A stretch of DNA of 64,000 nucleotides, taken from the NCBI GenBank assembly GCA_964394645.1, contig CAYMYC010000001.1, positions 479,359 through 543,358 on the forward strand, in the 5' to 3' direction. Position 1 is the first letter of the stretch. The number at the start of each line of letters is the position of its first letter. Below, piece by piece: positions 1-64,000 of this stretch. A program made the position numbers and the translations under genes. The notes beneath the pieces were generated by a model. The model was not told where the DNA came from. It saw only the letters and a list, made by a program, of their open reading frames with translations, and searched no databases. Source of the DNA: an uncultured Gammaproteobacteria bacterium. GTDB lineage: Bacteria > Patescibacteriota > Microgenomatia > Levybacterales > GWA1-39-11.

Positions 1-463
1 CTCCGAAAATTCCTACTTTCCCACCCTTTGTAAATGGAGCAATAAGATCAATTACCTTAATTCCAGTTTCGAGTATTTCAGGAGTTGTTGCCTGTTCTGA
101 TAGTGGTGGTGCGCTCTTGTGAATTGAGTCACGTTTAACTGATGCGGGAATCTTACCGCCACCATCAATAGTTTCTCCTAATACATTAAAAATGCGTCCT
201 AGGGTTTCAGGACCAATAGGTACTTCAATTGGGTGGTGAGTTCGTCTTACAGAGGCGCCACGCTTTAAACCCTCAGTTGAGCCCATTGCAATAGTTCTTG
301 CTTCACCGTTTTCTAGCTCAAATTCTGTTTCTAAGATAAGAATTTTCCCATTTAACTCAATTTCCAATGCTTCATAGATTCCAGGAACATTATGTAAGTC
401 AAATTTAACATCTATAACAGCTCCTTGAATTCTTATAACAGCTCCGTCTTTTGTATTTTTCAT
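1..463 (-). CDS. atpD: F0F1 ATP synthase beta subunit, N-terminal ~154 codons; the gene runs off the window edge
   Basis: Reverse-complement translation from ATG at 463-461 reads MKNTKDGAVIRIQGAVIDVKF...TGIKVIDLIAPFTKGGKVGIFG, the typical beta-subunit N-terminal barrel and lead-in to the P-loop. It lies 2 nt downstream of the atpG stop. Confidence 0.9.
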   Translation of the reverse strand, partial: MKNTKDGAVIRIQGAVIDVKFDLHNVPGIYEALEIELNGKILILETEFELENGEARTIAMGSTEGLKRGASVRRTHHPIEVPIGPETLGRIFNVLGETIDGGGKIPASVKRDSIHKSAPPLSEQATTPEILETGIKVIDLIAPFTKGGKVGIFG

Positions 464-465
464 AT

Positions 466-1314
466 TTAATTTAATTGGTTATTTGATAGGTCAAGTATTT
501 CATTTGTAATACGTTCTTGCCGAGACTTATTATACGCGAGAGTAAGATATGTTGCAATCTCATTTGCATTTGATTTTGCATTTTGCATTGCTATCATTCT
601 TGCAACTTGCTCAGAGGTGTATGCTTCAAGAAGAGCGCTGTAAAGTGATGCTTCTAAATATTGTGGAAGAATGCTTTCAAGTAGCTTTGCAGATCCAGGC
701 TCGTATAGATGGTATTGATCATTGCTATCATCTTCAGAAAGAGCGGTATCAATTGGCAGTATTTTTGTTATCTTTGGGGTTTGAAGAAAAAAAGATTTAA
801 ATTCAGTAAACAGAATTTCAACCGATCCTACTTTCCCTGTATTATACTGTTCATTTATAATTTTTAATATTTCATATACATTTTCAAATTTAGGAATTGT
901 AGTTCCCATGGGAAAAGCTGCTAAAAAATTAAAAGAAAGTCTCGCAGCAAATCTTTCAACTTTATTCCCTACTGTAATAAGTGTAGTTTCTTTATTTTCT
1001 TGCAAACTTAATGCTTTAAATAAATTTGTATTAAGCGATCCGCAAAGTCCTCTATCAGGGGAGATTACCAGTAAGAGTTTATTGTTTGAGCTGTTCCCGT
1101 CAATATATGGATGTTTAAACTTTTTTTTATCCACTTTTTTTACAAGTTTATAAGTTAAATTTTCTACCTTTTTAGAATACGGTTTATTGTTTTCCACGGT
1201 TGTTTGTGCTCTTTTAATTTTTGAAGCACTCATCATTTCCATTGCTTTCGCAATTTGGGAAACATTCTTTGCAGTTTTTATTCTTCGTTTTAAAAGTTGT
1301 AAATTTTCAGCCAT
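466..1314 (-). CDS. atpG: F0F1 ATP synthase gamma subunit
   Basis: The 282-aa ORF is gamma-subunit-like in length and has the conserved C-terminal helix (...RQERITNEILDLS). It sits between atpA and atpD. Confidence 0.85.
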   Translation of the reverse strand: MAENLQLLKRRIKTAKNVSQIAKAMEMMSASKIKRAQTTVENNKPYSKKVENLTYKLVKKVDKKKFKHPYIDGNSSNNKLLLVISPDRGLCGSLNTNLFKALSLQENKETTLITVGNKVERFAARLSFNFLAAFPMGTTIPKFENVYEILKIINEQYNTGKVGSVEILFTEFKSFFLQTPKITKILPIDTALSEDDSNDQYHLYEPGSAKLLESILPQYLEASLYSALLEAYTSEQVARMIAMQNAKSNANEIATYLTLAYNKSRQERITNEILDLSNNQLN

Positions 1315-1346
1315 ATGTGTAAATTTTAGAAAATTATATAGATTTT

Positions 1347-2921
1347 TTAAACTAGTGTTTTTTTAAACTCTATAATTGCTTTTTTTAATTCTTCCTGAAG
1401 TTTTTCGTCAAGCTTTTGTCCTTTTTGAAGTGCGTCAACAGATTTTTTTGCCCTCGTTTTTACAAATGATGAAACTTTTTCCTCAAACATGCGAATTTTT
1501 TCAACAGGAAAATCATCTAACACACCGCTTGTAGCCGCGTATATGCTAATTATTTCTGATACTTCATCAAGCGGTTCATACTGGGGTTGGTTTAACATGG
1601 CACTTACTCTTTTACCTCGTTCTATCTGCTTTTGTGTAGCCTCATCCAGGTCTGAGCCAAATTGCGCAAACGCAGCCAAAGATCTAAATTGGGCCAATTC
1701 AAGACGAAGTGGTCCTGCGATCTGTTTCATCCCTTTTGTTTGAGCAGCACCGCCAACGCGCGAGACAGAAAGTCCTACATCCACAGCGGGTCGAGTTCCA
1801 GAGTTAAATAAATCTGTTTTAAGGTAAATCTGTCCATCTGTTATCGAGATAACATTAGTTGGAATATATGCAGAAATGTCATCTGCTTGAGTTTCAATTA
1901 TCGGAAGCGATGTAATTGAACCTCCTCCATTTTCCTTCGACATTCTAACGGAACGTTCAAGTAGTCGTGAATGAAGGTAGAAGATATCCCCAGGGTACGC
2001 TTCACGTCCTGCAGGACGACGAAGAATTAGTGAAATTTGACGGTAAGCATTAGCATGCTTTGAAAGGTCATCGTAAACGAGGAGTACGTCTTGTCCTTGT
2101 TCCATAAAATATTCACCGATTGCAGTTGCGGTAAAAGGCGCTAGAAATTGAAGTGAAGCAGGATCAGAAGCGGAGGCAGTAACTACTATTGTGTAATCCA
2201 TTGCACCATCTTTTTCAAGAATTGCAATAGTTTTGGCAACATTACCTCTTTTTTGTCCTACCGCACAATATACGCAAATAACTTGTCTTAGTCCAAGATC
2301 TTTTTTCTTTTGATTGAGGATAGTGTCTATCGCAATTGCTGTTTTACCAGTATTTCTATCCCCGATTATTAACTGTCTTTGACCGCGTCCTATGGGAGTC
2401 ATTGCGTCTATAGATTTGATCCCTGTTTTAAGCGGTGTGTCAACTGGTTCACGCTCAACTATCCCTGCCGCAATTCTTTCAAGAAAGTATTCTTTTCCGC
2501 GTCCTATTTTTAATGTCTTGCCATCCAGTGCATTTCCCAGGGGGTCGATTACGCGCCCTACTAGCTCATCAGAAACAGTTATGCTAAGAATTTTTCCAGT
2601 TGTTTTTACATTTTGCCCCTCTTGGACTTTGTTATCTGCAGTGAAAAGAATAATAGAGACTTCATCCTCATCAAGGTTTAGAACCAGACCACGTGTTTTG
2701 TCTTCAAATTCAACTTCTTCACCAAATCCCGCCTTCGTAAGCCCTGTTGCTCTGACTATTCCGTCACCCACAAAAGTAACAGTTCCTATGTTTTCAACCC
2801 CTGCGCCTACTTGGAGACCAGAGAGCTTTTTCTCTATTTCAGAAATAAAATCTTCTGTTGTAAATGTTTTTTTATCGTTTTTTGTCATGTAACTTGTGTT
2901 AAGTAATGCTTTGTAAACCAA
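1347..2921 (-). CDS. atpA: F0F1 ATP synthase alpha subunit
   Basis: 524 aa with the P-loop GDRNTGKTAIAIDTI. Alpha-subunit signature regions are present throughout. Confidence 0.95.
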   Translation of the reverse strand: MVYKALLNTSYMTKNDKKTFTTEDFISEIEKKLSGLQVGAGVENIGTVTFVGDGIVRATGLTKAGFGEEVEFEDKTRGLVLNLDEDEVSIILFTADNKVQEGQNVKTTGKILSITVSDELVGRVIDPLGNALDGKTLKIGRGKEYFLERIAAGIVEREPVDTPLKTGIKSIDAMTPIGRGQRQLIIGDRNTGKTAIAIDTILNQKKKDLGLRQVICVYCAVGQKRGNVAKTIAILEKDGAMDYTIVVTASASDPASLQFLAPFTATAIGEYFMEQGQDVLLVYDDLSKHANAYRQISLILRRPAGREAYPGDIFYLHSRLLERSVRMSKENGGGSITSLPIIETQADDISAYIPTNVISITDGQIYLKTDLFNSGTRPAVDVGLSVSRVGGAAQTKGMKQIAGPLRLELAQFRSLAAFAQFGSDLDEATQKQIERGKRVSAMLNQPQYEPLDEVSEIISIYAATSGVLDDFPVEKIRMFEEKVSSFVKTRAKKSVDALQKGQKLDEKLQEELKKAIIEFKKTLV

Positions 2922-2933
2922 ACAATTACTTTT

Positions 2934-3290
2934 TTATAGTTCTTCTTCTATCTCTTCTGCAAGTTTTTCAATTTTAGATTTTACAGACAGGTCATATATC
3001 ATATCATATGCCTGTACTTTTAGTCCTGCACCAATTTTATTATTTATCACAGTTTCAATTTTTTTTCCAGAGAAAAGGGATGTAAGTTCAGATTTATCGT
3101 TTTTTGATAATTCATCTGCGCTCGTAATCCTCATAGTCACTTTTTCTTCTTCAAGTAGCATTATTTCCATAAGTTCTCTCAATTCCTTTGGTGCTAGAAT
3201 TTTGGTAAGGCGTTCTGATTGAGTTTTTGATATGCCCCCGTTCTGTGCAATAGTTCTTGCTAAGTTTTTAAGTAAGTATGTATTTTTCAT
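2934..3290 (-). CDS. atpH: F0F1 ATP synthase delta (OSCP) subunit, short form
   Basis: 118 aa located between atpF and atpA, overlapping the atpF stop by 4 nt. The C-terminal region is OSCP-like (GAGLKVQAYDMIYDLSVKSKIEKL). Confidence 0.6.
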   Translation of the reverse strand: MKNTYLLKNLARTIAQNGGISKTQSERLTKILAPKELRELMEIMLLEEEKVTMRITSADELSKNDKSELTSLFSGKKIETVINNKIGAGLKVQAYDMIYDLSVKSKIEKLAEEIEEEL

Positions 3291-3790
3291 TCTGTTTCTT
3301 TGAGAACTTTTATACTTCTTGTAAGTATCTTATCTCGCTCATCTTTCGTAAACATCTTTTCCATTACTTTTTCAAGAAGCGCTAGAGAATTATCTAAAGA
3401 TGCTTTTTTGGCTCTTTTTTCCATGTCCTCCATTTGTAGATCGGCTTGTTTTTTAGCCTCCAAAATAATCTTTTCAGATTCGTTTTTAGTCTCTGTTAAT
3501 ATTTTTTCGCGTAACAAATCCGCAGTCTTCTTTGTTTCTTCAAGAATATGCTCAGCCTCACGTCCTGCCTTTGTGATAATTGCCTCTTTTTGTGCTTCAG
3601 CACTTTCCCTATCTCTGGCTGCCATCTCAGCATCCTTTAAGCCTTTTTCAATTGTGTGTTTTCGGTCAGACAAGACCTTCAAAATAGGTTTATAAAGAAA
3701 CTTTTTAAAAATTAAGGCAAGTATTAAAAAGTTTACTATTTGTGCAATAAATAAAACTGGTTCAAATCCGAATTGATTTAATATTTCCAT
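3287..3790 (-). CDS. atpF: F0F1 ATP synthase subunit b
   Basis: 167 aa with an N-terminal TM helix and a long charged coiled coil. It occupies the canonical operon position. Confidence 0.85.
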   Translation of the reverse strand: MEILNQFGFEPVLFIAQIVNFLILALIFKKFLYKPILKVLSDRKHTIEKGLKDAEMAARDRESAEAQKEAIITKAGREAEHILEETKKTADLLREKILTETKNESEKIILEAKKQADLQMEDMEKRAKKASLDNSLALLEKVMEKMFTKDERDKILTRSIKVLKETE

Positions 3791-3934
3791 TTAAATATTT
3801 CCTCCTTACTAAAAATTAAACATAAAACAGTGTTATACAAATGATTCACTGTCATTGCAAGACGCCCAAGCAAAAATGACTACTTAAGAGCCTTATAATG
3901 ACAGCGAAATTCAAAAATGAATTTCACCTGTCAT

Positions 3935-4893
<959 letters not shown>

Positions 4894-5112
4894 TTTTTAT
4901 TTTGTTATCACTGTGTGTGACAAATGAACAGCAAAAATCTCAATTGATCCTGAGCAAGCCTTGCAAGCTAAAGGAAAATCTTGAGATCGAATACATTATA
5001 AAAAATGAGTAAAAGCAAGTCAACTGGTGAAAAATGTGAAGGCACAATTCCGCAGGTTGAACGTTTTTGCTAAACGTTAATTGTTCTTAGTACAATTTTG
5101 AGTTAAATATTA

Positions 5113-8100
5113 TCAATTAGCAAGGCGTTTTATGGTATCAACTATGATAACTGGTCGTTCGTCCTTAAACTGCAGCTTACCTTCCACTATTACAATTGCA
5201 TCACGAATAAGTACTTGCTTTATTTCTTCGTATGTTTTGGGGAAAACAACACACTCAATGCTTGCACCCGCACTGTCTTCAACTGCAATAAATGCCATTT
5301 CCTGATTTGATTTTTTTGTTACTATTTTTTTAACTGAAGAGACAAGTCCTCCTATTTTAAGCGGAGTTCCTTCTCTTTCCTCCTCTAACTCCGTCAGCTG
5401 ATGGGTTATATAACGGGCAATATTTTCTAACTCTTGACTTAGCGGATGATTTGTAAGGAAAAATCCTAATAGTTCTTTTTCAAACATTAATTTTTCTTTT
5501 TCTGAAAACTCCTCAACGTCATATAGCCCCAACATCGCAACTTCTTCTGCTGCTGTATCAGTTTCACCAAAAAGATTTCCTTGGTTTCGGGCAACATCTT
5601 TTTGTTGCCTTGAAATTTTTTCGACGAGTTCTGGATATGAGGAGAGAAGTGATGATCTTTTTCCAAATTCATCAAGAGCGCCTGCTTTAATCATACTTTC
5701 CATGGTTTTTTTATTTACCTTCGATAGGTCAACTCGTGAAAGAAAATTTGAGAGAGAGGTAAAAGTGCCTGATTTTCTTGCTTCATGAATGCACAGTATA
5801 GCGGCGCTTCCAACATTTTTTATTGCTGATAGTCCGAACCTAATCTTATTTCCTTGAATAGAGAATTCAGCATCAGAAAAATTAACTGAAGGTGCAAGTA
5901 TTTCAACGTTTAGCCTTTTGCACTCAGCGACAGCTTGGGCAATCTTTTCGTTTTTTACAGGTCCAGTTGTCCCCCTAGATTCAGCGGTTAGCAATGCAGT
6001 CATGAATTCAACCGGAAAATGTGCCTTTAGATACGCTGTTCTAAAAGCGATAGTTGCATAGCACGCAGCATGAGCTTTATTAAATCCATATCCCGCAAAG
6101 GGAGCAATAAGTTCGTAGATTTCCTCTGCTTTTTTTTGAGTTAGCCCATTTTTAACAGCACCTGAGAGAAAAATATCTTTTTGCTTTTTCATTTCAGCAG
6201 GAATTTTTTTACCCATTGCTTTTCGGAATTTATCGGCATCAAGCCAACTATAACCAGCAAGAGCTATAGTTGTTAGAAGAACGTCATCTTGAAATGTGAG
6301 TATTCCGTAGGAATTTTTTAGTATATCAGCGAGTCGTGGATCAGGGTAGTTTATTTTTGTAGGATTATGTTTTCTTGCAATAAATTCAGGAATATTTTGC
6401 ATAGGTCCAGGTCTATAAAGCGCAACCATAGCCATAAGATCAAATATGCTGCTAGGTTTTAGTTCTTTAATGTACCTTCTCATGCCCGCTGATTCCAGTT
6501 GAAATATTCCGGTAGTTTCAGCGGAGGAGAGTAGCTCATATGTTTTTTTATCATCAAGTGGAAGTTGTGATACGTCAATTGTCACATTCTTATTTTGTTT
6601 TATAAATTTTAACGATTCCTCGATGATTGTTAGGTTTCGCAGACCTAAAAAATCCATTTTTAAGAGTCCGACACCGTCTTCTCCCACAGTATACATATCA
6701 TATTGTGTTACAATTTTTTCGCCGTTTGTTTCTCTTTGGAGGGGAGTATAGTCAGTAAGTGGTTTATCTGCAATAACGACACCTGCTGCATGAACTGAAG
6801 CATGGCGAGCTACCCCTTCCAGTTTTGTTGCAACATCTAATAATCTCTTTGTTTCCTGCTCTGTAAGGTAAGCTCTTTTAAGATCAGGTGATTGTTCAAG
6901 TGCTTTTGATAATGTCATGGCATGTCCTTGCCATCCGGGGGGAATCATCTTGGCAATTCTGTCTGGTGCAGCATACGGCATTCCGAGCGCTCGTCCTGCG
7001 TCTCGCACGGCACCTCGTGCCTCCATAGTTCCGAAGGTAATTATTTGGGCGACTTTGTCTTCTCCGTATTTTTGAGTTACATAAGAAATAACCTCATCAC
7101 GTCTTGTGTCTGCGAAGTCTAGATCTATGTCTGGGGCAGATGGTCTATCAGGATTTAGAAACCGCTCAAAAGGGAGATTAAAGTAGAAAGGATCAATATC
7201 TGTTATGCTAAGTGCATAAGACACTACTGATCCTGCAGCTGATCCACGTCCAGGACCAACACTAATTCCATGACTTTTTGCCCAACCTACAAAATCCGCC
7301 ACTGTAAGAAAGTAAGTTTCGTACCCTTTTTTTAAAATAACTGCCAATTCATAATCCACCCGTTCCCGTACTTTCTGCTCTATCTTCCCATATCTATCCA
7401 TAAGACCCGCGTCTACAAGTTCTTTTAAATGCTCGCCTGTTGTTTTTCCCGATGGCACATCAAATTTAGGCAAAATCCATTTTCCAAGTGGAATTTCAAC
7501 GTTGCACTGTTCGGCAATTTTTACTGTGTTTGAAATTGCCTCTGGATACTGAGCAAATAATCCTTCCATTTCTTCAGGTGATTTAATGTAGAAGTCAGGA
7601 GAATCTATCATAGATAATTTCCGGTTAGAATCAAGAATTGTTGTTTGTGTTTGAATAGCAAGTAAAATTTCTTGTGCTTCGGCATCGTTTTTATGCGTAT
7701 AGTGATTATCATTTGTAGCAACGATCGGAACACCCATTTTTTTTGAAAGAGCAATAAGCGCTTTATTTAGTGGCTCTTGGGGTGGGACATTGAGGTGTTT
7801 TTGCAATTCCAAATACACATTATCGTCTCCATATATCATGAGAAGTCGTTTAAGTCTTTCTTCAGCTTCATCGGTCTTGCCTTGTAATAGAGGGTCTCCT
7901 ATGTATCCGTTTACACAGGCGGTAAGACAAATAATCCCTTCGGAATATTTCTCAAGCAGTGGAATATCAACTCTTGGTTTGTAATAATATCCCTCAAGAT
8001 TCGCAATAGATACTATTTTCATTAAATTTTTGTACCCTGCATTATCCTTTGCAAGAAGTATCAGGTGATTGTATTCATTATCAATACCTGCTTCCTTGTC

Positions 8101-8328
8101 CAACATTGAACGTTTTGCGATATATATTTCACAGCCAATAATGGGTTTTACCCCTTGCACAAGAGCTTCTTTAAAAAATTTTATTGTTCCATACATGTTT
8201 CCGTGATCTGTTACTGCAATTGCATCCATTCCCAGTTTTTTAGTCTGTGCGAGCATATCAGGATACTTTGACAGTCCGTCAAGAAGTGAATATTCAGAAT
8301 GATTATGAAGATGCACGAATTTTCCCAT
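5113..8328 (-). CDS. dnaE: DNA polymerase III alpha subunit
   Basis: 1071 aa. The N-terminal PHP domain reads HLHNHSEYSLLDGL...AVTDHGNMYG. Polymerase core, HhH and C-terminal OB-fold regions are recognisable. Confidence 0.95.
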   Translation of the reverse strand: MGKFVHLHNHSEYSLLDGLSKYPDMLAQTKKLGMDAIAVTDHGNMYGTIKFFKEALVQGVKPIIGCEIYIAKRSMLDKEAGIDNEYNHLILLAKDNAGYKNLMKIVSIANLEGYYYKPRVDIPLLEKYSEGIICLTACVNGYIGDPLLQGKTDEAEERLKRLLMIYGDDNVYLELQKHLNVPPQEPLNKALIALSKKMGVPIVATNDNHYTHKNDAEAQEILLAIQTQTTILDSNRKLSMIDSPDFYIKSPEEMEGLFAQYPEAISNTVKIAEQCNVEIPLGKWILPKFDVPSGKTTGEHLKELVDAGLMDRYGKIEQKVRERVDYELAVILKKGYETYFLTVADFVGWAKSHGISVGPGRGSAAGSVVSYALSITDIDPFYFNLPFERFLNPDRPSAPDIDLDFADTRRDEVISYVTQKYGEDKVAQIITFGTMEARGAVRDAGRALGMPYAAPDRIAKMIPPGWQGHAMTLSKALEQSPDLKRAYLTEQETKRLLDVATKLEGVARHASVHAAGVVIADKPLTDYTPLQRETNGEKIVTQYDMYTVGEDGVGLLKMDFLGLRNLTIIEESLKFIKQNKNVTIDVSQLPLDDKKTYELLSSAETTGIFQLESAGMRRYIKELKPSSIFDLMAMVALYRPGPMQNIPEFIARKHNPTKINYPDPRLADILKNSYGILTFQDDVLLTTIALAGYSWLDADKFRKAMGKKIPAEMKKQKDIFLSGAVKNGLTQKKAEEIYELIAPFAGYGFNKAHAACYATIAFRTAYLKAHFPVEFMTALLTAESRGTTGPVKNEKIAQAVAECKRLNVEILAPSVNFSDAEFSIQGNKIRFGLSAIKNVGSAAILCIHEARKSGTFTSLSNFLSRVDLSKVNKKTMESMIKAGALDEFGKRSSLLSSYPELVEKISRQQKDVARNQGNLFGETDTAAEEVAMLGLYDVEEFSEKEKLMFEKELLGFFLTNHPLSQELENIARYITHQLTELEEEREGTPLKIGGLVSSVKKIVTKKSNQEMAFIAVEDSAGASIECVVFPKTYEEIKQVLIRDAIVIVEGKLQFKDERPVIIVDTIKRLAN

Positions 8329-8332
8329 AATT

Positions 8333-9055
8333 TTACGCAGCTATGTCTTGTTCACTGCCAGAATCATATCTTTCAAACGTGAGAATATTATTTTCATCAG
8401 CTGATGTTTGTATAAAATTGTTTTTGCCATTTTCCTTAAGTCTCTTTGATTCATACATCGCTTTGTCAGCTTTTTTAATTGACTCAAGAGGGTAATTAAG
8501 GTCAACTTGTGTACATCCAGCAGATATTGCGATTTGATGCTCTAAAAATAATTGATTTTGTCTGTCCCACCACTTTTTAACGCCTTTTATTCCTGAGTTT
8601 CTTAGTATGACTATAAATTCGTCACCACCTGTTCTTCCCGCGATATCTCCTGCTCGTAAGTTTTGGCTGATAAGCCTTCCTGTAGTGGAAATATATGTAT
8701 CTCCTGCCTTGTGTCCTAAGGTGTCATTTATCTTTTTAAGACCGTCGGCATCCAAAACTACGGCATTTAGATCTTCAGAGTCACGGGTTGCAACCTTCAC
8801 TAGCTCTAAAAAACGTTTATCAAAACTTTTTCTATTGTGCAATCCAGTGAGTGGATCAATTCCACCCTCAAGCTCTTTTCTGGTTAGTTCCTTTGCGTTG
8901 TCAGAAATTAATCCCCTGTTTTCAGTAGATTTAAGTCCTCTTTCTTCAAACAGCTTTTTTACTTTCTCTATGTTAGGGTGGTGGATTTCTCGGATCGTAG
9001 CTTTAGGAATAGATGTAATTAGAGGTTTTTCAGTTTTTGATGGTCCGTCTGTCAT
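8333..9055 (-). CDS. Standalone GGDEF diguanylate cyclase with no sensor domain
   Basis: 240 aa. The GGDEF domain reads LTGLHNRKSF...DADGLKKINDTLGHKAGD...RTGGDEFIVIL. An RxxD I-site (RAGD) lies 5 residues upstream of GGDEF. The gene overlaps the gatB stop by 4 nt and lies 4 nt from the dnaE start. Confidence 0.85.
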   Translation of the reverse strand: MTDGPSKTEKPLITSIPKATIREIHHPNIEKVKKLFEERGLKSTENRGLISDNAKELTRKELEGGIDPLTGLHNRKSFDKRFLELVKVATRDSEDLNAVVLDADGLKKINDTLGHKAGDTYISTTGRLISQNLRAGDIAGRTGGDEFIVILRNSGIKGVKKWWDRQNQLFLEHQIAISAGCTQVDLNYPLESIKKADKAMYESKRLKENGKNNFIQTSADENNILTFERYDSGSEQDIAA

Positions 9056-10392
9056 TTAAGCGCTTCCAGTATATCATTCTTTACAGCTGTTGCGTCAAGC
9101 TTTTTTCCTGCCTTACGGAGAACTTGTCCTAGAAGAAACATAACAGCGTTTTCTTTTCCGTTCCTGTAATCTATTACAGCCTGTGGATTTTCAGTTATTA
9201 TAGTTGCGATAAGAGATGACAAAATATCTGGGCTTACACTATCCTTTTTCTTTCCCTCTAAAACCATTTTTACCACTTCAGATGGTTCAAACTCTGTGAG
9301 ATCGAGCTTTTTATTAATAATAACATTCGCAATTTCCTTAGGTAATATTTTCCCTTCCCCGTCCTTAACAGCTTTATCAAAAAAGTCAGCTGTTGTTTTG
9401 TCTCGTGTTAAAATTTCAGCGTCTATTGCTGGAAGTTTGTATATTTTTTCAAACCTTGCTTGTTTTTCATCAGGCAATTCTCCAATAGAGTGTAGTAGTT
9501 CCGCAATTTTTTCAATAGATGTAGTAAGGGGGGGGATATCAGGCTCTGGAAAATACCTATAATCGTGTGCGTCCTCTTTTATTCGTTGACTTACAGTCTG
9601 GTTTTTTGTTTCATTCCATCCTCGTGTTTCTTGAGCTGGAGTTTTCCCTTCATCAAGTATTTTTGTTTGACGGTCAATTTCAAATTTTATTGCTTTATCT
9701 ACAAACCTGAATGAGTTAATATTTTTAACCTCCACTTTATAGTTAGGTAGATTCTTTTCGTCAGGCATTCTAAGTGAGATATTTGGCTCTAGCCTCATAT
9801 CCCCTTTTTCCATATCCGCATTTGATACCGCAAGATAGCGCACTATTTTTTGAAGTTTTTGAAGGTAGTCTACCACCTGATGTTCATTATCAAAATCTGG
9901 TTCCGTAACGATCTCTACTAACGGGACTCCTGATCTATTAAAATCAATTAGCGAAACGTTTTCGCCTTCTATATTTGCGTGAGTTAACTTCCCTGTGTCC
10001 TCTTCCATGTGGACACGTCTAATTCTAATCTTTTTTGTTTCCCTACTGCCTTTTGTGCGTGTAACCTCAAGAAAGCCTTCATATCCAAATGGCAAGTCAT
10101 ACTGGCTTATTTGATATCCCTTTGCAAGATCCGGGTAGAAATAATTTTTTCTGTCAAATTTTGAAAATTGGTTAATGCGGCAATTAAGGGCAAGTGCAAT
10201 TTTCATGCACCACTCAATAGCTGTTTTATTAGGGTACGGAAGTGCACCTGGCAAACCTAAGCAGATAGGACATGTGTGGGTATTGGGTTTTTCACCAAAA
10301 TATGCAGCGTCACATCCGCAAAACATCTTAGATTTAGTCTTTAATTCTACATGGACCTCAAGACCGATTATAGGCGTGTATTTGTTATTCAT
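9052..10392 (-). CDS. gatB: Asp/Glu-tRNA amidotransferase subunit B
   Basis: GatB N-terminus MNNKYTPIIGLEVHVEL...CGCDA...CPICLGLPGALP. The ORF in the track extends to 10473, but the conserved N-terminus begins at the internal ATG near 10392. Confidence 0.9.
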   Translation of the reverse strand: MNNKYTPIIGLEVHVELKTKSKMFCGCDAAYFGEKPNTHTCPICLGLPGALPYPNKTAIEWCMKIALALNCRINQFSKFDRKNYFYPDLAKGYQISQYDLPFGYEGFLEVTRTKGSRETKKIRIRRVHMEEDTGKLTHANIEGENVSLIDFNRSGVPLVEIVTEPDFDNEHQVVDYLQKLQKIVRYLAVSNADMEKGDMRLEPNISLRMPDEKNLPNYKVEVKNINSFRFVDKAIKFEIDRQTKILDEGKTPAQETRGWNETKNQTVSQRIKEDAHDYRYFPEPDIPPLTTSIEKIAELLHSIGELPDEKQARFEKIYKLPAIDAEILTRDKTTADFFDKAVKDGEGKILPKEIANVIINKKLDLTEFEPSEVVKMVLEGKKKDSVSPDILSSLIATIITENPQAVIDYRNGKENAVMFLLGQVLRKAGKKLDATAVKNDILEALK

Positions 10393-10417
10393 AATTTGTA
10401 AATGATTTATCGCTTTT

Positions 10418-11827
10418 TTATATTTTTGGTTTTTCGTTTGAAAAATCTGTTTTATTTTCAAATTGGTGGGCAAATCTTAGGACAAGTTCCTCTGAAAATT
10501 GCTTTCCTATTATTTGAAGTCCTATGGGTAGCCCTGATTTTGTAAAACCAGATCTAATGTTTATTCCAGGAAGTCCTGCTATAGACGACGGTTCTACTAA
10601 TACATCCGCTAGTTCTCCAAACATGGATTGTCCTTTGCTTGCACCTACGGCAAGGGCAGGGGTAGGGCTAGTAGGTGCTACTATTACATCCACATCCTTA
10701 AACGCATTATCAAAATCTTGTACTATAATAGTTCTTACTTGTTGTGCTTTTTTGTAGAAAGCGTCATAGTATCCTGCAGATAATGTGTAGGTTCCTAGCA
10801 TGATTCTTCGTTTTGCTTCGTCTCCAAAAAAAGACCTGTCGGCTCCATAACGTATTCCGTCAAAACGGGCAAGGTTAGAAGACACTTCAGAGCGTTGGAT
10901 AATTGTATAAACTGCTATTGAATATTTAGGCGGGAAAAGTTTTATAGTTTTAACCTTTGCTCCCATCTTCTCAAATTGTTTTAGTGATTCTTTTACAGAT
11001 TGAGATACTTCATTGTCAACTCCATCAAAATAATCGTCTGAAACGCCTATGGTAAGACCAGATATAGATTCGTTTAGTTTGTCTGCTAGTTTAGGAAGTA
11101 CTTTGGTTGAAGTAGTTGCGTCTAGTGGATCGTGTCCGGCAAGTACATGAAGGATTAATGCGCTGTCTTCTACTGTTTTTGTCATTGGTCCGGGCGAATC
11201 CAATGAAGATCCCATTGCTATTACGCCATATCTACTAACTCTGCCGTATGTAGGTTTTAGTCCTACAATCCCGCACCAAGAGGCAGGTTGTCGTATAGAT
11301 CCTGCAGTTTCAGACCCAATAGAGGCTATTGCCTCATCTGCCGCTATGGCAGCGGCACTTCCACCTGAAGATCCCCCAGGCAAGTGAGCCGTATTCCACG
11401 GATTTTTTGTTGTACCGTAGTCCGAGGTTTCAGTAGACGAACCATGCGCCCATGCATCCATATTGGATTTTCCAATTATGACAATTCCTGCGTCTTTTAA
11501 TTTTCTTACGACAGTTGAATCAAATGGAGGGATATATGAATCAAGTAACCTACTAGATGCAGTAGTTTTAATGCCTTGTGTTGTAAAGTTATCCTTAATA
11601 ATAAATGGCACTCCTAGTAGCGGAAGGCTTACTCCTGATGAGAGTGCTTCATCCGCTTGTGCTGCTCTTTCAAGTGCTTCCTTTTCTGTTATTGTAACTA
11701 GTGCGTTTATTTTAGGTTCTACTTCTTTTATCCTATCTATGCATGCTTGAGTTACCTCAGTTGACGAAAATTTTTTTGCAGCAAGTCCACTTATAGTTTC
11801 CTTGAGAGTTAAAGATGATAAATTCAT
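10418..11827 (-). CDS. gatA: Glu-tRNA(Gln) amidotransferase subunit A
   Basis: 469 aa carrying the amidase signature GGSSGGSAAAIAA...GSETAGSIRQPA. Confidence 0.95.
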   Translation of the reverse strand: MNLSSLTLKETISGLAAKKFSSTEVTQACIDRIKEVEPKINALVTITEKEALERAAQADEALSSGVSLPLLGVPFIIKDNFTTQGIKTTASSRLLDSYIPPFDSTVVRKLKDAGIVIIGKSNMDAWAHGSSTETSDYGTTKNPWNTAHLPGGSSGGSAAAIAADEAIASIGSETAGSIRQPASWCGIVGLKPTYGRVSRYGVIAMGSSLDSPGPMTKTVEDSALILHVLAGHDPLDATTSTKVLPKLADKLNESISGLTIGVSDDYFDGVDNEVSQSVKESLKQFEKMGAKVKTIKLFPPKYSIAVYTIIQRSEVSSNLARFDGIRYGADRSFFGDEAKRRIMLGTYTLSAGYYDAFYKKAQQVRTIIVQDFDNAFKDVDVIVAPTSPTPALAVGASKGQSMFGELADVLVEPSSIAGLPGINIRSGFTKSGLPIGLQIIGKQFSEELVLRFAHQFENKTDFSNEKPKI

Positions 11828-11828
11828 A

Positions 11829-12113
11829 TTAATTTTGTTCTAAAATTGCCTTCACTTTAAAAAACCCGTTATAAGTTGAATCTGTATTTTGTAAAGCCTG
11901 ATTTTGGGTAAGTGAAGGGGTTATAATATCTTCACGTAATACGTTTACAAGTCCTGTAACCTGTGAGGTAGGTTCTACATTTTCTGTTTTAATTTCTTCC
12001 AGACTTTGAATATAAGAAACGGTTTCTTCTAATTGGGACGCAAATTTTTTTTCATCTTCTGGAGAAAGAGGAAGGTTTGCAAGCTCTGCAACCCTTTTTA
12101 CATCAATTTTCAT
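11829..12113 (-). CDS. gatC: Glu-tRNA(Gln) amidotransferase subunit C
   Basis: 94 aa, immediately upstream of gatA. Typical GatC N-terminus (VKRVAELANLPLSPEDEKKF). Confidence 0.85.
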   Translation of the reverse strand: MKIDVKRVAELANLPLSPEDEKKFASQLEETVSYIQSLEEIKTENVEPTSQVTGLVNVLREDIITPSLTQNQALQNTDSTYNGFFKVKAILEQN

Positions 12114-12127
12114 AAGCTCAATTATAG

Positions 12128-12718
12128 GTGTTTAAATTTCTATTCGCAATAAGCTTGATAGAGGGTTATAATAGCGGCATGGTAATAGAAAGAACATTAG
12201 GAACACTTAGATGGGCAGAAGCGCAAGCAGAAAGAAGAACTTTGGAGCGTAAGATCCTTCACACATCTGGATTTGTACAGCTAGCAGAGTATATAGAGAG
12301 CGTGAGTCCACTTTCTAAAGTTAATATTTTTGACGGTTTAGTTGAAGCAAGAACTAAAAAGGAAGGACAGAAAACAAATATTATAAAAAATTCTGAGCCC
12401 CCGTATATCAAGATAAGTGGTCCTTTAGAAATAAATAAAGAGATCTCTACTGAAATTCTTGTTCAGGGAGATATGAGTATAGCCGTAATTTGCATGAAAA
12501 ATACTCCAGAGGTAGTGATACATACAACTAGAAGGGGGCAAGGGTTGAGTGGGCTAAATCCTGTTCAGGCTGATTTTAATGAGGTATTACCTTATTCAAA
12601 CGATATCTATGAGCATGTCGTTGATGTTATGAAAAATGTTAGTCTCTTTGGTAGTACTGACCCAGAGATCTATAATTTGCTGTATGACAAGGCTATAGAG
12701 CTATCTAAAGCGAGATAG
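12128..12718 (+). CDS. Hypothetical protein
   Basis: 196-aa ORF on the opposite strand to the gat operon. No recognisable motif. The true start may be the internal Met at about 12179. Confidence 0.4.
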   Translation: MFKFLFAISLIEGYNSGMVIERTLGTLRWAEAQAERRTLERKILHTSGFVQLAEYIESVSPLSKVNIFDGLVEARTKKEGQKTNIIKNSEPPYIKISGPLEINKEISTEILVQGDMSIAVICMKNTPEVVIHTTRRGQGLSGLNPVQADFNEVLPYSNDIYEHVVDVMKNVSLFGSTDPEIYNLLYDKAIELSKAR

Positions 12719-13441
12719 TATTGTATTTTTTGCCTTGTGCTCTAAGAAGTCATTCAGCTCTTTTAAATCTATTTTTTCATCGTATTTTCGCTCAAGTGCT
12801 TTTTGGATGAACCAGTCAGTAAGGGTCGGGTTTTTAGGCAAAATAGGTCCATGAAGGTATGTGCCTATGGAGTTTTTAAAAATAATCCCTTCTGTTTTAT
12901 CTGTTCCATTATTTCCAAATCCTTTGATAACAGTTCCAAATGCAGTCTGTGGGTCATCTAGGTATGTTCTTCCACCATGATTTTCAAACCCAACATATTT
13001 TTCTTTATTTTTCTCAATAATAATATTGCTAATCAGTCTTTTGTGTTTTTCTCCGGGATTTTCAGTGTAAGAAGGAAAGATCTCAAGTCCAGGCAACTTC
13101 TTACCCTCTGCTGTTTTATAATACCGTCCTAGGAACTGATATGCGCCGCAAATAAATAATCCAGGAACACTGTCACCAATTAATTTCCTAAGTGTGTTTC
13201 CCTTTCTCTCAAATAGATCCTTATTTACTATCTCTTGTTGTGTATCTTGTGCCCCACCCATAAAAAGAAGATCTACTTTTTTTAATGAATCAACGTTTGT
13301 TCCAATAGATATCTTTTCAAGGCTTATCTTTATATCACGCCATTCACATCTCCTGGTAAGTACAATTATATTTCCCCGATCTCCATAAGTACTCATAAGT
13401 TCTGGGTAGAGCCATCCAATAGTTAATGCATGTTTCTTCAT
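12701..13441 (-). CDS. gatD: Lipid II isoglutaminyl synthase, glutamine amidotransferase subunit (CobB/CobQ-like GATase)
   Basis: 246-aa GATase-like protein with catalytic Cys context LFICGAYQFLG and His near the C-terminus (YLHGP). It overlaps the murT stop by 4 nt, matching the MurT/GatD pair. Confidence 0.8.
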   Translation of the reverse strand: MKKHALTIGWLYPELMSTYGDRGNIIVLTRRCEWRDIKISLEKISIGTNVDSLKKVDLLFMGGAQDTQQEIVNKDLFERKGNTLRKLIGDSVPGLFICGAYQFLGRYYKTAEGKKLPGLEIFPSYTENPGEKHKRLISNIIIEKNKEKYVGFENHGGRTYLDDPQTAFGTVIKGFGNNGTDKTEGIIFKNSIGTYLHGPILPKNPTLTDWFIQKALERKYDEKIDLKELNDFLEHKAKNTILSRFR

Positions 13442-14760
13442 AATATTGCCCGTCCTTTTAAATGTTTTCTGGTATCTAGCATGGCTGAGTAGGTGGCTAA
13501 GATATACAAAGTTTTGTCTTTGGGGATTTGATCTACCGCAAGATTTATTGCTTTGTTAAGATCTTCCTCAATTTTAAATTGTGAATTTGAAATTTGAATC
13601 CCTGAGGAGTATTTTATTCTTAATCCCATGTCAAAGCACCTGTCTCCTGAAATGGTTAAGTTCATGCATGTTTGGGCAAGTTCTTCAGTGTCGACGTCCC
13701 AAATCCAGGAAATATCTTGTCCGTCAGGAATACGGTCGTTTAAAACAAGCAGTACATTTGGGTTTTTTTCTTGTGTTAAAACTGCTTGAATTGATTGATT
13801 AAAACCTGTAGGGTTTTTAGATAACAGTAAAAATATATTTCTTCCGTTATATACAATTTTTTCTTGTCTCCCAAAAGCTGGCAGGAAATATTCAAGAGTT
13901 TTTTTAATTAATGTGCTGTCTGCCCCAAATCCTTTTTGGAGAAGTAGGGCGGCAGCATTAATGTTGTACTTATTATAAAGCCCAAATAAAGGGTTGGGTA
14001 GCTCTTCAAAAGTAGCTGTTATGCGGTGTTTGAAGTCACATTTTGGACAGGCATAAATTCCCATGTGCGAATAAGAGCGTTTTGAGTATATAAGTTCTTC
14101 TCCGCAATGTGGGCAAAAGATGAAGTCAACGTCATGTGGCGCTTCTCTTTTTGTCATATATCTTTCAGAAAGACCAAAATAAAATGAGTGAAGTGAGCAG
14201 TTTTCACCGATAAATCTCAGCATTGGATCATCACCATTTACAACAAGTATTGTTTTCTTCGGTAGTGTTTTTAAAGAGTTATTCCATTTTTTCGCGATAG
14301 AATTTACCTCTCCATACCTATCTAACTGATCTCTGAATACGTTGAGAAGGATGAGAAAAATGTCATTTTTAATAGTTGAGAGCTCAGAAATAACGAGGGG
14401 AAGGCTATTTTCGTCAACTTCAAATATTGCGACATCATAGTGAATAGTGCCGCTTATAGACATTTTTTTTAAAAGGGTAGAGGCAACACCATTTATGAGA
14501 TTTGCTCCCGTATCATTTCTGAAGACTTTTTTTCCCTGATTTGTTAGTGCTTCATGTAAAAGTTTTGCTGTGGTTGTTTTACCGTTTGTTCCTGCAACAA
14601 GAACTATATCTAGTTGTGGATTGAGTTGAAATATATTTTTTAGAAATTTTGAGTCAATTTTTAAAGCAACATGTCCTGGCCAAGTGGATCCTGCACCTCT
14701 TTTTGTAATTTCTGAAAGCTTAATGATAAATTTACCGGTAAAAATTGGAATTTGCTTCAT
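13438..14760 (-). CDS. murT: Lipid II isoglutaminyl synthase, Mur-ligase-like subunit
   Basis: 440 aa. Mur ligase central domain with P-loop GTNGKTTTAKL and the MurT-specific Cys4 ribbon (CPHCGEELIY...CPKCDF). Operon partner of gatD. Confidence 0.85.
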   Translation of the reverse strand: MKQIPIFTGKFIIKLSEITKRGAGSTWPGHVALKIDSKFLKNIFQLNPQLDIVLVAGTNGKTTTAKLLHEALTNQGKKVFRNDTGANLINGVASTLLKKMSISGTIHYDVAIFEVDENSLPLVISELSTIKNDIFLILLNVFRDQLDRYGEVNSIAKKWNNSLKTLPKKTILVVNGDDPMLRFIGENCSLHSFYFGLSERYMTKREAPHDVDFIFCPHCGEELIYSKRSYSHMGIYACPKCDFKHRITATFEELPNPLFGLYNKYNINAAALLLQKGFGADSTLIKKTLEYFLPAFGRQEKIVYNGRNIFLLLSKNPTGFNQSIQAVLTQEKNPNVLLVLNDRIPDGQDISWIWDVDTEELAQTCMNLTISGDRCFDMGLRIKYSSGIQISNSQFKIEEDLNKAINLAVDQIPKDKTLYILATYSAMLDTRKHLKGRAIL

Positions 14761-14766
14761 GTCATT

Positions 14767-14795
14767 ATTATACTCGGTAAATTGCGTATTTCTAA
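14767..14795 (-). promoter_or_regulatory. Candidate sigma70-like promoter for murT-gatD (minus strand: TTAGAA-N17-TATAAT)
   Basis: The reverse complement of 14761-14800 reads ...TTAGAAatacgcaatttaccgagTATAATaatgacATG, ending at the murT start. Confidence 0.4.
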
Positions 14796-14821
14796 TATCT
14801 AATTTAAGGTGATATTTCTTC

Positions 14822-15733
14822 CTACATTTCTCTGAGTATTTTTACACGTTCCATAACAGGTGGGTGTGTGGAGAATAGACCAATAAACCAGGATGTTTTG
14901 TGTTTTGTATCGTTTTTAAACGGGCTCTCAAAGTAAAGGTGGGCAGTTGCAGGGGATGCGTGTTTGAGTGCGTGTTTGTCATTTGCTATTTTCTCAAGAG
15001 CAGATGCTAACCCTTCTGGATAGCGGGTTATAAGAGCTCCATCAGCATCAGCAAGAAATTCACGTTTTCTTGAAACCGCAAGTTGTATAAGTGTTGCAAT
15101 AATTGGTGCAAGAATTGCCATGATAATTGCTAATATCATAAAAATACCGTTTGCACGACTGTCTCCTCGATCGCTATCCCTACCTCTAAACGAGCTAAAA
15201 AACATACTTCTAAAAAATACATCTGAAAGAATGGCAAGAGAACCGACTAGTATTGCTACTATAGCCATAAGTCGCGTATCATAATTTTTAACATGTGACA
15301 ACTCATGGGCAAGAACTCCCTCTAATTCAGATTTTTTAAGGAGTAAAAGTAGTCCTGTTGTTGCAGCGATTGCTGCGTGTTTGGGGCTTCTTCCCGTTGC
15401 AAACGCGTTTGGTGCGGGATCATTTATTACATATACTTTGGGCATTGGTAGTCCAGTTGCTATACTTAAATTCTCAATTGATAGATATAAATCCTTGTAC
15501 TCTTCTCTGGTTGCGGGTTTCGCACCAGACATAGATAGTATTAGTTTGTCTGAATAATAGTATGAGGAAAAAGAAATAAGTCCAGAGATAACGAGCATGA
15601 TGCCTGCAAATGAAAGTCCGTATCCCATTGCGCGTCCAAGTATGTAGGACACTAAAAAGAAAAACAAGATAAAACATAGCATGATAAGAACTGTTTTTCT
15701 TTTGTTAGAGCCGATGTTTCCGCGAATTGACAT
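14822..15733 (-). CDS. htpX: M48-family zinc metalloprotease
   Basis: 303 aa. Multi-TM N-terminus, HEXXH motif HELSHVKNYD and a downstream Glu ligand region. Typical HtpX architecture. Confidence 0.9.
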   Translation of the reverse strand: MSIRGNIGSNKRKTVLIMLCFILFFFLVSYILGRAMGYGLSFAGIMLVISGLISFSSYYYSDKLILSMSGAKPATREEYKDLYLSIENLSIATGLPMPKVYVINDPAPNAFATGRSPKHAAIAATTGLLLLLKKSELEGVLAHELSHVKNYDTRLMAIVAILVGSLAILSDVFFRSMFFSSFRGRDSDRGDSRANGIFMILAIIMAILAPIIATLIQLAVSRKREFLADADGALITRYPEGLASALEKIANDKHALKHASPATAHLYFESPFKNDTKHKTSWFIGLFSTHPPVMERVKILREM

Positions 15734-15764
15734 ATAACTGTATTAAAAAGCGAAATGGAGAGGG

Positions 15765-16340
15765 TTAAAATGAAACTTTTACTTCTTTTTTTGCGGCTTC
15801 TTCTGCCTCAAAAAATTCTTTTTCAGTAAATTTAAAGCGCGTGGCTATTAGATTTGCTGGGAATGTTTGAATTTTTGCATTGTAGTCCAAAACGTTTGAG
15901 TTGTAAAATTGTCTAGAGTAAGATATTTTGTTTTCAGTATCTGTTAATTCTTCTTGAAGGTGCTTAAAATTATCTGACGCCTTTAGATCTGGATATGCCT
16001 CTGCAACAGCAAAAAGAGATTTTAGCGCGCCTGTGAGCATGTCTTCAGCAGCCGCCTTTTCTTTTAAGGATCCAGCGCCCATCATGGCACTTCTTGCCTT
16101 TGTCACGCTTTCAAAAACTGTTTTTTCGTGTTTTGCATAGCCTTTTACTGTTTCGACAAGATTTGGAATAAGATCTGCGCGACGTTTAAGTTGAACATCA
16201 ATTGAAGAAAGTGCTTCTTTTATTCTTTCACGAAGGACAATAAGAGAGTTATAGGTAAGCCACAAATAGAAAATAATGCCGACAACTACAATAAGAAATA
16301 CAGCTATATATACACCCATTCGTACATTTTGGCACAACAC
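15765..16340 (-). CDS. lemA: LemA family protein
   Basis: 191 aa. Single N-terminal TM, then the LemA core [44 protein letters not shown]. Confidence 0.85.
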
Positions 16341-16368
16341 ACGCTAGTTGTCAAGGAAGCCAGTGGGG

Positions 16369-18153
16369 TTATGATCTTAGCCACTGAGCAAAGTTTTCAA
16401 AATTCCATGAATTAATTACGTCTTTTTTTGTGCACCATCCGCGTCTTGCTACAGAAACGCCGTAAAACATGTTATCCATGTGGGATAGAGCATGACTGTC
16501 TGTATTAATTATAAATTTTACATTTTGGTCTTTTGCTTCTTTTACCAAGCTATCGGTCAAATCAAGACGTTCTGGCCACGCGTTAATTTCTAGTGCTTTG
16601 TTGTTTTTTGCAGCATATGAAAAAAGCTCACTCCAATGTAGCTCATATCCCGTCCTTGTGTTCAGTAGCCTTCCCGTGGGGTGAGCAAGAATTTTTGCTT
16701 TCGGATGCTCGAGTCCTTTTATAACTCTTTCCGTCATTTTATCAATTGGTGTTTTAAAAGAACTATGAATTGATACAATCGCTGCGTCAAGGTACTCAAA
16801 AGCCTTATCATCTAACGCAAGATCTCCCGAAGCTAAAATGTCAACTTCAAGCAAATTTACTATACGAATACTATTTTTGTACGTTAACTTTAGTTTATCA
16901 ATTTTATCTTTCCTTCTCTTTAATATTTCGTATATTTCATTTTTGCTGTGATTCATAACGCTTGGGTTATGTTCCGAGAAGGCAAAGTAGGTATACCTAA
17001 GTTTAATTGCACGTTCTAGCATGACTTCCATAGACACATTCCCATAGTCATGACTTGATTCGATCGGATAATTTGAGTGTATATGTAAATCTCCTTGTAT
17101 ATCAGAAAGCTTTACGAGATTTGGTAAGTCATGGTTTATTGCCTTCTCAATCTCCCCTTGGTTTTCTCGGATTTCAGGAGGAATCCAGTCCATGCCCAAG
17201 TATTTATAAAATTTTTCCTCAGTTTTAAATTCAATTAGCTCGTTTTCTCTATTTTGTAGTTTTATTCCTCTTTCAGAAAGTGAAAAACCTTTTTTTAGTG
17301 CATACTCACGTAGGGCAACGTTGTGGTTTTTACTGCCAGTAAAGTGCTGTAAGAGTGAGCCATATTGATTGGGTGGTAACACAAGAAGGTCTACATGTTT
17401 TCCTCCCCCTATTAGGAGCGATGCAGTAGTTGGTCCCCTTTCTATTACCCGTTCTTGTCCTGGAAATGATATAAAATGTTTTATTACGTTTTCTGATTCG
17501 TTTGTGGTTACAGCAATATCTATATCTCCAACAGTTGAAACCATCCGTCTGAGGCTACCTAATGGTTGAATGTCAATTATATTTTTATTTTGCTTCATAA
17601 ATGAGATTACGGCTTGAGCGTGTCCAAAAGCAAGTGGGAGCACCATTCTTCCTGTTTTAGTAGTGCCATTATTATATTCATCTATTGCCCGTAAAATATC
17701 TGTTTGAGATTTTTCTCCGAAGCCATCCAATTCAGCGATTCTATTGTTTTGTGCAAGTTGGTATATTTCTTTTATAACTTTTTTTGGATCATGAAGTTTA
17801 AAATGAGAAACTAATTTATACGCTTTTTTAGGACCAAATGAGGGAATATCTAAAAGTGGAAAAACGGCAGGGGATATATCAGACAACAGTGTGTCATAGT
17901 GTTCTACGTGACCAGTTTCAAATAGCTCTACAAGTCGTTCGCTAATGGTTTTTCCTATGCCATCTATGTTTTGTAGGTTGCCTTGTTTTTTATAAAGGGT
18001 ACTAAGCTCTGTGTTTGCACGCTCAACAGCGTCAGCTGCTTTCTGGTATGCGATAATTTGAAACTTATACTTTTTTTCGTCTTGTATGGTATAGGCAGCA
18101 GCTACTTTTTTAAAGAGATGGACAATTTCCTTATTCGACATATGTAACTTCAC
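16369..18153 (-). CDS. polX: PolX-family DNA polymerase with C-terminal PHP phosphoesterase domain
   Basis: 594 aa. N-terminal HhH/pol-beta-like region (GIGKTISERLVEL). PHP domain has HIHSNYP...SHD and C-terminal His/Asp motifs (INTDSHALSHMD). Confidence 0.85.
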   Translation of the reverse strand: MKLHMSNKEIVHLFKKVAAAYTIQDEKKYKFQIIAYQKAADAVERANTELSTLYKKQGNLQNIDGIGKTISERLVELFETGHVEHYDTLLSDISPAVFPLLDIPSFGPKKAYKLVSHFKLHDPKKVIKEIYQLAQNNRIAELDGFGEKSQTDILRAIDEYNNGTTKTGRMVLPLAFGHAQAVISFMKQNKNIIDIQPLGSLRRMVSTVGDIDIAVTTNESENVIKHFISFPGQERVIERGPTTASLLIGGGKHVDLLVLPPNQYGSLLQHFTGSKNHNVALREYALKKGFSLSERGIKLQNRENELIEFKTEEKFYKYLGMDWIPPEIRENQGEIEKAINHDLPNLVKLSDIQGDLHIHSNYPIESSHDYGNVSMEVMLERAIKLRYTYFAFSEHNPSVMNHSKNEIYEILKRRKDKIDKLKLTYKNSIRIVNLLEVDILASGDLALDDKAFEYLDAAIVSIHSSFKTPIDKMTERVIKGLEHPKAKILAHPTGRLLNTRTGYELHWSELFSYAAKNNKALEINAWPERLDLTDSLVKEAKDQNVKFIINTDSHALSHMDNMFYGVSVARRGWCTKKDVINSWNFENFAQWLRS

Positions 18154-18253
18154 TTAGGTTATATTAGCAAAGCGTTGACCTTCACGCAAGAATTTAATAC
18201 AATACGAATATCCAATTTAAATTTTAGTCTTATTGACTGATAAAATTTACTTT

Positions 18254-18327
18254 GGGGGCGTAGCTCAGTTGGTTAGAGCGCCTCCCTGTCACGGAGGAGG
18301 TCGCGGGTTCGAGTCCCGTCGCTCCCG
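18254..18327 (+). tRNA. tRNA-Asp(GTC)
   Basis: Manually folded cloverleaf. Acceptor GGGGGCG/CGCTCCC, D arm GCTC...GAGC, anticodon stem CCTCC/GGAGG with loop CTGTCAC, T arm GCGGG-TTCGAGT-CCCGT, discriminator G. CCA is not encoded. Confidence 0.9.
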
Positions 18328-18416
18328 CATTAGAGAAATCCATATTGATTTTTAAAAAAAACATAGTATAGTACAAAGACGATCGAGTCTGTCCACGTTT
18401 CTGCCCCAATTTTTAT

Positions 18417-19103
18417 ATGTCTAAAAAAACCAAAAAAGACGAAGCTAAACCAATGTCTAAAAAAAGAGAAGTTCTTACTACTTCAGACTCTTATAAAAGT
18501 CTCTTATATGGGGTTGTCACTGTAATCATATTATTTATCATAGGATTTGGTACTGTTAAGCTATTAATAAATAGACCTACTCCCGCGATAGATGATCACG
18601 CAGTAAGCATCAGTAATATTACCCCAATCCCCACAGAGGAACAGGCAGGAGAGCTATATCTTCCTGATGCGCCTAAGGGTATAGGGGAGAAAACACATAT
18701 TGTTTCTGAGGATGAGTCTTTGTGGCAGATTGCTGAAAAAGAATATAATGATGGCTATAAGTGGGTGGAGATAGCACGCGCAAACAATATTTCAGACCCG
18801 AGCATTATTTTTAAAGGAGACAGGCTTAGACTTCCGAAGCTAGCGACTGCAAAGACTGAGATCAGCCCTGATATGAAGTCTGATATAAAAGCCGAACAGA
18901 ATATGAGCAGTAAGGATGCAGATGTTTCTAAAAAAACTGACATGAAAGACGATACCTATACAATAAAGGCAGGAGACGATTTATGGGATATTGCGGAGCG
19001 AGTATATAATGATGGCTATAAGTGGGTGGAGATAGCACGAGCAAACAATATTTCAGACCCTAACCTCATTCACGTAGACAACGTTCTCAAATTGCCTAGA
19101 TGA
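18417..19103 (+). CDS. Membrane-anchored protein with two LysM peptidoglycan-binding domains
   Basis: 228 aa with an N-terminal TM. Two LysM repeats are encoded by near-identical 57-bp DNA repeats (HIVSEDESLWQIAEKEYNDGYKWVEIARANNISDP...; YTIKAGDDLWDIAERVYNDGYKWVEIARANNISDP...). Confidence 0.85.
   Translation: MSKKTKKDEAKPMSKKREVLTTSDSYKSLLYGVVTVIILFIIGFGTVKLLINRPTPAIDDHAVSISNITPIPTEEQAGELYLPDAPKGIGEKTHIVSEDESLWQIAEKEYNDGYKWVEIARANNISDPSIIFKGDRLRLPKLATAKTEISPDMKSDIKAEQNMSSKDADVSKKTDMKDDTYTIKAGDDLWDIAERVYNDGYKWVEIARANNISDPNLIHVDNVLKLPR
18743..18799 (+). repeat. Intragenic direct repeat, copy 1 (57 bp, 1 mismatch to copy 2 at 19004-19060)
   Basis: The string atataatgatggctataagtgggtggagatagcacg[c/a]gcaaacaatatttcagaccc occurs twice inside the LysM gene. 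Confidence 0.9.
19004..19060 (+). repeat. Intragenic direct repeat, copy 2
   Basis: Second copy of the 57-bp LysM-encoding repeat. Confidence 0.9.
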
Positions 19104-19125
19104 TCTGATATAATCAAGAAAATCT

Positions 19126-19197
19126 GCGGCGGTAATTCACCGGTAGAATGTCTCCTTCCCAAGGAGAATGTAGAGGGTTCGACTCCCTTTCGCCGCT
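19126..19197 (+). tRNA. tRNA-Gly(CCC)
   Basis: Manual fold. Acceptor GCGGCGG/TCGCCGC, D arm ATTC-ACCGGTA-GAAT, anticodon stem TCTCC/GGAGA with loop TTCCCAA, T arm GAGGG-TTCGACT-CCCTT. Discriminator is U, as expected for Gly. Confidence 0.8.
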
Positions 19198-19255
19198 CAC
19201 ATTCATCTGTTTTTTACGAATCTTTCAATGAGCTTTTTTACCTCTGCGATAATTA

Positions 19256-20353
19256 ATGTATAATCTCCACATGGAGAAGAATCCTCGATCGTTTAGGTCA
19301 GAACATAACCTTTATAATAAATTTTATAAAATACTTCCAACCATAGATTATCTGACTGATCATCTACTAGAAGTACAAGATGCTACACAAAGAGTGTGGC
19401 TTCAAACTATGGCTTTAGAATCAGGTCACTTCACCAACTTGCTAACTCAACATCTTATTGCTGCAGCGAAACGGGGAGTGGATGTTAGAGTTTCATATGA
19501 CGCATATTCCACGTTCGTGACAGATAACAGATTCAATCACCTCCCTGCGCTTAATCGAGAACAGCGAGAGCATCAGCGATTTGTTCGTAGGAATCAGTTA
19601 GACATGATACAGTCTCTAAAAGAATGTTGTGCAGTTGTTCAAACAAATTATCCTATGGGAATTTCAAACATACTCCCTTTCAGGGGTGTTAGGGGAAGGG
19701 ATCACAAAAAGATTTCTATTGTGGACGATGTTGCATACATAGGGGGTGTTAACATGGCACCTTTAGATGCTCAACGTACCGATTTTATGTTAAAGACAAA
19801 CGACGTTGCTTTGACTGACAAGCTATCTCTTATTTTTCTCCAGTCTTTTCATGGGATGTTTGTATCCAATAGTTTGATTGCAGTCAATGACGAGCATACA
19901 CTGTTAATCGATCAGGGGAAGCGGGGAGAATCTATTGTAATGAGAAAAACATATGATTTAGTCAATGAAGAGGATGAGAGTATAATATTAATTTCGCCTT
20001 TTTTACCTTCCGGCATGCTTAGGAAAGCTCTTAATTCGGCTAGTGACCGAGGAGTTGATGTACAAATAATTACGTCCCCGAAGAAATTGTCCGGTTTTAC
20101 TCCCCGAATATCCCAAATGGTACATAATTTCAGACAAGTTTTTCCAAGATTCGAAATTTTTAGGTATACAGATGTGGTGCATGCAAAAGCATTGCTCATA
20201 GGGAGTAAGGCAGCCATAATTGGTTCTCATAATTTTGACGAGCTATTTGTAAGACTAGGTACTGAAGAGATCTCGCTACTTACTAGTAATCCAGAAATCA
20301 TTTCTCAACTTGCAGAATTGGCAACAACAATGAGGCAGGCATCTAAAAAGTAA
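19256..20353 (+). CDS. Two-HKD phospholipase D superfamily protein (soluble cardiolipin-synthase/PLD-like)
   Basis: 365 aa. HKD motif 1 is RDHKKISIVDDVAYIGGVN. HKD motif 2 is VHAKALLIGSKAAIIGSHNFD. The N-terminal region resembles Cls-family proteins (IAAAKRGVDVRVSYD). No TM segment. First gene of a four-gene operon. Confidence 0.75.
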   Translation: MYNLHMEKNPRSFRSEHNLYNKFYKILPTIDYLTDHLLEVQDATQRVWLQTMALESGHFTNLLTQHLIAAAKRGVDVRVSYDAYSTFVTDNRFNHLPALNREQREHQRFVRRNQLDMIQSLKECCAVVQTNYPMGISNILPFRGVRGRDHKKISIVDDVAYIGGVNMAPLDAQRTDFMLKTNDVALTDKLSLIFLQSFHGMFVSNSLIAVNDEHTLLIDQGKRGESIVMRKTYDLVNEEDESIILISPFLPSGMLRKALNSASDRGVDVQIITSPKKLSGFTPRISQMVHNFRQVFPRFEIFRYTDVVHAKALLIGSKAAIIGSHNFDELFVRLGTEEISLLTSNPEIISQLAELATTMRQASKK

Positions 20354-20355
20354 AT

Positions 20356-21159
20356 ATGAAAGAACAACGAGGCTATATTCCGTTTATGGAAAAACATCCA
20401 CATAGTAAAAATGTTCAGGGTAGCTATAAAAAGGCAGATTTACATTTGCATACAAATCGAACTGATGGTACTCTCACGCCACAAAAGGTTGTAGATAAAG
20501 CACTTGCTGTAGGTCTAGATGCTATAGCAATTACTGATCACAATACAATTGTGTCCTCTGAAATCGCATTTGATTACGTTCAACAAAAAGGACTTCAATT
20601 AGAAGTCGTAAAGGGCATTGAGGTTTCTTCACGAGACGGACATGTATTAGCTTTAGGCATGTCTTGCGATGTTGAAAGAGGCAGATCACTTGAAGATACA
20701 ATACGAGACATACATAGACAAAATGGTTTGGTTATAATACCTCACCCAGATCTCAAGGGTGCATCTTCGGTTCATTTAGGTCTACTACATGAATTATTGG
20801 GAAGTAAAGATATCGACTTATATTTAGATGGTATAGAGGTAGTAAATGGTTCAGAATTGATGATGCGAAGATTTGATAAACTGGGTATAATTGCTAGAAG
20901 AGATGATTCTAGAATAAGACAATTTTTAAATTTACACGAGGAAAACCCTAAAATGGGTAGTTTAGTAGGCAATACAGATGCACATACAAAAAATGTAGGA
21001 TTTGGTATTAGTCTCTACAGCAGTGAAAGTGTTCTTAGCGCATTACGCAATAAAGCTACTGTGCCGATGCAGACTACCACAACAATTTTAGAGGACCTGG
21101 GTCAATCTTTGAGGATGGCATATTCGGTTATAACGAGCCATTTAAGTGGAAGAATATAG
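20356..21159 (+). CDS. PHP-family metal-dependent phosphoesterase (TrpH/YciV-like)
   Basis: 267 aa with DLHLHTNRTDGTLTPQKVVDKALAVGLDAIAITDHNT, the PHP motif I/II layout of TrpH-like proteins. The start is 2 nt after the PLD stop. Confidence 0.8.
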   Translation: MKEQRGYIPFMEKHPHSKNVQGSYKKADLHLHTNRTDGTLTPQKVVDKALAVGLDAIAITDHNTIVSSEIAFDYVQQKGLQLEVVKGIEVSSRDGHVLALGMSCDVERGRSLEDTIRDIHRQNGLVIIPHPDLKGASSVHLGLLHELLGSKDIDLYLDGIEVVNGSELMMRRFDKLGIIARRDDSRIRQFLNLHEENPKMGSLVGNTDAHTKNVGFGISLYSSESVLSALRNKATVPMQTTTTILEDLGQSLRMAYSVITSHLSGRI

Positions 21160-21167
21160 CAATTATT

Positions 21168-21986
21168 ATGATATATCCATTAAATATTGCTACATACAAT
21201 ACTCAATTCTCTACTAATCCCCAAAAAATAAAGGATGATGTGCTAGCTCTGGTTCAACAAGGGGTTTTTGTGATCTGCTTGCAAGAAATTGTACATTACG
21301 ATAGGAGCATATTTATTCTCGATACGCTTCAAAAGGTTTTGGGATCTGACTGGCGAGAAATTTCTAATTTGGGTAAAGAAAAAAATAACAAAGGAATGGG
21401 AAATAGTATCTTGTGGAACGAGAAGAAAATAAAACTTGAGACCATGCAGAAGATTTTTCTACCTAAATCCAAGTTTCTTTCAATTCATGAGCTACTTTTT
21501 TCATTAATCGCAGGCGGAGTATTAGTTCCTTTTCAAAGACGATCAGTTATTGGAACATTTCGATTAAGAGGAAAACGTATAAGAATCACAAATTTACACC
21601 TTGATCATAATGGGGGGTTATATAATAGACAAAAACAACTAGAGTATGTCCTCAATTGCATAAGAAAAGATAAGAAAGTTGATGGCGAAGTTATTTGTGG
21701 GGATTTTAACATTCTTGATATTCGTAAAAATAGTGAAGAGTACGAGCTGCAGAAAAGAATTATTGGATCAGACTTTCAGGATGTAACGAGTAATATTGCA
21801 TGGACAGCAGACATTGGGAACACAAAATTCAAATATGGTTCATTTGTTAACTTACTTATTCGGTATATTCATATAAGAAGAAAGCTTGATTTTATATGGG
21901 TTAAAAATATGAAGAGCATAAAATCTAAAACGCTTCCTTTAAACGCTTCTGACCATGTTCCTCTTATAGCCTTTTTAAAAATTTAA
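21168..21986 (+). CDS. Endonuclease/exonuclease/phosphatase (EEP) family protein
   Basis: 272 aa. Conserved EEP blocks VICLQE near the N-terminus, ITNLHLDH, VICGDFN and the C-terminal SDHVPL. Confidence 0.75.
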   Translation: MIYPLNIATYNTQFSTNPQKIKDDVLALVQQGVFVICLQEIVHYDRSIFILDTLQKVLGSDWREISNLGKEKNNKGMGNSILWNEKKIKLETMQKIFLPKSKFLSIHELLFSLIAGGVLVPFQRRSVIGTFRLRGKRIRITNLHLDHNGGLYNRQKQLEYVLNCIRKDKKVDGEVICGDFNILDIRKNSEEYELQKRIIGSDFQDVTSNIAWTADIGNTKFKYGSFVNLLIRYIHIRRKLDFIWVKNMKSIKSKTLPLNASDHVPLIAFLKI

Positions 21987-21995
21987 TCTAGTCTG

Positions 21996-22988
21996 GTGTG
22001 TGTGCTTGCGTGGATTTATTGCTTAACATATAATGCGCACATGGGAAATAAACGCGAAGCAATGAGGTTCGTAAGCTCGATTGCAAATGTAACTAATAAA
22101 AATAGTCCCCTTAGAGAATTACCTTGGGTGTTAAAACGAATTGTGGATGCAGACGTAGCTCAAATAGAAAATGCTGAAGAGATATCCGCGGGTGTAGAGA
22201 AGATGGAACGTGTTCTTATGTATGCCCAAAGAGCGGTAGAGATGGGGTATATACTTTCGGAAATGTTTGTAAAAAATGAGTACGGCAATTGGTTTCCCCG
22301 CACAGAGATGCCAAGAATAATTGATCTTGGAGGAGACCCCGGAACGTTTTCAGCGCTTTATTGGAAACATAAAGCTCCTAAAGCAAATATAACTGCGGTC
22401 GAGGCAAATCCAGTTACGGCGAGTGTAATGCAGGATGGTCTCAAACGAAGAGGAATCGAGGGTATCAAAGTTGTGAACGCAGCCGTAACCGGTGAATCAA
22501 ACGGTATAGCAACTCTCCATCTACATAAGCCACGGAAAGGTTGGCACACACAAGACTATGTAAGTCAATCAAGTACTACACAAGCAGAAAATGGACATGC
22601 AATACAGGTCCCTACAATAGCTGCATCTGATTTGATTGGAGATCAAGAGAAAATAGATTTATTAAAAATTGACATTGAAGGTTCAGAAGGAGATGCAATA
22701 AAAGATCTTAGTCAGTCCGGAAAATTAAAGCAGATAGAAATGATAATTATGGAGTTCCATCATGATCCAATCGGAAATTCGCAAAATTCAATTGAAGAAA
22801 TGCTTAGAATATTAGAGGAAAATGACTTTACTATTTTAGCTGCTCATCTGACCGTAGGAAAGGGAATGAGAAGAAAGAGGAAAATATCCACAGATAGAAT
22901 TGCTCGAATAGCATCTGTACAAAGGAAAGTTTTTTTAACGTTCAGTGCGGTACAACAAGACCAAGTTAGTGAGCCACGTGTGCTTTAA
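21996..22988 (+). CDS. FkbM-family SAM-dependent methyltransferase
   Basis: 330 aa with the SAM-binding region IIDLGGDPGTFSALYW...ITAVEANP. FkbM-like C-terminal acidic blocks (KIDIEGSEGDAI...MEFHHDP). The true start may be an internal Met at about 22041-22062. Confidence 0.7.
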   Translation: MCVLAWIYCLTYNAHMGNKREAMRFVSSIANVTNKNSPLRELPWVLKRIVDADVAQIENAEEISAGVEKMERVLMYAQRAVEMGYILSEMFVKNEYGNWFPRTEMPRIIDLGGDPGTFSALYWKHKAPKANITAVEANPVTASVMQDGLKRRGIEGIKVVNAAVTGESNGIATLHLHKPRKGWHTQDYVSQSSTTQAENGHAIQVPTIAASDLIGDQEKIDLLKIDIEGSEGDAIKDLSQSGKLKQIEMIIMEFHHDPIGNSQNSIEEMLRILEENDFTILAAHLTVGKGMRRKRKISTDRIARIASVQRKVFLTFSAVQQDQVSEPRVL

Positions 22989-22992
22989 GCGC

Positions 22993-23021
22993 TTGACTGA
23001 TAAAATACCCTTTGGTAGAAT
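22993..23021 (+). promoter_or_regulatory. Candidate sigma70-like promoter TTGACT-N17-TAGAAT upstream of pyrG
   Basis: The -35 TTGACT is at 22993-22998 and the -10 TAGAAT at 23016-23021. The pyrG ORF begins at GTG 23027. The same 14-mer TTGACTGATAAAAT also precedes tRNA-Asp. Confidence 0.45.
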
Positions 23022-23026
23022 AAATC

Positions 23027-24700
23027 GTGCCGCTGAAGAACTTATCTGCTAAAAAAACAAAATACATTTTCGTCTCCGGAGGAGTCATTTCAGGTATCGG
23101 AAAAGGCTTAACTGCATCATCTATTTCTTACCTTCTTAAGTCTGCAGGTTATAAAGTTGCTCCCATAAAATTTGAAAATTATCTGAATATAGACGCAGGA
23201 ACAATAAATCCAATAGAGCATGGTGACCCTTTTCTTTGTGAGGATGGAACAGAAGGGGATATGGATATAGGGTCTTATGAAAAATTTCTCAATGAGGATA
23301 TGGGAAAGGAGAATTTTGTAACTATTGGGGCAATTTATAAGAGTGTGATTGACCGAGAGCGTAGGTTTGAGTATAACGGGGAAGATGTGGAAGCGATTCC
23401 TCATATAACTGATGAGATTACTTCTCGAATGACATCTTTAGCCAGAAAAAAGGACGCAGATATTGTTGTGGTAGAACTAGGAGGAACAGCTGGAGAGTAC
23501 CAAAACATTTTGTACTATGAAGCGTCCCGCATTATGACTTTAAGAAACCCTGGAGATGTAATTCACATACATGTGAGCTATATGCCTACCCCAGGACATC
23601 TAGGAGAGCCAAAAACAAAACCCACACAGTTGTCTGTAAGAACTTTAAACGGTATGGGCATACAGCCAGACTTAATAATTGCTCGTTCAGAAAAATATTT
23701 GGATCAGAGAAGACGTGACAGATTTGCTCTTTTCTGCAACATGCATCCAGAGGATATTATTAGTAATCCTGATGTAGACTATGTGTATGAAATTCCTGTA
23801 GTTTTGCATTCCCAGGGAATTGAGAAAAGGATATTTACAAAATTAGGGTTAGAATATAAAGCTCCAAAATTAGCTGAATGGGAAAAACTTATTGGAAAAA
23901 TAAAGGCACACAAAAAGAAAAAGGCAGAGATTGTAATAGTAGGGAAGTACTTTGGGACTGGAGACTATCAATTGCGGGATTCATACGCGGCTCTTTTTGA
24001 TGCGATTGATCATGCATCATGGGAAAGCGGAGTGGAGGTGTCTACACGTTGGGTGGACGCGGAGAAGTTGGAAAAAGAGGGTGTGGATAAAGCACTTGGA
24101 AGACCTGACGGAATTATAGTTCCTATAGGGTGGGGTGAGCGTGGTTCTGAAGGAATGATAAAAGCAGCAGAGTATGCGCTTGATAAAAAAATACCTTACT
24201 TAGGTCTTTGTTACGGTATGCAGCTTGCAGTCGTAGCATATGCGCGGCATGTTTTAGGTTGGAAAGATGCAAACACAACAGAAAATGATCCTCATACAAA
24301 GCATCCGGTAATTGCCATGATTGAATCTCAAAAAAAACTTATGGAAAGAAGATCGTATGGGGGCACAATGAGACTAGGAGGATGGGACGCTACGGTTAAA
24401 AAGGGTACGCGAGCATATGAAATATATAAAAGAGACGGTTTTAAAGGAGGGAAAGACGGATTAACATCTGAGAGGCACAGGCACAGATATGAATTTAATA
24501 ATAAATATGCAAACGATTTTGAAGGTGCTGGCTTAGTAATTTCTGCACGTTCAGTTGCAGAAAATTTAGTGGAAATTATTGAACTGTCCAAAACTAAACA
24601 CCCTTTTTTCATGGGAACTCAGGGACACCCTGAATATAAGAGTCGTCCTTTGCATCCACATCCTATTTTTGAAGAATTCTTGGATACTGCCTCAAAATAA
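23027..24700 (+). CDS. pyrG: CTP synthase
   Basis: 557 aa. N-terminal synthetase domain KYIFVSGGVISGIGKGLTASS. C-terminal class-I GATase with catalytic Cys in GLCYGMQLAV and His in HRHRYEFN. GTG start as called. Confidence 0.95.
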   Translation: MPLKNLSAKKTKYIFVSGGVISGIGKGLTASSISYLLKSAGYKVAPIKFENYLNIDAGTINPIEHGDPFLCEDGTEGDMDIGSYEKFLNEDMGKENFVTIGAIYKSVIDRERRFEYNGEDVEAIPHITDEITSRMTSLARKKDADIVVVELGGTAGEYQNILYYEASRIMTLRNPGDVIHIHVSYMPTPGHLGEPKTKPTQLSVRTLNGMGIQPDLIIARSEKYLDQRRRDRFALFCNMHPEDIISNPDVDYVYEIPVVLHSQGIEKRIFTKLGLEYKAPKLAEWEKLIGKIKAHKKKKAEIVIVGKYFGTGDYQLRDSYAALFDAIDHASWESGVEVSTRWVDAEKLEKEGVDKALGRPDGIIVPIGWGERGSEGMIKAAEYALDKKIPYLGLCYGMQLAVVAYARHVLGWKDANTTENDPHTKHPVIAMIESQKKLMERRSYGGTMRLGGWDATVKKGTRAYEIYKRDGFKGGKDGLTSERHRHRYEFNNKYANDFEGAGLVISARSVAENLVEIIELSKTKHPFFMGTQGHPEYKSRPLHPHPIFEEFLDTASK

Positions 24701-24740
24701 GAACGTTTCCTGGGTTTTTAACCCGTCTAAGCGTATTAGT

Positions 24741-24776
24741 GCTTAGAACTGTGCTTATCCTAAGCTTTTACTTTTT
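24741..24776 (+). terminator. Candidate rho-independent terminator after pyrG
   Basis: GCTTAG-13 nt-CTAAGC stem-loop followed by TTTTACTTTTT. It overlaps the start of the rplS promoter region. Confidence 0.4.
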
Positions 24777-24804
24777 GACTTTTGTCCTTATTTTTATGTA
24801 TAAT
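24775..24804 (+). promoter_or_regulatory. Candidate sigma70-like promoter TTGACT-N18-TATAAT for rplS
   Basis: The -35 is at 24775-24780 and the -10 at 24799-24804, 8 nt upstream of the rplS ATG at 24813. Confidence 0.5.
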
Positions 24805-24812
24805 ACTCTCTT

Positions 24813-25091
24813 ATGGAAGCAATAGAAGGTCTTCGGGAAGGACAATTCGTAAGAGTTTACCAAAAAATAACAGATGCTAAGAAAGAGCGTATTGTTCCTT
24901 TTCAGGGCAAAATTATTAAAGTTAAGGGTGCAGGGCTTAATAAAATGATTACGGTTCAAAATGCGCTAGAGGGTGTTATAGTTGATCGTATATTTCCTAT
25001 ATCTTCTCCGACGCTTACAAAAATAGAATTAATGGTTGTTAAGGAGTCAAAAAAAACAACACGAAAGAGAAACGCAAAAAAGCGCAAGTAA
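24813..25091 (+). CDS. rplS: 50S ribosomal protein L19
   Basis: 92 aa. L19 core FRVGDTV-like region (REGQFVRVYQKITDAKKERIVPFQGKIIKVKGAGLNKMITVQNALEGVIVDRIFPISSP) and a basic tail. Confidence 0.8.
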   Translation: MEAIEGLREGQFVRVYQKITDAKKERIVPFQGKIIKVKGAGLNKMITVQNALEGVIVDRIFPISSPTLTKIELMVVKESKKTTRKRNAKKRK

Positions 25092-25148
25092 AATCAATAT
25101 TCCTCACACTTCCACTGATTACCGATATATAATATTTTTACTACTGGT

Positions 25149-25502
25149 ATGAATAATTCTTTTGGAAGAGTGGGTGAGGATTTGGCACAAAAGTACTTAC
25201 TACAAAAAGAATATTATATTCTTGCTAAAAACTACCACAGTAAATTTGGCGAGATAGATATAATTGCATCAGACGGGTCTTCAATAGTGTTTGTAGAGGT
25301 AAAAACACGTACGCAGCTTCAATTTGGGACTCCTTTGGAAGCGATTACCAAACATAAACTTTCAAAAATGATAAAGACATCACAGTTTTATCTCTCACAA
25401 AGAAACATGCATAATAAACCATATAGGTATGATGCTATTGAAATACTTTTTAATAACTCGGAAAAACCTACCATAAATCATATTGTAAATATTACTTTTT
25501 AA
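25149..25502 (+). CDS. yraN: YraN/UPF0102 family endonuclease
   Basis: 117 aa with GEDLAQKYLLQKEYYILAKNYHSKFGEIDIIASDGSSIVFVEVKTR, the PD-(D/E)xK-like UPF0102 signature. Confidence 0.8.
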   Translation: MNNSFGRVGEDLAQKYLLQKEYYILAKNYHSKFGEIDIIASDGSSIVFVEVKTRTQLQFGTPLEAITKHKLSKMIKTSQFYLSQRNMHNKPYRYDAIEILFNNSEKPTINHIVNITF

Positions 25503-25572
25503 ACTGAAGGTAGTCATAAAAAGTCACAAAATAATACTTGATAGTTCGGGTGCAATACATAATACTTAACTC

Positions 25573-26151
25573 ATGACTGGACGTACACATGATTTAGCTG
25601 CCTTTTCCGCACTTTCTTTGATAGTTGCCACGCAAAACATTCCTCAAATGAGTTTGGCGACTGTTATTGTTGCAGTATCTGCAAACCTTATAGGAGGTTT
25701 AACTCCCGATATTGATCAACCTACTGCTGAACTGTGGCACAAAATTCCTGCAGGAACTGTCATAGGGAAGATTCTTTATCCACTATTAGGAGGTCATAGA
25801 TTTATTTCACATTCTGTAGTTGGAGTTATTTTATTTGGCTTTGGTGCCCATTTTCTTTTAGATGTTATTCACAGTGTTTTATTGGTGGATATGGGTGTAG
25901 TTTGGTGGTCATTTATGATCGGATATGTGTCACATTTAGTACTTGATACATTTACAAGAGATGGCGTTCCATGGCTATTTCCCATACCTATGAAAATGGG
26001 GATTCCTCCCTTAAAGCACCTTCGGATAAAAACGGGGGGGTCTATTGAAAAATCCATTGTTTTTCCTCTTCTTATGGTTTTCACAGCCTACGTTTATTAT
26101 GCAAATTACGCACGTTTCGTGGATTTTTTTAAATACTATATACATAAATGA
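25573..26151 (+). CDS. Membrane-bound metal-dependent hydrolase (DUF457/YdjM-like)
   Basis: 192 aa. Begins MTGRTHDLAAFSAL. Multi-TM with conserved His/Asp positions typical of the LexA-regulated YdjM family. Confidence 0.65.
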   Translation: MTGRTHDLAAFSALSLIVATQNIPQMSLATVIVAVSANLIGGLTPDIDQPTAELWHKIPAGTVIGKILYPLLGGHRFISHSVVGVILFGFGAHFLLDVIHSVLLVDMGVVWWSFMIGYVSHLVLDTFTRDGVPWLFPIPMKMGIPPLKHLRIKTGGSIEKSIVFPLLMVFTAYVYYANYARFVDFFKYYIHK

Positions 26152-26972
26152 AAAAAGCAGGGCATTTCTTTTTTTTACTTACGGGAGTAGTATTTTTTAC
26201 AATTCTACTGCTGCAATATTATTTATTTCCCTCTCAACCTGAAAATGTAACAAAAGAAAGTAATTCTAAAGTCGCTGGTATAAATACTGAAAATAGTAAA
26301 AGTACTCCTACCCCAAGTCTAATAAAACTTGCTAAAGAAGAGTACGTCATTGCGGCATTTGGAGATTCTATGATAGACACTATGGGTGAGAAAATGGAAT
26401 TCCTGCAGCGGGTACTTAAAAAAGAATACCCAGGCATTACGTTCAGGCTGTATAACTATGGTATTGGTGCTCAAAACGTGGAACAAGGGCTTGCTCGGTG
26501 GAATTCATCATTTAAAAATAGGGAAAGAAGTTTTCCTCCCATTTCAAGTCTTTCCCCTGATGTGATTCTTTTGGGGTCATATGCTTATAACCCTTTTAAT
26601 CCTCATGATTTGCAAAAATATAGGAATAGGCTTTCTGATTTAGTAAAAAAAGCTAAAGAAACAAAGGCTAAAGTGTATCTTTTGGCAGAAATTGCCCCGT
26701 TATATGATGGTTTTGGAGATGGTCCTAAAGGACCAAATATGTCAACTGCGTCTGCACACATGCAGGCAAATAATATACGAGAGCAGTTAGAACAAGTTGA
26801 GACAGTAGCAAAGAAACAAAAAATTGTGGTAATTGATATGTTTTCAAGAACGCAGTTTAATGGAAAATATGGGAATAGGTATTATACGAACCCTGATGAC
26901 GGAGTACATCCTTCAGATTATGGTCAAGAGGCTACTGCCGAGCAGATAGTGAAAACTGTAAAATTTGATTAA
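26148..26972 (+). CDS. SGNH/GDSL hydrolase family protein
   Basis: 274 aa. N-terminal TM or signal, then block I IAAFGDSMID with the catalytic Ser in GDS. The C-terminal DxxH-like region is DDGVHPSDYG. Confidence 0.75.
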   Translation: MKKAGHFFFLLTGVVFFTILLLQYYLFPSQPENVTKESNSKVAGINTENSKSTPTPSLIKLAKEEYVIAAFGDSMIDTMGEKMEFLQRVLKKEYPGITFRLYNYGIGAQNVEQGLARWNSSFKNRERSFPPISSLSPDVILLGSYAYNPFNPHDLQKYRNRLSDLVKKAKETKAKVYLLAEIAPLYDGFGDGPKGPNMSTASAHMQANNIREQLEQVETVAKKQKIVVIDMFSRTQFNGKYGNRYYTNPDDGVHPSDYGQEATAEQIVKTVKFD

Positions 26973-27542
26973 TTACTGACGCAGTTTCGCGTGTCTTTTT
27001 GTCGCTTCAACTAGTATTTTATTGTAACGCCCCCAAGTAGTTGATTTTTGTTCATAAAAATCTTTATCGTGGGGGTTAAGAGAGGGATTTTTAGCCATGT
27101 TTTCATATGTCTCAATCTTATTGTTTGCGTATCTACAAACATCATAAATCGTAAGCGACCCTATTATGTCCGCTGCCAGAATTGATTCATCCGTGTTTAG
27201 TGTTAGATAGTCTTCCTGCCTAAGTTTTTTCCAGTTATGGAAATAATCTAGAGCAAGTTTTCCTTTTTTTGGAATTGGAAGGTCATTTGGATTTCTGAAA
27301 CATTCTTCTAGAAAATTTTCTATGTAGATCCCTTTTGTGATTACTTCACCAATATCTTTAAATCTGATCCAATCTCTATCATCTCCATATATTTTTTCCT
27401 GGTCCTCTTTTTTATAATACTTCTGTATGTAGGAATTGGCATGGTCGGATGTAGATTCATGCGGTGGAGTATGAAATCTCTTTGCAAGAGCACGCCTGTC
27501 ATCATCTGTAAAACGGTCAGGTTGGTCGGATTCTAAGCCCAT
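26973..27542 (-). CDS. Hypothetical protein
   Basis: 189-aa ORF, charged, with no recognisable motif. The stop abuts the GDSL gene stop. Confidence 0.45.
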   Translation of the reverse strand: MGLESDQPDRFTDDDRRALAKRFHTPPHESTSDHANSYIQKYYKKEDQEKIYGDDRDWIRFKDIGEVITKGIYIENFLEECFRNPNDLPIPKKGKLALDYFHNWKKLRQEDYLTLNTDESILAADIIGSLTIYDVCRYANNKIETYENMAKNPSLNPHDKDFYEQKSTTWGRYNKILVEATKRHAKLRQ

Positions 27543-27604
27543 AGTCGAAAATTGTAATGGTATGGGGATAAAAAAGCAAGCGTGTTTTTAGAAATACTTT
27601 TGAG

Positions 27605-27640
27605 TGATCCAGACGTTTCTATAATCGAACCTTCATTTTC
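27605..27640 (+). repeat. Direct repeat R1 (25-nt core ccagacgtttctataatcgaacctt, 23/25 identical to R2)
   Basis: Found by eye. It is paired with 28141-28176, and the two copies bracket the small gene at 27780-28055. Confidence 0.8.
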
Positions 27641-27744
27641 AAATTTGGAGTTCTATGAATTGGTAGCTAGAATTCGTGAGGCGTTTGGAGAATTTAATAT
27701 GCTTAGATTGCTCTATACTTAGCCTTAAACTGATAAAACAAATA

Positions 27745-27773
27745 TTGACTTCATGAGGAGATTCTCATACTAT
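27745..27773 (+). promoter_or_regulatory. Candidate sigma70-like promoter TTGACT-N17-TACTAT for the small gene
   Basis: The -35 is at 27745-27750 and the -10 at 27768-27773, 6 nt before the ATG at 27780. It is preceded by aCTGATAAAAc (27729-27739), a variant of the motif seen upstream of tRNA-Asp and pyrG. Confidence 0.45.
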
Positions 27774-27779
27774 TAATCT

Positions 27780-28055
27780 ATGAAAAACAAGCAGACCCTT
27801 CTTGTGAGAAAGGATTTAGATGACGCATTTCAAAACTTCGCTACAAAACTTGATTTAGCTGAGGCATTAGAAGATGTCGATGAGAAAAATAGAGGCTATA
27901 GGGATCAAATACTCAATGGTCTAGATAAAGTTGTTAAGGAGCTAGAAACTATGAGAGAGGAAAATCTTGTAGGAGCGCATCAGATTGAAGAAATGTATGA
28001 AAAAGTAGAAAGCCACGAAAAGAGAATAACCAAGCTAGAATCCCCATCTCATTAA
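27780..28055 (+). CDS. Hypothetical small coiled-coil protein
   Basis: 91 aa, acidic and helical. Own promoter. Flanked by the R1/R2 direct repeats. Confidence 0.45.
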   Translation: MKNKQTLLVRKDLDDAFQNFATKLDLAEALEDVDEKNRGYRDQILNGLDKVVKELETMREENLVGAHQIEEMYEKVESHEKRITKLESPSH

Positions 28056-28140
28056 GGTTTCAAGATAAGTTCTTTAAGAAAAACGAGCCTATATTCAGAG
28101 TAGTTTTAAATTCAAAATAAAAGATCTTCAACTCAACTCA

Positions 28141-28176
28141 TGAGCCAGACGTATCTGTAATCGAACCTTTGTTCTT
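28141..28176 (+). repeat. Direct repeat R2 (core ccagacgtatctgtaatcgaacctt)
   Basis: Second copy of R1, in the same orientation, downstream of the small gene. Confidence 0.8.
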
Positions 28177-28197
28177 GGAATATGCAGAGAAAGTATC

Positions 28198-28839
28198 TCA
28201 GGCTTTTTTGTATACTACCTTCGTAATAAGTGAATTTTGTTTTTGCTGTTTAGAGTTCTTTATCATTTCCCTATAATGCTCTCCCACAATTACTTTTTTG
28301 TAGTCTGCGACCTTCTCAATAAATTCTATTCCCATTAGATGGTCGTATTCATGTTGAATTACTCGAGCAAGAATTCCATCACATTTTAGACTAAACTTTT
28401 CCCCCTTCTCGTCTAATGCCTCTACCTCTATCTCCTTGGGTCTTATTACAGGACCAAATAAATCTCCCTCAACAACACTTCCGCACCCTTCGTAAATTAT
28501 GCTTTTTGTCTTTGATTCATAAGTTATTCTAGGGTTGATGTAAAATCTTAATTTATCTTTCTTGCCTATATTTCGTGACTTGGTGTTTCTTGCATGTGTC
28601 ACAAAAACCATATAGTTTTCCGCTATCTGAGGTGCTGCTATACCAATCAAGTCTGTTTTAGTCATTGTATCTACGAGATCTTTTTTTAGCTTTATGAATA
28701 CTTTAGATTGGAGATCGGTAATTTTCTTATTCTTTTTCTTAAGAGATGGGTGACCTGCCTGAATTGTAGATCGTGCTGGCATACTGAGAGGAATTATATC
28801 ATAGAGATTATTGTTGAGTTTGTGAGCTCTCTGTTCCAC
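28198..28839 (-). CDS. def: Peptide deformylase
   Basis: All three PDF motifs are present: GIAAPQI, EGCGSV and QHEYDHLMG. The real start is probably the internal Met (MPARS...) rather than the first Met of the 213-aa ORF. Confidence 0.9.
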   Translation of the reverse strand: MEQRAHKLNNNLYDIIPLSMPARSTIQAGHPSLKKKNKKITDLQSKVFIKLKKDLVDTMTKTDLIGIAAPQIAENYMVFVTHARNTKSRNIGKKDKLRFYINPRITYESKTKSIIYEGCGSVVEGDLFGPVIRPKEIEVEALDEKGEKFSLKCDGILARVIQHEYDHLMGIEFIEKVADYKKVIVGEHYREMIKNSKQQKQNSLITKVVYKKA

Positions 28840-28947
28840 AGGTGGAACACCTGTTTAATAGTTTAATCAAGACATATTATAGATTACAGGAGCTTGGTGT
28901 CCAAGAGGTCGATGGCAAAACTGTAGTCGTAGATACAAAGGAGGTTA

Positions 28948-29397
28948 GTGATGAATAACTTTACCTCCCAGCTCCATGATGAGAACACGTTTTACAAAGC
29001 CTTTTTGAGGGATATAGATAGGGCTACAAGCGAAATTATTATCGAAAGCCCATTCATTACCTCAAGTCGAATGAATCTGCTATGGTTAACGCTCAAGTGT
29101 GCCTATTCCAGAGGAGTTAAGATATACATTATTACCCGCGATCCAAAAGATCATAGCGATGGATATGAAATCCAGTCTGAGGATGAAATACGACGTTTGG
29201 AAGAGTTAGGTATCCAAGTTTTCTTGTGTACAGGCAACCATCACCGAAAGTTGGCCATTATCGATCGTGAGATACTCTGGGAAGGCAGTTTAAATATATT
29301 GTCGCAAACTAAAAGCAGAGAAATAATGAGAAGAATGGAAGGTATAGATTTTGCTGTTGAAATGTTTAATTTTATAAAGCTCTACAAATACATATAA
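28948..29397 (+). CDS. Single-HKD phospholipase D-like protein (Nuc-endonuclease-like)
   Basis: 149 aa with one HKD motif HHRKLAIIDREILWEGSLNILS (HxK-x4-D-x6-GSxN). The length matches dimeric Nuc-type PLD nucleases. Confidence 0.7.
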   Translation: MMNNFTSQLHDENTFYKAFLRDIDRATSEIIIESPFITSSRMNLLWLTLKCAYSRGVKIYIITRDPKDHSDGYEIQSEDEIRRLEELGIQVFLCTGNHHRKLAIIDREILWEGSLNILSQTKSREIMRRMEGIDFAVEMFNFIKLYKYI

Positions 29398-29427
29398 ATA
29401 TTCATAGTTTGCTCCACATATGGAGTT

Positions 29428-30138
29428 TTAACTTCTCTTTTTAAATGCATCTTGTGCGATTTGAAATTTATCCTTAATTATCAAACCGTCTCTAAGTTCG
29501 ATGTTTCTTTGCGCTAATTTAGCATATTCAGGCTCATGGGTTACCATAATGATGGTTTGGCCTTGACTGTGTAGATTGCGAAAAATTGACAATACTTTTT
29601 CTGATGATTCGGTATCTAAATTAGCTGTTGGCTCATCTGCAAAAAGTATTTTTGGATTATGTATGATCGATCTGGCGATGCTAACTCTTTGTTGCTGACC
29701 GCCTGAAAGCTGATTTGGCAGATTGTTTAACCTATCCTGAAGGTCTACTTTCAGCAAAGCTTCGATAGCCCGATCCTGAGCAGTTTTTTTATCTACACCT
29801 TGCATTAACAGCGGCATCATCACATTTTCCATAGCAGTAAGCATAGGAAGAATCGCATAATCCTGAAAGATATATCCTAAGTTTTTAAGTCGAAATGATA
29901 TTCTTTCTTCATTTGACAGCGTAGAAGTATCTGTGTTTTCTATTAGTATTTTTCCTGAGTTGGGTGTATCTAATAAGCTTAACTGATATAGTAATGTGCT
30001 TTTCCCTGATCCTGACATACCTGTAATTGCAAGAAACTGGTTGCTCGGCACTTCGAAAGATATGTTTTTTAACGCTGTTAGAACATTGTCACCAATTTTA
30101 AATACTTTTGTTAAATTCTTAATTTTAATCATATTCAT
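29428..30138 (-). CDS. ABC transporter ATP-binding protein (MacB/LolD-type)
   Basis: Walker A GMSGSGKSTLL, signature LSGGQQQRVSIARS, Walker B ILFADEPT. Confidence 0.9.
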   Translation of the reverse strand: MNMIKIKNLTKVFKIGDNVLTALKNISFEVPSNQFLAITGMSGSGKSTLLYQLSLLDTPNSGKILIENTDTSTLSNEERISFRLKNLGYIFQDYAILPMLTAMENVMMPLLMQGVDKKTAQDRAIEALLKVDLQDRLNNLPNQLSGGQQQRVSIARSIIHNPKILFADEPTANLDTESSEKVLSIFRNLHSQGQTIIMVTHEPEYAKLAQRNIELRDGLIIKDKFQIAQDAFKKRS

Positions 30139-31409
30139 CTACCTAAAATCGCATCTAATGTATTTTGTTTAGTTACCATCCAGGCAGGAATGAATCCAGA
30201 TATAAATGCTGTAAAAGTCAATATTATTCCGCGAATTGTGAGACCTGTTGAGGAGATTGCAAGTTTTCCCTCTGTTACCGGAAATTTGAGTGGATGAATC
30301 TCAAACCATGGTGCTAGAAACCAAGTGATAATCAAACTAGCAAGTAGGATGCCTGAAACAGCATAAAATATTGATTGAATAACGTATGATATTTCGATGG
30401 CACGTGCTGAAATGCCTATACCCTTCATAATACCAATATATTTTCTTCTCGTTATAGCATTAACGAAAATGACAATAAAAATTGTAATCGCTCCAACGAT
30501 TAACGAAATCATTCCGACGATATTGCCAAGCATCGAAAATGTTTTTTTCATATCTGAAATTGTTTTTGGCAACGCTTCTTCTGCTGTTTCTATCGCAATA
30601 TCATTGTTATAAGAAAAATTGTCTCGTATATATCCTTTAGCCTCATTTTTATCCGAATACTGTAGTAGCAATATAGCAATCTCATTTGCATTTAGACTAC
30701 TGTTATTTATAAGTAACCTCATTGTACTTTCTGGTATAAATATACGACTATCTACAGTGCTATTGCCCGTATCAACAATTCCTTTGATGAATACCTCACT
30801 ATTTATTGGACCGATAATTAGTTTTAACTTTGATCCAATTCTTACATTTTCTAATCGAGGTTCAGTGGATGATCCTTGCGAGTATTGAGAAAGCAAATTT
30901 TTTCCTAACACAACGCCGTTCGTATCATATTCGTTTAGAAATTCACCTAATATGATTTTTGATGATATTCCAGTTACTTCATCTTCCTGTGTCGAATTAA
31001 TTCCGACCAAGGTACTACTTACTCTTTGCCCAATATCTGATGCATTAATCTTTATTTGATCTTCGTTTTCTAGGATTGCAGGAGTTGTGTATCTGAATGA
31101 AGATCCTTTATAAGATGGCAAACTTTTTAGAAGTGTATACAACAAACTTGTTTGCGAAATAGATAATTTGTTACTAGCAGGTTTTATTAAGATGTCTGAG
31201 GAATAATACGTTTTAAAGGAGTTCATCATTCCATCTGCCAACCCTGTTAGAATGCCACCCATGAGGACCATATTAAAAAATGTCAGAGACATGACAAATA
31301 TGATGAGCATTGTCGACCAAGGATTATTACGCTTTAACTCATGTGTTGCAAGAAATCGACCCACTGTTACATCATTTACGAAGTTATTTATGCTGGCTCG
31401 TATTTTCAT
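30135..31409 (-). CDS. ABC transporter permease, FtsX/MacB-like
   Basis: 424 aa. One N-terminal TM, a large extracytoplasmic domain and three C-terminal TMs. Overlaps the ATPase gene by 4 nt. Confidence 0.8.
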   Translation of the reverse strand: MKIRASINNFVNDVTVGRFLATHELKRNNPWSTMLIIFVMSLTFFNMVLMGGILTGLADGMMNSFKTYYSSDILIKPASNKLSISQTSLLYTLLKSLPSYKGSSFRYTTPAILENEDQIKINASDIGQRVSSTLVGINSTQEDEVTGISSKIILGEFLNEYDTNGVVLGKNLLSQYSQGSSTEPRLENVRIGSKLKLIIGPINSEVFIKGIVDTGNSTVDSRIFIPESTMRLLINNSSLNANEIAILLLQYSDKNEAKGYIRDNFSYNNDIAIETAEEALPKTISDMKKTFSMLGNIVGMISLIVGAITIFIVIFVNAITRRKYIGIMKGIGISARAIEISYVIQSIFYAVSGILLASLIITWFLAPWFEIHPLKFPVTEGKLAISSTGLTIRGIILTFTAFISGFIPAWMVTKQNTLDAILGR

Positions 31410-32359
31410 AGGCTCTTACTATTTGGCCTAGCAAGCAATTTTGTTCCACTGGTTATTCCTGATAGCACTTCAGCCTTAACGAAACCTTTTTCTCCAATTT
31501 GAATTTCAGTAAGTTGATCATTTTTGCTTTCAGCTTTTTTAATATATGTCTTTCCATCTTTATAAATCACGGCACTCATAGGAATTGTAAGTGTATTTTC
31601 TTTATGAATCATTTCTATTGAAGCAATTGCAGTCATGTTAGGACTGAGATTTGCTGGAATATCGTCTATCTGAATTTTCACTTCAAACGTTACAGATCCA
31701 CCAGTATTGGTTCCAATAGTGTCAATGCTTTTAACCTTTCCAGTCAAGATTTTATCTTTAAATGCATCGAATATTATAGAAACCTTTTGACCTGCCGAAA
31801 TTCTGGGTGCGTATATCTCATTGACGTACACAGTTAATAACGGGTCATTTTCAAGCGTGTCCTCATACGCAATTTTTGCAAGGTTAACTTGAGCGTTAGC
31901 GGCCGCAATAGAAATACCTGCCTCTTTATATTGTGATTCCGCTGCCTGAAAATCCTTATGCGCCTGAACGAGCGCCGATTCTAAACTCATCTTTTCTAAA
32001 TCTGTGTATTCGTTTTTAGTACTCGGATTGATTGTATGATCATTTTTATAATTAATATTATTTTCGGCTGTTAAGATGGCTTGTCTTTTTGTCCACATTG
32101 TAGCGTCTTCTGCTCGTTTATTTTGATTTGCAGTTGTAAGTAGGCTAATTGCGTTTTGATATGCCGTGTAGGCAGCAGCTTTTTCCGTATCTGATGCTGT
32201 TTTATGAAATATTCCACTTACTTGAACCGTCTCAAGGAGAGTTTCGTGTTGTACCGTATACAAAAGGCGCGTGTCTGGTTTTTGAATTAGTAAGAATCTT
32301 AATCCAACTATGCTTACAACAACTAAAGGAACAAATATGTAGATTTTATATAATTTCAT
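31406..32359 (-). CDS. Membrane-fusion (HlyD/MacA-like) periplasmic adaptor
   Basis: 317 aa. N-terminal TM, coiled-coil hairpin region and beta-barrel C-terminus. Overlaps the permease gene by 4 nt. Confidence 0.7.
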   Translation of the reverse strand: MKLYKIYIFVPLVVVSIVGLRFLLIQKPDTRLLYTVQHETLLETVQVSGIFHKTASDTEKAAAYTAYQNAISLLTTANQNKRAEDATMWTKRQAILTAENNINYKNDHTINPSTKNEYTDLEKMSLESALVQAHKDFQAAESQYKEAGISIAAANAQVNLAKIAYEDTLENDPLLTVYVNEIYAPRISAGQKVSIIFDAFKDKILTGKVKSIDTIGTNTGGSVTFEVKIQIDDIPANLSPNMTAIASIEMIHKENTLTIPMSAVIYKDGKTYIKKAESKNDQLTEIQIGEKGFVKAEVLSGITSGTKLLARPNSKSL

Positions 32360-32360
32360 G

Positions 32361-32837
32361 TTATTTAGCTTTGTTTTGAGAGTCTAATATATTTGTAAAT
32401 ATACGTATCATTTCTTTTAAATCCTCTTTCGGAATAGAAGATATAATTGCATACTTTGAAGCTAGTAAATTTTTGTTAAATATCATTAATTGTTTTTCAC
32501 CTTTTTTTGTTAATGAAAGTGTAACTAAGCGTCTGTCATTCTTATCGTTTTCGCGTTTGACTAAACCTCTATCTACCAAACGGTTTAGTAGTTGTGTAAC
32601 GGAAGAAAATGACACATTTAGTTCACTAACTAAAGCTCCAACTGAGGTATTGGGATTCTGTTTAATAAATTTGAGAGCTTGAGTTTGCAATAAAGTTAGA
32701 GCTTTGTCTTCAAAAGAACTAGTTTTTTCAAGCAACTTTCTTACTTTGAGTGCTTTATTTAAAAACTCTGCAAGTAATTTAATATCAAGTACATTCATAG
32801 ATATAATATATTTAATGTCATAAATAATTAATATCAT
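32361..32837 (-). CDS. MarR-family transcriptional regulator
   Basis: 158 aa. Winged-helix region LTLLQTQALKFIKQNPNTSVGALVSELNVSFSSVTQLLNRLVDRGLVKRENDKNDRRLVTLSLTKKGEK. Confidence 0.85.
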   Translation of the reverse strand: MILIIYDIKYIISMNVLDIKLLAEFLNKALKVRKLLEKTSSFEDKALTLLQTQALKFIKQNPNTSVGALVSELNVSFSSVTQLLNRLVDRGLVKRENDKNDRRLVTLSLTKKGEKQLMIFNKNLLASKYAIISSIPKEDLKEMIRIFTNILDSQNKAK

Positions 32838-33031
32838 TAAGCAATAAAAATGTCAATAGGTTGAGAGTTATCTCTGTTTGTATAAACACATATAAGAAAT
32901 TTGGATCAACTTGGCCACATGTTCCACTCATGGATTTTAAATTCAGCCCAATGGGTATGGAACACTTTTAGCCTTAAATAATTTACTGAGGAAAATGAAG
33001 CTAAGTTATTTGGCCTTGAATTTTTGATTTG

Positions 33032-33103
33032 TGATCCGGCAGGGGCTCGAACCCTGAACCAAAAGCTTAAAAGGCTTTTGCTCTACCATTGAGCTACCGG
33101 ACC
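33032..33103 (-). tRNA. tRNA-Lys(TTT)
   Basis: The reverse complement folds as follows. Acceptor GGTCCGG/CCGGATC, D arm GCTC-AATGGTA-GAGC, anticodon stem AAAGC/GCTTT with loop CTTTTAA, T arm CAGGG-TTCGAGC-CCCTG. Confidence 0.85.
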
Positions 33104-33292
33104 TATATTCAAGAATATACTTGAATGTATGAAATTTTACCAGATTGTATGTGCTTAAATCAATCGTGAGCGTACAGTGACAATTTAGTTAAAAAATCAA
33201 GTCTATGCGGCTAAAATTCTAACAGAAATGTTTAATAATCCTCAGAATTGAGTTTTGGTCTTAAAATTCGTATAATTGTATGGTCACTTTAT

Positions 33293-33366
33293 GGCGCCAT
33301 CGTCTAGTGGCCTAGGACCCGACGTTTTCAGCGTCGTGATCAGGGGTTCGAATCCCCTTGGCGTCA
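33293..33366 (+). tRNA. tRNA-Glu(TTC)
   Basis: Acceptor GGCGCCA/TGGCGTC, D arm GTCT-AGTGGCCTA-GGAC, anticodon stem CGACG/CGTCG with loop TTTTCAG, T arm AGGGG-TTCGAAT-CCCCT. A TATAAT sits 17 nt upstream. Confidence 0.85.
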
Positions 33367-33498
33367 CAAACATCTTATAGTTTGCTAGAGTAAATAAATG
33401 AGGTTGTAATCTGAAAGAGCGAGTTTGAAGTTATCAATTTCAGGGTCACTTAGATTTAGACTCTTCATATTCTTTATTTTTGCATATATTCTATTTTC

Positions 33499-34083
33499 CT
33501 AATTTTCCTCTGTCATTTTTTGAAGTACGTTGATAGATTCAATGTTTTGATTTATACGAAAAGGTAAAAAATTGTCCTCTAAGGTTAGCGCGACATATTT
33601 TATCCAGTGGTCCAAACTTCCACCTGAAACTGAAATAAGCATGTCAGGTCTTTTCCAAAGCTTTTGTCCACCATTAAAGGAGGGTTTATCCGTGTAGTAT
33701 GTGACAGGGTGTAGGCGCTCGTCTGGTTTTAAAAGTTGATTTGATCTAAAGTTTTTTTCAAGATTTAGAAATAATTCAGGCTCAATTGCTACTACTTTAT
33801 AATTTCCTTCTTCATACCAATTTGGATCAGATATTCGAAGACCGGCATATTCAGTTAAGGTTTCCGTATATTTTACTTCCTCAATGAATTCTCCAAATGA
33901 AATATCCGGCTTAAGTCCTAAAATATACTGAAAATTAATAGGTCTATTTTTCTTATCTTTGAGTCCTCCTAGGTAAGTATTAAAGTAATCTTTAGATAAT
34001 TTTTCAATAAAACTTGATTCAGTAATTTTTTGGGGTAGTGAAGAAAGTTTTTTTAGTTTAAAGAAGTTATCTGCTTCAGGCAT
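33499..34083 (-). CDS. Hypothetical protein
   Basis: 194-aa ORF with no recognisable motif, adjacent to the tRNA pair. Confidence 0.4.
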   Translation of the reverse strand: MPEADNFFKLKKLSSLPQKITESSFIEKLSKDYFNTYLGGLKDKKNRPINFQYILGLKPDISFGEFIEEVKYTETLTEYAGLRISDPNWYEEGNYKVVAIEPELFLNLEKNFRSNQLLKPDERLHPVTYYTDKPSFNGGQKLWKRPDMLISVSGGSLDHWIKYVALTLEDNFLPFRINQNIESINVLQKMTEEN

Positions 34084-34109
34084 TCTTGTATTATATATTA
34101 ATAATTCCT

Positions 34110-34835
34110 TTACTTTTTATCATGTTTTTTATCCTCGAATATATCTGACTCTAGTTCTTGCACAAATTCTCCTAGCCTTCCGTTTTTATGAGAGTGTTTT
34201 ATAAACATAAGAGCTAAAACTGATCCAAAAATTCCACCCAAAAAATCATCTATAAGGTCCGTCATGGTGTCTGCATTCGCTGATTGTTGTGCGTTGCCTT
34301 GGAAATGATGCCAGTTTTTCACAAATGGGTATACAAACGTATCTGAAGAATATTCAAATATTTCCCATAATGCTCCCACCCCTAAGGATAATAGAGACAC
34401 AATAATGACTATAGAAAGACCCGATGCTTTTAGTCTATTTGTTGCATACATTGTGTATGCAATAAGAAATCCTATTGTTCCTACAAAAAGGGGTAGCATA
34501 AAGTGAACGAGTTTATCATAATATGGAATCTTATTATATAAATCATGTACTCCACCTAAAACGTATTGCAGAAGAACCATCAGGAAGAGAAAAATCTCTA
34601 TTTCTATAGGAATTTGTTTTATCTTATTTCTCGTAAAGAATTTAGGAAACACAATCAGACAAAAACACACAAGTATGAGTAGTCCGTTTGTGGTGTCTCC
34701 CAGAAACGTTTGGTATACACCTGATATGCCTATAAATATTTCAAGTACTATTGAAGTTCTTTTTTCCCAACTTGGAACTTTATTTTCAAGAATTCTCATA
34801 CCTATTAGTTTTTCAAAAATAGCTATTTCTGTCAA
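34110..34835 (-). CDS. Hypothetical polytopic membrane protein (possibly DUF2238/YjdF-like)
   Basis: 241 aa with about six predicted TM helices and a charged C-terminal tail. The family assignment is from memory and is weak. Confidence 0.45.
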   Translation of the reverse strand: MTEIAIFEKLIGMRILENKVPSWEKRTSIVLEIFIGISGVYQTFLGDTTNGLLILVCFCLIVFPKFFTRNKIKQIPIEIEIFLFLMVLLQYVLGGVHDLYNKIPYYDKLVHFMLPLFVGTIGFLIAYTMYATNRLKASGLSIVIIVSLLSLGVGALWEIFEYSSDTFVYPFVKNWHHFQGNAQQSANADTMTDLIDDFLGGIFGSVLALMFIKHSHKNGRLGEFVQELESDIFEDKKHDKK

Positions 34836-34915
34836 GGATATGTTGCTTTCACAATTAAATTCCCCCTTGTGCGTAACTCGTATTTTTCATACCATACACT
34901 CGTAAACTAATTGGT

Positions 34916-36580
34916 ATGAAGAATTTTGTGCTAGTGCTTTTGCTGTTTCTGACAAGAATTGTATTTATTGCTCCTTACGCTTTGTTTTTTGACGGTCCTG
35001 AATATGAGCGGTTGATAATGCATAATAATTTGTTATCAGCCTTGACGTTTGGACATGAGCCTATACACCCAGGATTCATTCTTCCCTCATGGCTCGTGTT
35101 TAGAACCGTAGGACCGCTTTTTGCTGTGTCTTCCGTAATTGCAGGTGAGGTAGTCGCAGTAGTTGCGTCAGTTATTTCACTTTTTGTATTTTATAAAATT
35201 ACAGAAATATATTTTAGTAAAAAAATTGCATTACGTGCCGTGATAATTGCTTCACTGCTTCCTGTTTTTTTTCTTTCAAGCGTGAATTTGTTAAATGATA
35301 CAACTTATATCTGCTTTTACCTTTTAGCATTTTACTTTCTATCAGGTTTTATCCTAAACAGAAGGAAAAAAGAGTATTTCTGGGGTTTTATTTGTCTTTC
35401 TTATTCAGTTTTTACGCACACACAGATACTTTTGTGGCTACCTCTCTTTTTTTTGCCAATTATTTTTGTACAGAAGTCGAAAAGAAAAGGAGTTTTAAAA
35501 AAAATTATACTGTTCTTATTTTGTGGTGCGGGATTTGGCATATTTTCACTTATTTTACTTTTAGCCTTTACTGGTAGTAGTTTTTCACACAGTATTGAAT
35601 TGTTATTTATGCATGGGGGAGATATCATGATGTCGCCTGACGCTATTCAAACAGGAGGAAGATTTGCACGGAATTTGGTGATAATTCTTTTACGAAATAA
35701 TTCATCAATTGTAATTTTATACGCATTCATAGGGCTAATATATTTATTTAAATATGACAAAAAGAGGTTAGCCTTTTGTCTTGTCTGGATACTTCCTGTG
35801 CTTATAGCTTCCCAATATTGGCATATAGGATTGTTTGGAAGAGTCAGTCTTATTGCAAGCTTCCCGATCGCCTTGTTATCGGCACATGTTAAGAGTAGGA
35901 TAGCTTTTGTTTTCCTGGTGTTCTGCCTATTAATTTTTACTGTACCATTGGCAATTGAGAACAGCATGTCTACATTGCATAAGAGAGTAAGACAATTGTA
36001 TTCAGAAATTCCCAAAGATTCTGTTCTGATAAGCTCCAATCTTATCCGCCCGCAAGTTACTTTTAGAGGTGAAAAATATTTTATAAACGAGCCAGGGCAA
36101 GATATTGCATTTATTAAACAAAAAATAAACAGTGCGCTACTCAACAATAAAAAAGTATTTATAGATTCTCAGGCAGTTTATAATCCTTATTATTCGCTTG
36201 ATGGAAATAGATTGCACATTTTGTCCCTTGGTAAAGTTGGAAATACGAAGGTTAGAGAGTTATTTAAAACATATACAGTAACTATTTCTCACGATGTGAA
36301 TCCTGAAAAAAGAGTATTTTTATACCAAATAAATGGTTTAGTGAAAAGAAATAGAAAAAATATTTACGGGGAAACGGCTCCTGGAAAAGAAGTGATTATT
36401 TATTCTCAAAACATATTTTCAAAAGTTTCTCCATTACGTATGGATTATGGGGATATAGGAGTATGGATTTACTATTTTTCTATGAATAAAACAGATGCCT
36501 TAGGGTGGACAATAGGTGATAAACGTGGAAAATATGAATTTCCTAAAATAGAGTTAAGCGGTAAGTACTACTTGCAGTAA
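34916..36580 (+). CDS. GT39/ArnT-like membrane glycosyltransferase family protein
   Basis: 554 aa. About 11 N-terminal TM helices with an early DG(P)EY motif (FFDGPEYERL), then a C-terminal soluble domain. Confidence 0.6.
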   Translation: MKNFVLVLLLFLTRIVFIAPYALFFDGPEYERLIMHNNLLSALTFGHEPIHPGFILPSWLVFRTVGPLFAVSSVIAGEVVAVVASVISLFVFYKITEIYFSKKIALRAVIIASLLPVFFLSSVNLLNDTTYICFYLLAFYFLSGFILNRRKKEYFWGFICLSYSVFTHTQILLWLPLFFLPIIFVQKSKRKGVLKKIILFLFCGAGFGIFSLILLLAFTGSSFSHSIELLFMHGGDIMMSPDAIQTGGRFARNLVIILLRNNSSIVILYAFIGLIYLFKYDKKRLAFCLVWILPVLIASQYWHIGLFGRVSLIASFPIALLSAHVKSRIAFVFLVFCLLIFTVPLAIENSMSTLHKRVRQLYSEIPKDSVLISSNLIRPQVTFRGEKYFINEPGQDIAFIKQKINSALLNNKKVFIDSQAVYNPYYSLDGNRLHILSLGKVGNTKVRELFKTYTVTISHDVNPEKRVFLYQINGLVKRNRKNIYGETAPGKEVIIYSQNIFSKVSPLRMDYGDIGVWIYYFSMNKTDALGWTIGDKRGKYEFPKIELSGKYYLQ

Positions 36581-36606
36581 AAAAGAATATTATCTATTAT
36601 GATACT

Positions 36607-36939
36607 ATGCAAGAAAAAAATGTCGGGTATATACTTTTGGGAGTTGGAGTCATCACTATGTTTGTTGCAGTAGGGGTAGTTATCCTTACCTTTACGGGAA
36701 ACATGGCGCCCGTTTCTGTGTTTAACATTAAAGCACCTACCATTGACACGTCTAGTTTTGTGACTAAGCTTTTAGGAGGTGGTCAAAAAATAGAAATTAT
36801 ACCTACTACTGCTTTTAATAAATTGTTAAACTTGGGTATAGAATTTTTACTTATGACCTTTATCTTATCATTCGGATTTAAGCTTGCTGATTTAGGGGTA
36901 AAGTTAGTCCGTCCGCTCCGTAGCCACGTTAAAGAGTAG
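36607..36939 (+). CDS. Hypothetical small membrane protein
   Basis: 110 aa with two hydrophobic helices. Confidence 0.4.
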   Translation: MQEKNVGYILLGVGVITMFVAVGVVILTFTGNMAPVSVFNIKAPTIDTSSFVTKLLGGGQKIEIIPTTAFNKLLNLGIEFLLMTFILSFGFKLADLGVKLVRPLRSHVKE

Positions 36940-36953
36940 TATTATAGTTATAC

Positions 36954-37442
36954 CTATGACACTTTCCTTATAGTTAATTTTTTTTCACCGGATGGCAAGA
37001 CAAGGGTTGTGGTATTTCCCACTTTTTTTCCAATTAGCGCTTTTCCTATTGGAGAATGCTGTGTTACTTTGTTTTCTTTAGGGTTGGCTTCTGTATCTCC
37101 TACAACATAGTAGGTTATTTCATTATTACCGTCAAACACTATGACCGTTGATCCAATAGAAATGCCATGAGTTTCAGATTCATTTACTATTTCAGCAAAC
37201 TTTATTGTCATTTCTGCTCTAAAAATCTGGTTATCTATAGAGGAAAGTCTTGCCTTGGCTGCTGTGTACAATCCATTTTCGGATAGGTCTCCTAGTTCTC
37301 TTGCTCGTGCTAATTCCTTAACTGCTGCCGGACGTGTTTTTTTAAGTTCATCTACCTGTCTTAGCAAGTTTTGATATCCTTCTTTTGTAAAGGAGATTTT
37401 TTTTAATTTACTTAATTTGTCATGTGTGGTAAGTTTTGGCAT
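36954..37442 (-). CDS. greA: Transcription elongation factor GreA
   Basis: 162 aa. N-terminal coiled coil (GYQNLLRQVDELKKTRPAAVKELARARELGDLSENGLYTAAK) and an FKBP-like C-terminal domain. Confidence 0.9.
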   Translation of the reverse strand: MPKLTTHDKLSKLKKISFTKEGYQNLLRQVDELKKTRPAAVKELARARELGDLSENGLYTAAKARLSSIDNQIFRAEMTIKFAEIVNESETHGISIGSTVIVFDGNNEITYYVVGDTEANPKENKVTQHSPIGKALIGKKVGNTTTLVLPSGEKKLTIRKVS

Positions 37443-37461
37443 ATCGTTAGCATGAGACCTA

Positions 37462-37752
37462 TTATGAAGTCACCCCGATAAAATCAATCATTGGGAATTG
37501 TCCCCGCACTGCGTCCCAAAATTTTTCAGATAAATTGTTTGAAAATTTTGAGTATTGAGAAGTTGTTGATTTAGCCACTACTGACTGTTCATAGCGTCTT
37601 ATAATATCTAATGCTTTTTCTCCTTCCACGTTATATTCAGCTTGGTATTCCTCAGGATTTTGCTTATAGTTATCATGCAGTTTCTTAAAAGAGTCAAAAA
37701 AAACTTTGTTTTCTTCTATCATAGCAAGAAAATATTTTTGGTATTTTGTCAT
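37462..37752 (-). CDS. Hypothetical protein
   Basis: 96-aa ORF with no motif. Confidence 0.35.
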   Translation of the reverse strand: MTKYQKYFLAMIEENKVFFDSFKKLHDNYKQNPEEYQAEYNVEGEKALDIIRRYEQSVVAKSTTSQYSKFSNNLSEKFWDAVRGQFPMIDFIGVTS

Positions 37753-37823
37753 AAGTATTATTCTACCATGATTTTTTGAAAAATTCGAGGCTGTAAGGTT
37801 TTGTCAAATGGTATAATAAAGAT

Positions 37824-38987
37824 ATGCAAAAAAAGATAATATCTTTCCTTCTACTTTTGGTAAGTTTTATAACCATATTGCCTAATGCTAATGCTGCATT
37901 TGCCCAAGATCCATTGAGTAGACCGAATAATTTTTTTGGAATTCATATACTTTTCCCCTCAGAGCTTGACCAGGCAAAGAATTTAGTGAATAGTAAAGGT
38001 GGAGATTGGGGGTATGTAACTATACCTATTCAGATGTACGACCGTGATATGGAGAAGTGGCAACAGTTCATGGATAAGGCAAAAGAGTTGCATGTAATTC
38101 CTCTTGTGCGCTTAGCTACTCAAAATCACCCATTAAATACAAGTGTTTGGCGAAAACCTACCTATTCTGATGTTTTAGATTTTGCAAACTTTTTGTCCTC
38201 TATCCGTTGGCCAACTGAGAACAAGTATGTAATACTTTTTAATGAGGTAAATAGGTTTGATGAGTGGGCGGGGGAATATCCAAGTCCACAGGAATACGCA
38301 GATATTGTTTCATATGCTTATGAAATATTTAAAGAAAGAGATCCAAATTTCTTTATGATACTAGGTGGAATGGATGCTGCAGCTCCTAATGATTACACAA
38401 AATACATAAGTGGATTAGATTATTTGACGCAGTTAGTTAATACAACAAACATAGAAGATAAAATTGACGGATTTTCAAGTCACTCTTATCCAAACCCTGC
38501 ATTTTCAGCATACCCCTCAGAAAACAAAAAAGTAGGTGTTGCAACCTATAGATTTGAGTACGAATTGCTGAATAAATCAGCACCCAAGAAGCTTCCTGTG
38601 TTTATTACTGAAACTGGTTGGAGTAATAAATCGCTCCCTGATTCTATAATTGCAAAATATTACGATATGACAATCTCACAAATATGGAATAAAGATAAAG
38701 ACAAAATTGTGGCTATCACTCCTTTTTTGTTGAACGCAACGGGTGAGCCATTCGATCAATTTTCATTTTTCAAAAATGGTACTGAGGCAGACTTCTCAAA
38801 ACTTATTGGATCACTTCAAAAAACAAAAGGCTCGCCACTGCTTTCTTCATCTCTGAAAGTAGTTTCTGAGGCAAAAACAAAAACACTTTCTGTCGCAAAA
38901 TTTGAAATAACAGGGGAAAAAGAAAAAAAGCTTACCATATCACCTCTGGTAACCATGTATTTCAAAACTATTTTTGGAATAAACTAA
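37824..38987 (+). CDS. Secreted protein, putative clan GH-A (TIM-barrel) glycoside hydrolase
   Basis: 387 aa with a signal peptide (LLLVSFITILPNANAAFA). Candidate acid/base motif LFNEVN. Candidate nucleophile motif VFITETGW, roughly 130 residues downstream, matching the spacing in GH5/GH26-like enzymes. Confidence 0.4.
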   Translation: MQKKIISFLLLLVSFITILPNANAAFAQDPLSRPNNFFGIHILFPSELDQAKNLVNSKGGDWGYVTIPIQMYDRDMEKWQQFMDKAKELHVIPLVRLATQNHPLNTSVWRKPTYSDVLDFANFLSSIRWPTENKYVILFNEVNRFDEWAGEYPSPQEYADIVSYAYEIFKERDPNFFMILGGMDAAAPNDYTKYISGLDYLTQLVNTTNIEDKIDGFSSHSYPNPAFSAYPSENKKVGVATYRFEYELLNKSAPKKLPVFITETGWSNKSLPDSIIAKYYDMTISQIWNKDKDKIVAITPFLLNATGEPFDQFSFFKNGTEADFSKLIGSLQKTKGSPLLSSSLKVVSEAKTKTLSVAKFEITGEKEKKLTISPLVTMYFKTIFGIN

Positions 38988-39012
38988 ACTGTGATACAAT
39001 GATTCACTCCTC

Positions 39013-39444
39013 ATGTTTGGTAAAAAGAAAAAACAAGTAGTCAAAAAGAAAAATTCTTCCACAAAGAGATTAACTTGGCATTCTGACACTAAGTTAACAG
39101 AAAGGGTAAGAGGTGTAATTACAGAGATTGGTTTTTTACATGTTCAAAAACAGAGAATATTTTGTTTTAGGACTGAAGGTTCAAAATCTAGGGCATACGC
39201 AAGAATTTGGGCATTTCCTAAAATTTTTCAGAACGTGCTTGAGATAGAGCCTGCGTATGTCATAGAGGTAATAAACAAATATTACGACAAATTAAGTTAT
39301 GAGGAGCAAACAAAAGTGTTAATTCATGAGCTTTTACATATTCCTAAAAATTTTTCAGGGAGCCTACTTCCCCACAAACATAGTGGAAAAACAATTGAAA
39401 AGGAAGTAGAACGAATTTATAAGAGCATGGAGAAAAAAGCATGA
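39013..39444 (+). CDS. Putative zinc metallopeptidase-like protein (HEXXH)
   Basis: 143 aa. Basic N-terminus, then HELLH within LIHELLHIPKNFSG...HKH. Overlaps the next gene by 4 nt (ATGA). Confidence 0.35.
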   Translation: MFGKKKKQVVKKKNSSTKRLTWHSDTKLTERVRGVITEIGFLHVQKQRIFCFRTEGSKSRAYARIWAFPKIFQNVLEIEPAYVIEVINKYYDKLSYEEQTKVLIHELLHIPKNFSGSLLPHKHSGKTIEKEVERIYKSMEKKA

Positions 39445-40124
39445 TACATATAATTCACGGGGATGATATTGCGGCTTCAAGAAAAAGGCTAACTGAAATA
39501 GTTGAAACTTCAAAGAGCATAATATATCTTGACGCGGAAAAGGCTAAAAGTGATGAAATATCCCAAGCTTTTTCTTCAACGGATATGTTTTTTGACGCAA
39601 AATGCATAGTTATAGAGAAAGTCCTAAAACTCTCTAAAGAAGATTTGGCGCATGTTATATTAGAGAGTAACTCAAAAGATCTTCATAACCATATTATTTT
39701 GTGGCACAATACAGAACTATCAAAGCTATTTTTAGGAAAATTTAAAAATACACAGGTAGAGTCTTTTATGCTTCCCAAGTTATTCTTCGCGTTTTTAGAT
39801 AATTTAAGACCTGGAGCTTTGAGTATAGAGCTTGATACCTTGCTCAGGATGCAAAATGTTGAAGCAGAACAGGTTTTTTATGCAATGGTAAAAAGAATAC
39901 GCCTCCTATTGTCAGTTAAGTCAAATTTAGAAAACGAGGAACTTCAAAAAATGAGCCCATGGCAGCGTTCAAGGCTTCACGATCAGGGTAAAAATTGGAC
40001 ACATGCCAATCTTACAGAGCTGTATGAAAAGCTATATCTGACAGAAGTAAAAATGAAGTCTGGGGGACTTATGCTTCCTCTTAGGAAGCATCTTGACATA
40101 TTATTAATACAAGAGTTAAACTAA
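39441..40124 (+). CDS. holA: Probable DNA polymerase III delta subunit (short HolA-like)
   Basis: 227 aa. Begins MIHIIHGDDIAASRKRLTEI, like HolA N-termini (…LFYGEE…). Helical C-terminus. Shorter than canonical HolA. Confidence 0.45.
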   Translation: MIHIIHGDDIAASRKRLTEIVETSKSIIYLDAEKAKSDEISQAFSSTDMFFDAKCIVIEKVLKLSKEDLAHVILESNSKDLHNHIILWHNTELSKLFLGKFKNTQVESFMLPKLFFAFLDNLRPGALSIELDTLLRMQNVEAEQVFYAMVKRIRLLLSVKSNLENEELQKMSPWQRSRLHDQGKNWTHANLTELYEKLYLTEVKMKSGGLMLPLRKHLDILLIQELN

Positions 40125-40132
40125 TTGCCTAT

Positions 40133-41536
40133 ATGGTACCAGACCACATATTTAAAGGGTATGACATCCGCGGAATTTACCCAACAGATTATAACGAAGA
40201 AAATATTGTACCCATAGTAAAGGCAGTTTATACTTTTCTCCATAAAGGAAAACAAGACAACAAACCTCTTACAATTGTTGTAGGTACTGACATGAGAACG
40301 TCATCTCCTAGTCTTACAAAAATAGCAATTGATACACTTGTTAAGCTTGGTGCTCATGTTGTTGATATCGGAATGGTATCAACTCCAACTTTTTATTTTG
40401 CTGTTTCTCATTACGGATATGAATCGGGTTTTCAAATTACTGCTTCACATAACCCAAAAGAGTGGAATGGTATGAAGATAGTTAAAAACAGCCCTGGCGG
40501 TCTTATAAAAATTGGAAAATCAGGTGGGCTTATGGAGATTAAGGAGAGTGCAATAAGTGGTAAATTTATCTCTCCGCAACCAGGTGGAAAAGTAGAAGTG
40601 AAGGATGGAATTCTGGAGGATGAAGTAGAAAATGCGTTAAAAATTGTAGGAAATCCCGTAATTTCAAAATTTAAAATAGTTGCAGATACAGCAAACGCTA
40701 TGGGTGCACAGTATATAGGAGCGTTATTTAAGAAAATTCCCGCAGATCTTATAAAAATGAACTTTGATTATGATGGGACTTTTCCTGCTCATCAACCTGA
40801 TCCGCTTCAGGCAGAGACGTTGGTAGACTTACAGAAAAGAGTTGTTTTCGAGCATGCAGACTTAGGATTAGCACCTGACGGAGATGGAGATAGACTGTTT
40901 TTTGTTGATGAAAATGGTAATATTGTTCCCCCTACTATTATTACTTCAATTATTGCAAAAGATCTTCTGAAGCGTTCACCTGGAGACACTGTGCTAGTTG
41001 ATATTAGGTATCTTTTAACACCTAAAAAAATACTTGAGGAAGTTGGGGGAAAAATGAAGGTAACAAAAGTTGGACATGCCTATATTACTGAAGGATTACA
41101 TGAATCAGGGGGAATTTTTGCAGGAGAATCATCTGCGCATTATTTTTTCAGGGAAACAGGTAACGCAGAATCTCAAATGCCTGTTATCCTAACTGTACTC
41201 AAGGTTATGAGTGAAGAAGGGAAAACGTTGTCGCAATTAGTTGCTGAGTATAGAAGAAGTTATGAGTCAGGAGAAATTAACTATAAAGTAAAAAATGCTT
41301 CAGATATTATGGAAAAAATTAAAGAACAATACAAAGATAGTGAGTTTGTAACGCTGGATGGTATTGCCATAAATTATCCTACTTGGCGTGCATCTGTTAG
41401 AACTTCAAACACTGAACCATTGTTAAGGCTCAACGTTGAGTCGCTTGATGAGTCTGAAATGCATGCAAAAAGAGATGAGCTTAAAGCTTTCATTAACGCT
41501 AATGCTATAAAAGAGAATACTGTTTCAGCGCATTAA
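40133..41536 (+). CDS. Phosphoglucomutase/phosphomannomutase
   Basis: 467 aa. Active-site loop TASHNPKEWNGMKIV, metal-binding DGDGDR and the sugar-binding GESSAHYFF region. Confidence 0.9.
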   Translation: MVPDHIFKGYDIRGIYPTDYNEENIVPIVKAVYTFLHKGKQDNKPLTIVVGTDMRTSSPSLTKIAIDTLVKLGAHVVDIGMVSTPTFYFAVSHYGYESGFQITASHNPKEWNGMKIVKNSPGGLIKIGKSGGLMEIKESAISGKFISPQPGGKVEVKDGILEDEVENALKIVGNPVISKFKIVADTANAMGAQYIGALFKKIPADLIKMNFDYDGTFPAHQPDPLQAETLVDLQKRVVFEHADLGLAPDGDGDRLFFVDENGNIVPPTIITSIIAKDLLKRSPGDTVLVDIRYLLTPKKILEEVGGKMKVTKVGHAYITEGLHESGGIFAGESSAHYFFRETGNAESQMPVILTVLKVMSEEGKTLSQLVAEYRRSYESGEINYKVKNASDIMEKIKEQYKDSEFVTLDGIAINYPTWRASVRTSNTEPLLRLNVESLDESEMHAKRDELKAFINANAIKENTVSAH

Positions 41537-41594
41537 TACTTTTCATACTTCTTTATTGACTTAACAGTTTTAATTCCGTACGCTTATAGTAAGT

Positions 41595-42434
41595 ATGGAT
41601 GAGAATTTAGTAGCAAACGTACCTACTGAGGAGTCTGATGGGATCCCAGATAACAAAAAGTCATTACTTGAAACAGTCCGAAGTAGAATTCCTGACGCAT
41701 CTCACTTTGCCCGTTCAGTACTCATCCCATTAGTAGTAGTTTTAATAGTTATTTCATTAGGTTCAGGAGGTACATATCTGGTTGCATCTAATATGTTTAA
41801 CAAACCAGTAGAAACTGCAGAAACTCCCCGTATCTCAGAGGCAGATATTCCTGTTTTCCCAACAGCAGTTCCACCAACACCAACTCCAAACGTGGTATCA
41901 ACTGATGAAGAATTAATTCCGTCTGCAACTCCTACGGCAAGTCCTGCTGCAGGGTGGAGTACCTATACATTTTCTGCTTTAAATCTTACATTTTCCTATC
42001 CACCAGGATGGTTTGTAAATGTTTCGCAAACATCAGGTGCGCCATATCTTTATGTACAAAATTTTTCAGGTAATATACCATTTGGGTATACGCCTGGACA
42101 ATTTGCAATTCTTGTAGCTCGTCTTGAGCAAGTAGGAATAGTAACAGTAGATCAACTAATTTCTCAGTTGGCTCTTAATGCGGCAAGTAACACGTTTATA
42201 AACGGAGTAAATATGGGAACAGTAAATGTTAATGGTTCAACCCCTACTACAATAAATGGCTATCAGGCGCTAGAGCGGTCTGTCACATATTCCGCATCTC
42301 CATCCGCTCAAGTAAGTGAAGTTTATGTGTTGGATGGAGTCTCAAATGTAGTTGAGTTTGTGCCTCTTTTGGATACTTCTTACGGTGTTTCTTATTTTAA
42401 TACGCTTCTTTCAACCATTCAGTTCACAAATTGA
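41595..42434 (+). CDS. Hypothetical membrane-anchored extracytoplasmic protein
   Basis: 279 aa. One TM (LIPLVVVLIVISLG), a Pro/Thr-rich linker and a beta-rich C-terminal domain. Confidence 0.45.
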   Translation: MDENLVANVPTEESDGIPDNKKSLLETVRSRIPDASHFARSVLIPLVVVLIVISLGSGGTYLVASNMFNKPVETAETPRISEADIPVFPTAVPPTPTPNVVSTDEELIPSATPTASPAAGWSTYTFSALNLTFSYPPGWFVNVSQTSGAPYLYVQNFSGNIPFGYTPGQFAILVARLEQVGIVTVDQLISQLALNAASNTFINGVNMGTVNVNGSTPTTINGYQALERSVTYSASPSAQVSEVYVLDGVSNVVEFVPLLDTSYGVSYFNTLLSTIQFTN

Positions 42435-42488
42435 TTACATTTGATCTTTTTACTTGACACAGTCATTTTAATACACCACAATAAATAT

Positions 42489-44762
42489 ATGGTTTCCTCT
42501 CACGATTTGGTAGTTTCATTGTCAGACTGTAATTCACATGATGTAAAATTTGTGGGTGGTAAGGCAGCCAATTTAGGAGAAATGATAAATGCTTCGTTTC
42601 CTGTTCCTGGCGGCTTTGTAGTTTCCTCAAACGCATATTTCCTTTTTCTTTCAGAAAATAAACTTGATATAAAGATTAAACATCTATTGGGATCAATTAA
42701 CTTTGAGAGCACAGACTCTCTTTCTCAAGTTTCACATCATATTAAACAGATAATTTTATCATCACCAATTCCTGAAAAAATAGTAAAGGAAGTTTTTTCA
42801 CATTATAAAAAAATAGGTACACAAACGCTTGTTGCAGTTAGATCATCTGCAACATCTGAGGATTCAAAGAAAGCATCTTTTGCAGGACAGCAAGAGACTT
42901 TTCTAAATGTTTCAGGAGAGGCACTACTTATGGATAAAATTCGTGAAGGGTGGGCATCTCTTTTTTCAGCAAGAGCTATGTTTTACAGACATGATGTGCA
43001 TTTGGATCACTTTAAGACAGGGATTGCTTTAGTTGTGCAAAAAATGGTTCAGTCGACTGCAAGCGGAGTTATGTTTTCTATTGATCCTGTAACAAACAAC
43101 AAAAACAAAATAATAATAGAGTCAATTTACGGTCTTGGTGAGTATATTGTGCAAGGTAAGGTTACTCCGGATCATTATGAAGTTGCAAAAAGCGACTTTT
43201 TAATACTTGAAAAAAAAATTGTAAATCAAAAAATAATGTATGTTAAGAAAGGACATGACAATAAAGAAGAACAAGTACCCAAAAAGCTGCAGGACTTGCA
43301 GAAAATAACGGATGAGGATATAGTTACTCTTGCGAAATTAAGTAAAAAACTTGAAGATCATTACTTTTTTCCTCAGGATTCGGAGTGGGCAAAAGAAAAC
43401 GGGAAGATATATCTGGTACAAACACGACCTATAACAACGACTGTAGAAGTGAAAAAAGAAAGTCAGACACCCCAAGCCCTTACGTCTTCTATTGGAAGTC
43501 ATCCTATAATTGTGGGAGATCCAGCAAGTCCTGGGATTGGAATTGGCAAGGTAAAAATTATTCATTCGCTTTCCGACGCATCATCTTTTGAGGCAGGAAT
43601 GGTTTTAGTGGCGAAAGCTACTAATCCTGACTATGTACCTATTATGAAAAAAGCTGCTGCTATTGTTACTGCAGAAGGCGGGAGAACTTCACATGCTGCC
43701 ATAGTCTCAAGAGAATATGGTCTTCCCGCTGTCGTAGGAGCGCATTTTGCACTTACTAAATTGAAAGACGGTATGAGTGTCACAGTTAATGGTAGAACAG
43801 GCGAGGTGTTTCAGGGTAGTCTAAAGATTAAAGAAGAAGTAGTGTCGGAAGAAACTCATGTTAAAACGGCAACAAAGTTATATGTCAATGTAGGAGAGCC
43901 TGAACTTGCTGAAAAGATAGCAGCAATGCATGTAGATGGAGTAGGACTGTTGAGAGCAGAATTTATGATAGCTCAAATCGGTATCCACCCAAAAAAATTA
44001 ATAGAAGATGGTAAGGAAAACCTTTTTATAGAAAGGTTGAGTCAGGACCTTATGACATTCTGTAAGGCATTTTACCCTCGCCCTGTTCTTTACAGAGCAA
44101 CTGATTTTAAAACAAATGAGTATAGGAATTTAAAGGGCGGAAAACCGTATGAGCCCGAAGAATCAAACCCTATGTTGGGGTATAGAGGTGTATACAGGTA
44201 CATAAATGACCCACGCGTTTTCAAATTAGAACTTGAGGCTATAAAACGTGTTAGGGAAAAAATGGGATTTGTTAACTTACGGCTTATGCTTCCTTTTGTA
44301 CGTACCGTAGCAGAGCTTGAATCAGTAAAAAAAATTATTTATGACGCTGGGTTAAAACGGTCTCACACATTTAAGTTATTTATGATGGTAGAAATTCCTG
44401 CAAACGTAATTCTAATTGATGATTTTATAGATTCGGGGATTGATGGTGTTTCAATAGGCTCAAATGATCTAACTATGTTAACTCTTGGTGTAGATCGTGA
44501 CAATGATGAGGTTGCAACGGAATTTGATGAACGTAACAAGGCATTACTGTGGTCGTATGAGAGGGTACTAAAGGCAGCACGTGAACACGGAATTGAAGTA
44601 GGTATTTGTGGTCAAGCACCATCAGAGTTTCCCGATCTTGTTGAGAAGTTAGTTCATTGGGGAGTAAATAGTATTTCTGTTTCTCCTGATGCGGTTATAG
44701 AAACACGCAGGACAATTCACGCGTCTGAGTTAAAACTTCTAAAACGTTTGAAAGGGCAATAA
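42489..44762 (+). CDS. ppsA: Phosphoenolpyruvate synthase / pyruvate, water dikinase
   Basis: ATP-grasp N-terminus, phosphohistidine domain GGRTSHAAIVSREYGLPAVVG and a C-terminal PEP-utilising TIM barrel. The start is set at ATG 42489 (MVSSHDL...) because TTGACA at 42454-42459 lies inside the longer ORF that begins at 42441. Confidence 0.9.
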   Translation: MVSSHDLVVSLSDCNSHDVKFVGGKAANLGEMINASFPVPGGFVVSSNAYFLFLSENKLDIKIKHLLGSINFESTDSLSQVSHHIKQIILSSPIPEKIVKEVFSHYKKIGTQTLVAVRSSATSEDSKKASFAGQQETFLNVSGEALLMDKIREGWASLFSARAMFYRHDVHLDHFKTGIALVVQKMVQSTASGVMFSIDPVTNNKNKIIIESIYGLGEYIVQGKVTPDHYEVAKSDFLILEKKIVNQKIMYVKKGHDNKEEQVPKKLQDLQKITDEDIVTLAKLSKKLEDHYFFPQDSEWAKENGKIYLVQTRPITTTVEVKKESQTPQALTSSIGSHPIIVGDPASPGIGIGKVKIIHSLSDASSFEAGMVLVAKATNPDYVPIMKKAAAIVTAEGGRTSHAAIVSREYGLPAVVGAHFALTKLKDGMSVTVNGRTGEVFQGSLKIKEEVVSEETHVKTATKLYVNVGEPELAEKIAAMHVDGVGLLRAEFMIAQIGIHPKKLIEDGKENLFIERLSQDLMTFCKAFYPRPVLYRATDFKTNEYRNLKGGKPYEPEESNPMLGYRGVYRYINDPRVFKLELEAIKRVREKMGFVNLRLMLPFVRTVAELESVKKIIYDAGLKRSHTFKLFMMVEIPANVILIDDFIDSGIDGVSIGSNDLTMLTLGVDRDNDEVATEFDERNKALLWSYERVLKAAREHGIEVGICGQAPSEFPDLVEKLVHWGVNSISVSPDAVIETRRTIHASELKLLKRLKGQ

Positions 44763-44774
44763 TTGAAAAGTAGG

Positions 44775-45467
44775 TTATTGATGGAACATGATGACCAATT
44801 CACCTTTCGGTTGAGATTTTGTAAAGTGGTCAATCATATAAGAGACAGTGCCTCTTAAAAATTCTTCGTACATTTTTGTCATTTCCCGAGCAATAACTAT
44901 TTCTATATCTCCAAATACTTCTTTAAGTGCTTCAAGGCAGCGAATGAGCTTGTGGGGAGACTCATAGAAAATTATTGTTGGTTTTTGGTTATTTTTTGTT
45001 CCTTCTTGAAGGATAAAATGTATGTTTAGAAAAAACTTTTTTTTACGTTCAAAAGAATCTGGAGGAAAGCCCAGAAATAAAAATTTATCAGTTGGAAGAC
45101 CAGACGCACATAATGCAGTAGTTATTGCGTTTGCACCTGGAAGGGGTATGACTTGAAGCTTTCTTTGAATTGCAGTACGTATAAGTTTAAAGCCGGGGTC
45201 TGAAATAAGAGGTGTACCTGAATCTGAAACTAAAGCTATTTTTAGGTTTTGAGCAAGCTTATCAATTATTTCATAGATTTTGTTTTCCTCGTTGTTGTCA
45301 TTTAAAACCATCATCTCTTTTTTTATCCCCAGATGGTAAAGAAGACCTCCTGTAACCCTCGTATCTTCGCAAATGACAAGGTCTGCTGATTTTAATACAT
45401 CTATTGCTCTCAGCGTTATGTCTTGCAAGTTCCCGATTGGAGTTGGTACAATGTATAAAATACCCAT
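44775..45467 (-). CDS. rsmI: 16S rRNA (cytidine1402-2'-O)-methyltransferase
   Basis: 230 aa. MGILYIVPTPIGNLQDITLRAIDVLKSADLVICEDTRVTGGLL, a tetrapyrrole-methylase fold typical of RsmI. Confidence 0.9.
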   Translation of the reverse strand: MGILYIVPTPIGNLQDITLRAIDVLKSADLVICEDTRVTGGLLYHLGIKKEMMVLNDNNEENKIYEIIDKLAQNLKIALVSDSGTPLISDPGFKLIRTAIQRKLQVIPLPGANAITTALCASGLPTDKFLFLGFPPDSFERKKKFFLNIHFILQEGTKNNQKPTIIFYESPHKLIRCLEALKEVFGDIEIVIAREMTKMYEEFLRGTVSYMIDHFTKSQPKGELVIMFHQ

Positions 45468-45488
45468 ATTGGTATTATACTTTATCTG

Positions 45489-46205
45489 ATGGAAATTTTA
45501 ACAAATGTCATAAACCTATTTCTTCATATTGATGACCAACTTGCCTATATAATAAATCTTCTAGGTCCGCTCACCTATGTTGTTCTTTTTGGAGTAGTAT
45601 TTGCTGAAACAGGGTTAGTTGTAACACCTTTTCTTCCTGGAGACTCACTTTTATTTGCTGCAGGCGCTCTATCTGGTTTAGGGTATTTGAATATAGCTGT
45701 TTTATATCTGTCATTATTAGCAGCAGCAATATTGGGAGACTCACTCAATTACTGGATTGGGAATAAAATTGGACCTCGCGTTTTTGCAAGGGAAAATTCA
45801 CGAGTATTTAAAAAAGAATATCTTGAGAAAACCCGTGAATTCTATGAGAAACATGGGGGAAAAACTATTATTTTAGCTCGCTTTATCCCTATTATACGTA
45901 CATTTGCGCCGTTTGTGGCAGGTGTAGGTAAAATGGACTATAAGTCATTTCTTATTTATAACGTTGTAGGTGCATTTCTTTGGGTGACTAGCTTTGTTTT
46001 TGCAGGTTACTTTTTTGGAGGGCTTCCGTTCATGCAGAAGAATTTTCATTATGCAGTTGTTATTATTGTATTTATTTCACTCATTCCTGTTGTCTATGAA
46101 TTTGTTAAGCATAAATACGGTCACAGGCTTTCAAAAAAACAACTATCCCATGCAAATTACTCTGAGGTAAAGAAAACAGTGAAGAAAAGCACAACTGAAA
46201 ACTAA
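45489..46205 (+). CDS. DedA/SNARE-associated family membrane protein
   Basis: 238 aa containing the DedA core VVFAETGLVVTPFLPGDSLLFAAG. Confidence 0.85.
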   Translation: MEILTNVINLFLHIDDQLAYIINLLGPLTYVVLFGVVFAETGLVVTPFLPGDSLLFAAGALSGLGYLNIAVLYLSLLAAAILGDSLNYWIGNKIGPRVFARENSRVFKKEYLEKTREFYEKHGGKTIILARFIPIIRTFAPFVAGVGKMDYKSFLIYNVVGAFLWVTSFVFAGYFFGGLPFMQKNFHYAVVIIVFISLIPVVYEFVKHKYGHRLSKKQLSHANYSEVKKTVKKSTTEN

Positions 46206-46258
46206 ATAGTTAATTCCTTTACAATAAGTTTAAATTTTTTTGAAGAATAGAAAGGGGA

Positions 46259-46903
46259 TTAGTTAAATCTTCTGATAAGACCCACAACCTTACCTTGTAC
46301 ACGTACAGCTTTTGGATAGATAGGTTCCATGGTGCTATTTGCCGGTTTCAAAATAACTTGTTCACCTTCTTTATAGAATCGTTTTAATGTAGCTAGACTT
46401 TCATCAACTAAGGCAACAACAATATCTCCATTATGAGCAGTTTCAGATTTTTCAATAACCACAAAGTCTCCATCTAAAATTCCGTCTTCTATCATGGATG
46501 TGCCTTTAACTTGGAGAACATAAGAAGTTTTTGTACCTGAAAGCATACTGGAGGCAACCGCAAATGTTGCTTCAGGATCAGTATATGGCTCTAGCGGTTG
46601 ACCTGCAGCAATATAACCCATCAAAGGAAGGGAAATGGACGGACCAAGTGATTTTGAGGTAGGTCCTAGAAGTTTTCCTAGTGACTCTTTTTTTAACACT
46701 TTAAGAGTTCTCAGGTTTCCATCAACTTTTTGGACATAGCCTTTGTCTACCATGGTTCTTATCAAGGCATGAACGGTAGATACGCTTCTTTTTCCAGTAG
46801 CCTGAGCCATTTCTGCCAAAGTAGGGGAGTAGCCATTTTGTTCTTGGAATTGAATAATAAAATTAAGTAACTCCCTCTCTTTTTTATATAATACCGCTGT
46901 CAT
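46259..46903 (-). CDS. lexA: LexA repressor
   Basis: 214 aa. N-terminal winged-helix domain (LTKRERELLNFI-like ...GYSPTLAEMAQATG). C-terminal S24 peptidase domain with Ser in GTSMIEDGI and Lys in the RFYKEGEQVILKP region. Confidence 0.9.
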   Translation of the reverse strand: MTAVLYKKERELLNFIIQFQEQNGYSPTLAEMAQATGKRSVSTVHALIRTMVDKGYVQKVDGNLRTLKVLKKESLGKLLGPTSKSLGPSISLPLMGYIAAGQPLEPYTDPEATFAVASSMLSGTKTSYVLQVKGTSMIEDGILDGDFVVIEKSETAHNGDIVVALVDESLATLKRFYKEGEQVILKPANSTMEPIYPKAVRVQGKVVGLIRRFN

Positions 46904-46983
46904 ACATAATTTATACGAAAATTACTTGAATTTTACAAGATGACAAACAATATCAAAACACCGCATTTTTAGTTTTCAGACGA

Positions 46984-47002
46984 TGTGTTTAGACATGACA
47001 CA
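46984..47002. promoter_or_regulatory. Candidate LexA operator: inverted repeat TGTGT-N9-ACACA
   Basis: The sequence tgtgtttagacatgacaca lies in the divergent lexA/uvrB intergenic region, 22 nt upstream of the uvrB ATG. It was found by eye. The LexA box consensus for this lineage is unknown. Confidence 0.3.
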
Positions 47003-47024
47003 GAATATGGTAAAATTATAGGTT

Positions 47025-49001
47025 ATGAACTTTAAACTTCATTCAAAATTTAAACCCACTGGAGATCAACCCACTGCGATTGAAAAACTTTCAACAGGAT
47101 TAAATAAGGGGGAAGAAAATCAAGTATTATTGGGAGTTACAGGTAGCGGAAAAACATTTACTATTGCAAACGTAATACAAAAATATAATAAGCCAACACT
47201 TATTATTTCACACAATAAAACACTTGCAGCGCAAATATACCAGGAAATGCGGGACTTTTTTCCGGAAAACGCAGTTTCATATTTTGTTTCTTATTACGAT
47301 TTCTATCAGCCAGAAGCATACATTCCGACAACTGATACCTATATCGCAAAGGAAACAGAAATAAACGAAGAAATAGATAAGCTGAGACTTGCTGCTACCA
47401 CAAATATATTAACCAGACCTGATACGATTGTGGTCGCATCTGTATCATGTATATATAATCTCGGATCTCCTCAAGAATATGGAAAATTTGTTTTTACTTT
47501 AAAAACAGGAGATGAGTATGAGAGGCAACACATTTTGGAAAGACTACTTGATCTGATGTATGAACGAAATGATTATAATTTTACCCGTGGCACATTTCGG
47601 GTTCGAGGAGAGGTTATAGAGTTGCATCCTGCGTACGATGACTATGTGGTAAGAATTGTTTTAAAAGGAAAAAAAATTGATAAACTGGAAATACTAGACC
47701 CGTTAACATCTGAGAAGAAAGGGGTAAAGGAAGAAATTTCTATTTTTCCTGCAAAACACTATATAACCGATCCTGCATTTTATAAAGATGTATTTACACA
47801 AATTAGACGTGATTTAAAAATAAGGACTGATGAATTAAAGACGCAGGGAAAAGAGTTGGAGGCACATAGATTAAATCAACGCACGGAATATGATCTTAAA
47901 ATGTTGACCCAGCTAGGATACGTAAACGGAATTGAAAATTATTCACGCTATTTTGATGGAAGAAAACCAGGAGACGCACCATTCTCACTTCTTGAATACT
48001 TTGAAAAATCTGATCCGGATTGGCTTCTTATTGTTGATGAGTCCCATATGACAATACCCCAAATTCGTGGTATGTATAACGGAGACAGGGCGCGTAAACA
48101 AATGTTGGTAGATTTTGGATTTAGACTTCCTTCAGCATTTGACAACAGACCCCTAACTTTTGAGGAGTTTTACGGTAAGGTACATAAGACAATCTATATG
48201 AGTGCGACTCCTTCTTTGTGGGAAGTGAAAAAATCAGGTGATAAAAACATTGCAGAACAGTTAATCAGACCTACTGGTGTTGTGGATCCAGAAGTAACTA
48301 TTAAAAAAAGTGATGGTCAAATCTTTGATCTACTCTCTGAGATTAAAGCTGCTATTGAAAAAAAAGGTAGAGTGCTCGTTACAACTCTAACAAAGCGTAT
48401 GGCAGAAGAGTTGTCTTCTTATCTTGAAGATGAAGGAATAGCTGTAACATATCTTCATGCAGATATTCAAACACTGGAACGTCAAGACGTATTAGACGAG
48501 CTAAGAGAGGGTAAATACGATGTGTTGGTGGGAATTAATCTACTGCGGGAGGGACTAGATCTTCCAGAGGTTTCACTTGTCGCTATTCTCGATGCTGACA
48601 AAGAAGGTTTTTTAAGGTCAAGATCTTCGCTTATTCAGATTATGGGGAGAGCAGCAAGAAAAGTTGATTCCCGTGTTATTTTATACGCTGATATTATGAC
48701 AGACTCAATTAAAAAAGCAGTAGCTGAGGTTGAGAGAAGGCGTAAAATTCAACTTGCGTATAATAAAAAGTATAATATTACTGCTAGATCCGTAGAAAAG
48801 TCCATTCGTGAAAAGCTAATTAAAAAAGAGGAAATTCTAGATGATATTAGACCTCTTATGGATAGAGAGATGTTACTTCCTGATCAAAAAAAGAAGGTAA
48901 TTAAAAGATTACGAGATGAAATGAAGAATGCAGTAAAAAATTTGGATTTTGAAACAGCTGCTTTGCTACGAGATAAGATAAAGTATTTAGAGCAGCAGTA
49001 G
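47025..49001 (+). CDS. uvrB: Excinuclease ABC subunit B
   Basis: 658 aa. Walker A GVTGSGKTFT, a beta-hairpin region, helicase motifs and the C-terminal UvrC-interaction coiled coil (FETAALLRDKIKYLE). Confidence 0.95.
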   Translation: MNFKLHSKFKPTGDQPTAIEKLSTGLNKGEENQVLLGVTGSGKTFTIANVIQKYNKPTLIISHNKTLAAQIYQEMRDFFPENAVSYFVSYYDFYQPEAYIPTTDTYIAKETEINEEIDKLRLAATTNILTRPDTIVVASVSCIYNLGSPQEYGKFVFTLKTGDEYERQHILERLLDLMYERNDYNFTRGTFRVRGEVIELHPAYDDYVVRIVLKGKKIDKLEILDPLTSEKKGVKEEISIFPAKHYITDPAFYKDVFTQIRRDLKIRTDELKTQGKELEAHRLNQRTEYDLKMLTQLGYVNGIENYSRYFDGRKPGDAPFSLLEYFEKSDPDWLLIVDESHMTIPQIRGMYNGDRARKQMLVDFGFRLPSAFDNRPLTFEEFYGKVHKTIYMSATPSLWEVKKSGDKNIAEQLIRPTGVVDPEVTIKKSDGQIFDLLSEIKAAIEKKGRVLVTTLTKRMAEELSSYLEDEGIAVTYLHADIQTLERQDVLDELREGKYDVLVGINLLREGLDLPEVSLVAILDADKEGFLRSRSSLIQIMGRAARKVDSRVILYADIMTDSIKKAVAEVERRRKIQLAYNKKYNITARSVEKSIREKLIKKEEILDDIRPLMDREMLLPDQKKKVIKRLRDEMKNAVKNLDFETAALLRDKIKYLEQQ

Positions 49002-49007
49002 ATAATT

Positions 49008-50003
49008 ATGGCAAAATCTCCAGAACTACCACACATATTCCCTAAAGAAGGGCTAATGGAGAAAAGAGCAAATGTTTTAACAAGAATTACGCCTTTTGTT
49101 GAAGAGAAACTAACCTTACTTCTTGACCCGAATAAAGCATGGCAACCCTCTTTGGTTTTACCTAGTCCTGAATCATTAGAATTCAAACAAATTCAACTGG
49201 AAGCAAAAATGCTTACTCCTGAGACAAAAGTTGTAATAGTTGGATCTTTAATCACTGAAGATGGGCTTCCAAATTTTACTGCAGAAATATCAAGGTTTGG
49301 AGAATCCTTTGGGATAGACGAGAAAGAAGACTCCCCATGGGAAAAATGGAGAAGAGGATGGGCTTCTGAAGAGGATAGACATGGAAGACTAATTGAAATG
49401 TATGTTAGAGACTCAGGAGGATTTAATGTTACACAAATTGAAAGAGACGTTCATGCATATATAAGAGATGGTTTTTATCCAGGGCATGGAAAAGACTCAT
49501 ATCAAGCTCTTATGTATACTGCCTGGCAGGAAAGGGCAACACAGGATTCTCATAGGGGACTAGCAAAAGTAGCAAAAACTGCAGGGGCAGAATACCTATA
49601 TAAAGCAGCAGGCAGAATGGCTGGTGACGAGGGGAGACATGCACAGTTTTATATTCCAGTCGTTGGTGAAATATTTAGATTAGATCCTGAAGGCGCAACT
49701 CACTCACTTTCTGAACTAGTTGCAAGAGGTCTTATTATGCCTGGGAGTAAAATGTCTGGGTTCAATGCGTTTGTTGAGGCAAGTTCAGTATCGGGAGTAT
49801 ACGGCGGGATTGAATATACCTCAATTCTTCAAGAACTGATACAGACATGGGGAGTTAAATCAATTTCACTAAGTGGTCAGGCTGATCAAAAAAGGCACGC
49901 TCTGATAGATAGAGCAGATAGGCTAACAAAAATTGCAGAAAGAGCCCGACCTAGAAACAACAGCAATTCTCTTGAAGCTCTCAAGCAGAGGTGGATCACC
50001 TAG
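49008..50003 (+). CDS. Diiron acyl-ACP desaturase family protein (stearoyl-ACP desaturase/DesA-like)
   Basis: 331 aa with two diiron ligand motifs EEDRHG and DEGRHAQFY, corresponding to the EENRHG / DEKRHE pair of soluble acyl-ACP desaturases. The start is 7 nt after the uvrB stop. Confidence 0.7.
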   Translation: MAKSPELPHIFPKEGLMEKRANVLTRITPFVEEKLTLLLDPNKAWQPSLVLPSPESLEFKQIQLEAKMLTPETKVVIVGSLITEDGLPNFTAEISRFGESFGIDEKEDSPWEKWRRGWASEEDRHGRLIEMYVRDSGGFNVTQIERDVHAYIRDGFYPGHGKDSYQALMYTAWQERATQDSHRGLAKVAKTAGAEYLYKAAGRMAGDEGRHAQFYIPVVGEIFRLDPEGATHSLSELVARGLIMPGSKMSGFNAFVEASSVSGVYGGIEYTSILQELIQTWGVKSISLSGQADQKRHALIDRADRLTKIAERARPRNNSNSLEALKQRWIT

Positions 50004-50101
50004 TCTACTTACTTGAATAAGCTCCTCCAGTTAGTCTATAATGATTAACTTCAAATTTCATTTAGAATCAATTTCGTAAGAAGTTTGTTTAATCTAAAAA
50101 T

Positions 50102-52975
50102 ATGTACGACAAAATAATAGTAAAAGGCGCGCGCGAGCACAATCTAAAGAATATTGATCTTGAGATTCCCAAAAACAAATTAGTGGTTTTTACAGGATTA
50201 TCAGGTAGTGGAAAAAGTTCCCTTGCTTTTGACACAATTTATGCAGAAGGTCAAAGGAGGTATGTAGAGTCGTTGTCAAGCTATGCAAGGCAATTTTTGG
50301 GAATAATGAAAAAGCCTGATGTCGATTTTATCGAAGGTCTTTCACCTGCAATATCAATAGATCAAAAATCGACCTCACACAATCCCCGCTCAACAGTTGG
50401 CACTGTTACTGAAATCTATGACTATTTACGCCTTTTATTCGCACGCGTAGGTCATCCTCATTGTCCAAAATGCGGTACTGAGATATCACGCACCACAAAA
50501 GAAAAAATACTTGAAGACGTAATATTAAAATTTGTAGGAATGCAGCCTGCTCGGATAATGGTACTTTCTCCTGTTGTGAAAGGAAGAAAAGGTGAATATA
50601 ACGATTTGTTTAAGGATTTGAGAAAACGCGGATATCAAAAAGTAAGAGTAGACGGAAAAATATTAGATTTATCTGAAGATATTGGGCTTATTAAAGCAAA
50701 TAAACATACCATTGACGCAGTAGTAGATAGAATTACCTTGGACAAAAATTTTGATCGCCAAAGATTGTCTGACTCTTTAGAGCAGGCGCTTGTGCTTGGG
50801 AATAGAGAGGTAATAATTACAAAAGTTAAAGATAAGGGATTTGAATTTCCAGAAAAACCAGTAGAAATGGAAGATCTTGCCTATTCAGAAAAATTTGCAT
50901 GTCCCAAATGCGGTACCTCAATATCTGAAATAGAGCCTAGAATTTTTTCTTTTAATTCACCATTTGGGGCATGTACAAATTGTAATGGGTTAGGCGTAAT
51001 TTACGCAATTGATGAGTCACTTGTATTGGCACCAGAATTAACTGTACTTGAAGGAGGAATACTTTCATTCTCAAATATTGGGGAGCAAGATACATGGTTT
51101 GCAAGAACTGTAAAGCAGGCATTATCAGAGAATGATATTCCGTTAAATAAACCAATAAAATCATTTACCTTGGAGCAGAAGAAACAATTACTGTATGGTA
51201 CGGGAGATACAATGTACCAAATAACAGGAACTAATAGATTTGGAGAAAAAACAAAAATTTACGAAGAGTTTACGGGAATAGTAAATTATATGCTTTCAAA
51301 ATACAATGAATCGGATTCTGAAATAGTAAAACGTGAAATTGAAAAGTTTATGAACCCGAAAGTATGTGAGGAGTGTAACGGTGCAAGGCTAAAAAAGGAA
51401 GCACTTGCAGTAACTATTCAAGGGAAGTCAATCGTTGAGATTACAGAAAAAAGTATAGAAGACACGCACGAATTTATTCTTCAGTTAGATTCTGTTTTGA
51501 GCGAACGCGAGAAGCAGATCGCAAAGGTGATTGTCAAAGAAATAAGTGCACGGCTAGCATTTCTTTTAGATGTTGGATTATCCTACCTTACGCTCTCAAG
51601 GAGTGCACATACGCTCGCAGGCGGTGAAGCTCAAAGAATTAGGCTTGCGTCTCAAATAGGAAGTGGGCTCTCAGGTGTTTTATATGTTCTAGATGAGCCA
51701 TCTATTGGGCTGCATCCTAGGGATAATACAAAACTCATAACAACTCTTAAAAGGCTAAAAGAAATAGGTAATACTGTTATAGTTGTAGAGCATGATAAGG
51801 AAATGATGGAAGAGTCAGACTACATTTTTGATATCGGTCCTGGGGCAGGACAGCTAGGGGGACATATTACTGCACAGGGTACACCGCTTGAACTGATGGA
51901 AAATGAGAAGTCGTTAACAGGACAGTATTTATCAGGCAAAAAGAAAATAAAAATTCATAAGAGTAAAAAAGAAGACAAAAATGAGAAAATAATTATTTCG
52001 GGCGTTACTGAGCACAATTTGCAAAATGTAACTGTGGAATTTCCTTTAGGGAAGTTGATATGCGTTACGGGAGTTTCAGGATCTGGAAAATCTACGTTAA
52101 TAAATGATGTCTTGTACCACGCACTAGCACAAAGAAAAAACCCTTATCACAAAGAACGACCAGGTGTATTCAGAGACTTAATGGGTGAGGAATACATAAA
52201 AAGAGTTTTTATGATTGATCAATCTCCAATCGGTCGTACACCACGGAGTAATCCTGCCACATATACAGGTGCCTTCACGCATATCCGGGGTATCTTTGTA
52301 AATAGCAAGGAAGCAAGAATAAGAGGTTACACACCTGGAAGATTTTCATTTAATGTAAAGGGTGGTAGATGTGAAACGTGTGAGGGTGAAGGAACGCTAA
52401 AGATTGAAATGCAGTTTCTCCCTGACGTTTTCATCCCGTGCGAAACATGTAATGGAAAAAGGTATACACAGGAAACGCTTGAGATAGAGTTTGAAGGAAA
52501 AAACATAGCAGACGTTTTAGACATGTCCATAAATGAAGCTTTAGATTTCTTTTCTTTTCATGAAGGATTATCCACAAAATTATTAACACTGAAAGAAGTG
52601 GGGTTATCCTATGTTAAGCTAGGACAATCAGCACCCACTTTGTCAGGAGGAGAAGCGCAGAGAATAAAACTTGCATCCGAACTTTCAAAAAAAGGTGGGA
52701 ATAATAGTCTGTACTTACTAGATGAGCCGACAACAGGACTTCATTTTGCTGATTTAGAAAAGCTTGCTGTAGTATTGCACAAATTAGTTGAAAAAGGAAA
52801 CACAGTGATTGTAATTGAGCATAATCTTGATATTATTAAAAATGCAGATTATATTATTGATCTGGGACCAGAAGGCGGAAAAGGGGGAGGAGCTATTGTT
52901 GCTGTAGGATCTCCACATGAAATTGCGTCAAATCCTCACTCCTATACTGGTCAATACCTGAAAAAGGAATTGTGA
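50102..52975 (+). CDS. uvrA: Excinuclease ABC subunit A
   Basis: 957 aa. Two ABC modules (GLSGSGKSSLAF / GVSGSGKSTLI; signatures LSGGEAQRI twice) and zinc-finger CxxC pairs. Confidence 0.95.
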   Translation: MYDKIIVKGAREHNLKNIDLEIPKNKLVVFTGLSGSGKSSLAFDTIYAEGQRRYVESLSSYARQFLGIMKKPDVDFIEGLSPAISIDQKSTSHNPRSTVGTVTEIYDYLRLLFARVGHPHCPKCGTEISRTTKEKILEDVILKFVGMQPARIMVLSPVVKGRKGEYNDLFKDLRKRGYQKVRVDGKILDLSEDIGLIKANKHTIDAVVDRITLDKNFDRQRLSDSLEQALVLGNREVIITKVKDKGFEFPEKPVEMEDLAYSEKFACPKCGTSISEIEPRIFSFNSPFGACTNCNGLGVIYAIDESLVLAPELTVLEGGILSFSNIGEQDTWFARTVKQALSENDIPLNKPIKSFTLEQKKQLLYGTGDTMYQITGTNRFGEKTKIYEEFTGIVNYMLSKYNESDSEIVKREIEKFMNPKVCEECNGARLKKEALAVTIQGKSIVEITEKSIEDTHEFILQLDSVLSEREKQIAKVIVKEISARLAFLLDVGLSYLTLSRSAHTLAGGEAQRIRLASQIGSGLSGVLYVLDEPSIGLHPRDNTKLITTLKRLKEIGNTVIVVEHDKEMMEESDYIFDIGPGAGQLGGHITAQGTPLELMENEKSLTGQYLSGKKKIKIHKSKKEDKNEKIIISGVTEHNLQNVTVEFPLGKLICVTGVSGSGKSTLINDVLYHALAQRKNPYHKERPGVFRDLMGEEYIKRVFMIDQSPIGRTPRSNPATYTGAFTHIRGIFVNSKEARIRGYTPGRFSFNVKGGRCETCEGEGTLKIEMQFLPDVFIPCETCNGKRYTQETLEIEFEGKNIADVLDMSINEALDFFSFHEGLSTKLLTLKEVGLSYVKLGQSAPTLSGGEAQRIKLASELSKKGGNNSLYLLDEPTTGLHFADLEKLAVVLHKLVEKGNTVIVIEHNLDIIKNADYIIDLGPEGGKGGGAIVAVGSPHEIASNPHSYTGQYLKKEL

Positions 52976-54819
52976 CTATAAAGATTATTAAAATATTTCT
53001 TATTTTCATTTTTTTGATTGTACTGCCTGTTTTTCCAAGTTATGCACAGGAGAAGGAAGACTCAAAAGATTACTTTACTGTTTCAGCTAATTCTTTATAC
53101 CAAGTTGTAAACTCCTCATCTACGCATGTTATTCAAGAAATCTCAATAGTAAACAAGAAAGAGTTTTTTTATGCTCCATCATACGCAATAACACTTCATA
53201 CGAAATCAATAAGTAACATTACTGCACGCAATGAGGCAGGTGCTATTCCCTTTACGCTAAAAGAAGGTGAAGACGGATCAAAAACAATAGAAATCACGTT
53301 TCCGGAAAAAATTGTTGGAGTTGGTAAATATAATAATTTCACCTTCTCCTATGACTCTTCAGACTTTACACATAAAATTGGGAACATACTAACCGTTCAA
53401 ATTCCTGCGCTTTCGGGTTCTCAATCTTTCGACTCATATACGGCAGCAGTAAATGTTCCAGAAGAGTTCGGAGTACCAAGCATCATAAAGCCAAATGTTT
53501 CATATAGTAAAAAGGGGAATACGTATATATTTAGCAACGGACAATTGAAAAAAGGAATAGAAATGGTATTTGGTGAATTTCAACTATACAGATTTAAACT
53601 TTCTTATCACTTAGAAAACAATAACGTATTCCCTGTTACAACTGAACTTGCCTTGCCTCCAAACACATCTTATCAGGAGGTAATTGTGGAAAATGTAACA
53701 CCAAAACCTAAGAAAACGTACAGAGATATAGATAAAAATACGCTTGCAACATATTTACTACCGCCAAAAACTACAACCCATGTTACCGCAGAGGTTTTAA
53801 TTAAAGTAAAAAATATACCAACACAAGAAGTTTTGTCAGAATCACAAAAAAAAATATATTTAAAACCCCAAAAATACTGGGAAGTTAATGATCCGGAGAT
53901 ACAAAAAATTGCAAAAGACTTAAAAACTCCTTTAGCAATATATGAGTATGTTGTAAAAACGCTGTCGTATGAAACAAAAAAAGCAAATTTAGAAAACGTG
54001 AGACAAGGAGCAAAAAACACACTCTCAAACCCTTTATACGCAGTTTGCCTTGAATTTACTGACCTTTTTATAAGTCTTGCGCGAGCAGCTCAAATTCCCG
54101 CAAGATCTGTAGAGGGTTATGCCTATACTGATGACTCACAAGATAAACCTTTATCATTGTTTGAGGATGTTCTGCATGCTTGGCCAGAATATTACGATGA
54201 AAATAAAAAAACATGGGTTATGGTAGACCCCACTTGGGGGAATACAACAGGAGGAGTAGACTACTTTAACTCACTCGATTTTGATCATGTTGCGTTCGTC
54301 ATAAACGGGGAAAAGAGTTCATATCCGGTTCCTGCAGGAGGGTATAAAACAGAAGAAGAAACAAAAGATATTGTCGTATCATATCCTGATTCAGTTGCAT
54401 TTGTTAAAAATTCAAAGATTCAAATATCAGGTTCTTTCTCCTCTTTTACAAAGAGTAATTTAATAGAGAGTAAAATAAAACTTATAAATTTAGGTAATTC
54501 TGAATCTAGTCTTCAAAAAGCAGAAATTTATCTTGATGGAAAAAAATCACTTGCCATATCGCTCCCTGAGGTTCCTCCATACGGAGAAGCTGAATTTTCA
54601 ATTGCTATACCTTTGCGCCATACAGGATTTCTTTCTTCTTTGACAAATTTTAATCATACTATTACAATTCATGATGAGAACGGACGGGAGCTATATGCTG
54701 AAAAAATTAAAACATTCCCGTTTTCTCAATACTATTTGATAGGAGGTGCAATTTTTATTGGAATCATATTTATATTCGTCCTTGCCTTCAAAACCAGGAG
54801 TTTACCTCTTCAAAAATAA
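52972..54819 (+). CDS. Transglutaminase-like cysteine protease superfamily protein, extracytoplasmic, with a C-terminal TM anchor
   Basis: 615 aa. Signal peptide or TM at the N-terminus. Core Cys in AVCLEFTDLFISLARAAQIPARSVEGYAY, His in LHAWPEYY, Asp in VMVDPTWG. C-terminal TM helix. Overlaps the uvrA stop by 4 nt and the uvrC start. Confidence 0.8.
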   Translation: MTIKIIKIFLIFIFLIVLPVFPSYAQEKEDSKDYFTVSANSLYQVVNSSSTHVIQEISIVNKKEFFYAPSYAITLHTKSISNITARNEAGAIPFTLKEGEDGSKTIEITFPEKIVGVGKYNNFTFSYDSSDFTHKIGNILTVQIPALSGSQSFDSYTAAVNVPEEFGVPSIIKPNVSYSKKGNTYIFSNGQLKKGIEMVFGEFQLYRFKLSYHLENNNVFPVTTELALPPNTSYQEVIVENVTPKPKKTYRDIDKNTLATYLLPPKTTTHVTAEVLIKVKNIPTQEVLSESQKKIYLKPQKYWEVNDPEIQKIAKDLKTPLAIYEYVVKTLSYETKKANLENVRQGAKNTLSNPLYAVCLEFTDLFISLARAAQIPARSVEGYAYTDDSQDKPLSLFEDVLHAWPEYYDENKKTWVMVDPTWGNTTGGVDYFNSLDFDHVAFVINGEKSSYPVPAGGYKTEEETKDIVVSYPDSVAFVKNSKIQISGSFSSFTKSNLIESKIKLINLGNSESSLQKAEIYLDGKKSLAISLPEVPPYGEAEFSIAIPLRHTGFLSSLTNFNHTITIHDENGRELYAEKIKTFPFSQYYLIGGAIFIGIIFIFVLAFKTRSLPLQK

Positions 54820-56044
54820 CGAAAAAAAGATAATTTATATTGGTAAAGCAAAGAATCTTAAAAAAAGAGTTTCATCCTATTTTCAAAAAGGCGCTCATGA
54901 CGCAAAAACTACACATTTAGTAAGCGCTATTAAATCAATAGAGCACACACCAGTAAGCTCTGAAATAGAAGCATTTTTACTGGAAGCAGAGCTTATTAAA
55001 AAGTATAAGCCTTATTATAATATCCGTTTTACTGATGATAAATCTTACCCATATATTATGATTACAACCAATAGTTTTCCTTATGTATCAGTGGTGCGTA
55101 AGATGAATAACAAGAAGGCAGATTATTTCGGTCCATACCCTGATGCAGGATCAGTAAAAACTGTACTTAAAATTTTAAGAAGAATATTTCCTTATCAGTC
55201 GGTTAAAAATCACTCAAAAAGAAAATGCCTGTATTATCATCTGGGACTTTGTCCTTGCCTTCCTGCAGCCCCTGAAAATAGAATCCAATACATGAAAAAT
55301 TTGAGGCTTTTAAAAAGCTTTTTAGGAGGAAAAACGGGTAAGGTTACTGAAGCACTTAGAAAAGAACAAAAACGCAGTATTCAACATGAGGAATTTGAAA
55401 ACGCTTCAAGTATTCAAAAGCAGCTTGACTCAATAAAAAAGATTACTCAAGAGACATTTGATCCATTTTTCTACATATCTACCCCAAATGCGCAAGCCAA
55501 ACGTGAAAAGAATGAAAATGAGAATCTAAAAACTTTGCTTACCAGCTCTGGGCTAGAATTAACCGCTCTTAACAGAATAGAGTGTTATGACATATCAAAT
55601 TTTCAAGGAACAAATGCTACCGGTTCTATGACAGTATTTGTTGATGGAAGCGCTACAACAAGCGAATATAGAAAGTTTAAAATTAAAAAGCTTTCAACAC
55701 CAAATGATTTTGCAATGCATCAAGAAGTAATGGCAAGACGCCTAAAACATACGGAGTGGGGAATGCCTGACCTTATTATAGTAGATGGTGGAAAAGGACA
55801 AGTGAGCTCTGTTTTACAAGTTCTTGCTCATATGAATGTTAATTTCCCTGTCATTGGTCTTGCAAAACGGTTTGAAACTATTATTCTACCTGAAAAAGCT
55901 GGAAAGCAGATTATCTTTAATGAGGTAAGAGTTCCTTTATCAACTCCTGCGCTAAATTTGGTGCGGCGAATACGAGACGAAGCACATCGTTTTGCAATTT
56001 CATATCACAGAACGTTAAGAAGTAAAAAAACATTTACAGATTAG
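54758..56044 (+). CDS. uvrC: Excinuclease ABC subunit C (short form lacking the C-terminal HhH region)
   Basis: GIY-YIG domain PGVYLFKNNEKKIIYIGKAKNLKKRVSSYF...EAELIKKYKPYYNIRF, a UvrB-interacting region and an RNase-H-like endonuclease domain (LIIVDGGKGQ). The ORF in the track starts at GTG 54746. An AGGAGG Shine-Dalgarno at 54741-54746 favours a TTG start at 54758. Confidence 0.85.
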   Translation: MESYLYSSLPSKPGVYLFKNNEKKIIYIGKAKNLKKRVSSYFQKGAHDAKTTHLVSAIKSIEHTPVSSEIEAFLLEAELIKKYKPYYNIRFTDDKSYPYIMITTNSFPYVSVVRKMNNKKADYFGPYPDAGSVKTVLKILRRIFPYQSVKNHSKRKCLYYHLGLCPCLPAAPENRIQYMKNLRLLKSFLGGKTGKVTEALRKEQKRSIQHEEFENASSIQKQLDSIKKITQETFDPFFYISTPNAQAKREKNENENLKTLLTSSGLELTALNRIECYDISNFQGTNATGSMTVFVDGSATTSEYRKFKIKKLSTPNDFAMHQEVMARRLKHTEWGMPDLIIVDGGKGQVSSVLQVLAHMNVNFPVIGLAKRFETIILPEKAGKQIIFNEVRVPLSTPALNLVRRIRDEAHRFAISYHRTLRSKKTFTD

Positions 56045-56069
56045 AATCAGTCTGTTAGCATAGAATGTA

Positions 56070-56474
56070 ATGAAGTTTATACTCCAACAGCTTATAATAG
56101 CTATTATCTCTCTTTATCTCACATCGCTTTTTTTCCCTGGACTTGTTATTTCTGGCGGGTTTCCACAACTATTTCTTGCGTCTTTATTTTTAGTTGTAGG
56201 GTTTGTTGTTATACGCCCTTTGATAAATCTTATTACGCTTCCTTTAGGAATTCTTACGTTGGGACTTTTTTCTGTTATTACAACTTCAATAGTTCTATTT
56301 TTAATAACCGTAATCGATCAAAATTTTAATATTGTACCTTTCCCTTTTTCCGGTTTCTCATTTTACGGACTCGTAATTCCTTCATTTTATGCCAATATAC
56401 TTTTGTCTTACATATTAATTTCTGCTACAATACAGGCAGTACAAAAAGTATTGATGTACATATTTGATTTATGA
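56070..56474 (+). CDS. Hypothetical membrane protein
   Basis: 134 aa with four hydrophobic helices. Overlaps the secG start by 4 nt. Confidence 0.45.
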   Translation: MKFILQQLIIAIISLYLTSLFFPGLVISGGFPQLFLASLFLVVGFVVIRPLINLITLPLGILTLGLFSVITTSIVLFLITVIDQNFNIVPFPFSGFSFYGLVIPSFYANILLSYILISATIQAVQKVLMYIFDL

Positions 56475-56689
56475 ATTCAGCATATACAGTTGTCCAGATA
56501 GTGATAGCGGTTTTAATAGTTATCACAATAATTTTACAGACCAGAGGTTCATCTTCTGGAATGGCTTTTGGAGGGGGAACGGAGAGCTATAGAGGCAAGA
56601 AGGGAATGGAAAAAGTATTGTTTTACACAACAATAATTCTTGCTGCTATCTTTGCTCTTATTTCTATTCTGTCTCTCATCAATCAGTAA
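56471..56689 (+). CDS. secG: Preprotein translocase subunit SecG
   Basis: 72 aa with two TM helices flanking a Gly-rich loop (LQTRGSSSGMAFGGGTES). Confidence 0.75.
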   Translation: MNSAYTVVQIVIAVLIVITIILQTRGSSSGMAFGGGTESYRGKKGMEKVLFYTTIILAAIFALISILSLINQ

Positions 56690-56753
56690 TTTTTGGGGCA
56701 CTTTAAAGTGACGTGAGACTTTATATCCTGTGAGAAACTAAAAAGTAAATTTT

Positions 56754-58091
56754 ATGGTATTGGTAAGACGCAGATACTATATCTGGTTATTTAAAGCATA
56801 TTTTAAGAAGTGGAAGAAAACTATTTTTTCCTCAATATTAGTAGGTGCTTGCGTCTTTTTTGTTTTTCTTCTAATCTTAAATTACTACGTTTTTCCTATA
56901 TTTAATAATAGCGTTGTAAAAATTGGGTATGCAGGCTCCTATACTTTAGCAACACTACCCCAAGCGGTACTTAAAGATGTTTCCTATGGTCTAACAACCG
57001 TAGAACCAAATAATAAGGTGCTACCTGCTGCTGCATCTTCATGGGAAATTTCAAAAAACGGACGAGTATATACATTTGTTTTACGTGATAATTTAAAGCT
57101 ATCAAATGGGAAGAAATTTTTAGCAGAAGATGTCCCCTATAAATTTAAGGACGTTGAAAGTAAGGTAATTGATGCAAACAAAATTCAATTTACCCTTAAA
57201 AATGCCTACGCACCGTTCTTATCAGTTGTCAGTTCTCCAATAATAATACAAAATTATGGGTTAAATGAGTATCATATTGCAAAAATAGAGGAGAACTCCG
57301 GGTTTATAAAATCCTTAACATTAACTAATAAAGACAGTACCAAAAAGAAAATATTTTATTTTTATCCAACAGCAGATGCATTAACTACTGCCTTTATGCT
57401 AGGCGAGGTTTCTAAAATGGAAAACGTTTTGCCTGATACAAATCCTGAAAAAAACTTTTCCGCATGGGGAAACGTAGAAGTTCAAAAGAGCACAGATTAC
57501 ACTCAGCTAATTGGTATTTTTTTTAATACCTCTGATAATATTCTTTCAAATAAAAAAGTACGTCAAGCACTAACCTATGTATTACCAAAAACTTTTCCTG
57601 AAGGTGAAAGAACTTTCTCCTTTATTCAACCGAATTCTATATATTACACAGAAAGTCCAAATGAAGGAATTTTAGACCTTGCGCTATCTAGATCTCTTTT
57701 GTCAGCGTCAGAAATTAAGAATCCTACTATAACATTAAAAACACCAGATGAGCTGAGGTCAATTGCACTAGCAGTAGCTAAAGAATGGAAAAAAATTGGA
57801 GTAAAGACAGATATTATTACGACAAATGATCTTCCAACAACTTACCAAGCGCTTCTTTACACGATGAGATTGCCATACGATCCTGATATGTACACTATTT
57901 GGCACTCTGGACAAGTAAATAACATTACACACTACAAAAATGTGAGGATTGATAAATTACTTGAGGATGGAAGACAAGCCACTGATGAAAATAAGCGTAT
58001 TCAAATATATGCCGACGTCCAAAAATATTTATTAGACGATGCGCCTGCAGCTTTTCTTTACTTCCCATACAGCTATACAGTATCACGATAA
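56754..58091 (+). CDS. Solute-binding protein family 5 (OppA/DppA-like) domain protein with N-terminal TM anchor
   Basis: 445 aa. The region after the TM (LPAAASSWEISKNGRVYTFVLRDNLKLSNGKKFLAEDVPYKF) matches the conserved SBP_bac_5 N-terminal block. Confidence 0.6.
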   Translation: MVLVRRRYYIWLFKAYFKKWKKTIFSSILVGACVFFVFLLILNYYVFPIFNNSVVKIGYAGSYTLATLPQAVLKDVSYGLTTVEPNNKVLPAAASSWEISKNGRVYTFVLRDNLKLSNGKKFLAEDVPYKFKDVESKVIDANKIQFTLKNAYAPFLSVVSSPIIIQNYGLNEYHIAKIEENSGFIKSLTLTNKDSTKKKIFYFYPTADALTTAFMLGEVSKMENVLPDTNPEKNFSAWGNVEVQKSTDYTQLIGIFFNTSDNILSNKKVRQALTYVLPKTFPEGERTFSFIQPNSIYYTESPNEGILDLALSRSLLSASEIKNPTITLKTPDELRSIALAVAKEWKKIGVKTDIITTNDLPTTYQALLYTMRLPYDPDMYTIWHSGQVNNITHYKNVRIDKLLEDGRQATDENKRIQIYADVQKYLLDDAPAAFLYFPYSYTVSR

Positions 58092-58093
58092 TT

Positions 58094-58119
58094 TATTGCC
58101 TCAGCAATATTTATTTGTT
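58094..58119 (+). terminator. Candidate weak rho-independent terminator after the SBP gene
   Basis: TATTGC-ctca-GCAATA hairpin followed by TTTATTTGTT. AT-rich stem. Confidence 0.35.
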
Positions 58120-58142
58120 AAAATCTATTAGCTTCGTGAGTT

Positions 58143-58215
58143 GCGCCTGTGGCTCAATGGATAGAGCACTTGTCTTCGGAACAAGGGGTTGCGTGTTCGA
58201 CTCACGCCAGGCGCG
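58143..58215 (+). tRNA. tRNA-Arg(TCG)
   Basis: Acceptor GCGCCTG/CAGGCGC, D arm GCTC-AATGGAT-AGAGC, anticodon stem CTTGT/ACAAG with loop CTTCGGA, T arm GCGTG-TTCGACT-CACGC, discriminator G. Confidence 0.8.
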
Positions 58216-58232
58216 CACTATTAAATATTGAA

Positions 58233-58304
58233 GGGCGACTAGCTCAATGGTAGAGCAATTCCCTCTTAAGGAATCGGTTCGGGGTCCGAATCCCCGGTCG
58301 CTCA
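58233..58304 (+). tRNA. tRNA-Lys(CTT)
   Basis: Acceptor GGGCGAC/GTCGCTC, D arm GCTC-AATGGTA-GAGC, anticodon stem ATTCC/GGAAT with loop CTCTTAA, T arm CGGGG-TCCGAAT-CCCCG. Confidence 0.85.
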
Positions 58305-58361
58305 CAAATGTCTTATAGTTAGTGTTTTTCTGTATAATCTGCTATAATCCTCGTATACATT

Positions 58362-59066
58362 ATGGAAAGAGATGTTATGAAAGCACGGGCTCAAGCTGAA
58401 TATATGGCTTTAATTAGCCTTGGGTTAAAAGAGCGGGAGCTAGCCTGGCAGCGTAGAGAGAAGTGGATTACTAGAATTTTACAAAAAGGAAAAAATAAGA
58501 GACTTCTAGAAACGGCAAATGCAATAGATGATGAAGTGCAAGAAAGACTTTCTATTATTAGTTCTATTACAGATCTTAATTTTGGTGCTAATGGTGCCTG
58601 GAAGTTAAGTAGTGAACTTAAAGGAAAACATATAGACATTGAACAGATTGATAGAAACGGTAAAAAATTGTATTCAGTAAAAGTGGGAGGGGAAAATCCT
58701 CCAGATCATGAGTTCAGCAAGCTAGCCAGACTTTACTCCAGTGCTGTAAATGAAATTCAAGGCATATTAAAAGAACAAGAAACAAAAGGTGAGTCCACAA
58801 GACGACCCCAAGAAGAATTTAGAGGAGATTTAGAAAAGGCTAAGTCCGAAGATCAATTGGGTCATTTTAAAGTACTAGGCTTAAAACCAAATGACTTTGA
58901 AGGACTAAATGGGAATCAAATTGTGGCTATGATCAATGCTAAATACAGACTAGCAGCAAGAAAAAAGCATCCTGATATGCAGAGTGGTGATAGTGACGGT
59001 ATGAAAAAAATAAACATTGCTAGAGATGCGTTGCTTAACGCGTACACGAAAAAAAACACACATTAA
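58362..59066 (+). CDS. Protein with C-terminal J domain (DnaJ-like, HPD motif)
   Basis: 234 aa. N-terminal coiled coil. C-terminal J domain HFKVLGLKPNDFEGLNGNQIVAMINAKYRLAARKKHPDMQSGD with an HPD tripeptide. Confidence 0.6.
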   Translation: MERDVMKARAQAEYMALISLGLKERELAWQRREKWITRILQKGKNKRLLETANAIDDEVQERLSIISSITDLNFGANGAWKLSSELKGKHIDIEQIDRNGKKLYSVKVGGENPPDHEFSKLARLYSSAVNEIQGILKEQETKGESTRRPQEEFRGDLEKAKSEDQLGHFKVLGLKPNDFEGLNGNQIVAMINAKYRLAARKKHPDMQSGDSDGMKKINIARDALLNAYTKKNTH

Positions 59067-59118
59067 CTTTCATAATTTCTGGTATATCTTTGCAGTTTTA
59101 TAAAAGTCTCTTTATATA

Positions 59119-59592
59119 TTATTTTCCAATTTTTGGTGTAGGATGGCTTGTTTTTTCCATGTTAACTACTTTTTCTGAAATTAACTTTATTGCGGCTTTA
59201 ATTTGATCTAAGTCTTGCTGAATATCTTCAACTTCTTCCTCCTGCTCTTGGTCTTCTTTTTCTTCCTCCAGTTCGCGGTATTCTTCTAATAATTCCTGCC
59301 TGTTTTGAGCAATAAGGATAAAGGTTGAAAGGAAAATTGCCTCTAAAGATACGAGCATGGTAAGTAAACCATATGGGAATGGGTCAAACGGATGTAAATA
59401 AGGTTCTAACAAACCCTGATTTATAGCAATCCACAAGCTAAACCAAACCACATGAAAGTATAAGAAATTCATGCTTCCAGAGAAGCTTGTAATCCACTCA
59501 GCAAGTGTTCCTTCTACTGAATGTATTCTTCTCCTGATACTTCTTTGCTTTTTTTGAATTTGTACTTCTTTTTGCTTATCTAATGGTGACAT
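59119..59592 (-). CDS. Membrane protein (DUF1003-like) with acidic coiled-coil tail
   Basis: 157 aa. Two TM helices (FLYFHVVWFSLWIAINQG; LLTMLVSLEAIFLSTFILI), then an EEEKEDQEQEEE stretch. The family assignment is from memory. Confidence 0.4.
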   Translation of the reverse strand: MSPLDKQKEVQIQKKQRSIRRRIHSVEGTLAEWITSFSGSMNFLYFHVVWFSLWIAINQGLLEPYLHPFDPFPYGLLTMLVSLEAIFLSTFILIAQNRQELLEEYRELEEEKEDQEQEEEVEDIQQDLDQIKAAIKLISEKVVNMEKTSHPTPKIGK

Positions 59593-59598
59593 AGACCC

Positions 59599-59629
59599 TT
59601 TTAAAAATTTATGCCCCCAACTAGGGGGC
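59599..59629 (-). terminator. Candidate terminator downstream of dinB (minus strand)
   Basis: On the minus strand, GCCCCCTAGTTGGGGGC hairpin followed by ATAAATTTTTAAAA. Confidence 0.35.
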
Positions 59630-59685
59630 TTATATAGTGATTTTAGTCCCGATCTTTCGGGTTTGTCAAGGTTTAAGTAGGAATT

Positions 59686-60927
59686 TTAGACAGAAGAACG
59701 AAGATGAGGAAGATAAAAAGCCTTATCCCCAAGAAATCCATTTGGTTTGGTTGAAAGTTTTGGGGCATATAAAACGTATCCGTAACGTATAGTGTGAGAA
59801 CCAAATTGTTTATTTAAATTATCTATTGTGTGGTTTAAAACTTCTTCCCGTGGATCCTCAAATAAACTCGGAGTCACATATTTTTCATCAATTAGATTAG
59901 CTACAGAAACATGAACTTGTCTTACCATATAATGCCACCCCCATTCTTTATAGAAAAGCTTTAAAACTTCAAAAATTTCTTTACCTGAGTTAATGTAGGT
60001 AAAAATTGTTTTTCTCCCTCCCATACTTTTCTCCCCGCTTAGGTATAAGCTTACTGTACGAGCTTTTTTATTCATAGCTCTTAGCCTTTTTGCTACCTCT
60101 TCAGATAATTCTGATAATATTTGAAGAATTTTTTCCTGACTCTCTTCATTTGCAGGCAAACAATAATTTCTCCCTACTGATTTAGCATCTACTTCCTCAA
60201 AAAGAGAAGTAACCTCAGAGTCGTCTTGAGCCCATGCGTAACATAGGAGTTGCTCAGCGCACACTATACCAAATTCTTTCCTGAGAAGACGTAGGGGATA
60301 AGTTCTTAAAGATAATAGATTATAAATTCCTAATATGTTAAGACGGTATTTTAGTCTATCTCCAATACCGCATATATCTGTAAGTTTAGTATTTTTATAT
60401 ACAGAATCTATATTATTGCGGTCTATTAACATGAGTCCATCTGGTTTATTTAAGCCAGAGGCAAGCTTTGCTAAAAGTTTATTATAAGAAATACCAATAG
60501 AAACTGTTGTAACAGGACTAATTTCTAAAGCTAGACGCTTTTTAAAAAGCTCTGAAAAAGAAACAACATCTTTTGCGTAAAGATGTAATGTTGCGGTCAT
60601 ATCTATGAATACTTCATCCAAAGAAAATACTTCTACATAAGGAGAGTATGAGGATGCTATCTCTATAAATTTTTTTGTTATATCTAAATATCTATCAAAG
60701 TCCCCTTTAACATATTGTATGGTAGGGCATAGTGTATCCGCCTCCCATGTTCTGGTTCCTGTTTTTATTCCAAATTTTTTAGCTTCTTTACTGGCAGCCA
60801 CAATACATGTTCTTCCATTTGCAGCAGTAACACCGATTGGTTTACCGCGTAAATTAGGATTAAAATGCTGCTCACATGAAGCAAAGAATGAATCAAAATC
60901 TATATGAAGAATGGTTTTATCTATCAT
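59686..60927 (-). CDS. dinB: Y-family DNA polymerase IV
   Basis: 413 aa. LHIDFDSFFASCEQ with catalytic Asp/Glu, SLDEVFID, and palm, finger and little-finger regions. Ends GFLGDKAFYLPHL. Confidence 0.9.
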   Translation of the reverse strand: MIDKTILHIDFDSFFASCEQHFNPNLRGKPIGVTAANGRTCIVAASKEAKKFGIKTGTRTWEADTLCPTIQYVKGDFDRYLDITKKFIEIASSYSPYVEVFSLDEVFIDMTATLHLYAKDVVSFSELFKKRLALEISPVTTVSIGISYNKLLAKLASGLNKPDGLMLIDRNNIDSVYKNTKLTDICGIGDRLKYRLNILGIYNLLSLRTYPLRLLRKEFGIVCAEQLLCYAWAQDDSEVTSLFEEVDAKSVGRNYCLPANEESQEKILQILSELSEEVAKRLRAMNKKARTVSLYLSGEKSMGGRKTIFTYINSGKEIFEVLKLFYKEWGWHYMVRQVHVSVANLIDEKYVTPSLFEDPREEVLNHTIDNLNKQFGSHTIRYGYVLYAPKLSTKPNGFLGDKAFYLPHLRSSV

Positions 60928-61117
60928 GAATATGGGTTTATGTAATTTTGAAACTGGAAATCAATTCATTATCCAATAGGCATACATTTTTATGATTTTT
61001 TTGGCAAAAAGAAGTGGCAGCATATGTATAACTATATGAGAAATTTACTAGAAAGTAAACCGAACAAAATACGAAATAATATATCAAACTATGGAAAAAA
61101 TTAGAGACTATTGTGGA

Positions 61118-61489
61118 TTATTTCACTATCATTCCCCGAACAGTTTTTGTACAGAAATAAAGTGCTATCAAAAAATCTAGCGCTAAAAGTTGATTCCCCC
61201 AAAATGTTCTGTGATAAATAGAGTAAGTAGAGTATCCTACAACTGCCTGGTACTCAAAGATAATAGATCCTATAAGGGCAATCAAGAAATTTAAAAATGC
61301 AACCCAAGTTTGCTTAGGATTAGTAATACCCGCAAAAACCCCTACTCCTACAGCAGCCAAAATAGAGATATAGATAGGAGCCTCAAGATACTGATTCATA
61401 AAGGGAAGAAGTACTATCATAAAAATAGCAGCAGCTAAAAACAGTTTCCTAACTATATCCCCGTAGTAATGCGCTTTCTTGTCATTCAT
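61118..61489 (-). CDS. Hypothetical membrane protein
   Basis: 123 aa with three or four hydrophobic helices. Confidence 0.4.
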   Translation of the reverse strand: MNDKKAHYYGDIVRKLFLAAAIFMIVLLPFMNQYLEAPIYISILAAVGVGVFAGITNPKQTWVAFLNFLIALIGSIIFEYQAVVGYSTYSIYHRTFWGNQLLALDFLIALYFCTKTVRGMIVK

Positions 61490-61531
61490 GATTTAAATAG
61501 CGTACCACAATTTATATTTTTTGCAAACAAG

Positions 61532-62320
61532 TTATCTATTTCTTTCGTTACCTACAAAAAGGTATGTGCCTATAATCAAACAGGCAAGAAAGAAGACAGA
61601 TATAATTGCTAGGTCTACATGGAGAGGATAGAGTACAACCTTAGAATATTCAGGGCTACCTGCATAATACACATTCCGTAAAAGATCAACTGCGTACGTC
61701 ATAGGTGCAATTCTGGATAAAATAAAAAGTGGTAAAGGTAAATGAGTAATGGGGCTGAATACACCTGAAACAAAAAACTGCGGAAGAATGATAAACGGGA
61801 AAACCTGATTTGCGGTTCTTTGACTTTTTAAGTTTGAGAGAACCATAACTCCAAATGCACCTCCAAAAAGACATATAATTATAAAAGCTGGTATAAAAAG
61901 AGCAAGTTGCAAAAAACTTAAGGGAATCTGAAGTATAAATCCAAAGATTATTATGCCTACTCCTTGCACCATCGCAACCAAAGACTCACCCAGTATTTTT
62001 CCAATGATGATAGTATATCTTGAAATAGGAGAAACAAATATTTCCTGCGAAAAGTCATTTTCCCGATCTTCAATAAGTGAAATTATTCCTGAAGCAGTTG
62101 ATTGAAAAAGTGTTTGCGCTAAAACACCTATAAAAACAAACGTGAGAAAGCTATAACCTACATTTTCAGATAAATTTGCTTGAAGACTTCCGCCAAGTAC
62201 CCCAATAAACACAAATGGAAAGATAAAGGTTGCAATAATTCTTCCCCGGTCACGGGTAAACTTTGTGAAATCACGGTAAGCAATTGTTAGAATTGCATTT
62301 ATTTGCTTATTTAGATTCAT
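61532..62320 (-). CDS. ABC-2 type transporter permease
   Basis: 262 aa with six TM helices. Overlaps the upstream ATPase gene by 14 nt. Confidence 0.75.
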   Translation of the reverse strand: MNLNKQINAILTIAYRDFTKFTRDRGRIIATFIFPFVFIGVLGGSLQANLSENVGYSFLTFVFIGVLAQTLFQSTASGIISLIEDRENDFSQEIFVSPISRYTIIIGKILGESLVAMVQGVGIIIFGFILQIPLSFLQLALFIPAFIIICLFGGAFGVMVLSNLKSQRTANQVFPFIILPQFFVSGVFSPITHLPLPLFILSRIAPMTYAVDLLRNVYYAGSPEYSKVVLYPLHVDLAIISVFFLACLIIGTYLFVGNERNR

Positions 62321-63257
62321 TATTAATGTCCTTTCCTATAATCTCAATATATGCTTCTTCAATAGTTGGCGTATGGGTTTTTATAGTTGAGAGTGGAGTA
62401 GTAATAGATTTTATCACCTCATACGGAGTTTTATTTTTAAGCTCTATTTTTATTTCTCCGTTTACCTCATATGTATACTTCTTCTTATCTAATTCCTCCA
62501 TGAGCTTCTTTTTATCTTTTGCATTTACTATCAAATAATCTTTTACTATCCGCTTTTTTATTTGATTAGGAGTACCATATGTAATAATTTTCCCATGGTT
62601 AATTATTGCAATTGAATCAGCAGTTTCTGCTTCTTCTAGGTAATGTGTGGTAAGTAAGATTGTAAGTTTGTCTTTTTTTCGAATTTCTGATAGATACTCC
62701 CATAAATTCTTGCGGCTCAAGGGATCTAGTCCTACTGTTGGTTCATCCAAAAAAAGAACTTTGGGGTGATGAATAAGAGACCGGATTATCTCAAGTTTTC
62801 GCTTCATTCCTCCTGAAAATGTTTTGGTAGGCTTAAATAGATCATTACCAATTCCTATAACATCCGCTAGTTCTTTTACTTTCTTTTTGTACCCATCAGG
62901 CATAAGTGTGTATAACGGCGCAAATGGATATACTCCATACAAAACAGCATGAAATCGGATATTTTCCTCTGCTGTCAAATTCAAATCAAGGCTTGGATTC
63001 TGAAAGATTATCCCGACACTTTGACGTACTAAGCTCTGATTTTTGTCTAGGTCGTATCCTGCAACTGTGATTCTCCCTGAAGTTTTAGAGAGAATTGTAG
63101 TAAGTATGGAAAGTGTAGTTGTTTTTCCGGCACCATTTGGTCCAAGGAGAGTAAAAAATTCACCCTCAGGTATGTTAAACGAAATATCATCTACCGCGTT
63201 TTTGTCTGCCTTTTTGTAGCGCTTTACAAGATTTTTAACTTCTATAGCATCTGTCAT
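62307..63257 (-). CDS. ABC transporter ATP-binding protein (ABC-2/DrrA-like)
   Basis: Walker A GPNGAGKTTTLSIL, signature SGGMKRKLEIIRSL, Walker B VLFLDEPT, plus a C-terminal regulatory domain. Confidence 0.9.
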   Translation of the reverse strand: MTDAIEVKNLVKRYKKADKNAVDDISFNIPEGEFFTLLGPNGAGKTTTLSILTTILSKTSGRITVAGYDLDKNQSLVRQSVGIIFQNPSLDLNLTAEENIRFHAVLYGVYPFAPLYTLMPDGYKKKVKELADVIGIGNDLFKPTKTFSGGMKRKLEIIRSLIHHPKVLFLDEPTVGLDPLSRKNLWEYLSEIRKKDKLTILLTTHYLEEAETADSIAIINHGKIITYGTPNQIKKRIVKDYLIVNAKDKKKLMEELDKKKYTYEVNGEIKIELKNKTPYEVIKSITTPLSTIKTHTPTIEEAYIEIIGKDINNESK

Positions 63258-63331
63258 TTTTATCTTTGGATTTTACAATTATAGCTAAAATTAGTACAAT
63301 ATACGAGTCTTATAGGTATTTTGATATTATT

Positions 63332-63375
63332 GCATCTGTAGCTCAACCCCGATTTAATCGGGGTCAACGGATAGA
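63332..63375 (+). repeat. Partial duplicate of the 5' end of tRNA-Arg(TCT) (acceptor and D-arm) carrying a 21-nt hairpin insertion
   Basis: GCATCTGTAGCTCAAC[CCCGATTTAATCGGGGTCAAC]GGATAGA matches GCACCTGTAGCTCAACGGATAGA at 63622-63644, with 1 mismatch plus the insertion. It then diverges, so it is not a functional tRNA. Confidence 0.7.
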
Positions 63376-63379
63376 ATCT

Positions 63380-63667
63380 ATGAAACCGAGCATGTACATA
63401 CTAAAAAGCTTGAGTAATAGATATTACATAGGTTCAACAAACAATTTGGTTCGTAGAGTAAAAGAACATATTAAGGGAAAAACTCGTACGACTAAGATTT
63501 TAAAAACTAGAGAACTTGTTTATCTTGAAGAGTTTGATACTATTGAAGAGGCAAGAGCAAGAGAAAAAAAGCTAAAAACTTATAAGAGTAAAAAGTATAT
63601 TGAATGGCTGATTAGTAAAAGTGCACCTGTAGCTCAACGGATAGAGCAAATCACTTCTAATGATTAG
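63380..63667 (+). CDS. Small GIY-YIG nuclease family protein (UPF0213/YhbQ-like)
   Basis: MKPSMYILKSLSNRYYIGSTNNLVRRVKEHIKGKT...LVYLEEFDTIEEARAREKKLKTYKSKKYIEWLI is the GIY...YIG...R...H...E core. The reading frame continues 46 nt into tRNA-Arg(TCT), and its TAG stop lies in the anticodon-arm region. The track ORF starts at 63266, but the domain begins at the internal ATG 63380. Confidence 0.65.
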   Translation: MKPSMYILKSLSNRYYIGSTNNLVRRVKEHIKGKTRTTKILKTRELVYLEEFDTIEEARAREKKLKTYKSKKYIEWLISKSAPVAQRIEQITSND

Positions 63668-63694
63668 GTTGTGGGTTCGATTCCCGCCAGGTGC
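63622..63694 (+). tRNA. tRNA-Arg(TCT)
   Basis: Acceptor GCACCTG/CAGGTGC, D arm GCTC-AACGGAT-AGAGC, anticodon stem AATCA/TGATT with loop CTTCTAA, T arm GTGGG-TTCGATT-CCCGC, discriminator G. Confidence 0.85.
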
Positions 63695-63736
63695 GCATCA
63701 CTTCGTTTTATGCAAGCAAAAAAAACCTGCATAAAC

Positions 63737-63812
63737 GGAGCGGTACGGTGGATGTAGCTCAGTGGTAGAGCGCCAGCTTGTGGAGCTGGATGTCGCGGGT
63801 TCGAACCCCGTC
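63737..63812 (+). tRNA. tRNA-His(GTG) with encoded G-1 and 3' CCA
   Basis: G-1 is followed by acceptor GTGGATG/CTTCCAC, which has one U-U mismatch. D arm GCTC-AGTGGTA-GAGC, anticodon stem CCAGC/GCTGG with loop TTGTGGA, T arm GCGGG-TTCGAAC-CCCGT, discriminator C73, then CCA. Confidence 0.85.
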
Positions 63813-63902
63813 TTCCACCCCAAGTTTTTTAGCCTCAATTTTATATATCGAACAACTTCACCCCAAGACAGGGTTCGAACTTCTGCTATACTAGCAATTA
63901 GT

Positions 63903-64000
63903 ATGAGGAAGATTATTGCCGTTGAATTTATTACTCTTGATGGTGTCATACAAGCACCAGGCGATTCCAAAGAGGATGCAGCAGAAGGCTTTAGATATGG
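63903..64000 (+). CDS. Dihydrofolate reductase family protein (RibD C-terminal-like), N-terminal 32 codons; gene continues past the window end
   Basis: MRKIIAVEFITLDGVIQAPGDSKEDAAEGFRYG matches the characteristic N-terminus of this family (…SLDGV.QAPGG…GGF.YGGW). Confidence 0.6.
   Translation, partial: MRKIIAVEFITLDGVIQAPGDSKEDAAEGFRY

What the first reader, a model, noticed from the sequence alone, without database searches (positions are those of the whole stretch)
19126..22988. Tightly packed operon of three different phosphoesterase superfamilies plus an FkbM methyltransferase, directly downstream of tRNA-Gly
Four genes with 2-9-nt gaps: a two-HKD PLD/cardiolipin-synthase-like protein, a PHP (TrpH-like) phosphoesterase, an EEP-family nuclease/phosphatase and an FkbM-family SAM methyltransferase. 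Three mechanistically distinct phosphodiester-cleaving or phosphotransfer folds plus a methyltransferase in one transcription unit does not match any pathway I recognise. Two readings are possible. One is lipid head-group remodelling or scavenging, since PLD transphosphatidylation and FkbM-type O-methylation of sugars or lipids are known. The other is a nucleic-acid-targeting salvage or defence module, since PLD-Nuc, PHP and EEP families all include nucleases. The cluster starts 59 nt after tRNA-Gly(CCC), a classic integration position. A TTGACTGATAAAAT...CCCTTTGGTAGAAT stretch at its 3' border (22993-23021) loosely echoes pieces of the tRNA-Gly sequence (GGTAGAAT, CCCTTT, GCCGCT).
Basis: partly seen in the sequence, partly recalled or inferred. 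Interest (0 to 1): 0.6.

Follow-up and report, generated by a model that had tools for sequence, protein, structure and literature searches.

The report
Conserved four-enzyme operon in Levybacteria
A real, vertically inherited four-gene cassette (ClsB-like phospholipase-D enzyme, PHP phosphoesterase, YbhP-like phosphoesterase, FkbM methyltransferase) that is kept together across Microgenomates-group candidate-phyla bacteria and most likely remodels phosphodiester-linked membrane head groups; it is not a tRNA-integrated island or a defence system, and its chemistry is untested.

Summary
tRNA-Gly(CCC) lies at 19126-19198, followed by four same-strand genes: a PLD with two HKD motifs, a PHP, an EEP and an FkbM methyltransferase. 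All catalytic motifs are intact.

The island reading is not supported:
- GC and GC3 match the flanks.
- The cassette diverges in step with neighbouring housekeeping genes.
- PolX-tRNA-Asp-LysM-tRNA-Gly...cassette-pyrG synteny is shared with relatives at 55-59 % identity.
- The 3' "tRNA echo" is the pyrG promoter plus pyrG's first codons.

PLD plus EEP is the invariant core. Their profiles match E. coli ClsB/ClsA (98.9/98.7 %, against PssA 24 %) and YbhP (97.6 %, against exonuclease III 5 %). ClsB and YbhP are the two enzymes of the enterobacterial ybhP-clsB operon. PHP is dispensable in three lineages and FkbM in one.

A divergent locus mixes PLD, EEP and FkbM orthologs with a polyprenyl-phosphate-sugar-type glycosyltransferase, a ROK kinase, an SDR and a DHQS-like cyclase.

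Best reading (about 0.45): phospholipid or glycophospholipid head-group remodelling. Nucleic-acid end processing (0.2) and defence (0.07) are weaker. I rate it a new variant of a known kind, of moderate interest.

The parts
19126..19198 (+). tRNA-Gly(CCC). It is an upstream neighbour and not part of the cassette.
   Evidence: ARAGORN. In the syntenic relatives L006 and L007, variable genes lie between this tRNA and the cassette.
19237..19264 (+). Promoter-like site TTTACC-16-TATAAT. The -10 box ends 6 nt before ATG 19271, so the PLD mRNA is probably leaderless.
   Evidence: Promoter scan. A TG-n-TATAAT box 5-7 nt before ATGGA is conserved in the window, L001, L006, L007 and L009 in the upstream alignment. 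Similar boxes precede the called starts in L003 and L010, and L002 matches L009.
19271..20353 (+). Two-HKD PLD-superfamily enzyme, ClsB/ClsA-like and with no TM helices. The longest ORF starts at 19256; the probable start is 19271.
   Evidence: Pfam and NCBIfam. H150, N166, H309, K311 and N326 are invariant and K152 nearly so across 21 homologs. hhalign gives ClsB 98.9 %, ClsA 98.7 % and PssA 24 %. The model has pLDDT 88.
20356..21159 (+). PHP-family metal-dependent phosphoesterase with a complete trinuclear-site motif set.
   Evidence: H30, H32, D37, H62, E89, H96, H130, D208 and H210 are invariant. It shares only 67 N-terminal columns with RNase AM. It is decayed in L002, L003/4/8/61 and L005.
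21168..21986 (+). EEP-family phosphoesterase, YbhP-like.
   Evidence: The catalytic residues N11, E40, D179, N181, D241, D262 and H263 are invariant in 55 sequences, and H144 and D146 are nearly so. The model has pLDDT 94. hhalign gives YbhP 97.6 % full length, YafD 95 % over half the length and ExoIII 5 %.
22006..22034 (+). Promoter-like TTGCGT-17-TATAAT ending 6 nt before ATG 22041. This is probably FkbM's own leaderless promoter.
   Evidence: Read from the sequence. A TATAAT-like box lies 5-8 nt before the FkbM start in 7 of 9 loci.
22041..22988 (+). FkbM-family SAM methyltransferase with a conserved N-terminal helical extension of about 100 aa. The longest ORF starts at GTG 21996.
   Evidence: The motifs DLGGDPG, VEANP and DLLK-DIEGSE are invariant. 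The 315-aa database gene call supports the later start.
22993..23026 (+). pyrG promoter (TTGACT-17-TAGAAT with extended TG) and a 5-nt spacer before GTG 23027. This is the 3' border and not an att site.
   Evidence: A 23-nt near-copy at 18233-18255 lies upstream of tRNA-Asp (family D4).

Best explanation
This is a lineage-specific, chromosomally inherited operon of Microgenomates-group Patescibacteria; the window itself is from Candidatus Levybacteria. It is built around a ClsB-like PLD and a YbhP-like EEP phosphoesterase, which is the same enzyme pair as in the enterobacterial ybhP-clsB operon.

Inferred mechanism:
1. The PLD works through a phosphohistidine intermediate. It transfers a phosphatidyl (or similar phosphoryl-linked) group from a scavenged phospholipid onto a new alcohol acceptor, such as a polyol, sugar or sugar phosphate.
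2. The PHP removes a terminal phosphate from the acceptor or the product. This would be analogous to the PGP-to-PG and PIP-to-PI steps.
3. The EEP cleaves or edits a phosphoester on the head group.
4. FkbM O-methylates the head-group hydroxyl.

Shown: the genes, their intact active sites, their conserved linkage and order, vertical inheritance, and their closest relatives.
Inferred: the substrate class (membrane lipid or glycolipid head groups) and every individual step.
For: Linkage:
- The four-gene order is conserved in at least 9 lineages at 42-72 % identity, with unrelated flanks in most of them.
- L001 has the most similar cassette (61-71 %) but entirely different neighbours, so the unit moves intact.

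Core pair:
- PLD and EEP persist in every cassette variant, while PHP is broken in three lineages and FkbM is missing in one.
- The PLD profile matches ClsB at 98.9 % (E 1e-17, 300 columns) and ClsA at 98.7 %, against PssA at 24 %. NCBIfam ranks cardiolipin synthases (52 bits) above DrmC (30) and NucT (25).
- The EEP profile matches YbhP at 97.6 % over its full length, against ExoIII at 5 %.
- ybhP-clsB-ybhN is an operon in E. coli (10.1101/2022.03.11.483950; PMC9241728). ClsB makes phosphatidyl-trehalose lipids (PMC6446866).

Context in other genomes:
- L054 places orthologs of FkbM (38 %), EEP (31 %) and PLD (hhalign 95 %, with family motifs) among a polyprenyl-phosphate-sugar-type GT2, an SDR, a ROK kinase and a DHQS-like cyclase.
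- The nearest outgroup FkbM lies in a Wzx/Wzy polysaccharide cluster.

Inheritance:
- Vertical, with housekeeping neighbours.

Published precedent:
- Genome-based metabolic reconstruction has predicted that CPR bacteria interconvert scavenged phospholipids with a PLD (10.1101/211649).
Against: - No protein has a TM helix or a demonstrated lipid-binding element.
- The similarity to ClsB and ClsA is far below the families' curated cutoffs (52 against about 290 bits), so this is not an ortholog.
- YbhP itself has no known function, so the analogy supplies no chemistry.
- Foldseek neighbours of the EEP are TDP2, nocturnin and CNOT6L, which act on nucleic acids or nucleotides. No sphingomyelinase-type EEP appears in the top 50.
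- PLD fold neighbours include the PLD3/4 nucleases at the same TM-score as lipid PLDs. The best hit, SpPLD 7e0m, has nuclease-like features according to its authors (PMC8004604).
- The N-terminus of the PHP is closest to RNase AM and pAp-phosphatase-type enzymes.
- L054 is a single locus.
- No YbhN/PplT partner was found.
Confidence: 0.45

Rival explanations
1. Nucleic-acid end processing or nucleotide salvage. Three phosphoesterases would clean or degrade DNA and RNA. The PLD would act as a Nuc/PLD3-like or Tdp1-like enzyme, the EEP as a Tdp2-like 5'-end phosphodiesterase, and the PHP as a 3'-phosphatase or 5'-3' exonuclease. This would serve repair, or the recycling of imported nucleic acids in an organism that cannot make nucleotides.
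For: - The top 25 EEP fold hits are TDP2, followed by nocturnin and CNOT6L.
- The PLD profile hits PLD4/PLD3, Nuc, NucT and a poxvirus nicking-joining enzyme. Fold hits to PLD3/4 have a TM-score of about 0.62.
- The PHP profile's best PDB hit is RNase AM, at 1.5e-17.
- PolX lies upstream and pyrG downstream in the window, L006 and L007.
- CPR dependence on scavenged nucleotides has been proposed from genome analysis (10.1101/211649).
Against: - In calibrated profile comparisons the EEP matches YbhP at 97.6 % but ExoIII at only 5 %.
- The PLD aligns over its full length to ClsA and ClsB, but to the nucleases over one domain only and at lower scores.
- The PHP shares only 67 N-terminal columns with RNase AM.
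- From general knowledge, FkbM-family enzymes are small-molecule or sugar O-methyltransferases and have no role in such a pathway.
- PolX and pyrG adjacency is absent from the other six cassette contexts.
- TM-scores of about 0.7 are generic for the EEP fold.
Confidence: 0.2
2. An anti-phage or anti-plasmid defence system with an R-M or DISARM-like logic. FkbM would mark self, and the PLD, PHP and EEP nucleases would destroy unmarked invaders.
For: - PADLOC gives weak hits: PLD to DrmC at 1e-13 (one domain), MkoB and DpdK; PHP to PDC-M49A at 2.5e-7; FkbM to mad2 at 1e-3.
- The cassette sits in different genomic contexts in different lineages.
- Gene decay is seen in some lineages.
Against: - The cassette is vertically inherited. 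Its divergence tracks the flanking housekeeping genes and its GC3 is the same.
- Synteny is conserved at 55-59 % identity.
- The family is confined to one CPR clade.
- No relatives were found on viral contigs.
- There is no ATPase, helicase or sensor.
- From general knowledge, FkbM is not a DNA methyltransferase family.
- The defence-like genes next to L005 belong to a mobile element that disrupted the cassette.
- 81 of 85 further loci, nearly all generic FkbM loci, lack all three partners.
Confidence: 0.07
3. Remodelling or turnover of a phosphodiester-linked cell-envelope glycopolymer (teichoic-acid-like or a phosphoglycan) rather than of membrane lipids. FkbM would cap or methylate the sugar.
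For: - The outgroup FkbM lies in a Wzx/Wzy polysaccharide cluster.
- L054 contains a GT2, a ROK kinase and an SDR.
- The window's neighbours include peptidoglycan genes (MurT/GatD, LysM).
Against: - All four proteins lack signal peptides and TM segments.
- From general knowledge, no PLD-family enzyme is known to act in teichoic-acid synthesis.
- The neighbouring envelope genes are not conserved with the cassette.
Confidence: 0.13

Closest known systems
E. coli / Salmonella ybhP-clsB-ybhN operon (EEP protein YbhP, PLD-type ClsB, PplT/YbhN)
   Same: - It pairs a soluble two-HKD PLD with an EEP phosphoesterase in one operon.
- The profiles match ClsB (98.9 %) and YbhP (97.6 %, full length).
- ClsB is a promiscuous phosphatidyl transferase that makes phosphatidyl-trehalose (PMC6446866).
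   Different: - The gene order is reversed: PLD comes first here.
- There is no YbhN/PplT membrane partner.
- PHP and FkbM genes have been added.
- The sequence similarity is remote (about 21-24 % identity, and far below NCBIfam cutoffs), so these are analogous or distantly homologous genes and not orthologs.
- YbhP's own function is unknown.
E. coli yafD-yafE (EEP protein followed by a SAM methyltransferase)
   Same: - An EEP gene is followed 4 nt later by a SAM-dependent methyltransferase.
- The EEP profile matches YafD at 95 % over the C-terminal half.
- The class-I MTase next to the FkbM-less cassette in L005 resembles YafE (28 % identity, E 7e-11).
   Different: - YafE is a class-I UbiE-like MTase and not an FkbM.
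- The similarity to YafD is weaker than to YbhP.
- I found no established function for this pair.
Two-step phospholipid head-group synthesis (PgsA + Pgp for PG; PIP synthase + PIP phosphatase for bacterial PI; eukaryotic PLD-type PGS1). This comparison comes from general knowledge.
   Same: The logic is the same: a phosphatidyl transferase followed by a dedicated phosphatase.
   Different: - The phosphatases in those pathways are not PHP enzymes.
- The bacterial transferases are CDP-alcohol phosphatidyltransferases and not PLDs.
- Nothing here was tested biochemically.
DISARM DrmC and other defence-associated PLD nucleases
   Same: A single HKD domain gives weak PADLOC hits.
   Different: - There is no DrmA/B helicase and no DNA MTase.
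- Inheritance is vertical.
- The PLD has a two-domain Cls-like architecture.

Membership tests
PLD superfamily (two-HKD enzymes) | Two HxK(x)4D(x)6G(G/S)xN motifs in one chain | tested here: met
   The first motif is H150-K-K152...D157...GGVN166. The second is H309-A-K311...G...GSHN326, with the Asp replaced by Gly. The catalytic His, Lys and Asn are invariant or nearly so in 21 homologs. Pfam PLDc_2 scores 81.6 bits.
Cardiolipin synthase ClsA/ClsB (NCBIfam TIGR04265 / NF008427) | A score above the curated equivalog cutoff (290 / 281 bits) | tested here: not met
   The scores are 52.4 and 51.3 bits. hhalign gives 98.9 % and 98.7 % probability over about 300 columns. This shows homology and shared architecture, but not membership.
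Cardiolipin synthase ClsA | N-terminal transmembrane helices | tested here: not met
   The maximum 19-residue Kyte-Doolittle mean is 1.47 and there is no N-terminal hydrophobic segment. The protein aligns to ClsB from residue 12 but to ClsA only from residue 123, after ClsA's N-terminal extension.
Cardiolipin synthase / phosphatidyl transferase | Phosphatidyl transfer between lipid and alcohol | not testable with these tools
   This needs an enzyme assay or lipidomics.
PHP phosphoesterase superfamily | The HxH, D, H, E, H, H, DxH metal-ligand set | tested here: met
   H30, H32, D37, H62, E89, H96, H130, D208 and H210 are invariant in 7 homologs. NF038032 scores 83 bits against a cutoff of 80.
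RNase AM (TrpH/YciV, NF047791) | Full-length similarity and a score above the cutoff (375 bits) | tested here: not met
   The score is 61.7 bits. hhalign aligns only 67 N-terminal columns.
EEP (endonuclease/exonuclease/phosphatase) superfamily | The conserved N, E, (H/Y), D, N, D, N, D, H catalytic constellation on a four-layer alpha/beta sandwich | tested here: met
   N11, E40, D179, N181, D241, D262 and H263 are invariant, and H144 and D146 at least 90 % conserved, in 55 sequences. The pLDDT-94 model matches EEP structures at E 1e-17. Pfam scores 23.7 bits, marginally below the gathering score of 24.5.
YbhP-type EEP | Full-length profile similarity exceeding that to other EEP branches, and an operon partner of ClsB type | tested here: met
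   YbhP scores 97.6 % (E 3e-12, 222 columns), YafD 95 % (112 columns) and ExoIII 5 %. The gene lies in the same operon as the Cls-like PLD, separated from it only by PHP. No curated YbhP model was available, so orthology remains untested.
FkbM methyltransferase family (TIGR01444 / PF05050) | A score above the cutoff and SAM-binding motifs | tested here: met
   The scores are 71.6 bits (cutoff 37.7) and 59.2 bits (cutoff 22.7). DLGGDPG, VEANP and DIEGSE are invariant.
tRNA-integrated genomic island | An integrase, direct repeats derived from the tRNA 3' end, deviating composition, and absence from the same site in relatives | tested here: not met
   - There is no integrase.
- No att-like repeat of the tRNA-Gly 3' end was found. 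The 'echo' is the pyrG promoter and start codons.
- GC and GC3 equal the flanks.
- The cassette is present upstream of pyrG in L006 and L007.
Known anti-phage defence systems (PADLOC) | Matches to all components of a described system | tested here: not met
   Only weak single-domain hits were found (DrmC, PDC-M49A, mad2), and the EEP had none.

The most novel reading that the evidence does not exclude
The cassette would be a previously undescribed pathway by which lipid-auxotrophic CPR bacteria convert scavenged host phospholipids into their own O-methylated phosphatidyl-sugar or phosphatidyl-cyclitol head group. A ClsB-like transphosphatidylase would act first, followed by PHP dephosphorylation, YbhP-like editing and FkbM methylation. 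If so, it would also assign a first function to the orphan YbhP-type (and possibly YafD-type) EEP enzymes that E. coli pairs with ClsB and with a methyltransferase.
Probability: 0.2. Interest if true: 0.75.

Novelty: new variant of a known kind. Interest (0 to 1): 0.45.

Why it matters
CPR/Patescibacteria cannot make their own lipids or nucleotides, and how they turn scavenged material into their own envelope is an open question. This cassette is compact, conserved and confined to one clade, and all its active sites are intact, so it is a directly testable candidate for that step.

It also bears on E. coli. That organism keeps a ClsB-YbhP operon and a YafD-YafE operon whose EEP partners have no assigned function. 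A four-gene version that unites the PLD, EEP and methyltransferase themes suggests the pairings are functionally meaningful, and it offers an orthogonal system in which to work out what these EEP enzymes do.

If the function turns out to be nucleic-acid end processing instead, the cassette would be a new repair or salvage module specific to CPR.

Tried and rejected
1. tRNA-Gly integration island. I rejected it on composition, synteny and the absence of an integrase or att repeat. The 'echo' is explained by the pyrG promoter and start codons.
2. The 23-nt near-repeat at 18233 and 22993 as element borders. The exact 14-mer occurs only at these two places, but with up to two mismatches there are 5 matches against 1.7 expected, and 5 of 100 shuffles reach that. 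One copy is the pyrG -35 region. The interval it brackets contains tRNA-Asp, LysM and tRNA-Gly, which are syntenic in relatives. I left it as probably a shared promoter-like sequence or chance.
3. My initial assumption that the NCBIfam PRK05421 models represent YbhP was wrong. They are the YafD family.
4. Single-sequence and profile searches of PDB sequences for EEP and FkbM gave nothing informative. The FkbM hits to designed helical repeats reflect only its helical N-terminus.
6. The contexts of distant Lysobacterales and Pirellulaceae PLDs were uninformative.
7. The metagenome scan with FkbM returned mostly generic FkbM genes and only one more cassette.
8. The 70-aa and 230-aa ORFs after the EEP in L142 are not a split FkbM.
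9. Literature searches on Patescibacteria and PLD, on yafD/yafE and on the four-gene combination gave no relevant description. One further query was rejected for its syntax.
10. The viral contig scans were negative.

Full report
**Observation**

ARAGORN places tRNA-Gly(CCC) at 19126-19198. Four + strand ORFs follow at 19256-20353, 20356-21159, 21168-21986 and 21996-22988.

Pfam and NCBIfam confirm four families:
- A PLD with two HKD motifs: PLDc_2 at 6e-23.
- A PHP phosphoesterase: CehA/McbA-type metallohydrolase model at 83 bits, above its cutoff of 80.
- An EEP protein: 23.7 bits, just under Pfam's 24.5.
- An FkbM methyltransferase: TIGR01444 at 72 bits.

The marginal EEP call is secured in two ways. 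The catalytic constellation is fully conserved in 55 homologs. An AlphaFold model with pLDDT 94 matches EEP structures at E 1e-17.

The PHP has all nine metal ligands. The PLD has both HKD motifs, invariant or nearly so in 21 homologs. FkbM has its SAM motifs. None of the proteins has a TM segment.

**Gene starts and transcription**

Homolog alignments and database gene calls indicate that the PLD starts at ATG 19271 and FkbM at ATG 22041. Each start lies 6 nt after a TATAAT box.

The same box at 5-8 nt recurs before the PLD start in most of the cassette loci examined and before FkbM in 7 of 9 loci. pyrG has TAGAAT-5-GTG.

Across the window, the spacing between a TAnAAT box and candidate start codons peaks sharply at 6 nt: 13 cases at 5-8 nt against about one per bin elsewhere. 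Leaderless-type starts therefore look like a habit of this genome. The cassette is probably two units, PLD-PHP-EEP and FkbM, with no terminator between them.

**Is it a unit?**

Yes. A tblastn search of the four proteins against all fetched loci finds all four, in the same order, in L001, L002, L003/L004/L008/L061, L006, L007, L009, L010 and L011. Identities are 42-72 %, and the four proteins diverge in parallel.

Contig-length matches between the three homolog lists indicate many further short contigs that carry two or three of the genes. 81 of 85 further loci, nearly all generic FkbM loci at 35 % identity or less, carry none of the partners.

**Is it an island at tRNA-Gly?**

No. The evidence against is as follows.
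- The window is from a Candidatus Levybacteria genome.
- GC is flat, and the cassette's GC3 (0.24-0.33) equals that of its neighbours.
- L007 and L006 share the order PolX - tRNA-Asp - LysM - tRNA-Gly(CCC) - [variable genes] - cassette - pyrG.
- Cassette identity to L007 (47-55 %) falls inside the range of the flanking housekeeping genes (43-71 %).
- The neighbours are housekeeping genes: MurT/GatD, an M48 peptidase, LemA, PolX, pyrG, L19, YraN and deformylase.
- There is no integrase.

The 22993-23021 'echo' is a σ70-type promoter with an extended -10 for pyrG. A corresponding promoter sits at the same place in L007. 'GCCGCT' is simply pyrG's GTG-CCG-CTG. GGTAGAAT occurs four times in the window against 1.8 expected.

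In other lineages the cassette lies in unrelated contexts. L001 has the most similar cassette but shares no flank. The cassette is therefore kept together through rearrangements, which argues for selection on the linkage.

**Natural variants**

- Roizmanbacteria (L003/4/8/61, seen in dozens of assemblies) carry an in-frame deletion. It fuses the PLD, up to about residue 328, to PHP residues 105-267. This removes the PHP's HxH, DH, E and H ligands.
- In L002 the PHP is frameshifted and has two stop codons.
- On one contig (L005 plus L141) an element of about 9.8 kb has inserted into PHP near codon 130. It carries a large serine recombinase, SocA, an N6-MTase and a HerA-like ATPase. A contig from another sample (L142) is the 100 % identical empty site, with a 7-bp junction overlap.
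- That same lineage has no FkbM. It does have a class-I SAM methyltransferase directly upstream of the PLD.
- In Saccharimonadia and other CPR groups the EEP gene occurs alone.

PLD plus EEP is therefore the stable core of the cassette. PHP and FkbM are accessory.

**Closest relatives**

*PLD.* The profile aligns over about 300 columns to E. coli ClsB (98.9 %, E 1e-17) and ClsA (98.7 %), but poorly to PssA (24 %). NCBIfam ranks cardiolipin synthases above DrmC and NucT, though all are far below their cutoffs.

*EEP.* The profile aligns full length to YbhP (97.6 %, E 3e-12), over half its length to YafD (95 %), and not to exonuclease III (5 %).

YbhP and ClsB are co-operonic in E. coli (10.1101/2022.03.11.483950; PMC9241728). 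ClsB is required for phosphatidyl-trehalose lipids in Salmonella (PMC6446866). E. coli yafD is followed after 4 nt by the methyltransferase gene yafE.

*PHP.* It resembles RNase AM only in 67 N-terminal columns.

*Fold searches.* These do not discriminate. The EEP's neighbours are TDP2, nocturnin, unannotated Bacteroides EEPs and CNOT6L, at TM-scores of about 0.7. The PLD's neighbours are Serratia SpPLD, PLD3/4, vaccinia F13, PLD1/2 and PssA, at about 0.6. The authors of the SpPLD structure themselves note nuclease-like features (PMC8004604).

**Context clues**

L054 holds orthologs of FkbM (38 %), EEP (31 %) and a divergent family PLD (hhalign 95 %, sharing the SPFLPSG and LGTEEI motifs). They are interleaved with a polyprenyl-phosphate-sugar-type GT2 that lies 3 nt from the PLD, an SDR, a ROK kinase and a DHQS-like cyclase. 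The nearest outgroup FkbM lies in a Wzx/Wzy polysaccharide cluster. No relatives occur on viral contigs.

**Interpretation**

The best-supported reading is a ClsB/YbhP-type module for remodelling phosphodiester-linked head groups of membrane lipids or glycolipids. It is extended by a phosphatase and an O-methyltransferase, in organisms predicted to depend on scavenged lipids (10.1101/211649). The individual steps are inferred and not shown.

The rival of nucleic-acid processing keeps real weight, because the fold neighbours and the PHP N-terminus point that way. It leaves FkbM unexplained, however, and the calibrated profile comparisons contradict it.

Defence is unlikely, given vertical inheritance, clade restriction and the missing components.

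I found no prior description of the four-gene combination in the searchable literature.

**Verdict**

The cassette is real, conserved and functionally coherent. It is not an island. I rate it a new variant of a known pairing (PLD plus EEP), with unknown chemistry and moderate interest.

Noticed in passing
L005 8475 / L141 5588 (contig logan SRR8427163_13579) compared with L142 (logan SRR21707676_87510): An integrative element of about 9.8 kb has inserted into the PHP gene of a cassette, near codon 130. At one end it carries a 526-aa large serine recombinase. It also carries SocA/Panacea, an N6/N4 DNA MTase, a HerA/DUF87 ATPase and an HTH regulator. The empty site exists in another sample, with 100 % identical flanks and a 7-bp overlap at the junction.
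   Followed up: partly
window-wide, for example 19259-19273, 22029-22043 and 23016-23029: TAnAAT boxes lie 5-8 nt before start codons, with a peak at 6 nt: 13 cases against about 1 per bin of background. The PLD and FkbM boxes recur in related loci, and pyrG's in L007. This suggests that many genes in this Levybacteria genome are transcribed as leaderless mRNAs.
   Followed up: partly
L003/L004/L008/L061 7001-8467 (protein P0009, 488 aa): Roizmanbacteria carry a PLD::PHP in-frame fusion created by a deletion. The deletion removes the last ~35 residues of the PLD and the first ~105 residues of the PHP, including most of the metal ligands. The fusion is seen in many assemblies (index: 63 blocks), so it is fixed and is not an assembly error.
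   Followed up: partly
window 18233-18255 and 22993-23015: A 23-nt direct near-repeat (87 % identity, with an exact 14-mer TTGACTGATAAAAT) occurs twice. One copy lies just 5' of tRNA-Asp and the other forms the -35 region of the pyrG promoter. The exact 14-mer is found nowhere else in the window. The tRNA-Asp copy has no matching -10 box.
   Followed up: partly
L143 2123-3550 (E. coli K-12 yafD-yafE): In E. coli the EEP gene yafD is followed after 4 nt by yafE, which encodes a SAM methyltransferase. Together with ybhP-clsB, this means E. coli holds both halves of the theme (EEP plus PLD, and EEP plus MTase) that the CPR cassette unites.
   Followed up: partly
L054 6001-12724 (JGI 3300027914, GC 0.31): A loose cluster reads FkbM / GT2 (polyprenyl-phosphate-sugar type) / PLD / SDR / ROK kinase / DHQS-like sugar-phosphate cyclase / EEP. 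It may be a cyclitol or sugar head-group pathway related to the cassette.
   Followed up: partly
window 18719-18809 and 18980-19070: The LysM protein gene (18417-19103) contains two 91-nt direct repeats at 86 % identity, which encode its two LysM domains. This looks like an internal duplication.
   Followed up: no
window 21483-21530 (EEP residues ~106-121): The CPR EEP family has a conserved hydrophobic segment (consensus HEKIFSWxAGGITxPFQRR). In the hhalign alignment this segment is largely gapped against YbhP, and it has lower model confidence (pLDDT about 77). It could be a membrane- or substrate-contact loop.
   Followed up: no
window 26148-26972: A GDSL-family lipase/acylhydrolase gene lies 3 kb downstream of the cassette. 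It may be relevant to lipid scavenging. I did not check whether it is conserved near the cassette elsewhere.
   Followed up: no

What the first reader, a model, noticed from the sequence alone, without database searches (positions are those of the whole stretch)
49008..50003. Soluble diiron acyl-ACP desaturase-like protein inside the uvr operon
The protein has the paired ExxRH diiron motifs (EEDRHG ... DEGRHAQFY) of the plant/actinobacterial stearoyl-ACP desaturase family. If this is a reduced-genome bacterium, as the gene content hints, a fatty-acid desaturase would be unexpected, and its position between uvrB and uvrA even more so. The same ferritin-like diiron fold also supports other oxidase or oxygenase chemistry. 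A role tied to DNA damage or oxidative stress, or an unrelated substrate, cannot be excluded.
Basis: partly seen in the sequence, partly recalled or inferred. Interest (0 to 1): 0.55.

Follow-up and report, generated by a model that had tools for sequence, protein, structure and literature searches.

The report
Accessory lipid desaturase gene between uvrB and uvrA
A tiny, host-dependent (CPR, Levybacteria) bacterium carries an intact plant-type soluble fatty-acid desaturase gene, but it sits between the DNA-repair genes uvrB and uvrA only because a two-gene cassette landed there in a narrow lineage, not because it has a role in repair.

Summary
ORF 49008-50003 (+, 331 aa) is a full-length member of PF03405, the soluble acyl-ACP desaturase family (E 1e-76). 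All six diiron ligands and the second-shell residues are intact, and the AlphaFold model matches castor stearoyl-ACP desaturase (TM 0.83). The gene is under purifying selection (dN/dS about 0.1).

The organism is a Candidatus Levyibacteriota (CPR/Patescibacteria) bacterium. The proposed link to DNA repair is not supported:
- In 27 related CPR loci uvrB abuts uvrA directly, within a conserved uvrB-uvrA-transglutaminase-like-uvrC block.
- Only a narrow subclade (UvrB at least 79% identical) carries an insert there. The ancestral insert was the desaturase gene plus a PIG-L/LmbE de-N-acetylase gene.
- The window's lineage lost PIG-L, another lineage lost the desaturase gene, and the sister lineage carries an unrelated small ORF.
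- uvrA has its own conserved promoter. In relatives the desaturase gene has its own promoter-like element, and its allele has recombined independently of the flanks.

The nearest out-of-clade relatives sit beside cyclopropane-fatty-acid-synthase-family genes, which points to acyl-chain chemistry. The most likely role is O2-dependent desaturation of scavenged acyl chains. The carrier, chain length and regiospecificity cannot be read from the sequence. This is a new member of a known family in an unusual host, of modest interest.

The parts
49008..50003 (+). Soluble diiron acyl-ACP-desaturase-family gene (331 aa)
   Evidence: ORF. PF03405 E=1.1e-76, full length. PDB sequence hits to plant acyl-ACP desaturases at 1e-44. 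AF2 model pLDDT 84, pTM 0.84. Foldseek TM 0.83 to castor 1afr/2xz1. dN/dS about 0.1.
49257..49259 (+). Codon of E84, diiron ligand (castor E105)
   Evidence: Mapped through the HMMER alignment to 1oq4; invariant in 8 homologues.
49368..49385 (+). EEDRHG motif: ligands E122 and H125 (castor E143, H146)
49530..49532 (+). Codon of E175, diiron ligand (castor E196); T178 (castor T199) lies three residues on
49626..49652 (+). DEGRHAQFY motif: ligands E208 and H211 (castor E229, H232) and D207 (castor D228)
47025..49001 (+). uvrB, upstream neighbour; probably co-transcribed with the desaturase gene in this genome (6-nt gap, no terminator)
   Evidence: Pfam UvrB_inter, UvrB, UVR. Gap sequence. No terminator-like site on the + strand between the two genes.
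47008..47016 (+). Extended -10-like element TGGTAAAAT, 8 nt before the uvrB ATG (probable uvrB promoter, short or no leader)
   Evidence: Conserved in window, L007, L009, L011 and L012 while the surrounding spacer is not. Its function is inferred.
50013..50042 (+). Promoter-like TTGAAT-18-TATAAT in the desaturase-uvrA spacer: a separate uvrA promoter
   Evidence: 10 of 12 match. Conserved in window, L007 and L012. Its function is inferred.
50102..52975 (+). uvrA, downstream neighbour
   Evidence: Pfam UvrA_inter, UvrA_DNA-bind, ABC_tran.
46259..46903 (-). lexA, transcribed divergently from uvrB
   Evidence: Pfam LexA_DNA_bind plus Peptidase_S24. Found next to uvrB only in the cassette-bearing subclade.
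52972..54819 (+). Transglutaminase-core membrane protein between uvrA and uvrC (part of the ancestral block, not of the insert)
   Evidence: Pfam Transglut_core. Present between uvrA and uvrC in about 15 distant CPR loci.
54746..56044 (+). uvrC
   Evidence: Pfam GIY-YIG and UvrC_RNaseH_dom.

Best explanation
The gene encodes a catalytically intact soluble diiron oxygenase of the acyl-ACP desaturase family (PF03405) in a Levybacteria (CPR) bacterium. It most likely uses O2 and two electrons from a small redox protein to put a cis double bond into a saturated, medium- to long-chain acyl group threaded into its buried channel. The host group is reported to lack de novo fatty-acid synthesis, so the acyl chains are probably scavenged. 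In that case the enzyme lets the cell adjust membrane unsaturation itself in oxic habitats.

Its place between uvrB and uvrA is a historical accident. A two-gene cassette (the desaturase gene plus a PIG-L/LmbE de-N-acetylase gene, with its own promoter) was inserted into an ancestral uvrB-uvrA junction in one narrow subclade. The window's lineage later lost PIG-L and closed the gap to 6 nt, so the gene is now probably read through from the uvrB promoter.

Shown: family, ligands, fold, purifying selection, the insertion and loss history, and the separate uvrA promoter-like site. Inferred: desaturase chemistry, lipid substrate, physiological role and co-transcription.
For: Family and active site:
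- PF03405 at 258 bits, full length.
- Six ligands E84/E122/H125/E175/E208/H211, plus the equivalents of castor W62, W139, T199 and D228, are invariant in all homologues.
- AF2 pLDDT 84; TM 0.83 to castor stearoyl-ACP desaturase, against 0.58 for DesA2 and about 0.45 for R2lox.

Functional gene:
- dN/dS is 0.10 at an unsaturated dS of 0.24.
- The identical protein was found on 23 contigs from many samples.

Lipid context:
- The sister proteins P0011 and P0013 each sit beside a divergently transcribed CMAS-family (PF02353) gene. That family's characterised members modify double bonds of acyl chains.
- The window encodes a PLD-like enzyme and a GDSL lipase but no ACP or fab genes.
- CPR are reported to lack fatty-acid synthesis and to take lipids from other cells (PMC9938205, PMC12455944, PMC7242380).

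Accidental position:
- 27 related loci have uvrB abutting uvrA with no insert.
- Insert states are desaturase plus PIG-L (L009, L010, L011, L015), desaturase only (window, L007, L012), PIG-L only (L040), and an unrelated 77-aa ORF (L018).
- The UvrB tree gives a single gain (100% bootstrap) followed by losses.
- Relatives carry an extended -10-like element in front of the desaturase gene, and uvrA has a conserved promoter-like site.
- The desaturase allele is a recombination island: 91-94% against 75-86% nucleotide identity between L007 and L012.
Against: - No biochemical data exist for any member of this clade.
- Residues that set specificity in plant enzymes differ. The pocket-bottom positions (castor M114, T117, L118, T181, G188, F189) are E93, R96, F97, H160, A167 and L168. 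The phosphopantetheine-contact and regioselectivity residue D280 is Val. Surface K262 is Gly (PMC9335243, PMC8456182). The substrate could therefore be shorter, polar-ended, or carried by something other than ACP.
- No ACP, acyl-ACP synthetase or ferredoxin gene is in the window, and the rest of the genome could not be inspected.
- The ancestral pairing with a GlcNAc de-N-acetylase-family gene is unexplained by a simple membrane-fluidity role.
- The 6-nt spacing after uvrB does place the gene under the uvrB promoter, next to lexA. Damage-linked expression is therefore not excluded.
Confidence: 0.6

Rival explanations
1. The enzyme is a diiron oxidase or hydroxylase acting on a non-standard substrate rather than a classical acyl-ACP desaturase. 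One candidate is the acyl or alkyl part of a GlcNAc/GlcN-bearing glycolipid or envelope precursor that the ancestral PIG-L partner de-N-acetylates.
For: - The desaturase and PIG-L genes are adjacent in four divergent loci (down to about 40% desaturase identity), with overlapping or 4-nt-spaced stop and start codons in L009, L010 and L015.
- The pocket-bottom and ACP-proximal residues differ from all characterised plant enzymes, with charged E93 and R96 at pocket positions.
- The PIG-L protein is generic: below the BshB/MshB equivalog cut-offs, with the nearest structure a diacetylchitobiose deacetylase.
- No ACP gene is in the window.
Against: - The two genes are separable. The window, L007 and L012 keep the desaturase gene without PIG-L, under purifying selection, and L040 keeps PIG-L without it.
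- T178 (castor T199) and the whole desaturase-type ligand sphere are retained.
- No PF03405 member with natural non-desaturase chemistry is known to me; this is my own knowledge and was not tested here.
- The sister lineages pair the enzyme with CMAS, an acyl-chain enzyme.
Confidence: 0.2
2. One reading: the protein has a role tied to DNA damage or oxidative stress. It would be expressed with uvrB as part of the LexA/SOS regulon, for example consuming O2 or repairing oxidised lipids during stress.
For: - The gap after uvrB is 6 nt with no terminator, and lexA is divergent immediately upstream.
- The uvrB, desaturase, uvrA order is kept down to about 40% protein identity.
Against: - The gene is absent from the same junction in 27 related loci and in L018 and L040.
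- The junction holds varied cargo.
- In L009, L010 and L011 the gene lies 40-48 nt from uvrB behind its own -10-like element.
- No canonical LexA box is in the lexA-uvrB spacer, and the only shared motif is not enriched: 5 found against 2.7 expected.
- The allele recombines independently of the flanks.
- It evolves several-fold faster than UvrA and UvrB.
Confidence: 0.07
3. It is a non-functional hitch-hiker: a remnant of a decaying cassette that is on its way out, as PIG-L already is.
For: The cassette is being lost piecemeal (PIG-L lost here, the desaturase gene lost in L040). The gene is very rare: only one close relative (81% identical) among the 185,579 GTDB species genomes.
Against: - The reading frame is intact and all catalytic residues are invariant.
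- dN/dS is 0.07-0.10.
- The identical protein was recovered on 23 contigs from many independent samples.
- The allele was recently transferred between lineages and retained.
Confidence: 0.03

Closest known systems
Plant plastid soluble acyl-ACP desaturases (castor delta-9 18:0-ACP desaturase, PDB 1AFR/1OQ4/2XZ1; Thunbergia delta-6 desaturases 7PP7/7T63; ivy delta-4 desaturase 2UW1)
   Same: Same Pfam family over the full length. About 29-30% structure-based identity, TM 0.83. Identical six-residue diiron site and second shell (the equivalents of castor T199, W139, D228 and W62). Similar length, with no extra domains.
   Different: - The host is a CPR bacterium with no fab or ACP genes in view.
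- The pocket-bottom pair is Ala-Leu, against Gly-Phe in 18:0 enzymes and Ala-Tyr in a 16:0 enzyme.
- E93, R96, F97 and H160 replace castor M114, T117, L118 and T181.
- The regioselectivity residue D280 (Lys in ivy) is Val, and K262 is Gly.
- The lysines I recall as the ferredoxin-binding site (castor K56 and K230; own knowledge, not checked) are not conserved (PMC9335243, PMC8456182).
- It forms a separate clade in the NJ tree.
Mycobacterium tuberculosis DesA2 (and DesA1), actinobacterial soluble desaturase-like proteins (PDB 1ZA0)
   Same: A bacterial member of the same superfamily and fold.
   Different: Only a marginal sequence match (E=5e-4; TM 0.58, 17% identity). The protein here is clearly plant-type rather than DesA2-type.
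Uncultured-organism relatives P0011 and P0013, each paired with a CMAS (cyclopropane/mycolic-acid synthase family) gene
   Same: They are the nearest out-of-clade relatives (37-38% identical), come from low-GC contigs (0.37-0.38), and share the same ligands.
   Different: Their neighbour is a divergently transcribed CMAS methyltransferase, not uvr genes or PIG-L. Their host taxonomy is unknown.
R2-like ligand-binding oxidases and class I ribonucleotide reductase R2 (ferritin-like diiron proteins; R2 is a DNA-metabolism enzyme)
   Same: The ferritin-like four-helix diiron core.
   Different: Weak structural match only (TM about 0.2-0.5, E 1e-4 to 1e-2) and no Pfam match, so the protein is not an R2 or R2lox.

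Membership tests
Soluble acyl-ACP desaturase family (Pfam PF03405, FA_desaturase_2) | Full-length profile match above the curated threshold | tested here: met
   258.2 bits against a cut-off of 22.7; profile positions 2-324 of 325.
Soluble acyl-ACP desaturase family (Pfam PF03405, FA_desaturase_2) | Six diiron ligands in two E...ExxH pairs (castor E105, E143, H146, E196, E229, H232) | tested here: met
   E84, E122, H125, E175, E208 and H211; invariant in all 8 aligned homologues.
Soluble acyl-ACP desaturase family (Pfam PF03405, FA_desaturase_2) | Desaturase-type second shell (castor W62, W139, T199, D228) | tested here: met
   W45, W118, T178 and D207 are conserved across the clade.
Soluble acyl-ACP desaturase family (Pfam PF03405, FA_desaturase_2) | Helical-bundle fold of the castor enzyme | tested here: met
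   AF2 pLDDT 84, pTM 0.84. Foldseek top 19 hits are all plant acyl-ACP desaturases, TM 0.78-0.83.
Soluble acyl-ACP desaturase family (Pfam PF03405, FA_desaturase_2) | Acyl-ACP is the substrate (ACP docking and phosphopantetheine contact) | tested here: inconclusive
   Castor D280 is V256 here and K262 is G241. The basic residues at castor R336, R340 and R344 are kept as K308, R312 and R316; that these contact ACP is my recollection, not checked (PMC8456182, PMC9335243). No ACP gene is in the window, and the genome could not be checked.
Soluble acyl-ACP desaturase family (Pfam PF03405, FA_desaturase_2) | O2- and ferredoxin-dependent introduction of a cis double bond | not testable with these tools
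   This needs an enzyme assay. No ferredoxin gene was seen in the window.
Nucleotide-excision-repair (uvrABC) gene set or functional partner | Association with uvr genes conserved across lineages that have the uvrB-uvrA cluster | tested here: not met
   27 loci with UvrB 52-59% identical have uvrB abutting uvrA with no insert. L018 and L040 also lack the gene.
LexA/SOS regulon | A LexA operator upstream of the transcription unit | tested here: inconclusive
   No CGAAC-N4-GTTCG match (up to 2 mismatches) and no CTGT-N8-ACAG in the lexA-uvrB spacer. The candidate ATACGAAA is not enriched.
Anti-phage defence or phage cargo at a variable junction | Match to a known defence or phage protein family | tested here: not met
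   PADLOC gave no hits for the desaturase, PIG-L, the L011 ORF, the transglutaminase-like protein or the L018 ORF. PHROGs gave none for the desaturase. No relative was found in viral contigs.

The most novel reading that the evidence does not exclude
A CPR bacterium that cannot make fatty acids uses a plant-type soluble desaturase to desaturate acyl chains scavenged from its host or surroundings. The carrier might be something other than canonical ACP, and the enzyme may originally have worked with a GlcNAc de-N-acetylase on a glycolipid. This would be the first lipid-tailoring capability found in the Patescibacteria. In the window's lineage the gene has become wired to the uvrB/lexA promoter region, so membrane remodelling might be co-expressed with the damage response.
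Probability: 0.25. Interest if true: 0.6.

Novelty: new member of a known kind. Interest (0 to 1): 0.35.

Why it matters
CPR/Patescibacteria are thought to obtain membrane lipids from other cells because they lack fatty-acid synthesis. How, or whether, they tailor those lipids is unknown. An intact, selected, O2-dependent soluble desaturase in a Levybacteria lineage would be a concrete and testable handle on post-acquisition lipid remodelling and on adaptation of CPR to oxic habitats. So would the related desaturase-CMAS pairs in the sister contigs, although their hosts are not known to be CPR.

The finding does not reveal a new repair function. It mainly shows that gene order in these streamlined genomes can put unrelated cargo inside apparent operons.

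Tried and rejected
1. LexA operator. Gram-positive and E. coli-type boxes are absent from the lexA-uvrB spacer. ATACGAAA is shared by the lexA and Y-family polymerase upstream regions but is not enriched. The inverted-repeat search was uninformative. The Patescibacteria LexA paper is not held. SOS control remains undetermined.
2. PIG-L remnant or ACP in the window. tblastn found nothing better than E about 1.6.
3. NCBIfam gave no model for the desaturase. The PIG-L partner falls below all equivalog cut-offs.
4. Phage or defence origin of the cassette: no viral contigs, PHROGs or PADLOC hits for the desaturase.
6. Literature. No paper combines acyl-ACP desaturase with Patescibacteria. The hits for CPR plus desaturase are unrelated.
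7. Reading chain length and regiospecificity from plant determinants. The residues match no characterised class, so no prediction is made.
8. Whole-genome check for ACP, fab and ferredoxin genes was not possible.
9. The taxonomy of the CMAS-linked sister contigs (L016, L017) could not be established.

Full report
**1. Observation**

The window contains an ATG-to-TAG ORF at 49008-50003 on the + strand (331 aa). It lies 6 nt after the uvrB stop (47025-49001) and 98 nt before uvrA (50102-52975). lexA lies divergently upstream (46259-46903, minus strand). A transglutaminase-core membrane protein (52972-54819) separates uvrA from uvrC (54746-56044). The quoted motifs EEDRHG (residues 121-126) and DEGRHAQFY (residues 207-215) are present.

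**2. What the protein is**

- Pfam gives a single, full-length match to PF03405 FA_desaturase_2 (E=1.1e-76, 258 bits, profile 2-324 of 325). NCBIfam has no model for it.
- Against PDB sequences, the best matches are plant acyl-ACP desaturases (7pp7 at 1.4e-44; castor 1afr and 1oq4 at 4e-40). M. tuberculosis DesA2 is marginal at 5e-4.
- An AlphaFold2 model built on 8 homologues is confident (pLDDT 84, pTM 0.84). Its top 19 Foldseek hits in the PDB are all plant acyl-ACP desaturases (TM 0.78-0.83). DesA2 scores TM 0.58, and R2lox and RNR-R2 score about 0.2-0.5.
- Mapping through the HMMER alignment to castor numbering gives the six diiron ligands: E84, E122, H125, E175, E208 and H211 correspond to castor E105, E143, H146, E196, E229 and H232. 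The equivalents of castor W62, W139, T199 and D228 are W45, W118, T178 and D207. All are invariant in every homologue aligned.
- The catalytic machinery of a desaturase-type diiron enzyme is therefore intact. The hypothesis of a different ferritin-like family is rejected.

**3. What cannot be read from the sequence**

Residues that set specificity in plant enzymes differ here.
- The pocket-bottom pair is Gly-Phe in all 18:0 enzymes and Ala-Tyr in the T. alata 16:0 enzyme (PMC9335243). Here it is Ala167-Leu168.
- Castor M114, T117, L118 and T181 are E93, R96, F97 and H160.
- Castor D280 contacts the phosphopantetheine and switches regioselectivity when changed to Lys (PMC8456182). Here it is Val256.
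- Surface K262 (K257 in T. laurifolia, PMC9335243) is Gly241.
- I therefore make no prediction of chain length, double-bond position or carrier.

**4. Organism**

- The window has 36% GC and typical CPR gene content.
- A scan of 185,579 GTDB species genomes found one close relative. It is an 81% identical protein in the same gene order, on a Candidatus Levyibacteriota MAG of the Patescibacteria, Microgenomates group.
- The exhaustive HMMER search found 766 clusters (50% identity) at E up to 1e-3, and 74 at E up to 1e-30, among 1.84 billion representatives. Only a handful belong to this clade.
- The word-index search found relatives at 82, 58, 57 and 46% identity, plus fragments.

**5. Genomic context and history**

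This is the decisive part.
- The exact protein occurs on 23 contigs from many samples, always in the same context.
- Relatives down to about 40% identity keep the order uvrB, desaturase, uvrA. The more divergent ones (L009, L010, L011, L015) carry a PIG-L/LmbE-family de-N-acetylase gene directly after the desaturase gene, with stop and start overlapping or 4 nt apart in L009, L010 and L015. L011 also has an unannotatable 446-aa ORF there.
- I fetched 49 metagenome loci encoding UvrB relatives and mapped the window's proteins onto them. In 27 loci with UvrB 52-59% identical, uvrB abuts uvrA (HSP gaps 2-187 nt). These sit within a conserved block of TP-methylase, VTT/DedA, uvrB, uvrA, transglutaminase-like and uvrC. 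None of them has the desaturase or PIG-L gene.
- Only the subclade with UvrB at least 79% identical carries an insert. It comes in three states: desaturase plus PIG-L, desaturase only (window, L007, L012), and PIG-L only (L040).
- The sister locus L018 (UvrB 70% identical) has a 446-nt gap holding an unrelated 77-aa ORF.
- A UvrB NJ tree supports the cassette-bearing clade at 100% bootstrap. The lineages with both genes are basal, and the desaturase-only trio (100%) and the PIG-L-only locus are nested. This means one gain and then two independent losses.
- No PIG-L remnant is left in the window.

**6. Transcription units**

- A conserved extended -10-like element (TGGTAAAAT, 47008-47016) lies 8 nt before the uvrB ATG.
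- In L009, L010 and L011 the spacer between uvrB and the desaturase gene is 40-48 nt and carries its own extended -10-like element (TGTGGTATAGT, TATGGTATAGT, TGTTAGAAT). In the window, L007 and L012 the spacer is only 6-9 nt.
- The spacer between the desaturase gene and uvrA carries TTGAAT-18-TATAAT (50013-50042), conserved in window, L007 and L012. No terminator-like site follows uvrB or the desaturase gene on the + strand.
- The 'uvr operon' is therefore at least two units. In this genome the desaturase gene is probably read through from uvrB (inferred). Ancestrally it was an independent unit.

**7. Is it functional?**

- For L007 against L012, dN/dS is 0.10 at dS=0.24. For the window against L007 or L012 it is 0.07-0.09, with dS near saturation. 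It is not a pseudogene.
- It evolves about as fast as the transglutaminase-like protein, and several times faster than UvrA and UvrB.
- A sliding-window comparison shows L007 and L012 are 91-94% identical exactly over the desaturase gene, against 75-86% in the flanks. The window dips to 73-81% over the same stretch. The allele has therefore been exchanged by recombination independently of its neighbours.

**8. Clues to substrate**

- In an NJ tree of the best hits, the uvr-linked proteins form one clade. Their sisters P0011 and P0013 each sit beside a divergently transcribed CMAS-family (PF02353) methyltransferase gene. That family's characterised members act on double bonds of lipid acyl chains. 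This supports acyl-chain chemistry for this branch of the family.
- The window itself has no ACP, fab or ferredoxin gene. It does encode a two-HKD PLD-like enzyme (19256-20353) and a GDSL lipase/acylhydrolase with an N-terminal hydrophobic segment (26148-26972).
- Published work states that Patescibacteria lack fatty-acid synthesis and probably recycle lipids from other cells (PMC9938205, PMC12455944, PMC7242380). One study reports acpP among genes horizontally transferred into Patescibacteria (PMC12455944).
- I found no paper that mentions a soluble acyl-ACP desaturase in Patescibacteria.

**9. DNA-damage link**

- No Gram-positive-type or E. coli-type LexA box occurs in the lexA-uvrB spacer.
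- An 8-mer shared with the Y-family polymerase upstream region is not enriched, with 5 found against 2.7 expected.
- The relevant Patescibacteria LexA paper is not held, so SOS control is undetermined.
- The distribution data in section 5 argue strongly against a repair function.
- Phage or defence origin was also tested and not supported.

**10. Verdict**

The implied functional tie to the uvr genes is not.
- The most likely function (confidence about 0.6) is O2-dependent desaturation of scavenged acyl chains by an accessory enzyme. It arrived in a two-gene cassette and now rides on the uvrB transcript.
- A different substrate, possibly linked to the lost PIG-L partner, is the main rival (about 0.2).
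- This is a new member of a known family in an unusual host. It is of modest interest, mainly as a testable lead on lipid tailoring in CPR bacteria.

Noticed in passing
window 52972-54819 (+); also L019-L058: A 615-aa transglutaminase-core protein with N- and C-terminal hydrophobic segments sits between uvrA and uvrC, and its ORF ends overlap both genes. Unlike the desaturase gene, it is kept at that place in about 15 distant CPR loci (UvrB 52-58% identical). It is therefore the truly conserved non-repair gene of this uvr cluster. It has no NCBIfam or PADLOC match.
   Followed up: partly
L009 10993-11673; L010 2762-3436; L011 10128-10802; L015 1975-2646; L040 1441-2094: A PIG-L/LmbE-family de-N-acetylase gene (64-80% identical between loci) is the ancestral partner of the desaturase gene. 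It is absent from the window without a remnant, and it is kept alone in L040. Its subtype is unknown: it falls below the BshB/MshB cut-offs, and the nearest structure is a diacetylchitobiose deacetylase.
   Followed up: partly
window about 48900-50100, compared with L007 and L012: This is a recombination island. L007 and L012 are 91-94% identical in nucleotides exactly over the desaturase gene but 75-86% identical in uvrB, uvrA and beyond. The window's allele is more divergent than its flanks.
   Followed up: yes
L016 64-2450; L017 6723-9083: The nearest out-of-clade desaturase relatives (37-38% identical; contig GC 0.37-0.38) are each paired divergently with a CMAS-family (cyclopropane/mycolic-acid synthase) gene. 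This is a possible desaturase plus cyclopropane-synthase lipid-tailoring pair in unidentified organisms.
   Followed up: partly
window 46904-46950 and 47008-47024: The lexA-proximal 45 nt (ACATAATTTATACGAAAATTACTTGAATTTTACAAGATGACAAAC...) are conserved even where the rest of the spacer is not. They may hold the lexA promoter and an unrecognised LexA operator. uvrB has an extended -10 only 8 nt before its ATG, suggesting a leaderless or very short-leader mRNA. lexA is adjacent to uvrB only in the cassette-bearing subclade.
   Followed up: partly
L011 10799-12139 (-); L018 3601-3834 (-): There is other cargo at the same uvrB-uvrA junction. L011 has a 446-aa ORF with no Pfam, NCBIfam or PADLOC match, and L018 has a 77-aa ORF with no match. 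The junction appears to be a small variable spot in these genomes.
   Followed up: partly
window 19256-20353 (+), 26148-26972 (+), 28948-29397 (+): The window encodes lipid-handling genes in a genome with no visible lipid synthesis. They are a two-HKD PLD-like protein, a GDSL lipase/acylhydrolase with an N-terminal hydrophobic segment, and a small single-HKD PLDc_2 protein (which may be a nuclease).
   Followed up: no
window 39013-39444 (+): A 'putative phage metallopeptidase' (PF18894) gene is conserved in synteny upstream of the PGM/PMM gene in the window, L003, L004 and L007. It looks like a resident gene rather than prophage cargo.
   Followed up: no
window 8333-9055 (-), 16369-18153 (-), 59686-60927 (-): The window also holds a GGDEF diguanylate cyclase between dnaE and gatB, a PolX-PHP polymerase, and a Y-family (IMS) polymerase. 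Together with lexA and uvrABC this is a fairly rich DNA-damage toolkit for a CPR genome.
   Followed up: no
window 42441-44762 (+): The longest ORF of the PEP-utilising enzyme (PPDK_N, PEP-utilizers) starts at a TTG and gives 773 aa. Gene calls on identical contigs use a later start and give 757 aa, so the annotated start is uncertain.
   Followed up: no

Follow-up and report, generated by a model that had tools for sequence, protein, structure and literature searches.

A GIY-YIG nuclease gene between a hairpin-marked partial copy of tRNA-Arg(TCT) and the intact gene: a probable site of a selfish gene family living at tRNA genes

How does a small nuclease gene come to lie between a fragment of a tRNA gene and the complete gene, with its reading frame running into the latter? 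This question is raised by the tRNA-Arg(TCT) locus in a 64 kb window (the whole stretch of DNA that was analysed) from an uncultured bacterium. The first-pass annotation had explained the arrangement by the insertion of a small selfish GIY-YIG element, which was thought to have entered at the 5' region of the tRNA and to have duplicated part of it. We report that empty sites in relatives and further copies beside tRNA genes support this interpretation, and that the locus belongs to a large and apparently undescribed family of tRNA-adjoining mobile GIY-YIG genes in uncultured bacteria.

The intact tRNA-Arg(TCT) gene is found at positions 63623-63696 (ARAGORN; Rfam RF00005, 71.4 bits) and lies on the forward strand (+), as do all other features named below. 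Upstream of it, tRNA positions 1-15 recur at 63332-63346 with one mismatch (T4 for C4), followed by a perfect 17-nt palindrome, CCCCGATTTAATCGGGG, at 63347-63363, by TCAA at 63364-63367 as a repeat of tRNA positions 12-15, and by tRNA positions 16-23 at 63368-63375. This dead copy is split in its D-loop by a 21-nt insert made up of the 17-nt palindrome and the 4-nt TCAA duplication. The palindrome folds into a hairpin with either a 5-bp stem and a 7-nt loop or an 8-bp stem and a 1-nt loop, and folding of the whole leader as RNA yields the hairpin alone with an unremarkable z-score of -1.7. In terms of tRNA structure, the first 15 positions of the copy represent the acceptor 5' strand, the D-stem 5' strand and the start of the D-loop. 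A direct alignment gives two blocks, 63331-63347 against 63622-63638 with 16/17 positions identical and 63364-63375 against 63634-63645 with 12/12 identical, and as a chance control the first block alone outscores 200 of 200 shuffles. Both the 5' duplicate and its perfect D-loop hairpin had been recognized in the first-pass annotation and are real, only that 23 nt are copied and not about 30; the distance from start to start amounts to 291 bp.

The space between the copies holds an ORF of 288 bp (95 aa) at 63380-63667, which starts with ATG at 63380, stops with TAG at 63665-63667 and matches the GIY-YIG domain (Pfam PF01541), as had been annotated. It does end inside the tRNA: its last 45 nt, one fewer than first counted, are the first 45 nt of tRNA-Arg, and the TAG falls on tRNA positions 43-45. 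The coding overlap to which attention had been drawn is therefore present, but its length is incidental, as the stop codon of most relatives is located 10 nt into the tRNA, at U8-A9-G10. Downstream, a 51-nt spacer and tRNA-His(GTG) follow at 63697..63822 and serve as an unoccupied site of the same element family for internal comparison. On the opposite side a consensus scan revealed a promoter-like site, TTTACA-17-TACAAT, at 63272..63300. Its promoter function is inferred, and by the same inference it would drive the pseudo-copy, the ORF, tRNA-Arg and tRNA-His. The surrounding sequence (63259-63307) is identical in the window and in the related loci L001 and L002, and the same -10/ATACGAG motif stands immediately 5' of tRNA-Arg at the empty site L083.

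In the occupied window allele the intact tRNA is unchanged and the hairpin, whose core occurs a single time in the 64 kb window, alters the dead copy only. Neither ARAGORN nor Rfam calls the upstream copy as a tRNA, and Rfam holds no RNA family for this copy or for the hairpin. One out of the eight tRNAs in the window is occupied, and none of the 7 others is accompanied by a partial copy of itself in the 500 nt before or after it. The two possibilities that had been named as fatal for the insertion hypothesis, namely a generic promoter element shared by many tRNA genes and an upstream copy detectable as a functional tRNA, are hence not met.

The comparison with relatives, in which empty sites were reached via homologues of the neighbouring ABC-ATPase, reveals empty, scar and occupied alleles. 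In L083 the promoter-like motif is directly followed by tRNA-Arg(TCT) and then by tRNA-His, which is the single-tRNA arrangement anticipated for an empty site, and L081 is empty as well. L082 carries a scar consisting of the promoter, tRNA positions 1-13, 50 nt and an identical tRNA, without the ORF. The Arg site is occupied in the window, L001 and L002; the tRNA-Arg(TCT) sequence of these three and of the scar allele is identical, and the spacer that precedes the dead copy is homologous to the one that precedes the real tRNA in the empty alleles. The roughly 250-bp GIY-YIG ORF has come to lie between the complete tRNA and its putative promoter, and the original tRNA 5' end has been left upstream as a hairpin-marked dead copy. 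The neighbouring tRNA-His bears decayed copies in the close relatives L002 (a pseudo-His 5' copy with hairpin, an ORF-less scar) and L001 (a 5'-truncated GIY-YIG pseudogene), and has neither a pseudo-copy nor a GIY-YIG remnant in the window. Arg and His sites both exhibit presence/absence polymorphism at the same position in relatives, and a cycle of invasion, decay and loss can be traced in the truncated ORF (L001), the hairpin scar (L002), the scar of L082 and the second copies of L033 with their internal deletions. When metagenome contigs were scanned for exact matches to 38 nt of tRNA-Arg, none was obtained.

The 95-aa ORF matches PF01541 over residues 4-73 with E = 1.3e-14 and 54.7 bits (cutoff 22.6). 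No variation is seen at Y6, Y16, R26, H30, R61 and E62 among 26 diverse homologues (alignment A2); these residues, which include the two motif tyrosines, Arg, His and Glu, are by analogy considered to be of the catalytic type. Endonuclease activity itself is inferred. An AF2 model (pLDDT 81 overall, <50 for residues 83-95) and a Foldseek search support the GIY-YIG alpha/beta fold, with UPF0213 (1zg2), Slx1 and UvrC-N as top Foldseek matches (probability 0.96-1.0, weak E-values). The closest proteins are UPF0213, SLX1, UvrC-N and I-TevI nucleases, and PHROG returned weak matches to homing endonucleases. No NCBIfam family scored above cutoff (best 21 bits vs cutoff 56), PADLOC assigned no defence-system membership, and tblastn of the protein gave 0 matches in 50,697 phage records as well as 0 in the plasmid collection. 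Residues 1-82 form the conserved domain, and residues 83-95 are read from the tRNA; disorder is predicted for these 13 residues, which show no conservation. The rest of the protein, about 80 aa, is a catalytic domain on its own without a recognisable DNA-binding domain, so that sequence-specific homing cleavage is unproven. The ORF differs from L001 by 4 synonymous and 0 non-synonymous changes and from L002 with pS 0.236 and pN 0.011; as judged from these substitutions, purifying selection acts on it.

Related proteins are abundant, with 1629 clusters (50% identity) at E <= 1e-10, and their hosts are CPR bacteria and MAGs labelled as other phyla, among them many uncultured lineages. An intact same-strand tRNA directly adjoins the ORF in 142 of 160 related loci and represents 28 anticodon species, which confirms the expectation of further GIY-YIG copies beside tRNAs. 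It lies downstream of the ORF in 106 of these 142 loci and upstream in 36. In the first 80 loci examined, the far side of the ORF typically holds a partial copy of the same tRNA, and these dead copies match the local tRNA often perfectly (23/23, 29/29, 26/26 and 34/34 in the 80 genome loci); the figures are restricted to clean alignments, since gapped alignment with cheap gaps over-extended some copies. In the mirror-image layout the intact tRNA is followed by the ORF and then by a dead 3' copy, and 3' tRNA repeats are confined to this class. ARAGORN called the hairpin-bearing dead copy a tRNA in 12 Ala(TGC) loci, and the class counts were corrected accordingly. Target switching is seen in ORFs with 70-78% amino acid identity, which occupy tRNAs for Lys, His, Arg, Gly and Ile, and in ORFs with 86-90% nucleotide identity, which occupy Ala(TGC) or Ala(CGC). 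Several copies per neighbourhood occur in 25 of the 160 loci, mostly adjoining a further tRNA where one was called. L023 possesses two dead halves whose acceptor strands are complementary to each other and unlike those of the intact tRNA between them, and L017 has a perfect 26-nt direct repeat without a hairpin.

Across the family, dead copies are interrupted by a conserved hairpin of the size of an anticodon arm with the stem NNCCGAY/RTCGGNN, or have their arms replaced by it. It is located in the D-loop, the anticodon arm or the T-loop, and some hairpins are nested in the loops of others. The stem is conserved with compensatory changes (covariation), while the loop length varies from 1 to approximately 30 nt. 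The exact 17-mer CCCCGATT[AT]AATCGGGG precedes 40 related ORFs, which are distributed over 8 tRNA species, and is identical across ORFs of only 55-70% identity; among the window, L001 and L002 the pseudo-copy and hairpin show better conservation than the spacer next to them. An identical 4-nt duplication borders the hairpin on either side in 35 of 41 cases, and the segments on both sides are of the local tRNA type, also in subfamilies that switched their tRNA. On the strength of sequence comparison alone, the hairpin is a conserved module of the whole family and no accident of the window locus. An interpretation of the palindrome as a dimer operator was rejected, because the half-site spacing ranges from 1 to >20 nt while the stem is conserved. 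The idea that the subfamily with a D-loop hairpin chooses tRNAs with a special D-arm was dropped as well, because a listing shows no clean discriminator. Target-site duplications could be seen in the 23- to 26-nt direct repeat of the tRNA as well as in the 4-nt one that borders the hairpin.

In our opinion the locus is probably the occupied site of a free-standing selfish gene, similar to a homing endonuclease gene, that lives at tRNA genes; cleavage and copying are inferred, and neither biochemical nor transcript evidence is available. The nuclease would cut or nick unoccupied tRNA genes, and repair would copy the ORF from the occupied allele. The dead partial copy and the intact tRNA could act as portable homology arms, usable in any genome with the cognate tRNA, and the partial duplication would allow the element to occupy an essential and highly conserved target without destroying it. 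Transcription of the ORF may be provided by the tRNA promoter. As the stop codon lies inside the tRNA, cleavage of the precursor by RNase P would produce a stop-less mRNA and keep the nuclease low. The hairpin most likely breaks up the repeat or target, which would keep the dead copy from being cleaved or prevent recombination between repeats from deleting the ORF; alternatively, it may be the binding site of the nuclease itself. Two observations do not fit readily. The intact tRNA of the occupied allele is identical to the presumed target, which leaves unexplained how the host allele escapes cutting. Furthermore, the local type of both segments around the hairpin at different tRNA species is not predicted by simple co-conversion from a foreign donor and requires either that homing be mostly cognate or that gene conversion followed later.

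This local type on both sides, retained even after a tRNA switch, would be expected if the element moved in a transposon-like manner, a mechanism we consider unlikely but worth keeping in mind. A structure-specific GIY-YIG nuclease would nick cloverleaf loops on both strands 20-60 nt apart, the cassette would be joined, and fill-in would leave a long target-site duplication in the form of the partial tRNA copy; the hairpins would be element ends or binding sites, inserted into loops and leaving 4-nt duplications. The bordering 4-mers, the hairpins within hairpin loops and within the D-loop, anticodon arm and T-loop, and the hairpin-free repeat of L017 agree with this, and SLX1, a structure-specific nuclease, is together with UvrC among the closest relatives in structure. 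However, we know of no GIY-YIG protein with transposase or strand-transfer activity, and target duplications of 23-60 nt are to our knowledge without precedent. The window hairpin is present on one side of the ORF only, and the mirror-image layouts and mosaic copies (L023, L033) resemble recombination products. As regards hallmarks of insertion sequences, Pfam and NCBIfam revealed no transposase domain, and no terminal inverted repeats stood out among weak pairs.

One may speculate further that the hairpin-marked dead tRNA copy is a working part and not debris, the stem NNCCGAY/RTCGGNN being a handle bound by the 80-aa nuclease and its position in a cloverleaf loop the site of action. We rate this as a rather improbable conjecture. 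Two versions can be formulated: hairpin cassettes are inserted or swapped into tRNA arms by structure-specific cutting and joining, or the flanking tRNA-matching strands help to select the target. If true, no smaller self-mobilising nuclease system would be known, and its specificity would involve a nucleic-acid component.

The strong purifying selection on the ORF, together with a conservation of the hairpin that exceeds that of the ORF, would also be compatible with a function beneficial to the host. A domesticated nuclease, for example in repair or maintenance at highly transcribed tRNA loci, with the tRNA-derived leader and hairpin as a regulatory or processing signal, would further be consistent with the identity of the 17-mer among diverged ORFs, with a pseudo-copy and hairpin that are better preserved than the adjacent spacer, and with the size of the family. 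We nevertheless hold it to be very unlikely, as relatives contain empty sites, scars, truncated and internally deleted ORFs, copies occur in tandem and in multiples, the tRNA partners are of 28 kinds in two mirror-image layouts, and a single one of eight window tRNAs is occupied.

Little credence is given to targeting assisted by nucleic acid, in which the hairpin is a protein-binding handle and those parts of the dead copy that match the tRNA, in the form of RNA or single-stranded DNA, help a minimal nuclease to find the cognate tRNA gene. Compensatory stem changes with a variable loop speak for a folded single strand and not for a duplex dimer site, sequence that matches the tRNA surrounds the hairpin in every case, the protein lacks a recognisable DNA-binding domain, and dead copies remain near-identical to the tRNA. 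This support is entirely indirect, though: duplication at insertion also explains the near-identity, Rfam contains no RNA family here, and we are not aware of any guide-binding capacity of an 80-aa GIY-YIG domain. Chance similarity or an assembly artefact, conceivable given the shortness of the window duplication (23 nt) and the conservation of the D-arm among tRNAs, is effectively refuted because independent assemblies (L001, L002) and >100 other loci share the structure, the tRNA-specific acceptor strand is duplicated too, and the shuffle control is exceeded.

Being short, essential and almost invariant, tRNA genes are an ideal yet dangerous target for a selfish nuclease. The proposed selfish gene, resembling a homing endonuclease gene, would represent a compact solution, in which part of the tRNA is duplicated, one copy is kept intact and the other is disabled by a conserved hairpin, all within approximately 300 bp. 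The family accounts for many stray tRNA fragments and small hypothetical ORFs beside tRNAs in metagenome-assembled genomes, and warns that dead copies can be called as genes by tRNA scanners. It also provides a case, accessible to testing, in which translation would compete with tRNA processing for one transcript, and a minimal nuclease whose hairpin partner, DNA or RNA, is defined and conserved and can be tested directly in vitro.

In the searchable literature no description of a tRNA-adjoining GIY-YIG family was found, only analogues (SegB, fungal mORFs and CPR rRNA insertions). Islands and prophages that integrate at tRNA genes are kilobases long and encode a recombinase of the tyrosine or serine type; the part of the tRNA that they duplicate is the 3' end, and each of them is bound to one attachment sequence. 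The present element likewise keeps its tRNA target intact and has a partial-tRNA direct repeat at the far end of the insert. It differs in its length of about 290 bp and its content of a GIY-YIG ORF only; no site-specific recombinase is encoded between the repeats, where the 95-aa GIY-YIG protein is the sole ORF. Lacking a recombinase and with a window repeat that represents the 5' and not the 3' end, the locus does not correspond to an integrating island or prophage. Nor does it correspond to an intron-encoded endonuclease, as the functional tRNA is uninterrupted and Rfam detected no intron family at E <= 1 in 62900-64000. The nearest solved relatives, by sequence (E = 8e-7 and 1.3e-6) as well as by fold, are the UPF0213/YhbQ-type proteins (PDB 1zg2, 1ywl) and the SLX1 domain. 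They resemble the window protein in consisting of the catalytic domain only, with about 90-100 aa, and no function is assigned to them in the PDB entries.

SegB is a multi-domain phage protein of roughly 200 aa. This free-standing GIY-YIG homing endonuclease is encoded within the cluster of T4 tRNA genes, recognises a site to which a conserved tRNA motif, the T-arm, belongs, and spreads together with flanking tRNA sequence via gene conversion (PMC2330249). The likeness to our locus lies in a GIY-YIG enzyme encoded among tRNA genes and not in an intron, and in a tRNA motif in the target; a partial tRNA duplication, a hairpin module and a coding overlap with the tRNA are not described for SegB. 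The host group is shared by insertions in CPR rRNA genes, which encode GIY-YIG or LAGLIDADG proteins, sit at the tops or bases of stem-loops and, where they bear GIY-YIG, are not introns (PMC11270868). They share with the present family an endonuclease ORF in the gene of a structured RNA, but there the RNA gene is interrupted without duplication of any of its parts, and tRNA genes are not mentioned (PMC11270868).

The fungal mitochondrial mORFs are mobile endonuclease ORFs that give rise to hybrid genes with a displaced duplicate of a gene end, as reported for Allomyces atp6 and Glomus atp6, atp9, cox2 and nad3 (PMC3630166). Their targets are mitochondrial protein-coding genes in which the insert is in frame, as opposed to a bacterial tRNA gene, a 75-nt RNA gene; they duplicate the 3' coding end, whereas the present family duplicates either end; their enzymes are mostly of the LAGLIDADG type, and their duplicate has no conserved hairpin. 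Common to both is a free-standing endonuclease ORF in an essential gene, whose function is preserved by a replacement piece adjoining the ORF, with the displaced native piece remaining as a dead duplicate. The same logic can be recognized in L023 and L033, where native halves flank the intact tRNA and the ORF.

The first-pass annotation had described a GIY-YIG nuclease gene wedged between an intact tRNA-Arg(TCT) and a partial copy of its 5' end, and we find this arrangement present with corrected dimensions. The intact tRNA occupies 63623-63696 (ARAGORN; 71.4 bits with the Rfam tRNA model), and tRNA-His(GTG) at 63748-63822 begins 51 nt past it. A repeat finder returned two blocks matching the tRNA-Arg 5' end, 63331-63347 against 63622-63638 (16/17) and 63364-63375 against 63634-63645 (12/12), whose offsets differ by 21 nt. 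Base by base, the non-functional duplicate (the dead copy) reads as tRNA positions 1-15 (63332-63346, with T for C at position 4), a perfect palindrome CCCCGATTTAATCGGGG (63347-63363), TCAA repeating tRNA positions 12-15 (63364-63367), and tRNA positions 16-23 (63368-63375). By repeat finder and base reading the duplication therefore comprises 23 bases and not about 30, and the 17-nt palindrome reported in the D-loop is part of an insert of 17 + 4 nt. Four bases on, an ATG at 63380 opens the ORF of 95 codons (63380-63667, forward strand; Pfam GIY-YIG, E = 1.3e-14), which overlaps the tRNA by 45 nt, one fewer than had been counted, its TAG being tRNA positions 43-45.

Two readings would have undone this interpretation, namely that the upstream similarity is a generic promoter element of tRNA genes, or that the upstream copy is itself a functional tRNA. 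Both are excluded by controls within the window. Searching 500 nt to each side of the other seven tRNA genes revealed no partial self-copy, and only tRNA-Arg(TCT) yields a self-copy score above every shuffle. The hairpin core occurs once in 64 kb, as does a GIY-YIG coding stretch, and the upstream copy goes unrecognised as a tRNA in both ARAGORN and Rfam. The finding is real, and the proposal of a small selfish element that inserted at the tRNA and partly duplicated its 5' region is supported.

The encoded protein has a catalytic domain and no other. Its homologues usually measure 80-85 aa, with a C-terminus near KKYIEWLIxK; the last 13 residues of the window protein are the tRNA translated in one frame and are predicted by AlphaFold to be disordered. 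Tyr6, Tyr16, Arg26, His30, Arg61 and Glu62 are invariant in the homologue alignment. Among solved structures its closest relatives are 1zg2 and 1ywl, both uncharacterised UPF0213 proteins; SLX1, the N-terminal domain of UvrC and the catalytic domain of I-TevI come next. Purifying selection acts on the ORF: it differs by 4 synonymous and 0 non-synonymous changes from that of L001, the closest genome record and a Candidatus Levyibacteriota MAG whose protein is 100% identical, and by pS 0.236 and pN 0.011 from that of the related locus L002, other pairs being alike. The match to L001 places the host among the CPR/Patescibacteria, in the Microgenomates group. A profile search gave 1629 clusters (50% identity) at E <= 1e-10, and no similar protein was found in phage or plasmid collections. 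Among the database proteins from the profile search, P0121 (214 aa) and P0126 (205 aa) contain two GIY-YIG stretches per reading frame, presumably by read-through of two neighbouring elements, and in P0094 and P0118 the tail or head is a translated hairpin-bearing dead tRNA copy (PRLDRGQ, PRYNRGQ).

To place the locus in its family we fetched 160 loci with related ORFs (designated below by L and a number), 80 from species-representative genomes and 80 from metagenomes. An intact tRNA on the same strand begins at or just past the ORF end in 106 of them and finishes just ahead of the ORF start in 36; nine are cut by contig ends and nine are unclear. Altogether 28 anticodon species are involved. 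Among the tRNA-downstream loci, 73 of 106 ORFs terminate within the tRNA, with 47 using exactly the conserved U8-A9-G10 as stop codon. In the 80 genome loci a partial copy of the same local tRNA usually stands across the ORF from the intact one. It spans positions 1 to about 22-34 in the window's subfamily, often perfectly tRNA-identical, positions 1 to about 53 in other subfamilies, and D-loop through 3' end in the mirror-image class, where the intact tRNA comes first; at some loci dead copies flank the intact tRNA on both sides. By deposited record titles the family is mostly from Microgenomates and other Patescibacteria, with further labels of Omnitrophota, KSB1, Chloroflexota, Elusimicrobia, Acidobacteria and Verrucomicrobia.

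The hairpin is more strongly conserved than the ORF itself. Hairpins with the core CCGA...TCGG are enriched about 20-fold beside the ORFs, at least one being present in 72 of the 80 genome loci (~130 in ~38 kb of flank, against 55 in 373 kb of the rest of the same loci). A GC-rich perfect hairpin stands upstream in 88 of 93 non-redundant tRNA-downstream loci, compared to 18.5% of control windows. The stem pairs NNCCGAY with RTCGGNN and shows compensatory changes at the outer and innermost pairs; in a set of 32 distinct 17-mers, pairing holds in 98% of cells and both sides are altered in 18, values that none of 500 shuffles reaches. The exact 17-mer CCCCGATT[A/T]AATCGGGG precedes 40 ORFs located at 8 tRNA species; since the proteins of these ORFs share only 55-100% identity (median 68%), the hairpin is a selected module of the family. 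In 35 of 41 cases the two flanks of the hairpin carry one and the same 4-mer. The most frequent form, of 17 nt, has the size and geometry of an anticodon arm (5-bp stem, 7-nt loop), and at many loci it stands base for base in that arm's place in the dead copy. The window's subfamily carries it in the D-loop after position 15, and some other loci in the T-loop or inside another hairpin's loop; L017 is the sole locus with a clean 26/26 direct repeat and no hairpin. ARAGORN at times calls hairpin-bearing dead copies tRNA-Ala(TGC), and because the hairpin mimics an anticodon arm, annotation pipelines could report false extra tRNA genes. Such calls fell on the dead 3' copy about 220 nt past the ORF start in L120, L121, L129, L130, L132-L134, L141 and L145, with a replacement hairpin TCCCGATTGCATCGGGA of anticodon-arm geometry and TGC at the anticodon position.

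Empty alleles were sought through homologues of the neighbouring ABC-ATPase gene. In three relatives (L081-L083) tRNA-Arg(TCT) lies near this gene on the opposite strand, directly adjacent in L082 only. The single-tRNA empty site anticipated by the first-pass annotation is seen cleanly in L083, where tRNA-Arg directly follows promoter-like TAGTAAAATATACGAGTAA and is separated by 2 nt from tRNA-His; the Arg site of L081 is empty as well. L082 carries the window's promoter region with tRNA positions 1-13, then 50 nt and an exact match to the window's tRNA, and, lacking the ORF, represents a scar. The spacer before the dead copy is homologous to that before the real tRNA in empty alleles, so the dead copy holds the tRNA's original place behind its promoter. 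At the neighbouring tRNA-His, near-identical genomes display three decay states of a second element. The spacer between the two tRNAs measures 51 nt in the window (63697-63747), where the His site is empty; 126 nt in L002, with a pseudo-His 5' copy and CCCCGATTAAATCGGGG hairpin without ORF (L002:3318-3443; its ORF at Arg is 97% identical); and 193 nt in L001, with a 5'-truncated GIY-YIG pseudogene (L001:3318-3510).

Some further observations concern the surroundings. Within the intergenic region that separates the tRNA cluster from the divergent ABC-transporter operon, the window, L001 and L002 share 63259-63307 at 100% identity. This part is probably a shared bidirectional promoter region; about half of the next 24 nt (63308-63331) are substituted. 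An inverted partial copy AAGACAGGGTTCGAAC (63865-63880, 16 nt) lies immediately ahead of the next gene's start, 94% complementary to the tRNA-His T-arm stretch 63799-63814 and 50 nt downstream of it; L081 has a similar motif CACCCCAAGA after tRNA-His. Two tRNA pairs of the window are unoccupied, Arg(TCG)/Lys(CTT), 16 nt apart (58143-58305), and the divergent Lys(TTT)/Glu (33031-33367); the same tRNA species are occupied at loci of other Microgenomates (L007, L010, L016, L047 and L009, L014, L027, L088, respectively).

ORFs of the window's protein clade are found at Lys(TTT), Lys(CTT), His, Arg(TCT), Arg(CCT), Arg(TCG), Gly(TCC) and Ile(TAT), with 70-78% protein identity between ORFs at different tRNAs; other clades keep to one tRNA each, and the two mirror-image layouts are interleaved in the clustering. 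Ala(TGC) and Ala(CGC) carry ORFs of 86-90% DNA identity which have the shortened D-arm fragment and hairpin in common, while T-arm and acceptor strand are local. At L023 the dead 5' strand upstream (GGGCTCG) and the dead 3' strand downstream (CGGGCCC) form 7/7 pairs, and neither pairs with the intact tRNA-Val (GGATCCA/TGGATCC) that, together with the ORF, lies between them; an incoming tRNA-plus-ORF seems to have split a resident tRNA. In both L023 (1185-1670) and L033 (2855-3320) two dead halves of another tRNA-Val flank an intact tRNA-Val(GAC) and the ORF; over its 5' 50 nt the intact tRNA is identical in the two organisms, while its T-arm is local in each. This mosaic suggests that the tRNA moves together with the ORF and that gene conversion patches the tRNA. 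Of the 160 loci, 25 have additional copies nearby, most of which adjoin another tRNA if one is called, and tandem arrays were found at L033:3318-3385, L043:3308-3541 and L058:3299-3529. In these arrays the ORF restarts after the dead 3' copy, the second ORF of L033 being internally deleted. Several loci contain multiple copies within a few kb (L003 at 618-860, 3001-3267 and 3367-3570; L007/L089; L014; L088; L115/L135), most of them neighbouring a tRNA (Gly, His, Arg, Lys, Glu). In some cases a tRNA has a copy on either side, and the downstream ones resemble a more distant subfamily.

We infer a homing mechanism, in which the nuclease would break unoccupied tRNA genes and repair would copy the ORF from the occupied allele, the dead copy and the intact tRNA acting as two homology arms. 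As both are tRNA sequence, the arms would function in any genome with the cognate tRNA, whatever its neighbours. The duplication may also be what lets an essential 75-nt gene host the insert. The promoter scan gave no promoter-like site of the ORF's own; with the relatives it places the ORF behind that of the tRNA (63272-63300). With its stop codon inside the tRNA, the ORF message would lose that codon once RNase P cut at position 1; full-length protein could then come only from unprocessed precursor, which would plausibly hold a dangerous enzyme in check. As to the hairpin, we favour protection of the dead copy, by blocking either cleavage there or repeat recombination deleting the ORF; the clean tRNA-His site of the window may be a product of such recombination. 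That the hairpin is the enzyme's binding site is equally open. Homing does not explain what spares an occupied allele's intact tRNA from being cut, why the two hairpin sides are of local type after a change of tRNA, the base-for-base swap of the anticodon arm for the hairpin, or how an 80-aa domain locates its target. Owing to these gaps a transposon-like process, with structure-specific nicks at the cloverleaf loops and a long target duplication, stays alive, as does nucleic-acid-assisted targeting of the tRNA gene. An intron endonuclease is rejected, as the Rfam search found no intron, and the element is not an integrase island or IS.

The window protein belongs to no named NCBIfam family, and open-access papers and preprints yielded no description of GIY-YIG genes flanked by tRNA that combine partial tRNA duplication with a conserved hairpin, although earlier work was perhaps missed; the locus is one member of a large, coherent and apparently undescribed family. 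Non-intron insertions encoding GIY-YIG proteins are reported for CPR rRNA genes, in a paper that makes no mention of tRNA genes (PMC11270868). By analogy, the element would work like a free-standing homing endonuclease gene. The closest precedent is T4 SegB, a GIY-YIG enzyme encoded among clustered tRNA genes that recognises a site containing the T-arm motif (PMC2330249). A second resemblance is to the mobile ORFs of fungal mitochondria, where the host gene stays functional and a displaced duplicate end is left behind (PMC3630166). What is unusual is the partial duplication of a tRNA, the conserved hairpin of anticodon-arm size that disables the dead copy, and the stop codon borrowed from the tRNA.
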